A DNA stretch of 32,000 nt from Candidatus Iainarchaeum sp. GTDB lineage: Archaea; Iainarchaeota; Iainarchaeia; Iainarchaeales; CSSED10-239. The notes beneath the pieces were generated by a model, which made no database searches, had not been told where the DNA came from, and saw nothing but the letters and a program-made list of their open reading frames with translations. The translations under genes were made by a program, and so were the position numbers. The DNA lies in NCBI GenBank assembly GCA_037441475.1, contig JBBISB010000001.1, positions 36,418 through 68,417 on the forward strand, read 5' to 3'. How positions within the stretch are numbered: the first letter of the stretch is position 1; each line of letters opens with the position of its first letter. This document shows, one piece after another, positions 1 to 32,000 of the stretch.

Positions 1-1
1 T

Positions 2-235
2 TCTTGTGGTTTAAACCAAACCTTTGAAGGTAAGCCCTTTCCTTTTAAAGATAAAAAAGATCATATTGGAACATTAATGGCACTTTCAGATTATTTAGTA
101 CACCTAGATGCTGTTTGTAATAACTGCGGAGAGGCTGCAACAAAAACCTATAGGTTAGGGGACTCTAAAGAGACTGTTATCTTAGGTGGTACTGAAAAAT
201 ATCAAGCAAGATGTACAAAATGCTTTAAAAAATAA
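2..235 (+). CDS. tdk: thymidine kinase, C-terminal fragment (5' end outside window)
   Basis: Frame 2 is open from the window edge to TAA at 233-235. It reads ...FEGKPFPF...LMALSDYLVHLDAVCNNCGEAATKTYRL...VILGGTEKYQARCTKCFKK. The paired CxxC...CxxC zinc tail and GG.E.Y..RC are typical of type II thymidine kinases. Confidence 0.8.
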   Translation, partial: SCGLNQTFEGKPFPFKDKKDHIGTLMALSDYLVHLDAVCNNCGEAATKTYRLGDSKETVILGGTEKYQARCTKCFKK

Positions 236-307
236 ACCCCTCTAATAAAAGAAACAACAAAGGTTTATATTCTTTATCTACTATTAATATTTACAAATTA
301 TATAAAT

Positions 308-703
308 GTGATGATTACTATGGAAGACTATATTCAATTTACTTCAAATTTAAAAGATTTTAAAAAAGATACAAAAATTGTTTTAACACCTAAGACCAGT
401 GATTTAGATGTTTTAAAATATTATTTATCTATTCAAGGGCCAATAAATAAAGAAGTTACTTTACTTTTAGAAAAAGCAATTAATGTTAAGAAATTAGAAA
501 AAGATAATCTAAGTCTTTTTACTTTAAATGAAACTGATTTTTTAAAAGAATTAAACTCAAAGGTTATGAAAAAGAAAATAAATGAAATTTTAGAAGATTA
601 TAAAAAAGATCAAAAAAAAGCTTTATATAGTTCTTGTAAAGTTTATCTTTTAGAAAAGTATTTTTCAAAAAAAGAAGTCTTTCCTTCAATGCATAAAATG
701 TGA
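308..703 (+). CDS. hypothetical Lys/Leu-rich protein, paralogue A of a tandem pair
   Basis: 131-aa ORF; the start is ambiguous (GTG 308, ATG 311 or ATG 320) and it ends at TGA 701-703. No family recognised. It is collinear with the next ORF: DVLKYYLSI/DVLEFLVSV, LLEKAINV/LLEKMVDI, FLKELNSKV/FIKEINSSA. Confidence 0.5.
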   Translation: MMITMEDYIQFTSNLKDFKKDTKIVLTPKTSDLDVLKYYLSIQGPINKEVTLLLEKAINVKKLEKDNLSLFTLNETDFLKELNSKVMKKKINEILEDYKKDQKKALYSSCKVYLLEKYFSKKEVFPSMHKM

Positions 704-709
704 ATAGTT

Positions 710-1147
710 ATGGATGAAACAATTAATTTTATATCAAGTACAAAAGAGTACAAGGCTGTTAAAAAAATGAAAGTTATTCCTGGTGTTAAGGAAATGGATG
801 TTTTAGAGTTTTTAGTGTCTGTAGAAGTTACTACAAACTTACAGATAAATAGACTTCTTGAAAAAATGGTTGATATCACAAGCTTTAATTTAGAGGTTTC
901 TAAGTTATTTACAAAAGATGCAACTTCTTTTATAAAAGAGATTAATTCATCTGCTTTTGCAAAAAACATTGAAAAGACTATTAATGATACTTATAAACAA
1001 AATAAAGAACTTTTGGATGTTTTAAAGTCCTATTCTTTAAATAAATACTTATTACATAACAAGATTATGGAAGAAGATGCTGTTGGTTATTACAAAATAT
1101 TGTTTCCTGCAAGAAAGAAGCAACTAAAGAAGGCTATCTTAAAATAG
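710..1147 (+). CDS. hypothetical protein, paralogue B of a tandem pair
   Basis: 145-aa ORF starting 6 nt after the previous stop and in the same reading frame. It shares ordered motifs with ORF 308..703. Confidence 0.5.
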   Translation: MDETINFISSTKEYKAVKKMKVIPGVKEMDVLEFLVSVEVTTNLQINRLLEKMVDITSFNLEVSKLFTKDATSFIKEINSSAFAKNIEKTINDTYKQNKELLDVLKSYSLNKYLLHNKIMEEDAVGYYKILFPARKKQLKKAILK

Positions 1148-1191
1148 TTTTGTTTAAATATGTTTTGCTAATATATTACATAGTAAGTAGG

Positions 1192-1320
1192 CCCCCCTTA
1201 GCATAGCGGTCTAGTGCGTCCGGCTGTAGACATTTTAGATTTATACTAAAATTAAAGAGATTTATTTCTCTTTTAATGGCGGTAACCGGAAGATCCCCAG
1301 TTCAAATCTGGGAGGGGGGA
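1192..1320 (+). tRNA. tRNA-Tyr (anticodon GUA) with a 55-nt intron at the canonical 37/38 site; no encoded CCA
   Basis: Hand-folded cloverleaf. Acceptor CCCCCCT (1192-1198) pairs with AGGGGGG (1313-1319), with discriminator A1320. D stem is GCAT/GTGC. Anticodon stem TCCGG (1219-1223) pairs with CCGGA (1286-1290). The loop CTGTAG carries GTA at 1226-1228. The variable loop is 5 nt. T arm is CCCAG-TTCAAAT-CTGGG (1296-1312). C1:G72 and the short variable arm are the archaeal/eukaryal tRNA-Tyr signature. Confidence 0.9.
1230..1284 (+). other. tRNA intron with a canonical hBHBh' splicing motif
   Basis: Central 4-bp helix: C1224-G1282, T1225-G1281, G1226-C1280, T1227-G1279. It is flanked by 3-nt bulges AG|A (1228-1230) and TA|A (1283-1285). 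The outer helix is CATT (1231-1234) with AATG (1275-1278). An internal hairpin AAGAGA/TCTCTT lies within the intron. Confidence 0.8.
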
Positions 1321-1423
1321 TATTTTTCCTTATTCTTTTAAAACAAATATTTATAAATCCTTTAAGTGTATATACTAATATATTTATACATATTTGTATT
1401 TTTATTGAATTTAATGTGATAAA

Positions 1424-1990
1424 ATGAAAGTATATATTATACATGGATGGGGAGCAAACCCTAAATCAGATTGGTTTCCTTATTTAAAAGAAAAATTAAA
1501 AGAAAGAGGTTATTTAGTATTAGTTCCAATAATGTCTGACACAGATAATCCTAAGATTAAACCCTGGGTTTCTAAATTAGAATCCTTAAAGGTTACAGAA
1601 AAAACAATATTTGTTGGACACTCTGTGGGCTGTCAAACTATCTTAAGGTTTTTAGAAAAATATAATGGAAAAGTAGGCAAAGTAATTTTAGTTGCTACTT
1701 GGATGACTATTAATAAAAATAATTTAGATGAAAATGAAGAGTGGTCAATTGCAAAACCATGGGCTGAGACTTTAATTGATTTTAAAAAAGTTAAAGATAA
1801 AGCTAAAGAGTTTATTGTGATTTATTCGCAAGACGATCTTTATGCAATTTTAAAAGATATTAAAAAATTAATAAAAACATTAAATGCAAAAGAAGTAAAT
1901 GTTGGAAAAAAAGGACATCTCTGCACTGGTGATGGAGTCACTACTCTTCCTGAAGCTTTAAAATTTTTTAAAAAAATAAAAAAAGAATGA
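1424..1990 (+). CDS. small alpha/beta serine hydrolase (YdeN/RBBP9-like)
   Basis: 188 aa. It starts [22 protein letters not shown] and has the nucleophile elbow VGHSVGC, then LVATW and a late D...GH. The length and motif order fit the Ser_hydrolase family. Confidence 0.7.
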
Positions 1991-1997
1991 AATAATT

Positions 1998-2411
1998 ATG
2001 AAAAGCCATACAAAATATCTATTGTTTAAAACAAAAAAAAGAATGGAGTTTATAAACATCACAGAAGAGGTTAAAGAAGCTATTGAAGACTCTAAAGTTA
2101 AAGAGGGTTTATGTCATGTAAACGCTATGCACATAACCTCTGGTGTATATATTAATGATGCAGAGAATGGACTTATTGAAGATATACAAGAATGGCTTGA
2201 AAGACTTGCACCGTCAGGTAAAGATTATAAACATCATTTGACAGGGGAAGATAACGGAGATGCTCATCTAAAAAGAATGATTATTGGTCATGAAGTAACA
2301 ATTCCAATAACCAATGGAAAAGCAGACTTTGGTCCTTGGGAAGAAGTTTATTATGCTGAGTTTGATGGTAAGAGAGATAAAAGGGTTATTATTAAAATTA
2401 TTGGAGAATAG
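1998..2411 (+). CDS. YjbQ/UPF0047 family protein (secondary thiamine-phosphate synthase-like)
   Basis: 137 aa with [37 protein letters not shown]...GDAHLK and [23 protein letters not shown]...R, which is the typical UPF0047 pattern. Confidence 0.8.
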
Positions 2412-2508
2412 TTTTTTTTAAAAAATAAAAAACTAAAAAAGGAAGGGATTATTTATTGATTTTAAAAATGTTTTAAAAAAGCATAAATTAATTATTTTTC
2501 TTTTAATA

Positions 2509-3429
2509 GTGATAATGGTAGGGATATACTCTGTAATCTCTTCACAGATATATTATTATGGTCTTTTAGATAAAACAAATTTTGTTATTTATAATGATGT
2601 TGCTTATGTTTCAACTGAAGAAAAATTAGATTATAATATAAAGTATAACTCCTTAGATATCTATGTTCCTAGAGATCAGCCTGTTGATCAAAAAATGCCA
2701 GTCATTATATTCGTTCATGGAGGAGCATGGACTGAAGTTTTTGGAAATAAAAGTAAATTTGCAAACTTTCTTTTAAAGGCTATACATTTTACAGACAATA
2801 ATTTTATTTTTATAACCATTAACTACAGAGTTTACCCAGATTATAAATTTCCTGTGCATGTTCAAGATGTTTCAAAATCAATTAGATGGGTTTATGATAA
2901 TATTGAAGACTATAATGGTAATAAGGAGTTAATTTTTTTGCAAGGACACTCAGCTGGTGCACAGTTAGTGTCTTTAGTCTCAACTGATGAAACATATCTA
3001 AAAGAGCAATCTTTAGATCTTTCTGTTATTAAAGGATCTATACTTCTTGAAGGTGTTGGGTACGATGTTTTAAGATCAAGAGAGTTTGATTTTGATAGTC
3101 AGATAATAAATAGATATTTAATATTTCCATTTGGTGAAGATGAAAACATTATTAAAAAAGCATCCTCTATAAACCATATAACAAAGGAAAAAAATATTCC
3201 TCCAATGATTATTTTTACTGCAGAAAATACTGTTTTAAGAATAGCTAAGATAGAGGCCTTAGATTTTTATTTAAAATTAATAGATAATGACAAGTATGCA
3301 GAATATTATATTGTCCCTTTTAGAAACCACTCTACCTTAAATAGGTATTTTGGGGAAGAAGATGATTTTACAACTAACAAATCAATAGCTTTTTTAAATG
3401 GTATAATCAATAATAGAATAAGAAGATAA
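2509..3429 (+). CDS. alpha/beta hydrolase, esterase/lipase-type with an N-terminal membrane segment (start uncertain)
   Basis: It has the oxyanion motif IIFVHGGAW and the nucleophile elbow QGHSAGAQL. The frame is open upstream to 2437 and encodes a better signal anchor (KKHKLIIFLLIVIMVG) than the called GTG/ATG starts do. Confidence 0.7.
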   Translation: MIMVGIYSVISSQIYYYGLLDKTNFVIYNDVAYVSTEEKLDYNIKYNSLDIYVPRDQPVDQKMPVIIFVHGGAWTEVFGNKSKFANFLLKAIHFTDNNFIFITINYRVYPDYKFPVHVQDVSKSIRWVYDNIEDYNGNKELIFLQGHSAGAQLVSLVSTDETYLKEQSLDLSVIKGSILLEGVGYDVLRSREFDFDSQIINRYLIFPFGEDENIIKKASSINHITKEKNIPPMIIFTAENTVLRIAKIEALDFYLKLIDNDKYAEYYIVPFRNHSTLNRYFGEEDDFTTNKSIAFLNGIINNRIRR

Positions 3430-3526
3430 ATAAAAAAAGATAGATTTAATAAATAATAGAAACTTAATAAATAGTAAAAATAATTATATAAATAAAAAAT
3501 ATTTTAAAAAAAAAGAAAGAAAAGAT

Positions 3527-4576
3527 ATGTCCTCAAAAAAGAAAATTGGGCTTCCAGCAGGATCATTAGTATACACTGGTGATAAATCTCAAGATCTAAA
3601 GATTGAAGTTATTGAATACTCTACAGATCTTTATTCTCAAAAAGAAATGAGTTTAGATGACTTTTTAAAATTTCAAAAGAAAAAAGACTCAAAAATATGG
3701 GTAAATGTTATTGGTATTAATAATTCTTTAGCTATTTAAAAGATTGGTGAAAAGTACTCTATTAACTCCTTAGTTTTAGAAGATATTTTAAATATTAACC
3801 AAAGACCTAAGATAGATGATTTTCAAGATTATTTTTTCACAGTCTTTAGATCCTTTACTTTTAATGAAACTGAAAAAAAGATTAATGTTGAACAAATAAG
3901 TTTAGTTGTCTTTAAAGATATTTTATTTAACTTTCAAGAAAAAGAAACAGCTATCTTTAATCCATTAAAAACAAGATTAAGTAATGGTTCTTTTTCAAAA
4001 ATAAAAAATCATTATTCTGATTTTTTAGCATACGCTATTATTGATGTTGTTGTTGATAATTACTTTTTAGCCTTAGATGATCTTAATCGTCATGTAGATG
4101 ATGTTTATGAGGTTATCTTAGATAAACCAAGCTCTTCAAATGTCTCTGAGATTAATAAACTTAAAAAAGACTTAATTCTTTTAAGAAAATCAGTATGGCC
4201 ATTAAGAGAAAACATAAATAAGGTTTTAAAAGAAGAAATAAAACTTGTCTCTAAATCAACATTAATCTATTATAGAGATATTTATGATCACATTATACAC
4301 ACTATTGATATGATTGAAACAACAAGAGATATTGTTTCAAGCCTAATGGATATTTATCTTTCAACTATTAGTAACAGAATGAATGAGATTATGAAGGTTT
4401 TAACCATCTTTTCTACAATCTTTATACCCCTAACCTTCATTGTTGGACTTTATGGTATGAATTTTATTTATCTTCCTGAGTTTCAATGGAAGTATGGATA
4501 TCTTTTTGTATGGGTTATTATCTTAACTGTTGCAGGTTCTATGCTTTTGTTTTTTAGAAAAAGAAAATGGATTTAA
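3527..4576 (+). pseudogene. corA: CorA-type Mg2+/Co2+ transporter interrupted by one in-frame TAA (3737-3739)
   Basis: A single frame from 3527 to 4576 reads through to the CorA hallmarks LVLEDILNINQRPKIDDF and the two C-terminal TM helices with YGMNF. The only break is TAA at 3737-3739 (..NSLAI*KIGEKY..). Confidence 0.8.
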
Positions 4577-4739
4577 TTTTATTAAAAATTAATCTTCTTT
4601 TTTAAAAAAAGTAATTAACCCTAAACTCAAAAGCTTCTAAGTCTAAAATACATACATAACAAAATAAACAGGTATTTAAACTTAACTTGACTATAATTAT
4701 TTAACTAAATATAATTATATTTATGGATGGTGTTTAAAG

Positions 4740-7172
4740 ATGGCTATAGATTTAAAAAAATTAACTAAAAAAGAAGTTGAAGAATATTTAATAAAACAAA
4801 TAAACTCTCCTTCAAGATATATTATCTCCCCAATAACTGTTTCTGTTCTTTCAAAATTCAATATCAATAGATTTGATTTTGCAAAGAAATTAAAAGAAGT
4901 TAAAGCAAACTACACTGTTTTACAAGGTCTAGGTTTTAAAGCAAGAACTTTAGAAAAAGCAGGCTTTACTGTTAAGGAATTAAAAGAAGTTGGTTTTAGT
5001 TCAGTTAATCTTAGAAACTTAGACTTTACTGCAAAAGAACTTTATTCTGTTGGTTATACAGTAAAGGACTTACAAGTTGCAAACTATGCTTTAAAGGACT
5101 TAAAAGAAATTGGTATTAACTTAAAGGACTTAAAGTCAGTTGGGTATACTGCAAAAGATTTAAAAAAAGTAAACTTTACTGCAAGACAACTTTTAGAAGT
5201 TGGCTTTACTGTTAAGGACTTAAAGAGAGCTGGATTTAATGCTTCTCAACTTAAGAATATTTCTCTTACAGCAAAAGAACTTTATCAAGGAACATACACA
5301 ATAGCTGAACTTAAGAAAGCTAAATACAGTATTGATGATTTAAGAAAAGCTGGTTTTACTGATAAAGAGATTGGTATTAAGATAAAAGAAGAGAAGGTTA
5401 AACCTCTTAAAAAATTATCAACAGCTGTTAAAGCTAAAGTTTCAAAAATTAAAGAAGCTAAAAAAGAAAAAGCTAAGCAAAAAATAAAAAAGAAAGAAGA
5501 AGCTAAAAAAGAAGAAGTTGTTAAAATAGTTATTAATAATGAAACTTTAAAAAAAATGACAGCTAAAGAACTTTTCTCTTACGGTGTTACTGCAACTGTT
5601 TTAAAAGAAAATAAATTTACTGCAAAGGTTTTAAAGTCATTAGGCTTTAATGCAAAGGACCTTTACTATCTTCATTTTACAGCAAAAGATTTACATGAAG
5701 CAAACTTTTCTTTAAAAGACTTAAAGAATGCTGGTGTTGGAACAAAAGACCTTAAAGGCTTAGGCTATAAACCAGTTGACTTAAAAAAAGTAAAGTTTGA
5801 TAAACATACAATTCTTTTTGCAGAGTTTGATGCAAAGGATTTAAGAGAAGCTAAATTTTCTTCTAAAAAATTAAAAGAATATGCATATTCTGCAAAGGAC
5901 CTAAAGAATGCAGGTTATTCCTTAAAGGACTTAGTTTCTGCAAACTATAAATTAAAAGAAATCTTAGATTGTGGTTTTACATTTAAAGAACTTTCAAAGA
6001 TATTTACTTTAAAACAACTTTTAAACAAAGGTTACACTTTAAAAGAGATTAGAGAAGTGTATACTCTTGAAGAAATAATTGAAAACAACTTCACTATTAA
6101 AGAACTTTTAGATGTTGGCTTTACATATAAAGAACTTTTAAAAGAAATACCTTTAAAGAGATTTAAGAAAGAAGGAATCTCTCCAAAGCCATTGTATGAA
6201 AATGGAAAAACTATTGAAGAACTTAAAGAAGCTGGTTATGAGTTTTCAGAACTTGTATCTTTACAAAAGATAGAATCTGTTCTTCTTTCTGAAGATAAGG
6301 TTGTTTCTTTAGATGAACTTAAGTATTTAAAATACACAATACCTGAACTTTTTAAACTTGGGTATACTGTTAGAGACTTAAGAGAAGCTGGTTATCAAGC
6401 AATTGAGCTTAAGAACGCAGGTTGTACTTGTTATGATTTATTAACAGGTGGTTTTTCTTTAAGAGAAGTACATATGCTTGGTTGTACAATTAAAGACTTT
6501 TTAGCTAATGGTTATAACTTAGTTGACTTAAGACTTGCAGGCTTTACTGCTCTTGAACTTCATTTAGAGGGATACTCTTTAATTGAACTTAGACATTCTG
6601 GTTTTTCAGCAAGAGAACTTTTAAGTATTGGGTATACAGCAAAACAATATCATGCAGCTGGGTATACTGCAAAAGAACTTTATGATGCTGGTTTTGATGT
6701 TTCAACCATTAGGTTTGCAGGGTATAAGGCAAAGGAACTTTATGGTTTAGGAGTTCCAATCTCTGAGTTTTATAATGCTGGGTATACTGCAAAGGAAATG
6801 ACTCAAGCAGGATATCATCCAAAGGACTTAAAACCATTCTATTCAGCTAAGCTTTTAAAAATGGCTGGTTGTGATGCTTCTTCTATGAAGGAAGGCGGTT
6901 TTTCAGCAAAGGAACTTTATGATGCTGGGTATACTGCAAGACAACTTCATTATGCTGGTTATCCTGCAAAAGATGTTTTTGACTTAGGTGTTGGTATAAG
7001 GCTTATGAAGGTTATACACTATAGTGCTAAGGAACTTAAGGGTTTAAACTTTTCTGCAAGAGAGCTTAGAAATGTAGGTTATTCTTTAGAGGAACTTAAG
7101 CTTGCTGGTTATTCAGAAGCTGAGCTTTTGGATGCTGGTTTTTCAATGTCAAAGATAAGGGATACTCTTTAA
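4740..7172 (+). CDS. 810-aa decapeptide-repeat protein (aGfTaKeLkx units; pentapeptide-repeat-like), cytoplasmic
   Basis: Intact ATG ORF preceded by GGATGGTG. There is no signal peptide. Almost the whole protein is 10-residue units such as AGFTVKELKE, VGYTAKDLKK and AGYTAKELYD. A Lys-rich linker splits them into two arrays. Confidence 0.85.
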   Translation: MAIDLKKLTKKEVEEYLIKQINSPSRYIISPITVSVLSKFNINRFDFAKKLKEVKANYTVLQGLGFKARTLEKAGFTVKELKEVGFSSVNLRNLDFTAKELYSVGYTVKDLQVANYALKDLKEIGINLKDLKSVGYTAKDLKKVNFTARQLLEVGFTVKDLKRAGFNASQLKNISLTAKELYQGTYTIAELKKAKYSIDDLRKAGFTDKEIGIKIKEEKVKPLKKLSTAVKAKVSKIKEAKKEKAKQKIKKKEEAKKEEVVKIVINNETLKKMTAKELFSYGVTATVLKENKFTAKVLKSLGFNAKDLYYLHFTAKDLHEANFSLKDLKNAGVGTKDLKGLGYKPVDLKKVKFDKHTILFAEFDAKDLREAKFSSKKLKEYAYSAKDLKNAGYSLKDLVSANYKLKEILDCGFTFKELSKIFTLKQLLNKGYTLKEIREVYTLEEIIENNFTIKELLDVGFTYKELLKEIPLKRFKKEGISPKPLYENGKTIEELKEAGYEFSELVSLQKIESVLLSEDKVVSLDELKYLKYTIPELFKLGYTVRDLREAGYQAIELKNAGCTCYDLLTGGFSLREVHMLGCTIKDFLANGYNLVDLRLAGFTALELHLEGYSLIELRHSGFSARELLSIGYTAKQYHAAGYTAKELYDAGFDVSTIRFAGYKAKELYGLGVPISEFYNAGYTAKEMTQAGYHPKDLKPFYSAKLLKMAGCDASSMKEGGFSAKELYDAGYTARQLHYAGYPAKDVFDLGVGIRLMKVIHYSAKELKGLNFSARELRNVGYSLEELKLAGYSEAELLDAGFSMSKIRDTL
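4911..7157 (+). repeat. 30-bp-period coding tandem repeats (two arrays, about 4911-5375 and 5541-7157)
   Basis: Recurrent DNA words include gctgggtatactgcaaa (near 6657, 6777 and 6917), gttgggtatactgcaaaagat (near 5140) and aaggacttaaa. The units are diverged, contiguous and always in frame. Confidence 0.8.
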
Positions 7173-7199
7173 GTTTTTTAAAGAGTTTTCTTTTTTTTC
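7164..7199 (+). terminator. hairpin plus oligo-T terminator after the repeat-protein gene
   Basis: Perfect 9-bp inverted repeat ACTCTTTAA (7164-7172) / TTAAAGAGT (7178-7186) spans the stop codon. It is followed by TTTCTTTTTTTT. Confidence 0.5.
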
Positions 7200-7300
7200 T
7201 ATTTTTTAAATTTCTATTTTTTTTATATATTATTTACAATATATTTATTAATTAATCTATAGTATATATTAATATATATTTTTAAAAAAAGTCTTTTGTA

Positions 7301-7306
7301 GAGGTG
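7301..7306 (+). promoter_or_regulatory. Shine-Dalgarno-like site (GAGGTG) for dfx
   Basis: GAGGTG lies 8 nt upstream of ATG 7315. Confidence 0.5.
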
Positions 7307-7314
7307 TTTTGGTT

Positions 7315-7713
7315 ATGAATGCAGGTGAAGAGTATAAATGTTCTGTTTGTGGAAATATTGTTGAAGTTAAGGAAGTTGGAGGAGGTACTTTAGTTTGTTG
7401 TGGCAAGAACATGAATCTTTTATCCTTACAAGAAACACAAAGTGCTGATGATCTTGAAAAAATGCATATGCCTTCAATTGAGATTAAGGGAGAAAAGGAG
7501 ATATTTGTAAGAGTTGGTGAGCCTTTACATCCAATGTCACAAGAGCATTATATCAAATGGATAGAGATATCAGTTGATGGATCTTTATATGTTAAGAGTC
7601 TTAACTATTGGGATAAACCAGAAGCTCTTTTTAAGGTTCCTGTTGGAAGAAAAGTAGCTGTAAGGGCTATGTGTAATCTTCATAATGTTTATAAGAGAGT
7701 CTATAATTTATAG
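7315..7713 (+). CDS. dfx: desulfoferrodoxin (2Fe superoxide reductase)
   Basis: The N-terminal desulforedoxin module is YKCSVCGNIVEV...LVCCGKNM. The SOR module has HMPSIE, VGEPLHPMSQEHYIKWIE and CNLHNVYK. ATG 7315 is preferred over TTG 7309 because of the SD spacing. Confidence 0.85.
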   Translation: MNAGEEYKCSVCGNIVEVKEVGGGTLVCCGKNMNLLSLQETQSADDLEKMHMPSIEIKGEKEIFVRVGEPLHPMSQEHYIKWIEISVDGSLYVKSLNYWDKPEALFKVPVGRKVAVRAMCNLHNVYKRVYNL

Positions 7714-7716
7714 ATT

Positions 7717-7735
7717 CTTTCTTTTTGTTTTTTTT
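7717..7735 (+). terminator. oligo-T termination tract after dfx
   Basis: CTTTCTTTTTGTTTTTTTT follows directly after TAG 7711-7713. Archaeal termination uses oligo-T tracts. Confidence 0.4.
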
Positions 7736-7885
7736 AATGCTTAATTAGCATTAACTTTTCTTTTTAAATGTTTCTATATATATTATATATAGATTTAATA
7801 TATGTTTTTTAAAATATGTTATATATGGGAAATAAAATCTATTTTTTTATAAAAAATTAATTTTTTAAAAAAAATATTTGGTGGT

Positions 7886-8959
7886 ATGAATATGAAAAAA
7901 GATATTAAAAAATCTTCATCTGCACATGCACAGAAGGAAGAACATCATGAACATAAAGTTCATTCTTCTAAAAGTAAAGCATGTTCAATGAAGAATAGTT
8001 TTTGGCAAATTACTTCTTTTGTTTTATTAATATTACTTGTAGTTGCAGCTGTTTTTGCATTTACTGGAAATAGTAAAGTAAAAGATGTATCTTGTGATAG
8101 TAATGTTGGAGAAGAGACTAGAAGCTTCTTAATTAGTGCATTTCAACTTCCTTCACTTGATTTAAAGACAACTGTTACTTCAAACAATATGTGTTTACAT
8201 ACTTTCAGTATTGAAGGACAAGATATAGAAATATACACTTCATTTGATGGTGAGGTTGTTTTTGTTCCTGGTCTTGAACCAATCAATAAAAGCACATTTG
8301 ATTCTGGAGTTTCCCAAGAGCCAGTAGCAAAGGAGTTACAAAAAACAGAAAAACCAGTTGTTGAGTTATTTGTAATGTCTCACTGTCCATACGGTACTCA
8401 AGTTGAGAAAGGTATCTTACCTGCAGTTGATGCTTTAGGAGACTCTATTGACTTTGAAATTAAGTTTGTAAATTATATAATGCACGATATTGTAGAAGTC
8501 GAAGAACAATTACTTCAGTACTGTATACAAGAAAGCTCTAAAGAAGTTTACAAAGAATATCTTTATTGTTTCTTAGAAGATGGAAATACTGATAGATGTC
8601 TTGAGAAAACAGGCGTTACAAGAGATTCATTAAGTACATGTATTTCAGAGACTGATCAAACATACAATATTATGGGATCATACTTAGATAAATCATCATG
8701 GCTTAGTGGAGTGTACCCTAAGTTTTTAATACATGATCAAGAGAATATCAAGTATGGGGTAAGAGGTTCACCTACTCTTGTTGTTAATGGAACTGTTGTT
8801 AATGCCTCAAGAGACTCTCAAAGTCTTTTAAATGCAATTTGTAATGGTTTTGAAACAGTACCAAGAGCATGTAATGAAGCTTTAAGCACAGCATCTCCAA
8901 CACCAGGATTTGGTTTTTCTGGCACAAGTGCAACAACTACAAATGCAACATGCGGATAG
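7886..8959 (+). CDS. membrane-anchored extracytoplasmic thioredoxin-fold protein (CPYG active site; DsbA/GILT-like)
   Basis: It has a His-rich N-terminus and one TM helix (FWQITSFVLLILLVVAAVFAF). The thioredoxin-fold signatures are FVMSHCPYG and GVRGSPTLVVNG. There are many additional Cys and a Thr/Ser-rich tail. Confidence 0.55.
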   Translation: MNMKKDIKKSSSAHAQKEEHHEHKVHSSKSKACSMKNSFWQITSFVLLILLVVAAVFAFTGNSKVKDVSCDSNVGEETRSFLISAFQLPSLDLKTTVTSNNMCLHTFSIEGQDIEIYTSFDGEVVFVPGLEPINKSTFDSGVSQEPVAKELQKTEKPVVELFVMSHCPYGTQVEKGILPAVDALGDSIDFEIKFVNYIMHDIVEVEEQLLQYCIQESSKEVYKEYLYCFLEDGNTDRCLEKTGVTRDSLSTCISETDQTYNIMGSYLDKSSWLSGVYPKFLIHDQENIKYGVRGSPTLVVNGTVVNASRDSQSLLNAICNGFETVPRACNEALSTASPTPGFGFSGTSATTTNATCG

Positions 8960-8997
8960 TGAATAATTTTTAAATAAAAATGTATAAAAGATAAAAT

Positions 8998-9609
8998 ATG
9001 ATGCTGATATCAATATTACAGGTACTTTTAGTTTTTGTTTTACCTGTGTATCTTTTATACAAAAAGATTATTCCTTTCAAGTATAGGTTGCATGTTCTTT
9101 TTGCTATTTTTTTAGTTGTTATTGTTTTTATTTATTTAGAGGGAATGACTTTTTATGATCTTGGTATAAGGTTTGATAATATTGATTCTCATATCTTTCC
9201 TTACATAGCCTTTACTGTTCTTGTTTCCTTTGCTATTTATTATCTTTCAAAGTATGTTTTAAAAAGAGAGTATTATATCCATTATTGGCATGAAAAGAGA
9301 TTTCATATAATGATATTTATTCCTCTATCATTCTTGCAGGAGTTTATCTTTAGAGGGTATTTAATACCTAAGCTTTTTGATATTTTTACATCTTCAATAA
9401 TTGTTGCTTTTGTAAACGCCTTACTTTTCATGTATATACATGTTGTTTACAGTAATAAAAATATTGATCTTATTTTGGTTTTCTTAGAAGGATTTTTACT
9501 TGCGATGATTTATATTTTCTATCCGAACTTAATATTTGCAACAATTGCTCACTCTATGCATAACTTTATAGCTATTTTCTTTAAGTTTTTTATAGATGAG
9601 AGAGTTTAA
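8998..9609 (+). CDS. CPBP-family intramembrane glutamic protease (CAAX protease-like)
   Basis: Polytopic 203-aa protein with LQEFIFRGYL (ExxxR-type motif), FMYIHV (FxxxH) and HSMHNF (HxxxN/D). Confidence 0.7.
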   Translation: MMLISILQVLLVFVLPVYLLYKKIIPFKYRLHVLFAIFLVVIVFIYLEGMTFYDLGIRFDNIDSHIFPYIAFTVLVSFAIYYLSKYVLKREYYIHYWHEKRFHIMIFIPLSFLQEFIFRGYLIPKLFDIFTSSIIVAFVNALLFMYIHVVYSNKNIDLILVFLEGFLLAMIYIFYPNLIFATIAHSMHNFIAIFFKFFIDERV

Positions 9610-9732
9610 TTTTTTTTAAAAATTGTTTAATCTTTATTTTTTTAAAAATTATCTTTTTTTTAAAAATTAATTTACTTTTAAAAGCTTTTGTTTCATAGAT
9701 ATTAATATTCTTTAAACTAATAAAAGATTTAT

Positions 9733-11561
9733 ATGTGTGGAATTGTAGGTTATATTGGAAAAAGAGATGTTTTACCTCTCTTGGTTAATGCTCTTTTAAG
9801 GTTAGAGTATAGAGGGTATGACTCCTGTGGTGTTTCTTTTTTAATAAATGGAAAAGTTGAAACAGTTAAGACAAAAGGGAAAGTTTTAACCTTAAAAGAA
9901 AAGATTGATTTTACAAGAAAAGCAAGCCTAGGTATTGCACATACAAGATGGGCTACACATTGAGAGCCTTCTGACATTAATTCACATCCTCACACTGATT
10001 CTTTAAATAAAATAACACTTGTTCATAATGGTATTATAGAAAATTATGAAAGTTTAAAAAAATTTCTTTTAACAAAAGGGTTTACCTTTAAATCACAAAC
10101 AGATTCTGAAGTATTCGCTGCATTAATCTCTTACTTTTATAAAGATGACCTTAAAGATGCGGTTTTAAAAGCAATATCACAAGTTGTAGGTACCTTTGGT
10201 ATACTGGTTATATCAGAGGGTAAACGTGAGATTGTTGTTGCAAGAAAAGGATCTCCAGTTGTTTTAGGTATTGGAAAAGAAGAATATTTTATAGTAAGTG
10301 ATACTTCTGCTATCTTAGAGTATACAAAAGAAGTTGTTTATTTAGAGGATGATGAAATTGTTTTAATAAACGATGAAGGATATTTGATAACTAACTTTAA
10401 TAATGAAAAGATAGATAAAGAAGTTGAAACACTTTCAATAACTATTGATCAAATAGAAAAGCAAGGCTTTAAACATTTCATGCTTAAGGAAATATATGAA
10501 CAGAAAGCCTCTATTAAGAATGCACTTGCAGGAAGACTTAATTTTTCTGAAAAGCAGGTTGTTTTAGGTGGTCTTGATTTTATAACTTTAGAATATTTAA
10601 AAAAATTAAAAAAAATATTTATTTTAGCATGTGGAACCTCTTGGCACTGTGCTTTAGTTTCAAAGTTTATTATTGAAAAGTATTTAAAAATTTCAGTTGA
10701 AGTTGACTATGCCTCTGAGTTTAGGTATAGAGACCCTTTAGTAGACCAAGATACTCTTGTTATTGTTATTTCTCAATCAGGGGAGACTGCAGACACATTA
10801 GCTGCTTTAAGAAAAGCTAAGAGAAAGAAGGCAAGAATCTTAGGGATTGTAAATGTTGTTGGTTCAACAATTGCAAGAGAAGCAGGATGTGGGATATATA
10901 CAAGGGCTGGACCTGAAATTGGTGTTGCCTCTACAAGGCTTTTACAAACCAGTTGGTGTCTATTTGGCTTTTAACTTTATTTGTTGGACAAAAGAATGGT
11001 TTAATCTCTCTTGAGGATAGAGAAAAGATTATTAAAAACCTCTCTTCTTTACCAGATATTCTTTTTGAAACAATTGAAGATAATCTTGAAACTATTAAGG
11101 AAATATCTAAAAGTTTTAAAGACTCTAAAAACTTTTTATATCTTGGAAGAGGGATTAATTACCCTATTGCCTTAGAAGGAGCCTTGAAGCTTAAGGAGAT
11201 ATCATATATTCATGCTGAAGGGTATCCTGCTGCTGAGATGAAGCATGGGCCTATTGCCTTGATTGATAAACAGATGCCTTGTGTTTTTATTGTAAACAAG
11301 AATAACAATTATGAAAAAGTAATTTCAAACATTAATGAGGTTAAGGCAAGGGGTGGTATTATTATCTCTGTTGCAACTGAAGGTGATGTTGATATTAAAA
11401 AAATATCTGACTTTGTAATATATGTAAAAGATATTGATAATGACTTTACTCCTTTTATTAATGTTGTTATAATGCAATTTCTTTCTTACTGTATATCAGA
11501 TCTTAAGGGATGTAATATTGATAAACCTAGAAACCTTGCAAAGTCTGTTACTGTTGAATAG
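9733..11561 (+). pseudogene. glmS: glutamine--fructose-6-phosphate aminotransferase, disrupted by an in-frame TGA (9961-9963) and a 1-nt frameshift (about 10933-10937)
   Basis: MCGIVGY...GIAHTRWATH*EPSDINSHPH places TGA where the invariant Gly of HTRWATHGxPS belongs. The SIS region reads GPEIGVAST, then shifts frame: acaagg versus the expected acaaagg would give KAFTNQLVSIWLL. The product ends with the canonical KSVTVE. Confidence 0.9.
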
Positions 11562-11665
11562 TTTCTCTTTTGAAAGGTTTGGTTATTTTTTTTTAATAAA
11601 GAATAGGTTTAAAAACATTTCTTCACTTGTATATTTATACAATAATAAAAGTTGTTTAAAAAGAT

Positions 11666-11941
11666 TTGAAAAATATGAATGAATATAAAATATTTAAGGC
11701 ACTTGGAGAAAAGACAAGGTATTCAATAGTTTTAAAACTTCTTGAAGCAAAAGACAACTGTTGTACAGATCTTGCTTCTTTTACAGGTAAAGACCTTTCT
11801 ACAATTTCAAGGCAGCTTTCTATCTTAGAGAAGGAAGGGATAATCATTATTGAAAAGATTAACAAATCTAAGTGTATTAAAATAAAAGATAAAAAACTAT
11901 TATTAAAGATAATAGCTGATATTAAACAACTTAAAAAATAA
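11666..11941 (+). CDS. ArsR/SmtB-family winged-helix transcriptional regulator
   Basis: 91 aa with IFKALGEKTRYSIVLKLLEAKDNCCTDLASFTGKDLSTISRQLSILEKEG. The Cys pair sits at the ArsR ELCVCDL-equivalent position. Confidence 0.75.
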   Translation: MKNMNEYKIFKALGEKTRYSIVLKLLEAKDNCCTDLASFTGKDLSTISRQLSILEKEGIIIIEKINKSKCIKIKDKKLLLKIIADIKQLKK

Positions 11942-12035
11942 TTTTTTTTAAAAGAAGATAAGATATTTCTTTTAGAATAAAAGAATCTTTCTTTTTAAAA
12001 TAAAAGAAGATTAAACTATTTTATAAAAATAAAAA

Positions 12036-12041
12036 GGTGAT
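12036..12041 (+). promoter_or_regulatory. Shine-Dalgarno-like site (GGTGAT) for the glutaredoxin gene
   Basis: GGTGAT ends 5 nt before ATG 12047. Confidence 0.5.
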
Positions 12042-12046
12042 TTACA

Positions 12047-12277
12047 ATGAATAATATAATAGTATACTCTACAAAATCATGCCCTTACTGCGTAATGGCA
12101 AAAGAATACTTAAAATCCAAGAACATAACATTTGAAGATGTTGATGTAGGATCTGACATGACAAGAGCCATGGAAATGATTAGAAAATCTGGTCAACAAG
12201 GGGTTCCTGTTTTAGATGTTAATGGACAGATAATTATTGGTTTTAACAGACCAGCAATTGATAATGCATTAAAGTAG
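12047..12277 (+). CDS. glutaredoxin-like protein (CPYC active site; Grx/NrdH-type)
   Basis: 76 aa with IIVYSTKSCPYCVMAKEYL, GVPVLDVNGQIIIGFN and a thioredoxin-fold layout. Confidence 0.8.
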   Translation: MNNIIVYSTKSCPYCVMAKEYLKSKNITFEDVDVGSDMTRAMEMIRKSGQQGVPVLDVNGQIIIGFNRPAIDNALK

Positions 12278-12549
12278 TTTTTTATTTTTTAAAAAACTAT
12301 TTTCTTTTTAAAAATTAATTTGTATTTAAACTTTGAATATATTTTTATGATAATTATAAAGTAATAAGATATACATAAAATATATTGTTTGGTTTAAAAC
12401 TATATATTTGTGTGCATAAATATATCGTATACCTACTATCAATTGTATTTAAATATAAAAAAAAGTTAAAAAAGAGGGTCTTTGCTTACTTTTAAGAGAG
12501 GTTAGACCCAAATCATTAGATTTGTGACTCTATTGCAATATATATGAGA

Positions 12550-12762
12550 TTAAAGACTAACATTATCTTGCACAAAAGTTTCTTTTAGCTCAACTAAGCT
12601 TGCTATATAGGGTTTACCTTTTATTGATTTATTTAAGATAAGTCTTCTGTATGACCAAGCATCGTTAGAGACTTGATAACCATTATTCTTAAGATCTCTA
12701 AAAATATCTTTCTTTTCATTGTATGAAACAAATCTTGCAAGGTTTAATAGGTATTCTGCCAT
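12550..12762 (-). CDS. hypothetical 70-aa protein, last gene of the lysS-DHH transcription unit
   Basis: ATG ORF starting 3 nt after the DHH gene stop. No family recognised. Confidence 0.45.
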   Translation of the reverse strand: MAEYLLNLARFVSYNEKKDIFRDLKNNGYQVSNDAWSYRRLILNKSIKGKPYIASLVELKETFVQDNVSL

Positions 12763-12764
12763 AA

Positions 12765-13706
12765 TTAATCATATTTAAAGTCACTTAAGCTATTTAGGGT
12801 GAAAGCAGAAGCACCGGGGTGACCTCCTCCATTAAAGTCTTTGGCTATTAATGAAAGATCCACTTTTGATTCTTTTCTTTTTCTTAAACTAAACTTAAAT
12901 TTTCCTGTTTTATATTCTTTGTACCAGATAATTATTATTTCAATATTTTTATATTTTTTTTCTTTAAAGAAAACATCTGCAAAAACACTTGCAAAAAAGA
13001 GTGTATTGATGATGAATGTTTTTCTCCCATAGAAATTAATTATTTTTCCATAATAAAGTTGTTCTTTAATATTTTTTGTTTGATGTTCTACAACTACTTT
13101 TCCTTTTTCAATAATTTTTTGTTTTTCTATATTAAAGTAATCAAAGTCAAGATGTTTTAAAACATAGTTAATTGTTTTTTTTGTAAAGGTTCCTTTAAAA
13201 TCCTCTAAACCAGCTATAAAATATTTTGTGTCAGGGAGCTTAAAGGCCCAAAGATCTAAATCCTGTATATACTTTACAAAATCAGGGGCAGAATCTTTTT
13301 TAAAGTATTTCCACACTAAAAAACAAGCAGCATACTTAGGATCTCTAATACCATTTATTTTTATGTTTTTTTTAGAAAGTGCTAAATCTATTTCTTCATC
13401 ACTTCTTTTATGATGATCAATCAAGATTAAGTTTTCTTTAAAATGATAATAGAAGGAAAGCATTGTTTCTTGAGGAAAGCTTAGATCTGTTATTATCATT
13501 TGAGAGTAGTTTTTTAAATCTATTTTCTTTTTAGAAAATATTTTTTTAAGATCCTCTCCATGTTCATAATCAACTATATCTGAATACTTGTATATATTTT
13601 TTAGGTTTCTAGAAAGATTATTTTTTTCTAAATAATTATAGATATAGCTAACAGCAGAAGTTATGCCATCTGCATCTCTGTGAGAGAGAATCAATATTTT
13701 TTTCAT
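12765..13706 (-). CDS. DHH/DHHA1-family phosphoesterase (NrnA-like)
   Basis: Motifs in order: ILSHRDADGITSA, ITDLS, LIDHHKR (DHH) and the C-terminal DHHA1 motif NGGGHPGASAF. Confidence 0.8.
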   Translation of the reverse strand: MKKILILSHRDADGITSAVSYIYNYLEKNNLSRNLKNIYKYSDIVDYEHGEDLKKIFSKKKIDLKNYSQMIITDLSFPQETMLSFYYHFKENLILIDHHKRSDEEIDLALSKKNIKINGIRDPKYAACFLVWKYFKKDSAPDFVKYIQDLDLWAFKLPDTKYFIAGLEDFKGTFTKKTINYVLKHLDFDYFNIEKQKIIEKGKVVVEHQTKNIKEQLYYGKIINFYGRKTFIINTLFFASVFADVFFKEKKYKNIEIIIIWYKEYKTGKFKFSLRKRKESKVDLSLIAKDFNGGGHPGASAFTLNSLSDFKYD

Positions 13707-13709
13707 AAT

Positions 13710-13838
13710 CTATTTAAGTTTTTGTCTTTGGAAGAAATCTGCCTTATTCCATAATTCTTCATGTCTTCTTTTTATTTCTTCTTTTTTTCTTATGTCAGCT
13801 TCACAACCTTTACAGTAAATTCTTGTTGAATCTACCAT
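13710..13838 (-). CDS. possible 42-aa small basic protein (single CxxC)
   Basis: MVDSTRIYCKGCEADIRKKEEIKRRHEELWNKADFFQRQKLK fills the 151-bp gap between lysS and the DHH gene on the same strand. It is below the ORF-track cutoff and no homology is recognised. Confidence 0.25.
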   Translation of the reverse strand: MVDSTRIYCKGCEADIRKKEEIKRRHEELWNKADFFQRQKLK

Positions 13839-13857
13839 TTTTCTACATTTTATGCAT

Positions 13858-15363
13858 CTATTGACCATCTTTATCACTTGCCTCCACCTTCTTTAAAGAA
13901 GATTCCTCTTCTTTTAATAAAGGAAATAATATAACATTTCTGATGTTTTGTGAATTTGTTAAAAGTATTACAAGTCTGTCTATCCCAATACCAATACCGT
14001 AAGCAGGAGGCATACCAAACTTTAATGATTCAATAAAGTCTGAATCAACTGGATGATTCTCGCCCTTAGATTTTCCTTGATCTTTTTGTTCTATCATTAA
14101 CTGTTCTTGAAGGAAAGAATCGTTAAGCTCACTATACATATTTGCAAGCTCCATACCGTTTAAATATGGCTCGTTTCTTTCAATTAAGTTTTTATTATCT
14201 CTGTGTAGTTTACATAGAGGAGTTGTTTCTTTAGGGTGATCTATTATGTGTATTGGACCGTATAACTTATCCTCACAGAAATGTTCAAAGATTTCTGCAA
14301 TAGCAAGACCTCTCTTATATTCTTCAATCTCTATTCTTTCTTTCTTTAAAAGTTCTTTAATCTCTTGGTCTGATAATTTATCTATATCTATGTTTGAATA
14401 TTTAAAGATAGCTTCTTTCATGGTTAATTTTGGCCATGGTTTTTTAAAATCAAATTCTTTTCCATCATAGATAATCTTTGTTGTACCAAAGACATTCATT
14501 GTTACATACTCAAGCATTTCTTCTAAGATATCCATTGCTGTGTTATAATCTTTGTAAACCTCATAAAGTTCAAGCATAGTAAACTCTGGGTTATGAGATT
14601 TGTCCACACCTTCGTTTCTGAAGTTTTTACAAATAGTGTATACTTTTTCAAAACCACCAACAAGTAATCTTTTTAAGTATAGTTCTGGGGAAACAGATAG
14701 ATATAATGTTCTTTTCCAGACATAGCTTTCTGTTGTGAAAGGTCTTGCATTTGCTCCACCGTAAAGAGGTTGCAAAAGAGGAGTTTCAACTTCTAAAAAA
14801 CCTTTCTCATCTAAGAATCTTCTTATAAGTGAAATTATTTTTGATCTTAAGATAAAAACATCTCTTGATTCTTTGTTTATCATCCAATCAAGGTATCTTT
14901 TTCTATATTTAAGTTCAGCATCTTTAACACCGTGGTATTTTTCTGGAAGAGGCATGAATGCTTTTGAAAGGAAGGTTATCTCTTCTGCATCGACTGATAC
15001 CTCTCCTCTTTTTGTTTTAAATATTTTCCCTCTAACACCTATAATGTCTCCTCTATCAAGGGAGTTTAGTATAATCTTTTCTTTCTCTTTTAGGCTTTCT
15101 TCTTTTACAACAATTTGTATTTTTCCACTTTTGTCATGAACATCTAAAAAAGCAATCTTTCCTAAGTTTCTTATAAGTAAAGTTCTTCCTGCAACACTTG
15201 CAGTTTCTTCTGTGTATTGATCTTCTTTTAAAGAACTGTATTTATCATGTATATCCTTTGCCTCATGTGTTTTATTAAAGGTATATGGGTATGGCTCTAT
15301 GTTGTTATCAATAAGTTTTTGAAAATTAATCTTTCTATTTTCTTCATATTCGTTTGTTGGCAT
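13858..15363 (-). CDS. lysS: lysyl-tRNA synthetase, class II
   Basis: 501 aa with an N-terminal OB anticodon-binding domain (VAGRTLLIRNLGKIAFLDV). The class II motifs are FRNEGVDKSHNPEFTMLELY and GIGIGIDRLVILLT...IRNVILFP. Confidence 0.9.
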   Translation of the reverse strand: MPTNEYEENRKINFQKLIDNNIEPYPYTFNKTHEAKDIHDKYSSLKEDQYTEETASVAGRTLLIRNLGKIAFLDVHDKSGKIQIVVKEESLKEKEKIILNSLDRGDIIGVRGKIFKTKRGEVSVDAEEITFLSKAFMPLPEKYHGVKDAELKYRKRYLDWMINKESRDVFILRSKIISLIRRFLDEKGFLEVETPLLQPLYGGANARPFTTESYVWKRTLYLSVSPELYLKRLLVGGFEKVYTICKNFRNEGVDKSHNPEFTMLELYEVYKDYNTAMDILEEMLEYVTMNVFGTTKIIYDGKEFDFKKPWPKLTMKEAIFKYSNIDIDKLSDQEIKELLKKERIEIEEYKRGLAIAEIFEHFCEDKLYGPIHIIDHPKETTPLCKLHRDNKNLIERNEPYLNGMELANMYSELNDSFLQEQLMIEQKDQGKSKGENHPVDSDFIESLKFGMPPAYGIGIGIDRLVILLTNSQNIRNVILFPLLKEEESSLKKVEASDKDGQ

Positions 15364-15472
15364 AAATAATCCCTAAAATATTATATATATATAGATAAAT
15401 ATGTTTAAATATATTATTGTATTTAGTATATTTAGAATATTTTTAAAAAAATAGAAAAAGAGGTTAAAAAGT

Positions 15473-15625
15473 ATGCCATGCATGAGAAAAAAGCCAAGTA
15501 CTTTTGGTAAAGATGTTTTTGCAACCACAAATAAAAGCAGTTTAAGAAATAATGGGTCTAAGGAAAACGCAGCAAGAAACAATAACCAAAGACTTATTAA
15601 AAAACCTGCAAACAGTAGACAATAA
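15473..15625 (+). CDS. possible 50-aa basic small protein
   Basis: GAGGT lies 8 nt upstream of ATG 15473. The ORF reads MPCMRKKPSTFGKDVFATTNKSSLRNNGSKENAARNNNQRLIKKPANSRQ. No family recognised, and it could be fortuitous in a promoter/terminator spacer. Confidence 0.25.
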   Translation: MPCMRKKPSTFGKDVFATTNKSSLRNNGSKENAARNNNQRLIKKPANSRQ

Positions 15626-15668
15626 AAAAATAGGTTCCTAAAAATAAAAAAATAGGAAAAGAAAAAAA
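15626..15668 (-). terminator. oligo-T tracts downstream of the giant surface-protein gene
   Basis: On the minus strand the stop is followed by TTTTTTTCTTTTCCTATTTTTTTATTTTT. The plus strand shows a duplicated ATAAAAAAATAGG. Confidence 0.45.
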
Positions 15669-18600
15669 CTATTTTCTTTTCTTATAAATCTCTTTTCTTG
15701 AAAACAAGTACATGAAACTTGCCATAATCACTAAGACATAAAGAGTGAATGGAAGGATCTTTTCTGGAGCAAGAGGGATGTTTAAAGAACCTCTATCACT
15801 ACCTCCAGAACCTGCAAATGGGTTTAAAAGATTCTGAACTGTTGTTCCATATACCTTACCATCTTCCCCAGGTTTAAAAGTTACACCATCCCTGTATTCT
15901 GGGTTGAAAGGTATTAAATGACCATTTTCTGTATACCAGTTACCAGTCTTTGGATCATACCAGAAAGCACCATTCTTTCCTTGTGCTGAAAGTAAGGTCT
16001 CTGTTAGGTCATTATACTTTAATTTTGGAATACCGTCTTCTGCTGAAAACTCAAATTTATGCTCTTGACCATCCTCTGTGGTTACTATAAAACCATCAGG
16101 GGTAGTTAGAATAGAGCTTATAGCTTGATCAATAACTTGTCCAGTTTTTTTATCAATAATCTTCATTCTTTGTTGACATTCTGGAGCTGGTGTTGTATAG
16201 AAAATAAAAGTCTTTGAGGCTGTATCAAACATTTGGAAAGGACCTACTTTTTCTAAAGCCTTGTTCATTTCAACAGACTTTGCAACAGCTTCAGGGTTTG
16301 ACATGTCAGGAGAAATACTCATCTCAAAGGCATTCTCTTCACAGCCTGTAACTGGGTTTGTTTCTTTAATAGGCTTAACATCCATCCCTTTAATCTCAGA
16401 TTGATGCATTACATATGTTTGTTGAACCCACATTATGTAACTGTTTTTTTCTCCGTTGTATATTAATTGTCCTCTTTCAAACTGAACAGCTATGTTTTTA
16501 CCAATAGTTACTTCTTTACCTTCTATAGGGAAAAGCTTAGTTGTTCTATCTCCTAGGACAGTTATTCTTGATGCCTCACCAGAGGCTATTTTTCTTGGTG
16601 TTCCTTCAGCAACTATTTCTAAGCTATTACTTCTTCCTTTTGGTATTAAGTCATACTGTGTTTCAGGAGAGATTTGGTTTGTTGAAGTAACTTGTTTTAC
16701 AGCACCTAAATAATCTGTTAAAACATTGCCTGACATTTCAAGACCAGTTTGTTCATAGTAGTTTGTTTTTAAACAATTTAAGAAATTAATATCTTCTATT
16801 TTTAAGTTACCATAAACATCTATGTTAAACAAAGGAGTGTTTGTGTCTGGAACTGGGATATAGGATATACTGTGAGGAACAACTTTTGCTGGAATACCAA
16901 GGTTTGTTGCTATTAAACGTACCCAATCTTTATTTTCTGGACCAATTATTCTCTTGATATTTCCATCTTTATCAACAATGTTCATTTCTCCTTTTTCCTT
17001 ATCAACTATTAAGGTATCTACTGTTGTCTTATCTATTAAGTGTTCAACACCTTTGTCGTTATAACCGCTTGCTCTACAACTTGAGGCCTCTCCAAGTTCA
17101 AAGAAGAAAAGTTTTCCATCAAATGAAGCTGATGTGTTACCTATAGTTTCTATTCTTGATTGCATTATTGGATTGTCTTTTATTTTTGTTTCAGCAAACT
17201 GTTTTACTTCTTGTGTTGTTTTTGTAATTGATTCTTGAAGTTCTGTGTTTTTTGTAATGTTTGTTAAGGTCTTTTCAACAGAGTATGCACCTTTTGAGAT
17301 TGCATCTCCAACTTTGTTTTTAGGGTCTTTTTCTATTCTTTCAAACTCCTCTTGTGCAACAAAGAAGTGAGTGTAGTAACCTTCTTCATGATCTACACAG
17401 TTGTATATTTCAGGAACAATTACAAGTTGAGGTAAGATATCACCAAAGATTGCACCTAAGACTATTCTATGTTGAGGAACACTTAAGGAATAATAAATTA
17501 CATTTGAAAAACCAGCAGCAACTGCACCTGCTCTATATGATTGACCTGTCCATTGATTTGTCCACCCTATTGGTATTCCCATAACCTCTAGGTTTCTAAG
17601 TTTAGCTGAACATGTTTCTTCTTCTTTTATAGCTGTTAAAAGATTCACTGAGTTTTCTGTTTTAAAACCAGCTAAAGAACCATCATAGTCTGTGTGGTGA
17701 GAGAAAGCTATTAATGTTTTACCATATTTTTCAAAGTTTTCTCTAGAGGTGTTTTCTAAAAGATAACTTGTTGTTGTAACACCTGTGCTTGTTTGATAGT
17801 TAAGATGTAAGTTGTCATTTATATTTGTACCAATTGTTTGTTTTGCATCTATTGATCTACTTTTTGTAATTTCTTCAAGAAGTCTTGTGTCTCCTATCTT
17901 AATTTGACATGCATTTGTGTTACATGTTTTCATAGTGTCTGTAAGTAAAGCTATGTTATCTGTAAAGCTTCTTCTTATATGCCCTTCAGTAACGTTTCTT
18001 ACCCAGTCTGAAAAGCCTTGTGTTGTTTGCCATTCTGTACTTTCAAGTGCTCCTTTTGGAAGGTTTACCATCCAGAAGATAATTGAGTTAATGTATTGCA
18101 TGAAAAGATCTCCTTGATCAGAACCATCGTTTGCAAAGAAATCTATGTAGGAGTCATTATAGATATCTCCAGTTTCTCCATGTTTAAAGATTACTGATGT
18201 GTATGTTTCTGGTATTCTAAACATACTGTATCTATCAAATGCTCCCCCAAGTAAAGTAGAACCAGCTGTCTTAAATTGCCAGTATCCAAAGTTATAAAGG
18301 TAAGCTTTTCCTGAATCTGCAATAATATCAAATGCTCTTTTATCCCATTGAGTAATTGTTTGTTGTTTCATTCTTTGGTTTATATAGTTTAAACCTCTTC
18401 CTGTACTCCAACCTTGATTATTTAAGACAGTTACAACACCGTCTGTTACTAGTTCAGCATCTTTTATTTTCTTAGCCCCCATTTCTTGGAAATAACCTAA
18501 GGAAACTTCTAAAGGGTTAATTCCGTATTTTGGAAGATCTGCATCTGGAATTCCTGTTTCAATAATATTTCTCATGTTTATAGGTTCATTTGGTTTTATA

Positions 18601-20588
18601 TCAGCCATATCAATTACAGAACCTCTTACTGATTTTGCAGTTCCGTCTTGGGCAATATATTCTATTAAGACATCTGGTTTTTTATTGTATATAATATCAT
18701 TAAAGTTTAATGGATTTGCAGCACCTGTTGTTTCTTTGAAAGGAATAATAACATCTATTTGTTTAGGACCATCTGCAAAGTTAACTGTTATTCTTTTTGT
18801 TTCAAAATTATTCATGAAATTATCTGCAACAAGATTACCTGCATTATCAGTTTTATAAGGAGCATCTGTTAACATATCTCTAAACTTCTTTGACGAAGTA
18901 AGCTCTGTTGTTGTAATTTCATTTTTAAGCCTTACTTTATTCATCAGTTCATCTTTATTATTAATTATTTTACCTCTTTCTTTTAAAAGAGTTATATCTT
19001 TAGCTCCATCATCCCATTTGAAGTGTCCATTTGAAAATGCAGAGAATTCTTTATTAAGTTTATTTGCTCTTAAGACTTCTTCTGTTAACTTATCATATTG
19101 ATCTTTTGTTAAAGAAGCATAAAAGTCTTCCATTGTTTTTGTTTTATTAAATAAAATATCTGATGAACCTGGAGCTATTTTTTTAATATTTGCAGAAGTA
19201 ATGTCTTGCATCATTCTAGCTGTTCTTATGTTGCTTTGATATTCTAAGACAGATTCCATGAAAACTCTTTGTTGAGATTTATTAAGTTTTGCAAAAGTTC
19301 CTGAACCAAAGAATTCATTTTTAATTGTGTCTACATTCTTTTTAGAGTTTAAGGCATCAAGATATTTATCAAACTCAGGCTTCATATTGTATCTGTCTAT
19401 GTTGTATGTAATTTTTTTATTACTTTGTGCAAGATTTGATATATAATCATCCATGTTTTTTGATATTTTATTGTATCTATAAGTTGATACTGCAGAATCA
19501 AGAACACCCATATTATTTGTTAAATTATCAAAGAAACCATGTTTTCCTCTTATTCCACCTATAGCTTTATCATTAATTAGTTTTGTATTTCCTATTGATT
19601 TTGGAATGTTTTTAAAAACTCTACCTGTGAATTTCCATAACATAGGAGAGACAGATGTAAAAACAAGATCTGCTGAGTAATACATGTTAAAGACTTTATC
19701 AAACAAAGAGTACATGTTTATGTAACAGTTATCAGAGTTACAGGTACTCTCCATACTTGCATTAAAAGAATCTGTAATTATACTGTTTTTTATAGCTTCA
19801 TCTAAAATTAATTGCATTGATCTTATTTCTGCTTCTGTTATATTACTATCATCTGAGAATTGTATTTTTCTAAACTCAGCAAGCTCTTCATAAGACATGT
19901 TTGAAAATAAACCTAAATCTACATTTGAGTTGTAATCAAGAGAAGGATCTATTATTTCATTTGCAGCTTGACCTAAATCATCCAGACGTAATCTTTCAAT
20001 TAATAGCATGTCTATTAAATCTCTGCTAATAGACTTTGCTTGAGGGAAAAAACCATACTTTCCATTCTGTCTGAAAAGACCTTCATTTTCTAAGTAACAT
20101 GCAAAAGCATCTCCTCCTTGACATCTACCTACTCTTAGGGTATCTTTAAGATCTAAACCATGTGAGAAAGGACCATAACACACTTGTCCTAGAACAGTTG
20201 GAATTTCTAAAGGACTCATTAATTGATTTGGAATTTCTGTTTTACCTACAACATCATTTGCTTTTGTGTCTTTTGAAGTTATTAAAACTTGACTTTGATC
20301 CATTGTTTCTCTATTAAAGTTTGCTGGTTGATCACTGGATAAAAGATCTACTTTAAAACCCTTTACTAAAATTTCATTCCATAACCTCTCTACAGCTTCT
20401 GGAGATAACTCCTCTGTGTAACATGCAGAGCCCATGCTACTTGGGTTATAGCTTATTGGAACAGCATCTTGAAAGTAGAGAGTAGTATTATTTTTTGAAG
20501 ATAATCTATCTACATCTATGGAAGATGCAAAGACTCCATTTATCATTAATAATAAGAAAAATATTGCCAGTAGTTTATTTTTATTCAT
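15669..20588 (-). CDS. 1,639-aa orphan secreted protein with a C-terminal membrane anchor (candidate adhesin or S-layer-like surface protein)
   Basis: The N-terminal signal peptide is MNKNKLLAIFFLLLMINGVFA|SS. The C-terminus is a TM helix plus basic tail (ILPFTLYVLVIMASFMYLFSRKEIYKKRK). It has many N-x-S/T sequons and scattered Cys. No domain recognised. Confidence 0.85.
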   Translation of the reverse strand: MNKNKLLAIFFLLLMINGVFASSIDVDRLSSKNNTTLYFQDAVPISYNPSSMGSACYTEELSPEAVERLWNEILVKGFKVDLLSSDQPANFNRETMDQSQVLITSKDTKANDVVGKTEIPNQLMSPLEIPTVLGQVCYGPFSHGLDLKDTLRVGRCQGGDAFACYLENEGLFRQNGKYGFFPQAKSISRDLIDMLLIERLRLDDLGQAANEIIDPSLDYNSNVDLGLFSNMSYEELAEFRKIQFSDDSNITEAEIRSMQLILDEAIKNSIITDSFNASMESTCNSDNCYINMYSLFDKVFNMYYSADLVFTSVSPMLWKFTGRVFKNIPKSIGNTKLINDKAIGGIRGKHGFFDNLTNNMGVLDSAVSTYRYNKISKNMDDYISNLAQSNKKITYNIDRYNMKPEFDKYLDALNSKKNVDTIKNEFFGSGTFAKLNKSQQRVFMESVLEYQSNIRTARMMQDITSANIKKIAPGSSDILFNKTKTMEDFYASLTKDQYDKLTEEVLRANKLNKEFSAFSNGHFKWDDGAKDITLLKERGKIINNKDELMNKVRLKNEITTTELTSSKKFRDMLTDAPYKTDNAGNLVADNFMNNFETKRITVNFADGPKQIDVIIPFKETTGAANPLNFNDIIYNKKPDVLIEYIAQDGTAKSVRGSVIDMADIKPNEPINMRNIIETGIPDADLPKYGINPLEVSLGYFQEMGAKKIKDAELVTDGVVTVLNNQGWSTGRGLNYINQRMKQQTITQWDKRAFDIIADSGKAYLYNFGYWQFKTAGSTLLGGAFDRYSMFRIPETYTSVIFKHGETGDIYNDSYIDFFANDGSDQGDLFMQYINSIIFWMVNLPKGALESTEWQTTQGFSDWVRNVTEGHIRRSFTDNIALLTDTMKTCNTNACQIKIGDTRLLEEITKSRSIDAKQTIGTNINDNLHLNYQTSTGVTTTSYLLENTSRENFEKYGKTLIAFSHHTDYDGSLAGFKTENSVNLLTAIKEEETCSAKLRNLEVMGIPIGWTNQWTGQSYRAGAVAAGFSNVIYYSLSVPQHRIVLGAIFGDILPQLVIVPEIYNCVDHEEGYYTHFFVAQEEFERIEKDPKNKVGDAISKGAYSVEKTLTNITKNTELQESITKTTQEVKQFAETKIKDNPIMQSRIETIGNTSASFDGKLFFFELGEASSCRASGYNDKGVEHLIDKTTVDTLIVDKEKGEMNIVDKDGNIKRIIGPENKDWVRLIATNLGIPAKVVPHSISYIPVPDTNTPLFNIDVYGNLKIEDINFLNCLKTNYYEQTGLEMSGNVLTDYLGAVKQVTSTNQISPETQYDLIPKGRSNSLEIVAEGTPRKIASGEASRITVLGDRTTKLFPIEGKEVTIGKNIAVQFERGQLIYNGEKNSYIMWVQQTYVMHQSEIKGMDVKPIKETNPVTGCEENAFEMSISPDMSNPEAVAKSVEMNKALEKVGPFQMFDTASKTFIFYTTPAPECQQRMKIIDKKTGQVIDQAISSILTTPDGFIVTTEDGQEHKFEFSAEDGIPKLKYNDLTETLLSAQGKNGAFWYDPKTGNWYTENGHLIPFNPEYRDGVTFKPGEDGKVYGTTVQNLLNPFAGSGGSDRGSLNIPLAPEKILPFTLYVLVIMASFMYLFSRKEIYKKRK

Positions 20589-20601
20589 AATTTATCCTTT
20601 T

Positions 20602-21099
20602 TTATAGGTATATTAAATATATTAAAATTGCTATTAATTTTGGAAATATTAAAAGAATAATAAAGAAGATGATGTTTGTTAAGATCAAACTCTTTATTAA
20701 ATTAAGGTTTGTTTTTGGATGTTTCTTTTTTTCATTAAACTTATCGTAGAAGGCAAGGGTAATAAAAGAGAAGCCTAAAAAGACACCAGATATTAAAATA
20801 TTAACTATTAATAATCTTATTAAGTGATAGAAGATTATACCAAGGATGTTTAAGAAGCTAACTCCTTTAAAGATACTTAGGAGTGGTAAAAAGTATATTA
20901 AAAGTAAGATAATATAGCTTAAAATAAAAATTATTATAAAAAGAGAAAAGATAACACTTTTTTTCTTTCTTAAAAGAAGATATTTATTTTTAAAAATTTT
21001 AATAAGTATGAAAAAAGGAATAGCACAAAGAATAGATAAACCAATTAATTTTACTATTGTCAATAAATAATTTAAAACCACTTGAAATAAATTTTCCAT
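20602..21099 (-). CDS. polytopic membrane protein (165 aa), immediately upstream of and co-oriented with the giant protein gene
   Basis: About five hydrophobic helices separated by Lys-rich loops. It stops 13 nt before the giant ORF start. No family recognised. Confidence 0.6.
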   Translation of the reverse strand: MENLFQVVLNYLLTIVKLIGLSILCAIPFFILIKIFKNKYLLLRKKKSVIFSLFIIIFILSYIILLLIYFLPLLSIFKGVSFLNILGIIFYHLIRLLIVNILISGVFLGFSFITLAFYDKFNEKKKHPKTNLNLIKSLILTNIIFFIILLIFPKLIAILIYLIYL

Positions 21100-21216
21100 A
21101 TAATCCTCTTTAATAAATATATATTGCTATTATATAGTAAATTGAAAGATTTAAAAGCCTTATTATATATATTTTATTATATAGATATATTTATAACTAT
21201 TAAGGATTAGACAAAT

Positions 21217-21888
21217 ATGGACGTTCAAAACATACCAAGAAGAGAAAGAAGGCATTTTAGGAAATATATAGATGGTGAGATTGTTTATTCTGAGGTTCCT
21301 TTTGGACATGAAGAAAAACATAATTATTCTAAAAATAATGATTTTTCTAAAAATAATGATACAACTGTTAAGAATCTTCTTGATATTGATGGTAAGAGAA
21401 AACCTGTTTTGCATGATGATCAAAAAATACAGAAGGTTTTACAAAATATATCTGATATTGTGTCTCCAGATTTAGACTCTGTTGCTGAAGCTATTTATCA
21501 CCAGATAAGTAAGGATAGTAGTTTTAATGATTTTAAGAAAGAAGAGATTGAAGAGACTATTAAAGGAAGTAAACATTATAGGGCTATAAAGAATGATAAG
21601 AATCAAGAGATTATTGATTCTGATAATATGAAGTTATTGGTTGAAGATGTTTTTATTCAACTTGAGAATGAAAACAAAGAAAGTAACCCTTCTGAAAAGA
21701 AAGAAGCTGTAAAAGAATCTTCTTCTAAATGTAAAAAAGAACCTGCTTCTAAGGGAAAGAAAGAGGATTTAAAGAAAGTTAAAAAGAAAGAAGAAAAATC
21801 AGAGATTCAAGATTTATTGGACGATGATTCTGATGAAATTGATTTTGATGAAGAAGATAGTGATGATGATTTAGGCCTTAAATTTTAA
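21217..21888 (+). CDS. acidic/Lys-rich low-complexity protein with a DDDLGLKF C-terminus
   Basis: 223-aa ATG ORF on the opposite strand, between the two minus-strand units. The C-terminal third is KKE-rich and then Asp/Glu-rich. Its stop overlaps the convergent gene's stop by 4 nt. Confidence 0.6.
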   Translation: MDVQNIPRRERRHFRKYIDGEIVYSEVPFGHEEKHNYSKNNDFSKNNDTTVKNLLDIDGKRKPVLHDDQKIQKVLQNISDIVSPDLDSVAEAIYHQISKDSSFNDFKKEEIEETIKGSKHYRAIKNDKNQEIIDSDNMKLLVEDVFIQLENENKESNPSEKKEAVKESSSKCKKEPASKGKKEDLKKVKKKEEKSEIQDLLDDDSDEIDFDEEDSDDDLGLKF

Positions 21889-22643
21889 GGTTCTTCTGGA
21901 TCTTGATATTCTTTACATCTAAGGTTTGATATGTTTTCATTTTGTTCAAAAGTAGAACTAAGTAACTGATTATTTATACTGCTTGTTGATGGCCACATCG
22001 TTAAGCTTGCAACTGTTCTTACTTCTGCTAATCTAGAATCTAGGGTCTTAAAGATTAATGGTGTTGAAGAAGAGTAGAGTTTGTTTGATCTTTGTACCAA
22101 GTATCTTACTGGGGTAATACTTATTGGATCACATAAATAGTATTTTGAGACTATTTCTAAATCTGGTTTAATTTCATTTATTTTTAACATAAAGTAAATA
22201 AAATCATCATTACTAGTATTTTGGATATAATAAATATAATCATAGTTTGGTAAAGGATGCATTAATGATTTTATGGTATGGAAGAGATTATACTTTGCAA
22301 GATCTTTAACATTTTCTTTATTAAGAGAATTTACATCACTTCCACCTATCTTTTGATTAAAAAGATAATCACTTTTTATAGCTGTAATCAAGTAATCAGT
22401 TTCTTTACTATTTAAAATATTTTTATCAAAATCTAAAGGAATATTTGTGTAGTAGATGGCCTTAAGGCTGGAGTTTGTATATTCTTTGAAGTATAGGTTA
22501 TTTATAGCAAGATCTATTCTTTCTCCGTATGTTGAGGAAAATTTGAAAAGAAGAACACATAAGGCAACAATGATTGTTAAGAAAAATAAAGAGTCTGTCA
22601 TTGCTGCTTGACCTTTATCATTCTTAAGTTCTATTAATTTCAT
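21885..22643 (-). CDS. pilin-like protein with a class III signal peptide (252 aa)
   Basis: The N-terminus is MKLIELKNDKG|QAAMTDSLFFLTIIVALCVLLF, i.e. a [KR]G|Q site followed by a hydrophobic helix. It is paralogous to the N-terminus of ORF 24712..25260. Confidence 0.6.
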   Translation of the reverse strand: MKLIELKNDKGQAAMTDSLFFLTIIVALCVLLFKFSSTYGERIDLAINNLYFKEYTNSSLKAIYYTNIPLDFDKNILNSKETDYLITAIKSDYLFNQKIGGSDVNSLNKENVKDLAKYNLFHTIKSLMHPLPNYDYIYYIQNTSNDDFIYFMLKINEIKPDLEIVSKYYLCDPISITPVRYLVQRSNKLYSSSTPLIFKTLDSRLAEVRTVASLTMWPSTSSINNQLLSSTFEQNENISNLRCKEYQDPEEP

Positions 22644-22650
22644 AAATATT

Positions 22651-23178
22651 TTACTCCCATATTAAAACATACAATCTTGCTGTTGTTGAAAAACCATTAT
22701 CTCTTTGTAGGATAATTGGATAAAGGTAGTTGATGTGATTTTTTGAAAGATCTTTTAATTGTTTTAAATTTTCTTCTTCTTCGTTACATATAAAATAATC
22801 TGGTGTACTAGGGTCATTTTTAAGGCTTGAAAGAACTATTGATTCATGGTTATCAGATATTTCTTGGAGAGAAATATTTGCATAATCTTCAGTATCTAAG
22901 GGAAGATCTATAAGAAAGGCATTCCATTTTTTTGTAGTTTTTATTTTATCACATTTATCTTTGAAATGTTGGTAATCAACAATAACAGGATCTGATTTTA
23001 ATTGCATAGAAATTTCAATTGCTTCTTGGTTTAAGGTGTATGTTTTGTTTTTAGCATTATAATCATTGAAGGTACCTAAAAAAACTGCAAAGAAAACAAC
23101 TAAACCTAGAAATATTGGTATTAAACTAGGAAGGTCATCTCCGATTGCTCCAATAAATCCTTTTTTTGTTTTAATCAT
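22651..23178 (-). CDS. pilin-like / N-terminally anchored secreted protein (175 aa), degenerate class III signal
   Basis: MIKTKKG|FIGAIGDDLPSLIPIFLGLVVFFAVFLG is followed by a soluble domain with 2 Cys. Confidence 0.5.
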   Translation of the reverse strand: MIKTKKGFIGAIGDDLPSLIPIFLGLVVFFAVFLGTFNDYNAKNKTYTLNQEAIEISMQLKSDPVIVDYQHFKDKCDKIKTTKKWNAFLIDLPLDTEDYANISLQEISDNHESIVLSSLKNDPSTPDYFICNEEEENLKQLKDLSKNHINYLYPIILQRDNGFSTTARLYVLIWE

Positions 23179-23198
23179 TTTTTATCATTTTTTAAAAA

Positions 23199-23855
23199 TT
23201 ATTCAGAAACTTGTGTTGCACAAAAGCTCCCTGTTATATTTTCACCAAGACATTTAATTTCTTCTCTATTAAAGTTATCTAAATTACATACATACTCTCT
23301 GCAAGTGTAAAGATTATTTTTTCTTCCACAAGGAAGTACATAATAATAACTTTGACTATCTTTTACATTTTTTATAAACATAAATTTAGTTTCATTTGAG
23401 TTTGCTTTTCTAGGGTCATAGATTATTTGTTGATTATTTTCTTGGGAAAAAGAATAATTTCCGTTAGCATAAGTAGAAGAATAGAAAGCAATGGTTCCAT
23501 TATAATCAAGGTTGTATGCACCTAAAATATTTCTTTCTCTATAATCTGTTAAATAGATTATTAAAGATTGATTATTAAGTTGCTGGTAGCTTTGTAGCCC
23601 TAGCTTATAGGGGGTTCCTGAAAGAGAGGAACCTTCATTTATTTTTATGGTTTTTGGAATATCAATAAACTTTACTGAACAGTAGCTATCTGAGTCTATT
23701 AAGGATTTAATCTCTTTACCTATCTTAAAGGCAGTTTCATAACTTTGTCTTGTCTTAAGGTTATCATTTAAAGTGTTCATAAAGAAGATTACAACTACAG
23801 CTATTGCTGTAACAAAGATAAGCATATTTATTTTTGATAAAGTAAATTCAAACAT
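23199..23855 (-). CDS. Cys-rich pilin-like protein (218 aa) with an atypical short leader
   Basis: The N-terminus MFEFTLSKINMLIFVTAIAVVVIFF recalls FTLxE-type pilin N-termini but lacks a K/R-G leader. It has 7 Cys, clustered near the C-terminus (CGRKNNLYTCREYVCN...CLGENITGSFC). Confidence 0.5.
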   Translation of the reverse strand: MFEFTLSKINMLIFVTAIAVVVIFFMNTLNDNLKTRQSYETAFKIGKEIKSLIDSDSYCSVKFIDIPKTIKINEGSSLSGTPYKLGLQSYQQLNNQSLIIYLTDYRERNILGAYNLDYNGTIAFYSSTYANGNYSFSQENNQQIIYDPRKANSNETKFMFIKNVKDSQSYYYVLPCGRKNNLYTCREYVCNLDNFNREEIKCLGENITGSFCATQVSE

Positions 23856-23864
23856 CTATTAATT

Positions 23865-24434
23865 TCACCTTGTTTTAATCATACAAATAGTATGATTAGC
23901 TCCTGAACCTGATTTTTTAAAAATCTTGTATCTTCCAGAGGGTATCTTTTCTATAGGGTTAATTGCTTCTTCTGATGCTTCTAAAGGGGCACATTGATTT
24001 TCACCAATTTCAAATTGTAGGTTTGTTGGAAGATAGGTACAGATAGGAGGAATTGGTTGTTTATAATCTAGCTTTTCTGGATTTTCATAAGAGTATTCTA
24101 AAAGAACACAACTTGTACCTGACCCACATATTCTTTCACATCTATCTTTATCATCTGAAATAATATTTAATCTAACCATTTCATATTTATCATTATAACA
24201 AGCCTTGGTTGTAAAATCAATAGTTCTGTATGCAAGATCTGAACCTAAAACTATTTCTCTTAAAGAAGAATTAAGATTACTAAAGTCTTGTCTTTTGTTT
24301 CCAAGACAGGTATTTTCATTTAAGTTTGCAAGAGCATAGTTACCTGCAATAATAACAAAAGTCATTACTATAATTGCAACTAAAAGTTCAAAAGGAGCAC
24401 TCATTTGTGCTTTTTGTTTTTTACTTGAATACAT
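23865..24434 (-). CDS. Cys-rich pilin-like protein (189 aa), class III-like signal (KA|Q)
   Basis: MYSSKKQKA|QMSAPFELLVAIIVMTFVIIAG at the N-terminus. There are 10 Cys in the soluble domain, including DRCERICGSGTSCV. Confidence 0.55.
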   Translation of the reverse strand: MYSSKKQKAQMSAPFELLVAIIVMTFVIIAGNYALANLNENTCLGNKRQDFSNLNSSLREIVLGSDLAYRTIDFTTKACYNDKYEMVRLNIISDDKDRCERICGSGTSCVLLEYSYENPEKLDYKQPIPPICTYLPTNLQFEIGENQCAPLEASEEAINPIEKIPSGRYKIFKKSGSGANHTICMIKTR

Positions 24435-24503
24435 ATATTATAAAGATATTATAAGAAGTATTTAAAATAGTTATCTTTTTTTAAAATAAATAAAAAAAGG
24501 CTT

Positions 24504-24704
24504 CTACTGAACAGGAGCTGACTGTACTGGAAGAGCTGCTTGTTTTGCAGAAGTTTTAACAGATTTATTAAACATTGGTTTTATAACAGCGATAAGGACG
24601 ATTGCAACAATTGCTATTACAACTAAAAAGAAAATTGTGTTAGACTCTGTTTGTCCTCTTTGATCATTTAAGATCTGTTTTATTTTCTTTTTAATTGTTT
24701 TCAT
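24504..24704 (-). CDS. minimal Flp-like pilin (66-aa precursor)
   Basis: MKTIKKKIKQILNDQRG|QTESNTIFFLVVIAIVAIVLIAVI is followed by a 25-aa tail only, ending AALPVQSAPVQ. Confidence 0.6.
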   Translation of the reverse strand: MKTIKKKIKQILNDQRGQTESNTIFFLVVIAIVAIVLIAVIKPMFNKSVKTSAKQAALPVQSAPVQ

Positions 24705-24711
24705 ATCTCAA

Positions 24712-25260
24712 TCACTCTTTTACAGGGAATACAATACATACTCTTGAACTATTTGTGGATTCGAATCCTGATTCAGTTATATCCAATTCTGATAAAATAT
24801 TATTTGAAAGTGAGCTTGAAGAAGTTATAAAATTATCTAATCTTTCAGCATCTCTATGACATAAGACTCCAAATTTATAATTTATTCTTTCTGATTTTTT
24901 TATTTGAAGTATTTGTCCATCAGAAGAAACTCCAAAATCAGATGAATATTTGGAAGGCACAATAAATTTTACACTTTCAGGATCCATTCCTGATCCATCA
25001 GTAATTGCATCTGTGGCAACTGTTCCTTGAGTTTTAGAAGATACTTTAATAGATTCTGTAAGTGTTATTGTTCCTGGTAAGTCTTGATTACTTTTTATTT
25101 TTTCTTTAACACTATCAGTAATATTTCCTCCCGCAGGATTTATTCCACCAATTATTGGCATTAAAACACCAAGAAGGGCAAGAGCAACAACAGCAGCTAT
25201 CAGTAATTGAAATGTTGAGAATGCTTGACCTTTACTATTTTTTAAAGATATTAATTTCAT
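24712..25260 (-). CDS. pilin-like protein with a class III signal peptide (182 aa)
   Basis: MKLISLKNSKG|QAFSTFQLLIAAVVALALLGVLM at the N-terminus. The Q at +1 and the hydrophobic helix match archaeal DUF361/EppA-type pilins. Confidence 0.65.
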   Translation of the reverse strand: MKLISLKNSKGQAFSTFQLLIAAVVALALLGVLMPIIGGINPAGGNITDSVKEKIKSNQDLPGTITLTESIKVSSKTQGTVATDAITDGSGMDPESVKFIVPSKYSSDFGVSSDGQILQIKKSERINYKFGVLCHRDAERLDNFITSSSSLSNNILSELDITESGFESTNSSRVCIVFPVKE

Positions 25261-25341
25261 ATTAATTTTTCACCTCAAATATATAATAATATATAAAAAC
25301 TAATTAATTTTAAAGTCCAAAAGATATTTAAATGTTATTCT

Positions 25342-25839
25342 TTAAAAGAAAATTAAACCTTTTACAATACTTAAGGAAATTGTAAAAATAACAGGTATTA
25401 ATATCATAAATACAACCTCTTTTGTCTGTATACCAGCTCTTGGTTCCTTGTAATCAAAAACTTTGTTTTTATAAGTAACTCTTCTTCTAACTATTAAAAT
25501 ATTCCATAAAGAACCAAAAATAAAAGCAGAGATTGCCCAAATAACAGTTATCTTTAGATTAAAACTTGAAATCTTCATTATGCTTTTCCAAAAAAGCATT
25601 AAAACACCGTAAGAGACACCTAAAGAAAAGAACATTGTTATAAACAATTTTACTTTTCTGTTTAAGAAGAAATCTAAGGATTTACTAAATATTAAAGATA
25701 TTAAGAACAAAAGGCTCATTAAAACAACAATTAAGGCAATTATTGCTAAGATAATAATTCCAAAGAAATAACCAAAGACAAGGACGATTATGGCAAGTAA
25801 AAAATATTTAATGTTTCCTGTCCAACTTCTTTTTCTCAT
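25342..25839 (-). CDS. polytopic membrane protein (165 aa) embedded in the pilin operon
   Basis: Four to five TM helices. It lacks the paired-Asp/GxGD motif of prepilin peptidases. No family recognised. Confidence 0.55.
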   Translation of the reverse strand: MRKRSWTGNIKYFLLAIIVLVFGYFFGIIILAIIALIVVLMSLLFLISLIFSKSLDFFLNRKVKLFITMFFSLGVSYGVLMLFWKSIMKISSFNLKITVIWAISAFIFGSLWNILIVRRRVTYKNKVFDYKEPRAGIQTKEVVFMILIPVIFTISLSIVKGLIFF

Positions 25840-25856
25840 TCTTTAAAACCATTTTT

Positions 25857-26384
25857 TTAATTTGTTAAACCTTTTGGTATCTTGTTGATGTACATTACAC
25901 AGAAAAGTCTTTCACAATCATCTGGATCATTTATAGGCGCATTTGCATAAGTTGTGATCTCAGAATATGTTTCAGTATTAGTTAAATCCGAAATAGACAT
26001 TCCACTTAAACCACAAACAAAATAAACATCTGTTTTAAGATATTTTTTATCAATAACAGCACCATAATTTTCAAGCTTAACACCTGGACCTACAATAAAA
26101 GAAAAACATCCTTCTTCAATGTTTCCAAGCTGCTCATACCTTGAGTGACTAATAATACCTCTTACTAAAACATCTTTAACAACAAAAGGTTTATCCATAC
26201 TTATTATTGGACTGTTTATAGCAGATATAAAGGCATCTTCTATCTTTTGATTACTAATAATTATTGCTTGGTCATTTGTTTTGTTAACCATCATAATAAT
26301 AATACCAAGGATGGCTACAGAGATTACAAAAGCTATCAAAAGTTGATATGCTTCAAAAGCCTGTCCTTTATTATTTTTAATCAT
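25857..26384 (-). CDS. pilin-like protein with a class III signal peptide (175 aa)
   Basis: MIKNNKG|QAFEAYQLLIAFVISVAILGIIIMMV at the N-terminus, with 5 Cys in the soluble domain. Confidence 0.65.
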   Translation of the reverse strand: MIKNNKGQAFEAYQLLIAFVISVAILGIIIMMVNKTNDQAIIISNQKIEDAFISAINSPIISMDKPFVVKDVLVRGIISHSRYEQLGNIEEGCFSFIVGPGVKLENYGAVIDKKYLKTDVYFVCGLSGMSISDLTNTETYSEITTYANAPINDPDDCERLFCVMYINKIPKGLTN

Positions 26385-26410
26385 ATTTAAAAGTCTTTTT
26401 TAATTTTTTT

Positions 26411-28651
26411 TTAAAACATCATGTTAGCTAAGATAGTTGTTAAGATAAAAAGAATAGTTGCAACAGGAAGAGTTTGTGCAATCCTTACTTTTGTTAAAAT
26501 ACTGTTCTCTTGCTCTATCATGGTTGTAAAGTAAACAATAATTATAACAATCTGTATAACATAGATAGCAACAATTATTAAAAATGTTGTAGAATCTGCA
26601 AACTTTGCAATATTTGTAGGGTCAATGGAGGTACCTAGACCAGAGATACTTGAAGTGTTTATACTTCCACCAATAGCACTCACTCCTGAGCTTATACCTT
26701 GAACCATCTTATCCATATCATCCATAACATTACTTGAGGCAATGGAATTTAGAGTTGACATTACTATTCTTTGAAGAGCAGTTGTTATACCTAAGATAAT
26801 AGGTGCAATATACTTAGCCATACTGTTTAATGTCCCTGTAATATCTGCAATCAAGCTTGAAAGCATTTTAGAAACTTCATCTGTATTTCTAAGTTGCATA
26901 GAATAAGACATTAATGTCTTTGCAGCAACTGAAACTCCAAGCTGTACTGAATCAACAACTAATAGCATTGCACTATTAATTAATCTTGAAGGATTGTTCT
27001 TTAAAGCACCGTAGTTAGGATCAAACAATGAGGCCTTTAAATTAAGACCCATTATTCTTATATTGTCCAAGGTTTTTGCAAAAACATTTTGTGCAATCAA
27101 AGAGTTTGGTAAAAAGTTTCTTGTATGGTTTAAGGCCTCTTCAATAGGTTTATTTTCACCAAGTCTACTTGCAATAATGTAAAGAGCATCCTTAAACTCT
27201 TCTTCCATTTTTTGTGATTTTACCTGAACTCTTCTTTTGTAGATACTTGTTCCATAAAGATAAATTGATATTAAAAAACTTATTAATAGTAAGGAACCAT
27301 AAATGATATAGTAAGGAGTTGTGTCATTCTCTGTTTTTAACCAAAAATCCCTCTCAGTTTGACATTGGAACTTAGATTCTTTAGCTTTTAAAACAAGCTC
27401 CTCTGTGGTACACATAAAATCAGCATCACTTACACTTTCTCCTTCTGAGATGTACCCTTCATTAAGAAGAATATTGTATTTTGTTTTTCCTAAAGTGCTT
27501 TGCAGAAAAACACTTGTCCCTATTAAGATAACTCCAACAATTATCATTAACATAAAAACATTTATTTTAAAATTTCCAAAAACCATAGTGTTTTTAGGAG
27601 GAAGATCAGGGTGGTTATCAGGGATTACAGGTGGAAGGTACGTTATTGGTCTTTCCCTTATTACCTTTCTTGCAAAGATAAAACAACCTAAGGGAATTGC
27701 AATATTGTAAATTAAGATTAAATAAACTGGTCTTGCAAGAGAAGAATCTGAGAAAGCAGAACCAACTGGTAGAATAATTATTAAAAGAAGAGGAAGTAGA
27801 ATACCTAAATAAAACATAACCATTGCAGGTTGAGATAAACCCCTTGCATACTCTTCAAGTTTTCCTTTTATAGAAGAAAGAGTATCCTCCATGGTGTTAT
27901 CTAGGATTTGATATCTTTTTGATTCTGAAATTTCAATAACACTTGATCTTATTTTCATTAAAGACTTTTTAAACTCTTGAGAGACATCTCCCCATTTATA
28001 GGCAAGCTCATCAACAGCCTCAGCAACACTTCCTTTAATACCGACCTTAACTTCCCATAATAAAGTTTTTAGGTCCTCAGCTATCTTTCCATGACCATGG
28101 TTTGATGCAAACTCAATTGCTTTTTCAAGGTTTGGTACAAGTTTCATAGACATTATCATATACCCTAAGATTTCAGGAACAAAGGTTAAGGCATATACTT
28201 TTTCAAGATCAACTTTTCTTTGTGGATAGTTTTTAAAATAATTTATGGCATAGATGTATCCTATTAAAGGACCACCAATTGAAAAAATAGTTGGAATCAT
28301 TGCACTTCCAAACATCTTAATTAAGCTTGGCATTGCATAAAGATATAAAAGTAAGACTGTTACAAAAGTTATTATAAATCCACCAAAGATAACTGTCTTA
28401 TAACCAGCAAAATATTCTTCTGACTTTAAATCCCATTTTAGAAAGTCAATAGCATTTTGTAACTTTTCATCAAATTTTGTGTTTCTACCAAGAGAAGGAA
28501 ATTGTTGATATGCCTTTTTACAAAAAACAACATATTTATTTTCAACTTTTTTTGAAAGTCTTTCTTCATCTAGAGAAAAATCTCTTGCTTCTATGGATAT
28601 TGAACTATACAACTGGCCAGGGCTTTTTCTTGGTGTTTTTGTCTGATCCAT
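26411..28651 (-). CDS. 746-aa polytopic membrane protein with two T2SS-F-like halves (FlaJ/TadC/EpdJ-type type IV filament platform; provisional)
   Basis: It has two cytoplasmic helical-bundle-like segments, each followed by TM helices: LVPNLEKAIEFASNHGHGKIAEDLKTLLWEVKVGIKGSVAEAVDELAYKW and FKDALYIIASRLGENKPIEEALNHTRNFLPNSLIAQNVFAKTLDNIRIMGLNL. It is the first gene of the pilin operon. The call was made by eye only. Confidence 0.55.
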   Translation of the reverse strand: MDQTKTPRKSPGQLYSSISIEARDFSLDEERLSKKVENKYVVFCKKAYQQFPSLGRNTKFDEKLQNAIDFLKWDLKSEEYFAGYKTVIFGGFIITFVTVLLLYLYAMPSLIKMFGSAMIPTIFSIGGPLIGYIYAINYFKNYPQRKVDLEKVYALTFVPEILGYMIMSMKLVPNLEKAIEFASNHGHGKIAEDLKTLLWEVKVGIKGSVAEAVDELAYKWGDVSQEFKKSLMKIRSSVIEISESKRYQILDNTMEDTLSSIKGKLEEYARGLSQPAMVMFYLGILLPLLLIIILPVGSAFSDSSLARPVYLILIYNIAIPLGCFIFARKVIRERPITYLPPVIPDNHPDLPPKNTMVFGNFKINVFMLMIIVGVILIGTSVFLQSTLGKTKYNILLNEGYISEGESVSDADFMCTTEELVLKAKESKFQCQTERDFWLKTENDTTPYYIIYGSLLLISFLISIYLYGTSIYKRRVQVKSQKMEEEFKDALYIIASRLGENKPIEEALNHTRNFLPNSLIAQNVFAKTLDNIRIMGLNLKASLFDPNYGALKNNPSRLINSAMLLVVDSVQLGVSVAAKTLMSYSMQLRNTDEVSKMLSSLIADITGTLNSMAKYIAPIILGITTALQRIVMSTLNSIASSNVMDDMDKMVQGISSGVSAIGGSINTSSISGLGTSIDPTNIAKFADSTTFLIIVAIYVIQIVIIIVYFTTMIEQENSILTKVRIAQTLPVATILFILTTILANMMF

Positions 28652-28769
28652 ATATCTTTCTTCTTTAATGATTTTTACAAAATTATATAAAATTGTATAT
28701 AGATATATTTTTATATGTGTCCATTTATAAATTTTATGTAAAACAATTATTTTAGAAGGTGATTTATAG
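28652..28769. promoter_or_regulatory. divergent promoter spacer between the platform/pilin operon and the ferredoxin gene
   Basis: 118-bp AT-rich spacer with several TATA-like boxes, e.g. TTTATATAA on the minus strand about 40 nt upstream of the 28651 start. Specificity is low in this AT-rich genome. Confidence 0.35.
28757..28762 (+). promoter_or_regulatory. Shine-Dalgarno-like site (AGGTGA) for the ferredoxin gene
   Basis: AGGTGA ends 7 nt before ATG 28770. Confidence 0.5.
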
Positions 28770-28961
28770 ATGGTTATTAAAGTTAAGCAAGATTACCAAG
28801 CTTGTATTGGATGTGGGGGGTGTGTTTCTGTATGTCCTGACAATTGGAAATTTTCATCAGAAAAACCAAAACCAATAAAGACAGAAGTAAAAGAAGTTGG
28901 GTGTAATAAACAAGCAGCTGATGTTTGTCCTGTCCAGTGTATTACAATTGAAGAAGATTAA
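28770..28961 (+). CDS. small single-cluster ferredoxin
   Basis: 63 aa with CIGCGGCVSVCP and a distal CPVQCI. Confidence 0.75.
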   Translation: MVIKVKQDYQACIGCGGCVSVCPDNWKFSSEKPKPIKTEVKEVGCNKQAADVCPVQCITIEED

Positions 28962-29015
28962 AAATTGAAAATTAAATTTATTTAATAAAAACAAATTTAC
29001 TGGTTGACTATATTT

Positions 29016-29867
29016 ATGAGCACAAGAAGATTAAAGTTTGGACCAGCTGGTTTTGGTGGAACAATCATAGAAATACCCAAAAATAGTAAAAACCCAACAG
29101 GGGCTGCTGTCTTAGGGGTATCTAAACTTGGTCTTGAAGCTTTAGAAATTGAATTCGTGAGGTCTGTATACCTTAAAGGCTCTGCACCTGAAAAACTTGA
29201 TGAGATTAAAAATAACTCCATAGAGAAAGATGTTAATATCAGTATACATGCTCCTTATTTTATTAACCTTAATGCTGTGGAAGAACAGAAAATTATTAAC
29301 TCTCACAGATACATTTTAGATTCTTTAAATATTGGACAAGAGATTAATGCAAGGGTTGTTGTTTGCCATATAGGTTATTTTTTAAAACAAGAACCTAAAA
29401 AAGTTTTAAAAAATATTTCTCATGAAATATCTTTAATTGAGGATAAGTATAAGGGAGATATAAAACTTGGAATTGAACTAACTGGTAAAAAAACACAAGT
29501 AGGCTCAATTGATGAAATTTTTTACTTTATTGATAAGTGCCCTAAGTTTGTGATGCCTGTAATTGACTTTGCTCATCAACATGCAAGAGAGAATGGTTAT
29601 TTTAAGGATACAAAAAACGTTTCTTTATTTTTTGAAAAATTAAAAAGTTATCCTGAGATTTTTAAAAATATGCATATACATATGTCAGGCATAGCTTACA
29701 GCGAGAAAGGAGAAAGGCATCATTTACCTTTTAGAGAAGCAGATTTTCCTTATAAAGAAATTTTAGAAAAACTAAAAGATAATAAAGCAAATGGTACTGT
29801 TATTTGTGAGTCTCCTGAAATTGTTGAGGATGCTCTTTTTTTAAAAGAAGTTTATGAAAAGTTATAG
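29016..29867 (+). CDS. nfo: endonuclease IV-family AP endonuclease (xylose-isomerase-like TIM barrel)
   Basis: Motifs are collinear with E. coli Nfo: ISIHAPYFINLNA, VVVCHIGYF, IELTG, VIDFAHQHA, MHIHMSG...GERHHLPF and VICESP. ATG 29016 is preferred over the TTG-type start at 29004. Confidence 0.65.
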   Translation: MSTRRLKFGPAGFGGTIIEIPKNSKNPTGAAVLGVSKLGLEALEIEFVRSVYLKGSAPEKLDEIKNNSIEKDVNISIHAPYFINLNAVEEQKIINSHRYILDSLNIGQEINARVVVCHIGYFLKQEPKKVLKNISHEISLIEDKYKGDIKLGIELTGKKTQVGSIDEIFYFIDKCPKFVMPVIDFAHQHARENGYFKDTKNVSLFFEKLKSYPEIFKNMHIHMSGIAYSEKGERHHLPFREADFPYKEILEKLKDNKANGTVICESPEIVEDALFLKEVYEKL

Positions 29868-29910
29868 CCTATTTATTTTGTTTTTAGAAATAAAAAGAAT
29901 AAAAGGAAAC

Positions 29911-30198
29911 TTATAAAAGTTCCCAATCTGAGTTTTTAGATTTATCTCCAAACTTGCTTTTAACTTTATCGTCAACGTTTGCAAATTCTTCTTTCTTTTC
30001 AGATAATGTGGATTTAGCTTCAATGAAGTTTGCTCTATTAACAACAGTACTTCCTTGTTTTTTGTAATTATTTATTCTATCTATAGAATCTTCCTTAAAC
30101 TCACTCTTATGGTTACAAGAAAGACATTGATGTTTCTTTTCTGCAGGTATGTATTTTACATTTAATGAAAAGCAGTTTGAACAGTATTTATATAACAT
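29911..30198 (-). CDS. small zinc-ribbon protein (95 aa)
   Basis: The N-terminus is CSNC...x17...CLSC, followed by a charged tail. Confidence 0.5.
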   Translation of the reverse strand: MLYKYCSNCFSLNVKYIPAEKKHQCLSCNHKSEFKEDSIDRINNYKKQGSTVVNRANFIEAKSTLSEKKEEFANVDDKVKSKFGDKSKNSDWELL

Positions 30199-30419
30199 TT
30201 TATATCACGACCTATTTACCTATATCTAATATCACAATTGATTTTTCTTTTAAGTTTAAAAGTAATAGAAGATATAGTTAGAAATCTTTAAAAAGATATT
30301 GGTCACTAAAAGTTAACTATATTTACTTAATATCGATTTTGATTCTAAATAGGCTTCATCTATAATTAATTGAAGTGTTTTATTACTTTTATCTTTAAGT
30401 GGTTTTTTAATAGGTTGAA

Positions 30420-31147
30420 TTAATATTGCTTTTTTTTTGTAGTTATTTTTTTTATTTTTTCATTAAAGAAGGTTTTTTGCGACGAAGCAATATATTGTTT
30501 AATTACATTAGATATACTTATTTTTTCTTCAATAAAGTTTAAATTTCTCATACTAGTGTCTACAATTATTATGTATTTATAATTATTAATGTCTTTAATT
30601 TGAAATGGACTAAAAGGGCCTATATCTACTAATAGATAATCTTTAAGTTTATATGGTGGGAAGATGCCTGGAATTGAAATACTTGAAAAAATAGCATCGT
30701 AGAGGGTTATCTTCCTAGGATATATTAAAATTTTATTTTTGTCTTTAAGACCTTTATTTGTAAATATTAATTCTTTTCCTGATTTAAGATCTAATGTGTT
30801 AATTTGCAAGTTAATTTTTAATTTATCAAAGGTAGTATTTTTTAAAGAATTTTTAATTGTTTTTTTTATCTTATTATTATTAAAAATACTTTCATTATTT
30901 AAATTTATATCAAAAAAGTTAAATAATTTTAGATCTAGTCCTTCTGTTTTTAATATCATTTTATCTGGACTTTGACCAGTTGCAATTAAAGAAGCTGTGA
31001 TTGAACCAAAGGAGGTTCCTTTAACAGATGTAATTTTTAGGTTATTTTTTTTATAAATTCATCAATAGCTTTATAAACTCCAAATTGAGCATATCCTCTT
31101 GCTTCTCCACCACTAAATATTATGGCAATTTCATTTTTATGATTCAT
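30420..31147 (-). pseudogene. patatin-like phospholipase, frameshifted in an A8 (plus-strand T8) run at 31045-31052
   Basis: From ATG 31147 the gene reads MNHKNEIAIIFSGGEARGYAQFGVYKAIDEFIKK, then hits TAA (31037-31039). One extra A would continue NNLKITSVKGTSFGSITASLIATG (the GxSxG elbow) into ORF 30420..30959, which carries LLVDIGPF at the DGG-equivalent site. Confidence 0.75.
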
Positions 31148-31259
31148 ATTTTATACCTTTTATAATAAATTAATGTTTAAAAACATTTATTAAAGTTTTC
31201 ATCTATATATCTTTAAGATCATAGAAATATGTTCTTTATATATTAAACGTGATAATAAG

Positions 31260-32000
31260 ATGGAACTGAATGAAAAGAATTTAGGCGTAATTGCTTTTGG
31301 TGTTAAAACAGGAATTATTACTTTCAAAGATGATATTGTAGAGGTTGTAAAAAACTCCTTTAAAAAAGAAAAAGACTTAGTAAAGGATGGAGATATTGTT
31401 TGTATAACAGAGGCTGTTGTTGCAATTACTCAACATAACTATGTTTATTTAGATGATATTTCTCAAGAGATTAAAAAGAAACTTAAACTTAAAGAAAAAT
31501 CTACAATCGGAGTAATCTACCCTATTCTTTCAAGAAATAGATTTTCAATGATATTAAAGGGAATATCAAAAGCAGCATCTAAGGGTAAGATAATTATACA
31601 ACTAAAGTTTCCTGATGATGAACAAGGAAATCCTATTATTGACCATAAGATGCTTAAAAAATTAAATAAAATTAATGAAGACATAATAACAACTAAAGAT
31701 ATTGGAAAGAATAGATTCTTACATCCTGAAACTGGTCTTGACTATATTGCTTTTTATGAATCAATTGTTAAGCAGCAAGGCCTAGATGTTGAAGTTTATT
31801 TAGCAAACTCAACAAAGTTTTTAATAGATAAAAAACCAGATGCAATAATTGTGTCAAATGTACATCATAGAAACGATACTATTTCTTCAATAAAGAGAAG
31901 AGGGTATAAGAATGTAATAACTTTACAAGACATCTGTTCAGATTCTTCAAAAAAAGCATACTCTGAGTATGGTTTATTAGGTTCAAATATTTTAGATCCT
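31260..32000 (+). CDS. CofE-like (F420-0:gamma-glutamyl ligase fold) family protein, 3' end outside window; tentative
   Basis: The frame is open from ATG 31260 to the window end (247 codons). Segments GDIVCITEAVVAITQ and YGLLGSN resemble the CofE family layout. The assignment is weak. Confidence 0.35.
   Translation, partial: MELNEKNLGVIAFGVKTGIITFKDDIVEVVKNSFKKEKDLVKDGDIVCITEAVVAITQHNYVYLDDISQEIKKKLKLKEKSTIGVIYPILSRNRFSMILKGISKAASKGKIIIQLKFPDDEQGNPIIDHKMLKKLNKINEDIITTKDIGKNRFLHPETGLDYIAFYESIVKQQGLDVEVYLANSTKFLIDKKPDAIIVSNVHHRNDTISSIKRRGYKNVITLQDICSDSSKKAYSEYGLLGSNILDP

Follow-up and report, generated by a model that had tools for sequence, protein, structure and literature searches.

Large proteins with a signal peptide, a C-terminal transmembrane helix and conserved cysteines form a recognised class of accessory proteins at archaeal type IV pilus loci (PMC4858521, PMC6393860), and one of them, encoded at a pilus locus of Pyrobaculum and Thermoproteus, combines a C-terminal transmembrane domain with conserved cysteines (Makarova, Koonin and Albers, 2016, PMC4858521). 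Also relevant here are SLP_Mh, the proven and most abundant S-layer protein of Ca. Micrarchaeum harzensis, which has a mass of 101 kDa and belongs to PF05123 (bioRxiv 10.1101/2021.04.28.441871), and the five membrane-anchored proteins of more than 1,800 residues described in Ca. Forterrea, an organism predicted to be symbiotic (PMC5905446).

The window analysed here, a stretch of 32,000 nucleotides from Ca. Iainarchaeum sp., encodes beside a pilus locus a giant protein of 1,639 residues which constitutes a new family inside a known class, that of large surface proteins encoded at type IV pilus loci in archaea. The features by which members of the class are recognised are all found: a conserved neighbourhood of T2SSF and class III pilin genes, a signal peptide, a transmembrane anchor and conserved cysteines. 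The family is undescribed in the literature that we searched, and its sequence could not be related to any of the arCOG or Pfam families tested.

A giant gene and its membrane partner

The gene is transcribed from the minus strand, as is that of a small membrane protein just upstream:

15583..15668, minus strand: oligo-T tracts resembling archaeal terminators, 3' of the stop codon of the giant gene (seen in the sequence)
15669..20588, minus strand: giant gene, 1,639 residues (open reading frame and translation)
15672..15767, minus strand: C-terminal transmembrane helix (residues about 1608-1630) and basic tail RKEIYKKRK (hydropathy, sequence)
20526..20588, minus strand: putative Sec-type signal peptide, residues 1-21, MNKNKLLAIFFLLLMINGVFA (sequence; predicted cleavage after VFA)
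20602..21099, minus strand: polytopic membrane protein of 165 residues, partner of the giant gene, from which it is separated by 13 nt
21100..21216, no strand assigned: AT-rich divergent intergenic region with TATA-like tracts and GAGG before ATG (sequence)

The giant gene is real and conserved. We estimate that an open reading frame of 1,640 codons would arise by chance with a probability of about 1e-59 (stop-codon frequency about 0.08, in DNA of about 28-30% GC). A first description, hereafter the sequence-only reading, had delineated both frames, of 1,639 and 165 residues at a distance of 13 nt, as we find them. It had seen a Sec-like N-terminus, MNKNKLLAIFFLLLMINGVFA followed by SS, and this stands by the appearance of the sequence, where an n-region and an h-region of the type cut by SPase I precede VFA and SS; of 31 diverse homologues, nearly all share a hydrophobic N-terminal window. 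The single C-terminal transmembrane helix with its KKRK tail, also proposed at that time, is found again at the C-terminus of all 31, mostly followed by a basic tail. With the signal sequence, this conserved anchor and the conserved cysteines, the proposed type I, surface-exposed topology is supported. A polytopic giant protein was considered and set aside, as only the N- and C-terminal segments are hydrophobic throughout the family, residues 1020-1060 being borderline. A type IV pilin was likewise rejected: the N-terminus bears no class III signal peptide, with neither the [KR]G[QF] motif nor the long hydrophobic helix of the neighbouring pilins.

The 14 cysteines are all invariant among 14 full-length close relatives, and most of them are still so once a relative of 22% identity joins the alignment. 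The ectodomain is acidic (209 D+E vs 170 K+R) and is followed by a juxtamembrane linker rich in glycine and serine. The many N-x-S/T sequons stressed in the sequence-only reading amount to 13, vs 17.2±3.8 expected from composition-preserving shuffles, and two of them, FNAS and ENTS, are conserved in the alignment; because sequons are not enriched, richness in glycosylation is unsupported. Nor is the giant protein likely to be the cell's largest exposed protein, Ca. Forterrea being reported with five membrane-anchored proteins of more than 1,800 residues (PMC5905446).

The partner is polytopic and 165 residues long, as was first described, with most likely four transmembrane helices instead of the five then counted. 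Its orthologues display four hydrophobic peaks, and an even number of helices must separate its two strongly basic loops (residues 35-46 and 119-129) if both, as expected, face the cytoplasm. It has no family match in Pfam, NCBIfam or PHROGs. Its dedication to the giant gene, initially a conjecture, gains support from the presence of an orthologue immediately upstream in 49 of the 49 loci that have any upstream sequence (partner HMM E-values from 1e-8 to 1e-65). Region 21100..21216 is likely to hold the promoter of the two-gene unit, judging from its composition and tracts; a scan with promoter and terminator models gave matches at or below shuffle expectation, the models being bacterial and uninformative for an archaeon. 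At the other end, the oligo-T tracts first noticed downstream of the giant gene are indeed there, as five runs of T5 to T7 within 86 nt of the stop codon.

The pilus locus and its conserved order

Upstream of the pair, the window contains the following genes:

21217..21888, plus strand: highly charged protein of 223 residues with an N-terminal PRRxRRF-type motif (translation, locus comparison)
21885..26384, minus strand: seven pilin-like genes and a second polytopic membrane protein of 165 residues, the latter at 25342..25839 (translations, motif scan)
24504..24704, minus strand: Flp-like mini-pilin of 66 residues, within the pilin-like cluster
26411..28651, minus strand: polytopic PilC/TadC (T2SSF)-type platform protein of 746 residues (hhalign, sub-threshold Pfam)

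Class III-type leaders (KGQ, RGQ, KAQ or KGF, then a hydrophobic helix) are seen in six of the seven pilin-like genes. The 746-residue protein matches Pfam T2SSF below threshold (E=0.0018), and hhalign relates it to bona fide T2SSF proteins of related loci with 95% probability (E=3e-8). Neither a pilus ATPase nor a prepilin peptidase was found within the window. T2SSE ATPases are present in loci of distant relatives of the giant family; in one of these, L061, the ATPase gene lies directly upstream of the T2SSF-type gene, a place held in L034 by an open reading frame with an ATPase-like end that has no Pfam match.

The sequence-only reading had put the pair directly downstream of the pilus locus. 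It does adjoin that locus; the 223-residue gene, on the opposite strand, intervenes before the last pilin gene, and because of this separation the pair makes up a transcription unit of its own. The place of that gene, between pilin operon and pair, is conserved, and its orthologue in L024 has weak, sub-threshold zinc-ribbon matches at the C-terminus. The proposed link to a type IV filament operon holds well beyond this genome: of the 34 loci whose upstream flank reaches 5 kb or more, every one has 3-7 same-strand pilin homologues upstream, even where the giant proteins are only 26-30% identical, and this includes Ca. Iainarchaeum andersonii and AR10. Synteny across related genomes had been suggested as a check, and it shows the pair kept in 49 of 49 loci with pilins upstream in 34 of 34. 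Downstream of the giant gene, where a housekeeping tRNA synthetase gene follows here, neighbours vary between loci while the upstream order stays.

Regions of the giant protein

Alignments and models divide the chain between signal peptide and anchor as follows:

19509..20525, minus strand: N-terminal conserved region, residues 22-360, with six conserved cysteines and the motifs DTLRVGRC and YSLFDK (alignments)
18429..19508, minus strand: helical bundle and small beta domain, residues about 361-720 (AF2 pLDDT mostly 75-92)
16875..18428, minus strand: conserved core, residues 721-1238 (invariant columns, family motif comparison, hydropathy; AF2 confidence low)
Residues 810-829, in the core: acidic loop YNDSYIDFFANDGSDQGDLF
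Residues 962-970, in the core: motif FSHHTDYDG
Residues 1020-1060, in the core: hydrophobic stretch rich in alanine and glycine
Residues 1064-1077, in the core: CVDHEEGYYTHFFV
15912..16874, minus strand: membrane-proximal beta-rich region, residues 1239-1559 (AF2 pLDDT about 80-90)

The segment-wise structure prediction followed by Foldseek that had been advised was carried out with AF2 on two segments, each with an alignment of 13-14 sequences. It yielded two confidently modelled regions, residues about 361-720 and about 1239-1559, and no fold assignment; fold-based inference is weak because these regions represent only some 40% of the chain, and residues 22-360 have pLDDT below 50. The helical region, which has the lowest sequence conservation in the protein and yet is modelled confidently, has no fold match in the PDB or among viral models, and the N-terminal half as a whole has none in the PDB. 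For the C-terminal region the best PDB matches are generic beta-propellers, with E about 1e-4 but TM-scores of at most 0.16 and rmsd near 20 Å; as these TM-scores are very low, a propeller fold was not accepted. No blade repeat is clear. PilY1 is not among the top 50 PDB matches of this region, and viral models gave no match.

The view that the protein has no recognisable domain survives scans of Pfam, NCBIfam, PHROGs and PDB sequences. For 31 diverse relatives, Pfam and NCBIfam gave no match above noise, and PDB sequence searches, with the single protein or a 31-sequence profile, returned low-complexity helical noise only, such as stathmin and designed helical repeats. Adhesin-type domains (Ig, cadherin, VWA, beta-helix, DUF2341, PilY1) were undetected when the protein and its relatives were scanned with Pfam and NCBIfam. 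Nor does BLAST self-comparison reveal any internal repeat, again as first stated; aligned with itself by hhalign, the C-terminal profile gives one weak echo of 36 columns and nothing else.

Family and distribution

The protein had been called an orphan, which is wrong: an uncharacterised membrane-anchored family spans the Diapherotrites, with members of 1,200-1,730 residues. A word-indexed database holds 16 homologues, full-length or partial, of which the 14 full-length ones have 42-73% identity, and a profile run against a representative library matches 200 clusters, built at 50% identity, with E<=1e-3, 102 of them with E<1e-30. The gene occurs at 55 genomic loci of named Diapherotrites, among them those of Ca. 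Forterrea, Ca. Iainarchaeum andersonii and AR10, and in 54 species-level genomes, usually in single copy. All the named Diapherotrites genomes that the scan recovered have it, including both complete ones (CP045477, Forterrea; CP010424, AR10), and the closest complete genome found is that of Ca. Forterrea, at 73-80% identity to the giant protein.

Distant relatives are present in Micrarchaeota. Only the C-terminal membrane-proximal part is clearly common to them and to the Diapherotrites; residues 1239-1559 are the most widely conserved part of the protein, and the profile matches of distant members map there. Within Diapherotrites, down to 22% identity, three motifs are invariant (FSHHTDYDG, CVDxEEGYYTH and NDGSDQGD), and a motif comparison across the family shows that the Micrarchaeota branch does not have the HH and acidic motifs. 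At one distant Micrarchaeota locus at least, L060, the giant gene persists without pilus genes nearby. Another distant locus, L062, carries a separate VWA protein; a second giant gene there (1,653 residues), beside the distant relative, was considered as a paralogue and rejected on comparison.

What the pair may do

That the giant protein is surface-anchored and linked to the pilus is well supported. We favour the view that it and its four-helix partner are an accessory module, and that the type IV pilus system which they serve is Tad/Flp-like and specific to Diapherotrites (Iainarchaeia), the giant protein being most likely an adhesin or contact protein; we would give this whole statement a probability of roughly 0.45. 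The adhesin role within it is a best guess: as a means of attaching to surfaces or host cells, the protein is a good candidate but an unproven one.

The two genes would be made as a bicistron from their own promoter, co-transcription being suggested by the short gap of 13 nt and by T tracts that resemble a terminator, which are both there to be seen. The protein would be exported by Sec, with its signal peptide presumably cut after VFA, and its C-terminal helix would retain it so that, by the positive-inside rule, the KKRK tail is cytoplasmic and some 1,580 residues are outside. The 14 conserved cysteines could form up to seven disulphides and stabilise the ectodomain. As strict gene adjacency suggests, the beta-rich membrane-proximal region and the anchor may bind the four-helix partner and possibly the base of the pilus as well, and the distal, more variable regions would contact the target. 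Attachment at long range would fall to the pilus, and adhesion at close range, to a surface or host cell, to the giant protein. The conservation gradient, highest in the C-terminal, membrane-proximal part, fits this accessory-module model, and the symbiotic life predicted for Ca. Forterrea, the closest named genome, also speaks for it (PMC5905446). Against the model, no adhesin-type domain was detected, the window shows neither pilus ATPase nor prepilin peptidase, the linkage is lost in L060, the pair sits outside the pilin operon proper, and the N-terminal region and core are well conserved, when host-contact adhesins typically have fast-evolving distal parts.

It is doubtful, and we think less likely than an adhesin or contact role, that the protein is the S-layer protein of Diapherotrites or its anchor, with the pilus operon adjoining merely as another set of envelope genes. 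Its signal peptide, its large acidic ectodomain, the Gly/Ser-rich linker and the C-terminal anchor would suit such a role, as would its usual single copy in 54 species-level genomes, and comparable pilus-locus proteins were labelled 'S-layer-like' by Makarova et al. (PMC4858521). However, PF05123, TIGR01564/TIGR01567, DUF1608 and SlaA/SlaB were undetected by Pfam and NCBIfam in the protein and 31 diverse relatives, sequons are not enriched, and 14 conserved cysteines contrast with S-layer proteins typically poor in sulphur amino acids (bioRxiv 10.1101/2021.04.28.441871). The proposal is further weakened because Micrarchaeota, while holding distant homologues of the family, use another S-layer family, their proven S-layer being made of a PF05123 protein (bioRxiv 10.1101/2021.04.28.441871), and strict pilin synteny, at 34 of 34 loci, argues for a dedicated role.

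Unlikely, too, is a structural function of the two proteins in the pilus machine, as a collar or anchor that would span the envelope and let the filament out. This would account for a co-inheritance with pilus genes and membrane partner that is absolute (34/34 and 49/49), and for conservation both strongest near the membrane and extending to the core and N-terminus, as expected of a machine part. Against it, none of the archaeal type IV pili studied to date is known to require a part of this kind (PMC4858521), the pair is a separate transcription unit, and there is the case of L060, where the gene is kept after the linkage was lost.

We see but a small chance that the protein is a surface-tethered enzyme, for example a hydrolase that attacks a polymer of the host or of the environment, in which the His, Asp and Glu clusters would constitute an active or metal site. 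The invariance in Diapherotrites of the three motifs given above invites the idea; there is, against this, no enzyme-family match in Pfam, NCBIfam or the PDB, the Micrarchaeota branch has not kept the HH and acidic motifs, and the acidic loop could as well bind Ca2+ as take part in catalysis. Bolder, and a very long shot, is the view that the pair is a hitherto unrecognised, lineage-wide cell-contact apparatus, in Diapherotrites and Micrarchaeota, which together with the pilus would open contact with the host membrane: the Ala/Gly-rich stretch at residues 1020-1060, inside the extracellular conserved core, would be a membrane-inserting element, and the giant protein, beyond adhering, might contribute to the cytoplasmic bridges by which DPANN cells are seen joined to their hosts. 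As for a merely coincidental neighbourhood, with a protein unrelated to the pilus, the opposite-strand gene between the two units, the tRNA synthetase gene that follows and the distant relative devoid of nearby pilus genes might speak for it, but it is highly improbable in the face of a gene order kept at 34 of 34 loci, down to 26-30% identity and again in distant L061, on the pilus side and not among the changing downstream neighbours.

To our knowledge, Diapherotrites have no cultured member, and their lifestyle, free-living or symbiotic, is disputed. A protein of about 180 kDa, tied both to a membrane partner and to the one surface-filament system that is obvious, is a rare molecular handle on their contacts with surroundings or hosts. 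If, as we prefer, it is an adhesin or contact device, the family would serve as a marker of host association and as a pull-down target for identifying hosts; if it is an S-layer protein or a pilus collar, a new envelope architecture would be added. In any case, a family of at least 200 clusters (50% identity) without a Pfam or NCBIfam model is an annotation gap worth filling.

Likeness and unlikeness to described proteins

As archaeal S-layer proteins are, the giant protein is large, acidic and, by prediction, exported by Sec, and its C-terminal anchoring is that of SlaB of Sulfolobus. A C-terminal membrane anchor is also found in tetrabrachion. It departs from these S-layer proteins by its many cysteines and by lacking both an S-layer domain and an enrichment in sequons; the sister phylum, Micrarchaeota, makes its S-layer from another family and has distant homologues of this one besides.

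With the bacterial tip adhesins of type IVa pili, PilY1/PilC, it shares a length above 1,000 residues, a gene placed beside minor pilins and a beta-rich C-terminal region; its conserved acidic loop could bind Ca2+, and it too may act as a pilus-associated adhesin. In contrast to them, it has no PilY1/Neisseria_PilC Pfam match, either itself or in 31 relatives, and where PilY1 has no membrane anchor it possesses a conserved C-terminal helix with a basic tail. Two other pilus-associated types were considered and set aside: a TadG-like/VWA protein, there being no von Willebrand A match in the protein or 31 relatives, and the large DUF2341 adhesin of Methanococci (PMC4858521), with no DUF2341 Pfam match in 31 members.

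The giant protein belongs to the same lineage and to a similar size class as the five proteins of Ca. Forterrea, with which it has in common membrane anchoring and a proposed cell-cell role; its gene, unlike theirs, adjoins a pilus operon and is not part of a 42-kb island (PMC5905446). From large DPANN interaction proteins in general it differs in being conserved across the class, not strain-variable, and in having no protease, nuclease or beta-helix domain. SPEARE of Nanohaloarchaeum is another large membrane-anchored DPANN protein thought to mediate cell-cell interaction.

There remains the accessory class of archaeal pilus loci (PMC4858521), which is defined by context and not by homology. 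In contrast with that class, the giant gene has a strictly coupled partner with four membrane helices, and the pair is a unit apart, transcribed divergently from the gene of a conserved charged protein, possibly a zinc ribbon. The likeness to this class, itself a computational prediction without experimental characterisation, is in the large size, the signal peptide, the single C-terminal transmembrane anchor and the multiple conserved cysteines, and in a gene that stands beside a TadC-like gene and diverse pilins.

The gene pair and its products

The giant protein and its small membrane partner are encoded by a real and strongly conserved gene pair. The sequence-only reading had placed two ORFs 13 nt apart on one strand, and both are present:

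15669..20588, minus strand: giant ORF, 1639 codons
20602..21099, minus strand: small partner ORF, 165 codons, 13-nt gap to the giant ORF

In this very AT-rich window (23-34% GC per kb), the length of the giant ORF cannot be attributed to chance, a stop-free run of 1639 codons at such AT content having, by our own estimate, a probability of ~1e-59. The N-terminus, MNKNKLLAIFFLLLMINGVFA|SS, is Sec-like; the C-terminus carries a single strongly hydrophobic helix (aa ~1608-1630), then RKEIYKKRK, and five T5-T7 runs lie inside 86 nt 3' of the stop codon. Neither protein found a match in Pfam, NCBIfam, PHROGs or PDB-sequence searches, and BLAST of the giant protein against itself returned no internal repeat. 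The descriptive core of the earlier reading (the ORF, Sec-like signal, single C-terminal TM helix, KKRK tail, downstream oligo-T and lack of recognizable domain or repeat) is therefore correct.

Its 'many sequons' did not hold: 13 N-x-S/T sequons are observed against 17.2±3.8 expected from composition, and unusual glycosylation is therefore not indicated. Two sequons, FNAS and ENTS, are conserved, as are 14 Cys, and the acidic core loop NDGSDQGD resembles a loop that binds Ca2+. A second notable feature of the core, which is otherwise extracellular, is a conserved hydrophobic stretch of ~40 aa rich in Ala and Gly (aa 1020-1060; 17409..17531, minus strand). In roughly one family member out of three its hydropathy lies above a TM-like threshold, and AF2 draws it as a low-confidence helical hairpin. 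As for the partner, read earlier as a five-TM protein, four helices are more likely, because both its basic loops should be cytoplasmic and its orthologues present four hydrophobic peaks.

Relatives and distribution

Far from being an orphan, the giant protein has a large family. A word-indexed protein search recovered an identical protein on a contig of 671,531 bp, 13 full-length relatives (42-73% identity, all 1617-1730 aa) and one 24% partial relative labelled Diapherotrites, and a second pass using the alignment added one more. A profile of residues 680-1605, searched against 1.84 billion representative proteins, matched 200 clusters at E<=1e-3, 102 of them at E<1e-30; nearly all matched proteins have 1,200-1,730 aa, the matched part being their C-terminal end. 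Where sources name them at all, it is as 'hypothetical protein' of Candidatus Diapherotrites, the weakest group being labelled Candidatus Micrarchaeota, including Ca. Norongarragalina. Scanning one genome per species gave 55 loci, in genomes that include those of Ca. Iainarchaeum andersonii, AR10 (CP010424, complete) and Ca. Forterrea multitransposorum (CP045477, complete). The last of these is, at 73-80% identity, the window's closest named relative.

Over 31 diverse members the whole architecture is retained, with N-terminal signal, common motifs (DTLRxGxC, YSxFDK, YxDAYxDxFANxGSDxGDxF, FxHH and CVDxxxGYYxH), beta-rich C-terminal region, TM helix and basic tail; in the Micrarchaeota-labelled branch, all that is left is a subset of the Cys and the C-terminal region. 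None of the members scanned matched a Pfam or NCBIfam model. A single MAG holds the giant gene twice, on contigs DAOOON010000020 (L018) and DAOOON010000005 (L021), each time followed by the same tRNA synthetase, and two strains mixed in the bin are more likely than paralogy.

Linkage to the pilus genes

The strongest result of our analysis is synteny with pilus genes. Upstream of the pair, on the same strand, lies a cluster of seven small genes, six of which have class III-type leaders (KGQ, RGQ, KAQ or KGF, then a long hydrophobic helix). The main features are:

21217..21888, plus strand: charged protein, 223 aa, between the last pilin gene and the 165-aa gene
24504..24704, minus strand: 66-aa Flp-like mini-pilin, one of the seven, RGQ class III-type leader and single hydrophobic helix
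25342..25839, minus strand: second 165-aa polytopic membrane protein, within the pilin cluster, equal in length to the giant gene's partner
26411..28651, minus strand: 746-aa polytopic PilC-like protein, far end of the cluster

When the window's proteins were compared by tblastn with all fetched loci, same-strand pilin homologues, 3-7 per locus, were found in each of the 34 loci whose flank before the giant gene is 5 kb or longer, and the PilC-like protein was matched as well where the flank reached far enough; the proposed linkage to type IV filament genes is thus well supported. The pair itself is constant as well: an orthologue of the partner lies immediately upstream of the giant gene in 49/49 loci with any upstream sequence (HMM E-values 1e-8 to 1e-65), the 10 loci with no HMM match being those without upstream flank.

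'Directly downstream', as the position of the pair had been described, needs correcting, since the charged-protein gene intervenes on the opposite strand between it and the pilin genes, making the pair its own transcription unit. This gene, always located between pilin operon and pair, shares 4 nt with the end of the last pilin gene and diverges from the 165-aa gene; the region upstream of the pair is 117 nt long and AT-rich. Its product is extremely charged, with Lys/Glu-rich stretches, an acidic tail and an N-terminal IPRRERRHF (PRRxRRF) motif that the related loci examined share. In Ca. Iainarchaeum andersonii (L024 5504-6250), the C-terminal part of the orthologue has weak zinc-ribbon matches that stay below threshold; the protein may be a regulator.

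Downstream neighbours depend on the lineage (an Asp/Asn-type tRNA synthetase in the window, PAC2 and an ATPase set elsewhere), so that what is conserved as a block is specifically the pilus operon with the charged protein, the four-helix protein and the giant protein. In the more distant group, locus L061 keeps this pattern, L062 has it rearranged and L060 lacks it. The last of these (1-8403; the Micrarchaeota relative Ca. Norongarragalina) has a giant-family gene without adjoining pilus genes; its neighbours are instead two very large NosD/beta-helix proteins (1949 aa and more than 2329 aa).

Within the pilus set, no other 'pilin' is as well conserved from locus to locus as the 66-aa protein (28-80% identity, in most cases 43-80%). 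This protein is similar to the very small Flp pilins of Tad pili and is a candidate for the main subunit of the filament. The second 165-aa polytopic protein is conserved only in the Forterrea/Iainarchaeum clade (28-72% identity) and went undetected in more distant loci. The Pfam T2SSF match of the 746-aa protein is sub-threshold, and its family aligns with bona fide T2SSF proteins of related loci at an hhalign probability of 95% (E=3e-8). The 32-kb window contains neither a T2SSE ATPase nor a prepilin peptidase. Directly upstream of the PilC-like gene, L061 (1-4303) has a T2SSE ATPase containing an intein, and L034 (65-2994) the ATPase-like end of an ORF with no Pfam match; in the Forterrea-like lineage this position is held by a ferredoxin gene (28770..28961). 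In L020 and L047 an ATPase and two T2SSF genes are convergent, downstream of the giant gene.

Predicted structure and function

AF2, given residues 22-720 and 680-1605 with alignments of 13-14 sequences, was confident only at aa ~361-720 (helical bundle and small beta domain) and aa ~1239-1559 (all-beta). Foldseek against PDB placed beta-propellers on top for the C-terminal region (acylaminoacyl-peptidase propeller, tricorn, Kelch; E~1e-4). With TM-scores <=0.16, an rmsd of about 20 Å and no blade periodicity in profile self-comparison, we therefore take the propeller as a lead only.

The conserved Sec-type N-terminus, the conserved C-terminal anchor with its basic tail, the 14 conserved Cys, the strictly coupled four-helix partner and a class-wide, strict co-inheritance with Tad/Flp-like pilus genes point to a type I surface protein. 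It would form a membrane complex with the four-helix partner, the two probably taking part in the process that the pilus serves. Adhesion or close-range contact is the role we consider most likely, at a probability of roughly 0.45, because the membrane-proximal part is conserved and partner-facing, because variability peaks in the distal middle region, and because a symbiotic lifestyle is predicted for the best-studied member of the lineage (PMC5905446).

The alternatives are taken here from more to less likely. A role as S-layer protein or as its anchor is unlikely: the giant protein has many Cys and no S-layer domain, its sequons are not enriched, and in Micrarchaeota, a phylum that also keeps distant homologues of the giant family, the S-layer protein that has been demonstrated belongs to PF05123 (bioRxiv 10.1101/2021.04.28.441871). 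A structural collar of the pilus machine is a little less probable again, and a tethered enzyme using the His/Asp/Glu motifs would be distinctly improbable. A coincidental neighbourhood is very improbable indeed. That this is the largest exposed protein of the cell, as had been supposed, is unlikely, since Ca. Forterrea is reported to have five membrane-anchored proteins over 1,800 aa (Probst and Banfield, PMC5905446).

Other observations in the window

Further genes were noted away from the pair:

3527..3739, plus strand: apparent N-terminal end of a CorA Mg2+ channel gene, 70-aa piece
4310..4576, plus strand: apparent C-terminal end of the CorA gene, 88-aa piece, GMN motif, Pfam CorA positions 207-288 of 292
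4740..7172, plus strand: 810-aa protein, pentapeptide repeats over nearly its whole length

The 570 nt separating the CorA pieces contain no long ORF, and the split could be a disrupted pseudogene or an assembly error. The NCBIfam DotG/IcmE model matches the pentapeptide-repeat protein through its repeat part at 495 bits, under the 750-bit cut-off; the protein has no obvious link to the giant protein.

Comparison with known systems

Comparative genomics (Makarova, Koonin and Albers, PMC4858521) has shown that type IV pilus loci of archaea frequently encode additional large proteins. These are either 'S-layer-like', having conserved cysteines and a TM domain at the C-terminus (Pyrobaculum and Thermoproteus are examples), or adhesins of the PilY-like DUF2341 type. 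A 2019 dark-matter survey reported DPANN pilus islands with 'specific surface proteins' (PMC6393860). Such proteins in DPANN pilus loci are what a specialist would expect. Conservation across the class, an obligatory membrane partner and a complete lack of annotation nevertheless make it worthwhile to pursue this one by deeper structure prediction and by meta-omics. The locus matches the class of large extra proteins in every contextual feature. The giant family has no homology to any family tested, and our literature searches found no published description of it; it therefore adds a new family to a kind of system already known.

Follow-up and report, generated by a model that had tools for sequence, protein, structure and literature searches.

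A conserved gene cluster of Iainarchaeota that probably encodes a type IV filament system with a giant surface protein

The 13-kb block at positions 15669..28651 of the window, the whole 32,000-nt stretch that was analysed, probably forms one conserved gene cluster that encodes a type IV filament (TFF) system of archaea, with a giant protein as its dedicated surface element. The window belongs to a Forterrea-like genome of the Iainarchaeota ("Diapherotrites"), and in the sequences compared the cluster is specific to this group and a few MAGs labelled Micrarchaeota. A conserved pilus-like machine together with a membrane-anchored giant is a good candidate for a surface- or cell-attachment apparatus of these tiny DPANN archaea.

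Gene content of the block

The listing of the block gave 12 ORFs, 11 of them on the minus strand, and the public gene calls of the source contig match it. A hydropathy scan found a signal or membrane segment in all 11 minus-strand proteins: each of the seven pilin-like proteins has a hydrophobic stretch at its N-terminus, the 746-aa protein and the two of 165 aa have several membrane segments, and the giant has an N-terminal signal and a C-terminal anchor. The initial annotation had described the same 12 genes, with the 11 minus-strand products all membrane-bound or exported, and these coordinates and segments were recovered; its observation that no enzyme, ATPase, peptidase or regulator lies inside the block also held when Pfam and NCBIfam were searched. 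The minus-strand genes are spaced 7-81 nt apart and GAGG/AGGA ribosome-binding-like motifs stand ahead of the start codons. The only plus-strand gene (21217..21888) shares 4 nt with the end of 21885..22643 and so divides the minus-strand genes into two transcription units, with the operon of the giant separate from that of the pilins. The divergent intergenic region at 21100..21216, 117 nt and AT-rich when the sequence was read directly, is presumed to be the promoter region for both the plus-strand gene and the membrane-protein/giant operon. Elsewhere in the window, the glmS and corA genes look fragmented.

The 746-aa platform protein (26411..28651, minus strand, as are all genes below unless stated) is a divergent member of the T2SSF/TadC/FlaJ family with multiple hydrophobic segments. 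Its own match to Pfam T2SSF (E 0.0018) lies under the curated cut-off, and 16 of 17 members of its family match the model, the best at E 2.7e-6. By this family-wide similarity the protein was shown to belong to the T2SSF platform family. More than 411 homologues were found, mostly from Diapherotrites/Iainarchaeota, some of them annotated as T2SS F family.

Three of the pilin-like proteins have 8, 6 and 4 cysteines. The family of the 175-aa protein at 25857..26384 (4 Cys) lies directly after the platform gene in all loci; its N-terminus, MIKNNKG/QAFEAYQLLIAF (the slash marks the cleavage site of the motif), has a class III-type motif followed by a hydrophobic helix. This protein is a paralogue of the 182-aa protein at 24712..25260 (N-terminus ...NSKG/QAFSTFQLLIAAVVALA), in whose family the signal motif is present in 57 of 71 distinct sequences. 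The minimal pilin of 66 aa (24504..24704; ...DQRG/QTESNTIFFLVVIAIVAIVLIAVIKPMF) is without a globular domain and is not matched by Pfam Flp_Fap; a member of its family, 48-98 aa long and marked by a conserved helix and a KPMF motif, is encoded in every cluster. A C-terminal globular domain is likewise missing from the Epd-specific pilin and from the Tad pilin of bacteria (preprint 10.64898/2026.04.22.720090), and by this analogy the 66-aa protein is predicted to be the main filament subunit.

A four-gene "minor pilin" block, which moves together in rearranged loci, opens with the Cys-rich 189-aa protein (23865..24434, 8 Cys; N-terminus ...QKA/QMSAPFELLVAIIV; signal motif in 48/49 family members). 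It is followed by an N-terminally anchored protein of 218 aa (23199..23855, 6 Cys), which starts MFEFTLSKINMLIFV without a basic leader; the family is kept in all clusters, none of its 49 members carries the [KR][GA]/Q cleavage motif, and those of deeper clades start MLGFTLSK. Next come a 175-aa protein (22651..23178; MIKTKKG/FIGAIGDDLPSLIPIFLGL), whose family has a near-invariant G(F/Y)(I/L)GxxGDDLPS motif, and a 252-aa protein (21885..22643; ...NDKG/QAAMTDSLFFLTIIVAL), encoded by the last gene of the upstream transcription unit and kept in all clusters; in both families 40 of 42 members have the signal motif. Altogether six conserved families carry a class III-type signal ([KR][GA]/Q or KG/F, then a hydrophobic helix), which is found in 62-98% of their members as against 2% of 3,269 control ORFs. 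None of the pilin models in Pfam and NCBIfam matches the pilin-like proteins of the block, and their putative identity as pilins comes from the N-terminal motifs only. The conserved families and signals fit the type IV filament of a minimal 66-aa pilin and Cys-rich minor pilins that had been proposed at the outset. The four minor pilins (189, 218, 175 and 252 aa) may form a priming or tip complex.

The two 165-aa membrane proteins have no detectable similarity to each other. The polytopic protein at 25342..25839, with about four hydrophobic segments, belongs to a family seen only in the Forterrea-like clade of the window (31 loci of the metagenome scan) and absent in deeper clades. The gene of the other, small polytopic protein (20602..21099) is separated by a 13-nt gap from that of the giant; its family lies directly upstream of the giant in nearly every locus, is reduced to 76-83 aa in the most distant lineages, and moves with the giant in the rearranged locus L105. 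The plus-strand gene at 21217..21888 encodes an acidic, cytoplasmic protein of 223 aa (55 D+E vs. 41 K+R) with an N-terminal IPRRERRHFRKY motif, a C-terminal DDLGLKF motif and no hydrophobic segment in the hydropathy scan. The initial annotation had regarded this gene as an interruption; however, it is kept at the same position and orientation throughout the clade and is a conserved cluster member. In deeper clades the protein encoded at this place has (I/V)PRRL(K/R)RF as its N-terminal motif, carries a double zinc ribbon at its C-terminus and is often accompanied by, or fused to, a membrane protein; profile-profile comparison gave weak support for homology of this protein and the acidic one (hhalign 24%).

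The giant surface protein

The giant of 1,639 aa (15669..20588) was analysed by its homologues, conservation profile and hydropathy. It consists of a Sec-type signal peptide, a conserved N-terminal region (residues ~51-340), a variable region (~341-700), a conserved C-terminal two-thirds and a C-terminal anchor. In a set of 1.84 billion proteins the family has 198 representative clusters, nearly all of 1,200-1,730 aa, the size range across gene clusters being ~1,200-1,760 residues. There was no Pfam match in 19 members, and no NCBIfam or PDB sequence match. When an alignment of 49 sequences was used for AlphaFold2 modeling, the mean pLDDT was 80.7 and residues ~1164-1579 (15852..17099), the most conserved part, were mostly above 90; this C-terminal domain is confidently predicted to be all-beta. 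A Foldseek search of PDB and BFVD returned weak propeller-like matches (prob <=0.54, TM ~0.1).

The C-terminus of the giant (15672..15782) is tripartite, with a NIPLAPE motif, a hydrophobic helix and a basic tail (RKEIYKKRK). A scan of the ORFs of at least 80 aa in all loci found [LIV]PxxP[EQT] followed by a hydrophobic stretch and a basic tail in 33 of 2,874, all 33 of them giants. This arrangement of PxxPE motif, membrane helix and basic tail resembles an archaeosortase sorting signal, so the giant may be cleaved and lipid-anchored; no NCBIfam model, including the curated C-terminal sorting-domain models, matches it. About 17 deeper-clade loci carry an exosortase/archaeosortase-family gene, in most cases 3-5 kb upstream of the platform, the exceptions being L078 (~9 kb upstream) and L105 (downstream).

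Synteny and alternative explanations

Gene order was compared from both ends of the cluster. Among 28 related loci with at least 9 kb of DNA downstream of the platform, the giant is in its canonical place in 26 and inverted within the cluster in L105, making 27 that hold its gene; the sequence of L119 ends too early to show it. With the giant as anchor, the platform and the complete pilin set were present, in unchanged order, in each of the 13 non-redundant loci that had at least 8 kb of upstream DNA. Gene order is kept even when the identity of the giant falls to 22-30% or the giant can barely be detected, and all components are kept in distant lineages whose giant matches at E 1e-12 to 1e-21. 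Recurrence of these genes, identically ordered, in dozens of divergent genomes is far from what chance would produce. The initial annotation had joined the filament module and the giant in one system, and had named as evidence to the contrary that the halves are never syntenic elsewhere; instead, they are syntenic from either anchor in essentially every related locus. The giant, its small membrane partner and the opposite-strand cytoplasmic protein were thereby shown to be obligate cluster members.

Deeper-branching relatives have an ATPase gene directly upstream of the platform gene. Its product matches Pfam T2SSE at 60 bits, its nearest solved structures are A. fulgidus GspE2, CpaF and FlaI, and these similarities show it to be a T2SSE of the archaeal GspE2/FlaI/CpaF type. 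In the clade of the window a ferredoxin gene occupies this position, and the ATPase was not found in 30 of 31 loci searched up to +/-10 kb; no ATPase, prepilin peptidase or archaeosortase was found in the window or in the 9 kb beyond the platform end. The ATPase gene has probably moved elsewhere in this clade, so that the block is not the self-contained apparatus suggested at the outset; in relatives the T2SSE ATPase lies directly 5' of the platform and an archaeosortase-family gene a few kb beyond.

We infer that an ATPase and a prepilin peptidase encoded elsewhere in the genome would drive assembly on the platform. The giant would be exported by Sec and held at the membrane by its archaeosortase-like sorting signal, most likely serving as the adhesive or contact protein of the system. 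Its membrane-proximal beta domain could couple it to the filament base or the minor pilins, with the variable N-terminal region facing outward. A role as adhesin or envelope anchor is suggested by synteny and topology alone.

Absence of the ATPase from the locus, and the fragmented look of glmS and corA, could mean that the cluster is a decaying remnant in this lineage. This is quite unlikely, for all 12 ORFs are intact, and motifs and lengths are kept across ~30 loci of the clade at 58-97% platform identity. Moreover, archaeal ATPases are often encoded away from pilin loci (PMC4858521), and the complete genome of the close relative Ca. Forterrea is reported to encode a secretion-related ATPase (PMC5905446). 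The notion that the two halves are functionally unrelated, and together only through the close kinship of the compared genomes, was refuted by the recurrent synteny across divergent loci and is hardly credible. The flanking ferredoxin, AP endonuclease and lysyl-tRNA synthetase genes are indeed syntenic in the closest relatives, but the linkage of platform and giant is kept where the flanking genes differ completely and the giants have diverged, and it outlasts the internal inversion in L105.

A more serious alternative, though still the less favored, is that the giant is not an adhesin but an S-layer-like envelope protein, lipid-anchored by an archaeosortase like the Haloferax S-layer glycoprotein, and encoded with the filament machine because the filament must pass through, or anchor to, the layer. 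The signal peptide, the sorting-signal-like C-terminus and the archaeosortase-family gene adjoining the cluster in relatives are all consistent with it; ArtA processes a PGF-CTERM S-layer protein (PMC5744192), and Makarova et al. (2016) interpreted large C-terminally anchored proteins of pilus loci as S-layer-like (PMC4858521). However, they saw such linkage of S-layer genes to pilus loci in only some genomes, whereas here the linkage is all but obligate and persists through rearrangement. N-glycosylation sequons number only 13 over the 1,639 residues of the giant, and a better envelope candidate is a second, larger protein of deeper-clade loci (2,600-2,800 aa, with Ig-like CarboxypepD_reg/SpaA matches), encoded right beside the archaeosortase gene. 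It is improbable that a short pseudopilus acts as a piston for secretion or DNA/nutrient uptake, as in type II secretion or competence pili, with the giant and its membrane partner as conduit or cargo. The abundance of minor pilins, the tiny major subunit and the two small membrane proteins would suit such a device, as would the minimal, nucleotide-centred metabolism of Forterrea (PMC5905446), but no locus encodes a channel, nuclease or ComEC-like protein, and the giant has its own Sec signal and membrane anchor and so is not released cargo.

Comparison with known systems

The initial annotation considered the architecture undescribed. A literature search found no description of this giant family or gene cluster, and to that extent the claim stands; a large anchored protein in an archaeal pilus locus is, however, a described pattern, since the type IV pilus loci catalogued by Makarova et al. 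(2016) include some that encode extra membrane proteins beside a large "S-layer-like" protein or adhesin with a C-terminal anchor (PMC4858521). For DPANN, dark-matter pilus islands had been noted by 2019 (PMC6393860).

As in the ArtA/PGF-CTERM system, the C-terminus of a large surface protein, here the giant, is made up of a short motif, a helix and a basic tail, and in relatives an exosortase/archaeosortase-family gene stands beside the cluster. The motif of the giant, (I/L)Px(L/T)PE, is not PGF and is matched by no curated sorting-domain model; the sortase of the relatives fits no named subfamily, and there is no sortase gene in the window. The ATPase of the relatives is close to CpaF of the bacterial Tad/Flp pilus, which also has a very small pilin with little beyond one helix, but the block is without secretin, TadZ and TadD, its signal motif is archaeal-type, and Flp_Fap does not match the 66-aa protein.

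In bacterial FimU-PilVWX-PilY1, four minor pilins precede a large protein that is not a pilin and has a beta-rich domain at its C-terminus, and the similar arrangement here suggests a priming or tip complex carrying an adhesin. There is no sequence relationship, and the likeness of the giant to propeller folds is weak; PilY1 is not membrane-anchored, and in the block a small membrane protein and the opposite-strand gene intervene. The Epd pilus, TFF "system 1" of Methanococcus maripaludis, is also encoded by a multi-gene cluster, of 11 genes, in which minor pilins are numerous; there, too, position +1 of the cleavage site is Q, the main pilin has no globular domain and large adhesin-like proteins are present (preprint 10.64898/2026.04.22.720090; PMC4858521). 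System 1 has two platform genes, an in-cluster peptidase and DUF2341 adhesins, whereas the block has one platform, no peptidase and no DUF2341.

The loci of Makarova, Koonin and Albers (2016; e.g. Thermoproteales clades 4B/4E/4G; PMC4858521) likewise combine an ATPase and a TadC-like platform with several Cys-rich pilins that evolve fast, a large secreted protein whose single membrane helix is C-terminal, and further membrane proteins encoded alongside. The accessory proteins of the block are of different families, none matching a Pfam or NCBIfam model. In contrast to those loci, the present cluster, which is restricted to Iainarchaeota-like DPANN, has one long platform gene, a conserved opposite-strand zinc-ribbon/acidic protein and a giant (1,200-1,760 aa) that bears a C-terminal motif of its own.

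Organization of the cluster and its filament components

The region between positions 15669 and 28651 was confirmed to hold twelve open reading frames, eleven of them on the minus strand, as the initial annotation had stated; the ORF listing and the public gene calls agree. The G+C content of the window is 28%. The eleven minus-strand products had been described as membrane-bound or exported, and a hydropathy scan indeed found signal or membrane segments in each. There is an N-terminal hydrophobic helix in each of the seven small proteins, several membrane segments in the 746-aa platform protein (26411..28651, minus strand) and in both 165-aa proteins, and a signal peptide at the start and a C-terminal anchor at the end of the 1,639-aa giant protein (15669..20588, minus strand). 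Comparison of the two 165-aa membrane proteins ruled out that they are paralogues. The remaining gene, on the plus strand at 21217..21888, encodes a soluble, acidic protein of 223 aa. Since the 3' end of this gene runs 4 nt into the minus-strand gene that converges on it, the gene order divides the minus-strand genes into two transcription units, from 28651 to 21885 and from 21099 to 15669. None of the twelve proteins had an above-threshold match in Pfam or NCBIfam, the 746-aa protein giving a sub-threshold match to T2SSF, and neither a tRNA gene nor an Rfam family at threshold was found anywhere in the 32-kb window.

The identity of the platform protein became apparent at the level of its family, which has more than 411 members, several of them annotated as T2SS F proteins. 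The Pfam model T2SSF was matched by 16 of 17 diverse members (best E 2.7e-6), while the window protein on its own fell below the cut-off at E 0.0018. In deeper-branching clades, the nearest upstream neighbour of the platform gene encodes a protein of about 760 aa that passes the Pfam T2SSE threshold at 60 bits and whose nearest relatives among solved structures and NCBIfam models are archaeal GspE2, Tad CpaF and archaellar FlaI. This ATPase lies directly upstream of the platform in 15 of the 25 loci that were scored as lying outside the window's clade and that have more than 2.5 kb of upstream DNA, two of the 25 being in fact shortened window-clade loci.

In the window's own clade of Forterrea-like Iainarchaeota, a ferredoxin gene takes the place of the ATPase. 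The block had been regarded as possibly self-contained, a view that could not be maintained: neither the window nor the adjoining 9 kb past the end of the platform gene encodes an ATPase, prepilin peptidase or sortase, and no prepilin peptidase of the FlaK, PibD or EppA type was present in any fetched locus. One window-clade locus has a short T2SSE gene 3 kb upstream, and a secretion-related ATPase has been mentioned for the Forterrea genome (PMC5905446). We infer that the ATPase, peptidase and sortase missing from the window-clade locus are encoded elsewhere in the genome. In a distant lineage, the T2SSE ATPase of the cluster (L038:1-1943) holds an intein (Pfam Intein_splicing and LAGLIDADG_3). 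On the opposite strand, 4-6 kb downstream of the giant, many deeper-clade loci also encode a further T2SSE ATPase that is shorter, at about 470-600 aa (Pfam T2SSE E 2e-36; L031:18893-20320, minus strand; also L021, L025-L027, L030, L032 and L034); it may belong to a different system or be an additional motor.

A class III-type signal was recognized in six of the seven small-protein families: a basic leader ending in [KR][GA], then Q (F or Y in one family), then the hydrophobic helix. Among the members of the six families, 62-98% have the motif [KR][GAS]/[QFY], the slash marking the presumed cleavage point, ahead of a hydrophobic helix, as against 2% of 3,269 control ORFs from the same loci. 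The class III assignment is made on the motif alone, Pfam pilin models giving no match to the block proteins. The 66-aa protein is scarcely more than its signal helix. In this it resembles two pilins that likewise have no globular domain, the bacterial Tad pilin and the main pilin of the methanococcal Epd system (preprint 10.64898/2026.04.22.720090). The T2SSF platform, the T2SSE ATPase of the relatives, the class III signals and the helix-only 66-aa pilin together identify the cluster as an archaeal type IV filament system. The 218-aa family (window 23199-23855, minus strand) begins with M-L-G-F-T-L-S-K in deeper clades, resembling the G|FTL prepilin site of bacteria preceded by a leader of two residues, whereas the window's clade has MFEFTLSK, without the glycine.

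Elsewhere in the window, the glucosamine-6-phosphate synthase gene glmS (9733-11561, plus strand) seems to be broken up, with no fewer than three ORFs in its place: 9733..9963 has the N-terminal Cys/glutaminase start, and 10384..10974 and 10953..11561 have SIS domains, all on the plus strand. About 420 nt without an ORF separate the first two, and the broken gene could be a pseudogene or an assembly error. Apparently a second gene is disrupted as well: fragments at 3527-3739 and 4310-4576 (plus strand) resemble the two ends of a CorA-type magnesium channel, the first the N-terminal end and the second, with the YGMN motif, the C-terminal end, and are about 570 nt apart with no long ORF between them. 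Decapeptide repeats (Pfam PF25296, E 1e-166, 12 stretches) make up nearly the whole of the 810-aa protein encoded at 4740-7172 (plus strand).

Linkage of the filament genes and the giant protein

In Iainarchaeota and related lineages, genome size is about 0.7-1.2 Mb, and to our knowledge no member has been cultured. The cluster, at 13-16 kb, makes up about 2% of such a genome. Full-length homologues of the giant, 44-73% identical, were found in MAGs named Candidatus ainarchaeum, Diapherotrites or Iainarchaeum, and the complete genome of Ca. Forterrea multitransposorum encodes one at 73% identity. These matches place the organism of the window near Forterrea within Iainarchaeota ("Diapherotrites"), a phylum of the DPANN archaea.

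It had been proposed that the filament module and the giant form one apparatus, and synteny in other genomes was examined from both sides. All ORFs of a giant-anchored set, comprising 30 genome loci and several metagenome contigs, were scored with iterated HMMs of the window proteins. Wherever 8 kb or more of sequence precedes the giant, the locus keeps one gene order, namely the platform, 175-type pilin, (165-aa membrane protein), 182-type pilin, 66-aa pilin, the 189-, 218-, 175b- (22651..23178 in the window) and 252-type genes, the opposite-strand gene or genes, a small membrane protein and the giant. For the platform-anchored set, 80 metagenome loci were fetched, 28 of which extend at least 9 kb downstream, and the giant was at its canonical place in 26 of these 28. 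In L105, the giant is still within the cluster but, together with its membrane partner, is inverted and placed at the opposite side; L119 is unscorable for the giant, its sequence stopping 4.2 kb past the last pilin gene. The same order was found where the identity of the giant is 22-30% and the flanks are unrelated, and orthologues of every component are present even in the most distant members, L038-L040, detected by exhaustive profile search (E 1e-12 to 1e-21). Because the order is kept at such divergence, the linkage cannot be explained by the shared ancestry of close relatives, and the proposal of a single apparatus is upheld from both anchors.

The rearranged locus (L105:189-17805) also shows which modules move as units: the inverted giant and partner stand beside the four-gene minor-pilin block, followed by the platform and three pilins, with the ATPase 1.8 kb beyond. 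The 189/218/175b/252 block thus stays together through rearrangements. The small polytopic membrane protein, which always precedes the giant (165 aa in the window, at 20602..21099 on the minus strand; 76-190 aa elsewhere), moves along with it in L105. The pilin cluster of a relative has a toxin-antitoxin-like pair (DUF3368 and UPF0175) inserted into it, flanked by the genes for the 66-aa and the Cys-rich pilins (L001:5044-5927, L002:4060-4961).

The opposite-strand gene, which had been taken for an interruption of the block, is instead a conserved member of the cluster with conserved motifs. In the window's clade, its product carries an N-terminal (I/V/L)xRRE(R/K)R(H/F)(F/Y)R and a C-terminal DDLGLKF. 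In deeper clades, the same position is occupied by a protein that starts with (I/V)PRRL(K/R)RF and ends in a double zinc ribbon (Pfam Zn_ribbon_3/DZR), and adjoining this protein or fused to it is a membrane protein marked by the motif GY(L/I)FLRxGWP and by a long charged tail. Their position and a shared N-terminal PRRxRR motif suggest that the acidic and zinc-ribbon proteins may be homologous, a relationship that BLASTP and hhalign did not support. The window's clade differs from the deeper clades in the loss of the zinc ribbon from this protein, and also in an additional 165-aa membrane protein after the first pilin and in lysyl-tRNA synthetase as the next gene after the giant. Comparison ruled out the clade-specific 165-aa protein as the relocated membrane half of the deeper clades' opposite-strand pair.

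Sequence, fold and C-terminus of the giant protein

No Pfam domain was found in any of 19 members of the giant family, and neither NCBIfam nor the PDB gave a sequence match to the giant. When 1.84 billion representative proteins were searched exhaustively with a profile, 198 clusters were recovered, almost all of 1,200-1,730 aa and matching at the C-terminus. A word-indexed search repeated with a profile of distant giants had added one further protein only. Where labels were given, the homologues belong to Diapherotrites, with Micrarchaeota for one distant subfamily. Conservation is highest at residues ~51-340 and ~700-1600 and lowest at 341-700. From 49 sequences, AlphaFold2 predicted an all-beta domain at residues about 1164-1579 with pLDDT mostly above 90, and Foldseek gave only weak likeness to propeller-type repeats in the PDB and in viral models (prob at most 0.54, TM about 0.1). 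An earlier model of residues 694-1639 from 16 sequences had a pLDDT of 50, and the fold search on it was meaningless. A hydrophobic helix pair at residues about 1018-1061 was rejected as membrane segments, relatives being only moderately hydrophobic there, and is probably buried core. The best-conserved short motif of the giant is an invariant acidic loop, N-D-G-S-D-Q-G-D-L, at residues 820-828 (window 18105-18131, minus strand) within DFFANDGSDQGDLF; its sequence is reminiscent of calcium-binding loops.

The C-terminus is tripartite, with (F/L)N(I/L)P(L/S)(T/L)PE followed by a hydrophobic helix and a basic tail. Across all fetched DNA, 33 of 2,874 ORFs combine [LIV]PxxP[EQT] with a hydrophobic stretch and a basic tail, and every one of them is a giant. 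The curated sorting-domain models of NCBIfam (PGF-CTERM, PEF-CTERM and so on) did not match the window giant or that of the deeper-clade locus L006. In about 16 deeper-clade loci, genes beside the cluster carry the TIGR04178 signature (42-47 bits, cut-off 23). This exosortase/archaeosortase-family gene could not be assigned to a named subfamily. In most of the ~17 deeper-clade loci that have one, its distance upstream of the platform is 3-5 kb, the exceptions being L078 (~9 kb upstream) and L105 (downstream); none of this type was found in the window or its surroundings. By analogy with ArtA, which processes a PGF-CTERM protein (PMC5744192), the giant may be cleaved at its C-terminal motif and then lipid-anchored.

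Upstream of the ATPase in deeper clades (L006:1-5404, L007:1-6470), the archaeosortase-family gene adjoins that of a second, larger protein of 2,631-2,797 aa with faint CarboxypepD_reg/SpaA matches, and a 331-336-aa polytopic membrane protein is encoded between sortase and ATPase. A CPBP/Rce1-like intramembrane protease gene stays within ~6-8 kb of the giant in the window's clade (window 8998-9609, plus strand; L001:20707-21309; L003:22305-22925), and its match to the sorting-system protease MrtJ is weak (E 1.5e-4, below cut-off).

Proposed function and comparison with known systems

A mechanism can be drawn up around the established family memberships, motifs, obligate synteny and predicted topology. 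The peptidase would first remove the leaders, and the ATPase would then polymerize the 66-aa pilin on the platform. The 189/218/175b/252 block could form a priming or tip complex resembling the bacterial minor pilins bearing PilY1 (discussed in PMC4858521). The giant would be a dedicated surface element, exported by Sec and anchored together with the small membrane partner, with its conserved beta domain near the membrane and the machine and its variable region facing outward.

We favor the interpretation that the giant is an adhesin or contact protein. The main rival makes it an S-layer-like protein of the envelope, with the filament being built through it, and the topology of the giant, with a signal peptide and a C-terminal anchor, is compatible with this reading. 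Chance adjacency is refuted by the gene order maintained from both anchors, and a pseudopilus-type secretion or uptake system and decay in the window's lineage were judged less likely. Whether these organisms are free-living or symbiotic is disputed (PMC5905446), and the possibility was also considered that the cluster is a host-contact machine of Iainarchaeota-type DPANN. A motor-driven short filament with the four minor pilins at its tip would draw the cell towards a partner. A specific cell-cell or even membrane-breaching contact for nutrient uptake would then be made by the giant, which has a variable outer region and a novel beta domain and which a new archaeosortase/sorting-signal pair would attach. 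This combined scenario seems to us an unlikely one.

The cluster is conserved across the whole group and is made up almost wholly of surface proteins without known relatives, which makes it the most obvious genetic handle on attachment to surfaces or partners. The 66-aa pilin is a target for filament cryo-EM, the conserved beta domain and the variable region of the giant are targets for binding studies and antibodies, and the candidate new pair of sorting signal and sortase is a further one.

The architecture had been considered undescribed, which overstates its novelty: Makarova, Koonin and Albers catalogued in 2016 (PMC4858521) archaeal pilus loci that contain adhesins, additional membrane proteins and large "S-layer-like" proteins anchored at the C-terminus, and in 2019 the same authors noted unrecognisable pilus islands in DPANN genomes (PMC6393860). 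What stands is that no published description of this particular cluster was found in the full-text literature on Forterrea, on Iainarchaeota/Diapherotrites pili or archaeosortase and on DPANN giant proteins, subscription journals lying outside the scope of the search. The 2026 reclassification assigns only system 1, Aap-like and 4A systems to DPANN and does not mention the cluster (preprint 10.64898/2026.04.22.720090); the cluster is a well-delimited phylum-level subsystem absent from current arCOG-based classifications of archaeal type IV filaments. The Epd pilus, or system 1, has two platform genes, a dedicated peptidase within the cluster and DUF2341 adhesins, whereas the present cluster has a single platform gene and no peptidase, and DUF2341 occurs in 0 of 19 giants. 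The cluster is a phylum-level variant of the type IV filament system, and its most interesting parts are the orphan giant and the candidate new sorting signal.

Follow-up and report, generated by a model that had tools for sequence, protein, structure and literature searches.

A type IV pilus-like locus of an Iainarchaeota archaeon that joins platform and pilin-like genes, with a probable motor ATPase encoded elsewhere

The DNA analysed here (the window: 32,000 nucleotides, positions 36,418 to 68,417 of contig JBBISB010000001.1) comes from a small DPANN archaeon of the Iainarchaeota and encodes the part of a type IV pilus-like machine that consists of the membrane platform and the pilins. We consider it likely that the operon supplies the platform and the filament subunits of this machine, with the ATPase acting in trans, and we rate it as a divergent form of archaeal type IV pili. 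This agrees with the original prediction of a type IV filament-type locus, because platform and pilin-like genes are present and the motor is encoded elsewhere; what is unusual about this known type of machine is how its genes are arranged, and the locus does not specify a motor-less filament.

Nine intact ORFs occupy positions 21885-28651 on the minus strand, a 746-aa platform gene being followed by eight genes, one fewer than originally counted, which encode seven pilin-like products and one product with five transmembrane (TM) segments. The genes are as tightly spaced as predicted (7-81 nt), with gaps computed from the coordinates, starting at the platform gene, of 26, 17, 81, 7, 69, 9, 20 and 7 nt. 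The conserved unit runs past 21885 down to 15669, which adds genes for a membrane protein (165 aa) and a surface protein (1639 aa). Upstream of the platform lies the expected divergent ferredoxin gene (63 aa, 4Fe-4S), and the region between both genes contains TTTTATATAA some 30-40 nt upstream of the platform ATG. The features of the unit are as follows, a slash marking the junction after the basic motif:

28652..28769, no strand: divergent intergenic region of 118 bp between the platform and ferredoxin genes, standing where sister lineages have the ATPase gene
26411..28651, minus strand: TadC/FlaJ/PilC-type platform, 746 aa, with two T2SS-F-like cytoplasmic helix bundles at about residues 150-300 and 480-640
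25857..26384, minus strand: pilin-like g1, 175 aa, NKG/QAFEAYQLL, a class III-type motif with a single N-terminal hydrophobic helix; orthologues in 14 loci
25342..25839, minus strand: 5-TM membrane protein, 165 aa, five segments predicted by hydropathy; homologues only in loci L005, L006 and L007
24712..25260, minus strand: pilin-like g2, 182 aa, SKG/QAFSTFQLL; KGQ[AE]FS[TV]F[QK]LLI in most of 13 orthologues
24504..24704, minus strand: mini pilin-like g3, 66 aa, QRG/QTESNTIFF; Flp-sized, with a single TM helix and a short tail
23865..24434, minus strand: pilin-like g4, 189 aa, 8 Cys, QKA/QMSAPFELL; [KR][GA]Q..APF[EQ]LL conserved in 12 orthologues
23199..23855, minus strand: pilin-like g5, 218 aa, 6 Cys, MFEFTLSKINMLIF; without a basic leader, with a single N-terminal TM segment; 11 orthologues
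22651..23178, minus strand: pilin-like g6, 175 aa, KKG/FIGAIGDDLPSLIP; K[GA][FY][IL]G[AP]IGDDLPSLIP in 11 of 11 orthologues
21885..22643, minus strand: pilin-like g7, 252 aa, DKG/QAAMTDSLFF; [KR][GA]QAA[IMV]TD[AS]L[FY]FL conserved in 11 orthologues
20602..21099, minus strand: 5-TM membrane protein, 165 aa, always preceding the giant protein; orthologues likewise placed in 11 loci that represent both lineages
15669..20588, minus strand: giant surface protein, 1639 aa, led by a Sec-type signal peptide and anchored through a C-terminal TM segment

A convergent gene lies between the giant-protein gene and the pilin genes, and some other genes of the window appear broken, with GlmS-like and CorA-like genes being split.

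The platform is a polytopic protein, as predicted, with at least eight TM segments by hydropathy and an extracytoplasmic insert at about residues 388-446 that contains two Cys. Its proposed division into two T2SS-F-like halves is supported only indirectly: in the N-terminal half, residues 165-295 match Pfam T2SSF below threshold (E = 0.0018, 18.7 bits for a cut-off of 25.2 bits), and the C-terminal half, which shows neither a Pfam match nor profile similarity to the N-terminal one, is linked to T2SSF only transitively, through a relative. This relative (L031, 629 aa) has two T2SSF stretches and passes the Pfam threshold; both platform halves align to a two-repeat T2SSF protein (E = 7e-26 and 2e-22), residues 453-740 pairing with the second repeat of L031 (E = 2e-22). 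Of 47 platform family members, 38 match Pfam T2SSF, with a best E-value of 2.7e-6. The AlphaFold2 (AF2) model is all-helical (pLDDT 77.6), and a Foldseek comparison with the PDB yielded no significant match, the weak similarity to SpoIIIAB (6bs9) having a TMt of 0.67-0.69. We retrieved 411 homologues, all from Iainarchaeota/Diapherotrites-type MAGs and all of about 725-810 aa, with or without an adjacent ATPase; the large size noted in the original prediction is thus normal for the family and not peculiar to this locus.

To define class III signals, we required [KR][GA] followed by Q, F or Y within the first 30 residues, and a strongly hydrophobic 16-mer within 12 residues. Among the 70 ORFs of at least 50 aa in all six frames of the window, only six fit this rule, and all six are inside the operon, a pattern beyond chance. 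The motifs are conserved in orthologues from 11-14 other loci, and the N-termini of the pilin-like products had been quoted exactly as they are translated. Each of the seven products has exactly one N-terminal TM helix by hydropathy. The first two, g1 and g2, are paralogues that align over their full length, with an invariant Q at +1 and a conserved Cys pair, whereas the orthologues of g3 are only 49-76 aa long in 12 loci and share the pattern [KR][AG]Q...VIKPMF. The N-terminus of g5 reads MLG/FTLSK in sister lineages. We consider g1 a candidate filament subunit and g2 a candidate major subunit; g1, g2 and/or g3 probably build the shaft, and g4 to g7 are probably minor, priming or tip subunits. 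The only pilin-like protein modelled, g2, reached a pLDDT of 49.7 in single-sequence AF2, too low for the model to be informative.

The Epd/DUF361 label originally given to these proteins was not sustained, as neither the seven proteins nor the 24 orthologues scanned showed even a weak match to Pfam PF04021 (Class_IIIsignal). The seven and their orthologues did not match any pilin HMM or PDB chain either; a sub-threshold match to Pfam Flp_Fap was seen for g5 (E = 0.02), and g4 is weakly similar to a bona fide PF04021 pilin in locus L056 (28% identity over 104 aa, E = 0.003). At another site the same genome encodes an unrelated pilin of 122 aa that passes PF04021.

Sister loci were found in other Iainarchaeota/Diapherotrites, for example in JGI Ga0209514_10000002 (L002), in JBFMAK010000003.1 from assembly GCA_040755695.1 (L004) and in CAZSOZ010000003.1 (L008/L009). 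Their platforms are 43-48% identical to that of the window, the seven pilin-like orthogroups follow in the same order, and a membrane protein of ca. 179 aa and a giant protein of ca. 1500 aa are also there. In contrast to the window's clade, where the ATPase gene has a separate conserved locus, these lineages have it directly upstream of the platform, sometimes with an intein; in L002/L003, L004 and L008 it encodes a T2SSE ATPase of 759-764 aa, next to a platform of 45% identity. In the window's clade, loci L001, L005, L006 and L007 have no ATPase gene at this site, a divergent ferredoxin gene being in its place, and the ferredoxin-platform junction is kept in L005, L006 and L007. The window-type arrangement is maintained across at least 43 platform clusters (58-97% identity). 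The 5-TM gene after the first pilin gene, which had been noted in the prediction, is another difference, since it is present only in the clade with the non-adjacent ATPase and has no homologue in the sister loci. Its product had no match in Pfam, NCBIfam or PHROG, and was rejected as an A24 peptidase because it lacks the conserved Asp pair and the GxGD motif.

As predicted, we did not detect an ATPase or a prepilin peptidase in cis: tblastn with three family ATPases gave no match across the 32-kb window, nor in 10 kb of upstream sequence, and contig positions 27,841-75,068 have no recorded T2SSE or Peptidase_A24 Pfam match. The motor had been thought to be encoded elsewhere or replaced, and it is the former that holds. 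An orthologous T2SS-E ATPase of 770 aa, P0500, is encoded at ca. 521,754-524,066 of the same 671,531-bp contig, some 457 kb away from the platform (ca. 62,828-65,068), and its catalytic motifs are intact (Walker A, Asp box, Walker B region, His box). In the PDB it is matched best by Archaeoglobus fulgidus GspE (2OAP, 1e-29), CpaF (4e-24) and FlaI (1e-22). There is no platform gene within 10 kb of P0500, so that this distant ATPase is not part of a conventional ATPase-platform pair that could have accounted for the pilins; as 69 kb of the genome were covered, a second platform or ATPase may lie in the other roughly 600 kb of the contig. The stand-alone ATPases form a coherent clade of 767-771 aa, share 71-95% identity among themselves, against 55-58% with those of sister lineages, and have no platform adjoining. 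Genome comparisons indicate that in the window's clade the ATPase gene was relocated, its new and conserved place being between genes for RPA and an S-layer protein; among the 12 stand-alone loci compared, RPA flanks the ATPase in seven, an S-layer gene is near in five, and both are found in four. Orthology and the matching clade structure suggest that the platform and P0500 are partners. Dozens of residues in the cytoplasmic bundles of the platform are invariant across both lineages, as expected if it still binds the same partner.

In the machine that we propose, the seven pilin-like pre-proteins would insert in the membrane through their single N-terminal helix, and six of them would be cut behind [KR][GA] by a prepilin peptidase encoded elsewhere. 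An unlinked peptidase is usual for archaeal PibD/FlaK, and the 69 kb covered of this genome revealed none. The double T2SS-F platform would pull the subunits out of the membrane and polymerise them, driven by a hexameric FlaI/GspE/CpaF-type ATPase, a role that P0500, moved out of the operon in this clade, would play in trans. The small conserved membrane protein and the anchored 1639-aa protein probably belong to the same surface or attachment function, and the machine may serve in adhesion or host contact. The giant protein, a candidate adhesin or cargo, has predicted TM segments at residues 6-24 and 1611-1629 and no Pfam match; tblastn similarity extends to 12 loci (23-56% identity), and homologues of 1490-1772 aa occupy the equivalent position in loci of the clade and of sister lineages.

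Membership of the locus in the Epd or the Tad family is not established by these sequence comparisons. The Epd pili of Methanococcus maripaludis comprise the pilins EpdA-E, the peptidase EppA and EpdJ/K/L; they involve two TadC-like proteins, and their platform genes stay with the ATPase. They resemble the system described here in the Q at +1 after [KR][GA] (five of the seven proteins), in the multiple minor pilin-like genes and in the separation of pilin genes from the ATPase gene, but differ in that our proteins do not match PF04021/DUF361, the locus has no EppA-like gene, and a single fused double-T2SSF platform replaces the two TadC-like proteins. Bacterial Tad/Flp pili (CpaF/TadA, TadB+TadC, Flp, TadE/F) share the CpaF-like ATPase (E = 4e-24) and the very short Flp-sized subunit (g3) beside larger pseudopilin-like proteins. 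However, the window has one double-domain platform and no TadZ, secretin or TadV, the ATPase of its clade is closer to archaeal GspE (2OAP), and the sole Flp_Fap match falls on g5 instead of g3. Close parallels are also seen with the archaeal type IV pilus ATPase/TadC modules and their pilin sets in the catalogue of Makarova, Koonin and Albers 2016 (PMC4858521), which share a VirB11/FlaI-family ATPase, a FlaJ/TadC-family platform, pilins with class III signals, frequent S-layer-like or adhesin-like proteins and a usually unlinked peptidase. That review treats ATPase and TadC as one module and documents pilins in trans to it (PMC4858521), whereas here the split is between ATPase and platform, and the platform stays with the pilins. 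Also unlike them, the two core proteins are of unusual length (770 and 746 aa), and no pilin arCOG or Pfam family is matched; DPANN components have been described as too divergent to recognise (PMC4858521, PMC6393860).

An unlikely alternative is that the locus encodes a short pseudopilus or secretion device (T2SS-like or bindosome-like), not primarily an adhesive pilus, which exports, displays or anchors the giant protein and perhaps S-layer components. Every lineage examined keeps the genes of the giant protein and of its small membrane partner in synteny with the pilin genes, which would suit such a device, as would a fixed array of seven distinct genes, more like a pseudopilin set than a single major pilin, the proximity of the relocated ATPase to an S-layer gene, and the canonical stand-alone PF04021 pilin elsewhere, perhaps the actual major pilin of a different filament. 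However, with its ordinary Sec-type signal and C-terminal anchor the giant protein needs no dedicated exporter, and the convergent gene separates it from the pilin genes; we know of no archaeal T2SS-like secretion of this kind shown for such loci. It is very improbable that the small proteins resemble prepilins by chance, being ordinary surface proteins with a signal anchor or exported by Sec, and that only the platform is pilus-related. The lack of HMM or structural matches to pilins, the absence of a basic leader in g5 and the F at +1 of g6 would fit this, but the six motif-bearing ORFs of the window lie in one stretch immediately behind the platform gene, each group keeps the [KR][GA]/Q or F junction in 11-14 orthologues while identity over the remaining sequence drops to 20-45%, and sister lineages have the same genes in an operon that starts with ATPase and platform.

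A decaying, non-functional remnant left by loss of the ATPase gene from the operon might be suspected from the absence of an ATPase in cis and from the split genes of the window; this is highly improbable, because none of the nine ORFs is disrupted, those 43 or more platform clusters share the arrangement, and the ATPase is kept at a conserved second site with its catalytic motifs. There is hardly any chance that the locus specifies a motility archaellum instead of a pilus: platform and ATPase belong to families homologous to FlaJ and FlaI, and some database entries call the ATPase 'archaeal flagellar protein FlaI', but the operon proteins and their neighbours include no archaellin, FlaF, FlaG, FlaH or FlaCDE/X match, and FlaI is a poorer match to the ATPase than A. 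fulgidus GspE or CpaF.

The 746-aa platform ORF (26411-28651, minus strand) is followed by eight further minus-strand ORFs, down to position 21885, with gaps of 26, 17, 81, 7, 69, 9, 20 and 7 nt from the platform gene to the last pilin gene, in a window with a GC content of ca. 28%. The original prediction had counted nine genes after the platform, a number to be corrected to eight: seven for pilin-like proteins (g1 to g7) and one, after g1, for a 165-aa protein with five predicted hydrophobic segments, in agreement with the five-TM protein it described. The pilin N-termini quoted there match the ORF translations exactly, and the divergent ferredoxin gene reported upstream of the platform is indeed a gene for a 63-aa 4Fe-4S ferredoxin, beyond which lies a gene of the AP-endonuclease-2 family. 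Genes for a T2SS-E ATPase or an A24 peptidase were absent from the window, from 10 kb past the platform and from ca. 8.6 kb past the other end, so that the claim that neither is encoded in cis holds over this whole stretch. Contig coordinates are those of record CAZGHU010000001.1 (GCA_964526055.1, 671,531 bp), in which window position 1 corresponds to ca. 36,418. Every relative of the locus is from a MAG labelled Diapherotrites, Iainarchaeum or 'ainarchaeum', which places them all in the DPANN/Nanobdellati phylum Iainarchaeota.

Platform homologues form two groups: a close clade with 58-97% identity (ca. 43 clusters), and all the others, which are 41-52% identical to the close clade. We read loci from the sister lineage (L002/L003, L004 and L008) and from the close clade (L001, which is the window, L005, L006 and L007). 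In the sister loci, the gene for a 759-764-aa T2SS-E ATPase ends at most ca. 50 nt from the start of the platform gene, with a 1-base overlap in L008, and at least 10 further sister-lineage cases have ATPase and platform clusters on contigs of equal size. Downstream of the platform, the seven pilin-like orthogroups of the window recur in these loci in unchanged order, followed by a convergent gene, a gene for a polytopic membrane protein of ca. 179 aa and another for a giant protein of 1490-1543 aa. All four close-clade loci carry the ferredoxin gene in place of the ATPase gene and, also in four out of four, an extra gene for a 163-165-aa 5-TM protein after the first pilin gene, with no counterpart in the others. 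Since the substitution of the ferredoxin gene for the ATPase gene occurs in all four of the close-clade loci read, the ATPase-less layout is a conserved feature of the clade and not an assembly accident.

Many sister-lineage ATPases, among them P0150, P0151, P0155, P0172, P0178, P0179, P0182, P0189, P0197, P0198 and P0213, are 1260-1290 aa long, owing to an intein that carries a homing endonuclease (PF14528, PF14890), and the window-clade ATPases listed are intein-free. A polytopic membrane protein of ca. 331-336 aa precedes the ATPase in the sister lineages, an archaeosortase (Exosortase_EpsH) gene lies upstream in two of the three sister loci (L002, 5922-6470; L004, 4835-5404), and a surface protein of 2500-2800 aa is found further upstream in all three sister loci read; together, these genes mark a larger cell-surface gene neighbourhood. 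At the other end, a 223-aa Lys/Asp/Glu-rich protein with C-terminus DDDLGLKF is encoded at 21217-21888 (plus strand), convergent with g7 and overlapping it by 4 nt; its homologues are found in the close clade only, and the sister lineages have an unrelated convergent gene there.

The ATPase of the window's clade escaped conventional searches. The top 120 matches to a sister-lineage ATPase were all sister-lineage proteins, a search against representatives, with the family collapsed at 50% identity, did not single out this clade, and a single-protein scan of genome contigs with variable peptides recovered only close relatives. With a peptide invariant in the family (LRTALRLGDSA-x3-GE[VI]R), written as degenerate DNA in the AT-rich codons of the window, we obtained 37 matches on JGI metagenome contigs, including a closely related set of full-length ATPases (767-771 aa, on contigs of 25-32% GC). 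Identity is 71-95% within this stand-alone set and 55-58% between it and the sister ATPases, and the flanks of its genes, of up to 10 kb, contain no platform gene. A homologue search from one of them retrieved 31 clusters of this group, and the cluster members included P0500, a 770-aa protein encoded on the contig of the window at ca. 521,754-524,066, on the same strand as the platform gene (ca. 62,828-65,068) and ca. 457 kb from it, likewise with no second platform within 10 kb.

P0500 matches PF00437 (E=1.5e-16), retains the Walker A motif (GSRGAGKT), the Asp box, LRLGDSALIVGEVR and the His box, and has its best PDB matches in A. fulgidus GspE (2OAP, 1.2e-29), CpaF (3.8e-24) and FlaI (1e-22). 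Of the two fates that the original prediction had left for the motor, encoded elsewhere or replaced, the first is thus what we find, and the presence of this orthologue with intact catalytic motifs speaks against a replaced motor or a motor-less filament. P0500 also contains three N-terminal CxxC pairs (residues 26-29, 103-106 and 152-155), located in an N-terminal extension of ca. 300 residues, which probably constitute a zinc-binding module that FlaI and A. fulgidus GspE lack.

The surroundings of the stand-alone ATPase gene are partly conserved, because a replication protein A (RPA) gene flanks it in 7 of the 12 loci compared, an S-layer gene is nearby in five, and both are present in four; the variable genes between the RPA, ATPase and S-layer genes are toxin-antitoxin and Abi genes (AbiEi/AbiEii, HicAB). 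The neighbourhood is placed as follows:

L056 (locus of P0500 in the window's genome), 16818-19334, minus strand: RPA/S-layer (S_layer_C) neighbourhood of the ATPase; also in the stand-alone-ATPase loci L020, L025, L028, L034, L035, L047 and L053.

The most economical reading is that the ATPase gene was relocated once, in an ancestor, and that the platform and P0500 still work together; the many residues of the cytoplasmic bundles of the platform that are invariant across the close clade and the sister lineage fit such a continued partnership. Two other genes in L056 deserve mention. An intact CorA gene lies beside the ATPase (4398-5342), and ca. 2 kb from P0500 (14478-14846, minus strand) there is a gene for a stand-alone 122-aa pilin, with N-terminal KA/QISLEFLIILG and a PF04021 score of 29.3 bits, which shows weak similarity to g4 and may be a major pilin, either for this filament or for a different one.

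The hydropathy profile of the 746-aa platform protein shows at least eight hydrophobic segments. The Pfam T2SSF family (PF00482) gives a weak match at residues 165-295 (E=0.0018), with 18.7 bits against a cut-off of 25.2 bits, and T2SSF is matched in 38 of the 47 aligned family members (best E=2.7e-6). The C-terminal half alone had no Pfam match at E≤10, hhalign comparison of both halves gave no signal of internal duplication, even with remote homologues added, and a profile of the 47 homologues had no match among PDB sequences at E≤1. The C-terminal half was placed through L031, a more distant 629-aa relative that exceeds the T2SSF threshold in two stretches, the better one at residues 378-516. 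The platform aligns to L031 in two blocks, one of residues 61-338 with 29-289 of L031 (E=7e-26), the other of residues 453-740 with 344-612 (E=2e-22); because both blocks align to a protein with two T2SSF stretches, the description of two T2SS-F-like halves is right, by transitive homology. The AF2 model built from the 47 homologues is all-helical (pLDDT 77.6, pTM 0.71), with two helix bundles on the cytoplasmic side and, at ca. 388-446, an extracytoplasmic insert that carries two Cys. A Foldseek search of the model against PDB retrieved nothing significant, and the sole domain-level matches were to a PilC model and to SpoIIIAB (6bs9; TM-score 0.67-0.69 on target), which shares the fold of the GspF/PilC cytoplasmic domain. 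Compared with L031, the platform is longer at its N-terminus, in the insert that separates the halves and in a Ser/Gly-rich loop (ca. 640-680). The protein had been considered unusually large for its kind, but all 411 homologues have ca. 725-810 aa, and its size is therefore not peculiar to this locus.

As a rule for pilin-like N-termini, we required [KR][GA] followed by Q, F or Y within the first 30 residues, and a strongly hydrophobic 16-mer no more than 12 residues further on. Only 6 of the 70 ORFs of at least 50 aa in the window satisfied it, and all six are in the operon, among the eight genes after the platform. Each of the g1-g7 products has exactly one hydrophobic segment, which is N-terminal, and orthologues from 11-14 loci define conserved junctions, with Q at +1 in five of the seven proteins.

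Pilin-like proteins encoded downstream of the platform gene (a slash marks the junction)
g1: 175 aa; junction KG/Q[AE]FE
g2: 182 aa; junction KG/Q[AE]FS.F[QK]LLI
g3: 66 aa (49-76 in orthologues); junction [KR][AG]/Q...VIKPMF
g4: 189 aa; junction [KR][GA]/Q..APF[EQ]LL
g5: 218 aa; without basic leader, MFEFTLSK in the window and MLG/FTLSK in sister lineages
g6: 175 aa; junction K[GA]/[FY][IL]G[AP]IGDDLPSLIP
g7: 252 aa; junction [KR][GA]/QAA[IMV]TD[AS]L[FY]FL

The g1 and g2 products are paralogous and can be aligned from end to end; the Q at +1 is invariant in both, and they share a conserved pair of Cys. Scans of the seven proteins and 24 orthologues against PF04021 and other pilin families, NCBIfam, PHROGs and PDB sequences yielded no match, and Flp_Fap (PF04964) on g5 was below threshold (E=0.02; 15.1 bits versus a cut-off of 32.2 bits). 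A single-sequence AF2 model of g2 was not usable (pLDDT 49.7). We thus consider g1-g7 as candidate pilins because of their motif, their one N-terminal helix and an operon context that is conserved. Indeed, pilus components of DPANN archaea have been described as too divergent for recognition by sequence (PMC6393860).

The pilin-like proteins are Cys-rich, with eight Cys in g4, six in g5 and four in g1, besides the pair conserved in g1 and g2, and a membrane-anchored 357-aa protein encoded at 7886-8959 (plus strand) looks thioredoxin/DsbA-like by eye, with no Pfam family on record; together, they hint at extracytoplasmic disulfide formation.

That the 5-TM protein might be a small prepilin peptidase of the TadV kind was also evaluated, and rejected because its four orthologues show neither a conserved Asp pair nor a GxGD motif. 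A screen for polytopic GxGD proteins across the loci examined gave a single match, a presenilin-type SPP in a relative, and the 69 kb scanned of this genome encode no prepilin peptidase of the A24 family (PibD/FlaK/EppA). Presumably, the prepilin peptidase is also encoded in trans.

The locus resembles several known systems without conforming to any of them. In the Epd pili of Methanococcus, a dedicated gene for the peptidase EppA belongs to the pilin locus, and the ATPase gene is adjacent to two separate genes for TadC-like platforms. The Q at +1 in most of the window proteins is Epd-like; however, the window locus contains no peptidase gene, its platform is a single fused protein and its ATPase is separate. 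The original Epd/DUF361 label is not supported, as PF04021 (DUF361/Class_IIIsignal) is unmatched in all seven proteins and the 24 orthologues and is matched instead by the separate 122-aa protein. A tiny, Flp-sized subunit recalls Tad pili, and perhaps the ATPase does as well, although P0500, with its match to CpaF, has a better one to the archaeal GspE and a similar one to FlaI, the platform is one double-domain protein rather than separate TadB and TadC, and Flp_Fap matches g5 alone, below threshold. The sequence-family tests for both Epd and Tad thus failed. In a published census of archaeal type IV pili (PMC4858521), ATPase and TadC are handled as a single module to which the pilins are often encoded in trans, whereas in the window's clade it is the ATPase that is split off from the platform. 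We found no paper on pili of Iainarchaeota in a literature search. In all, we regard the locus as a variant of archaeal type IV pili that is divergent and specific to its lineage.

It probably encodes the platform and the subunits, one half of a type IV pilus-like machine, with the motor encoded in trans; by analogy with characterized archaeal type IV pili, we infer cleavage of the candidate pilins, their polymerisation, a shaft subunit and a role in attachment. The main rival to this pilus reading, which is less probable, is that the seven-pilin set is a pseudopilus tied to the giant surface protein, whose gene is conserved downstream of the pilin genes. Absence of an adjacent motor gene might suggest a decaying remnant, a poorly supported explanation given the conserved order of the seven orthogroups and the intact motifs of P0500. 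The small proteins could be chance anchors, since profile libraries do not recognize them, but this is also poorly supported, with the pilin rule confined to operon genes and the junctions conserved among orthologues. An archaellum, too, is poorly supported: FlaI is among the best matches of P0500, and neither the operon nor its neighbours has Pfam or NCBIfam matches to archaellins, FlaF/FlaG/FlaH or FlaCDE/FlaX.

DPANN archaea, for which contact between cells is considered essential, have a surface machinery that largely lacks annotation. A more elaborate scenario, which we regard as rather improbable, is that the uncoupling of the ATPase coincided with the gain of the clade-specific 5-TM subunit, which would be an adaptor recruiting the trans-encoded motor, and that the seven-pilin machine, maybe not an ordinary adhesive pilus, would be a host-contact or surface-deployment pseudopilus positioning or extruding the conserved, anchored giant protein of 1639 aa at the symbiont-host interface.

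Our results define a conserved, phylum-wide module of Iainarchaeota, consisting of the ATPase, the platform, the seven pilin-like genes, the small membrane protein and the giant surface protein, with subunits that escape current profile libraries. They also indicate that the ATPase gene is separable from the platform gene and can be stably kept at a second locus, and detection tools that demand adjacent ATPase-platform pairs would miss or mis-score such systems. The locus reveals neither a motor-less filament nor a new mechanism.

Elsewhere in the window, three plus-strand ORFs (9733-9963, 10384-10974 and 10953-11561) are the pieces of one GlmS-like gene, whose product begins with MCGIVGY... 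and has two SIS domains; the split suggests frameshifts, a pseudogene or assembly errors. A CorA-type Mg transporter appears only as N- and C-terminal pieces (3527-3739 and 4310-4576, plus strand), and an 810-aa protein encoded at 4740-7172 (plus strand) consists nearly entirely of decapeptide repeats (PF25296, E=1e-166, 12 stretches).
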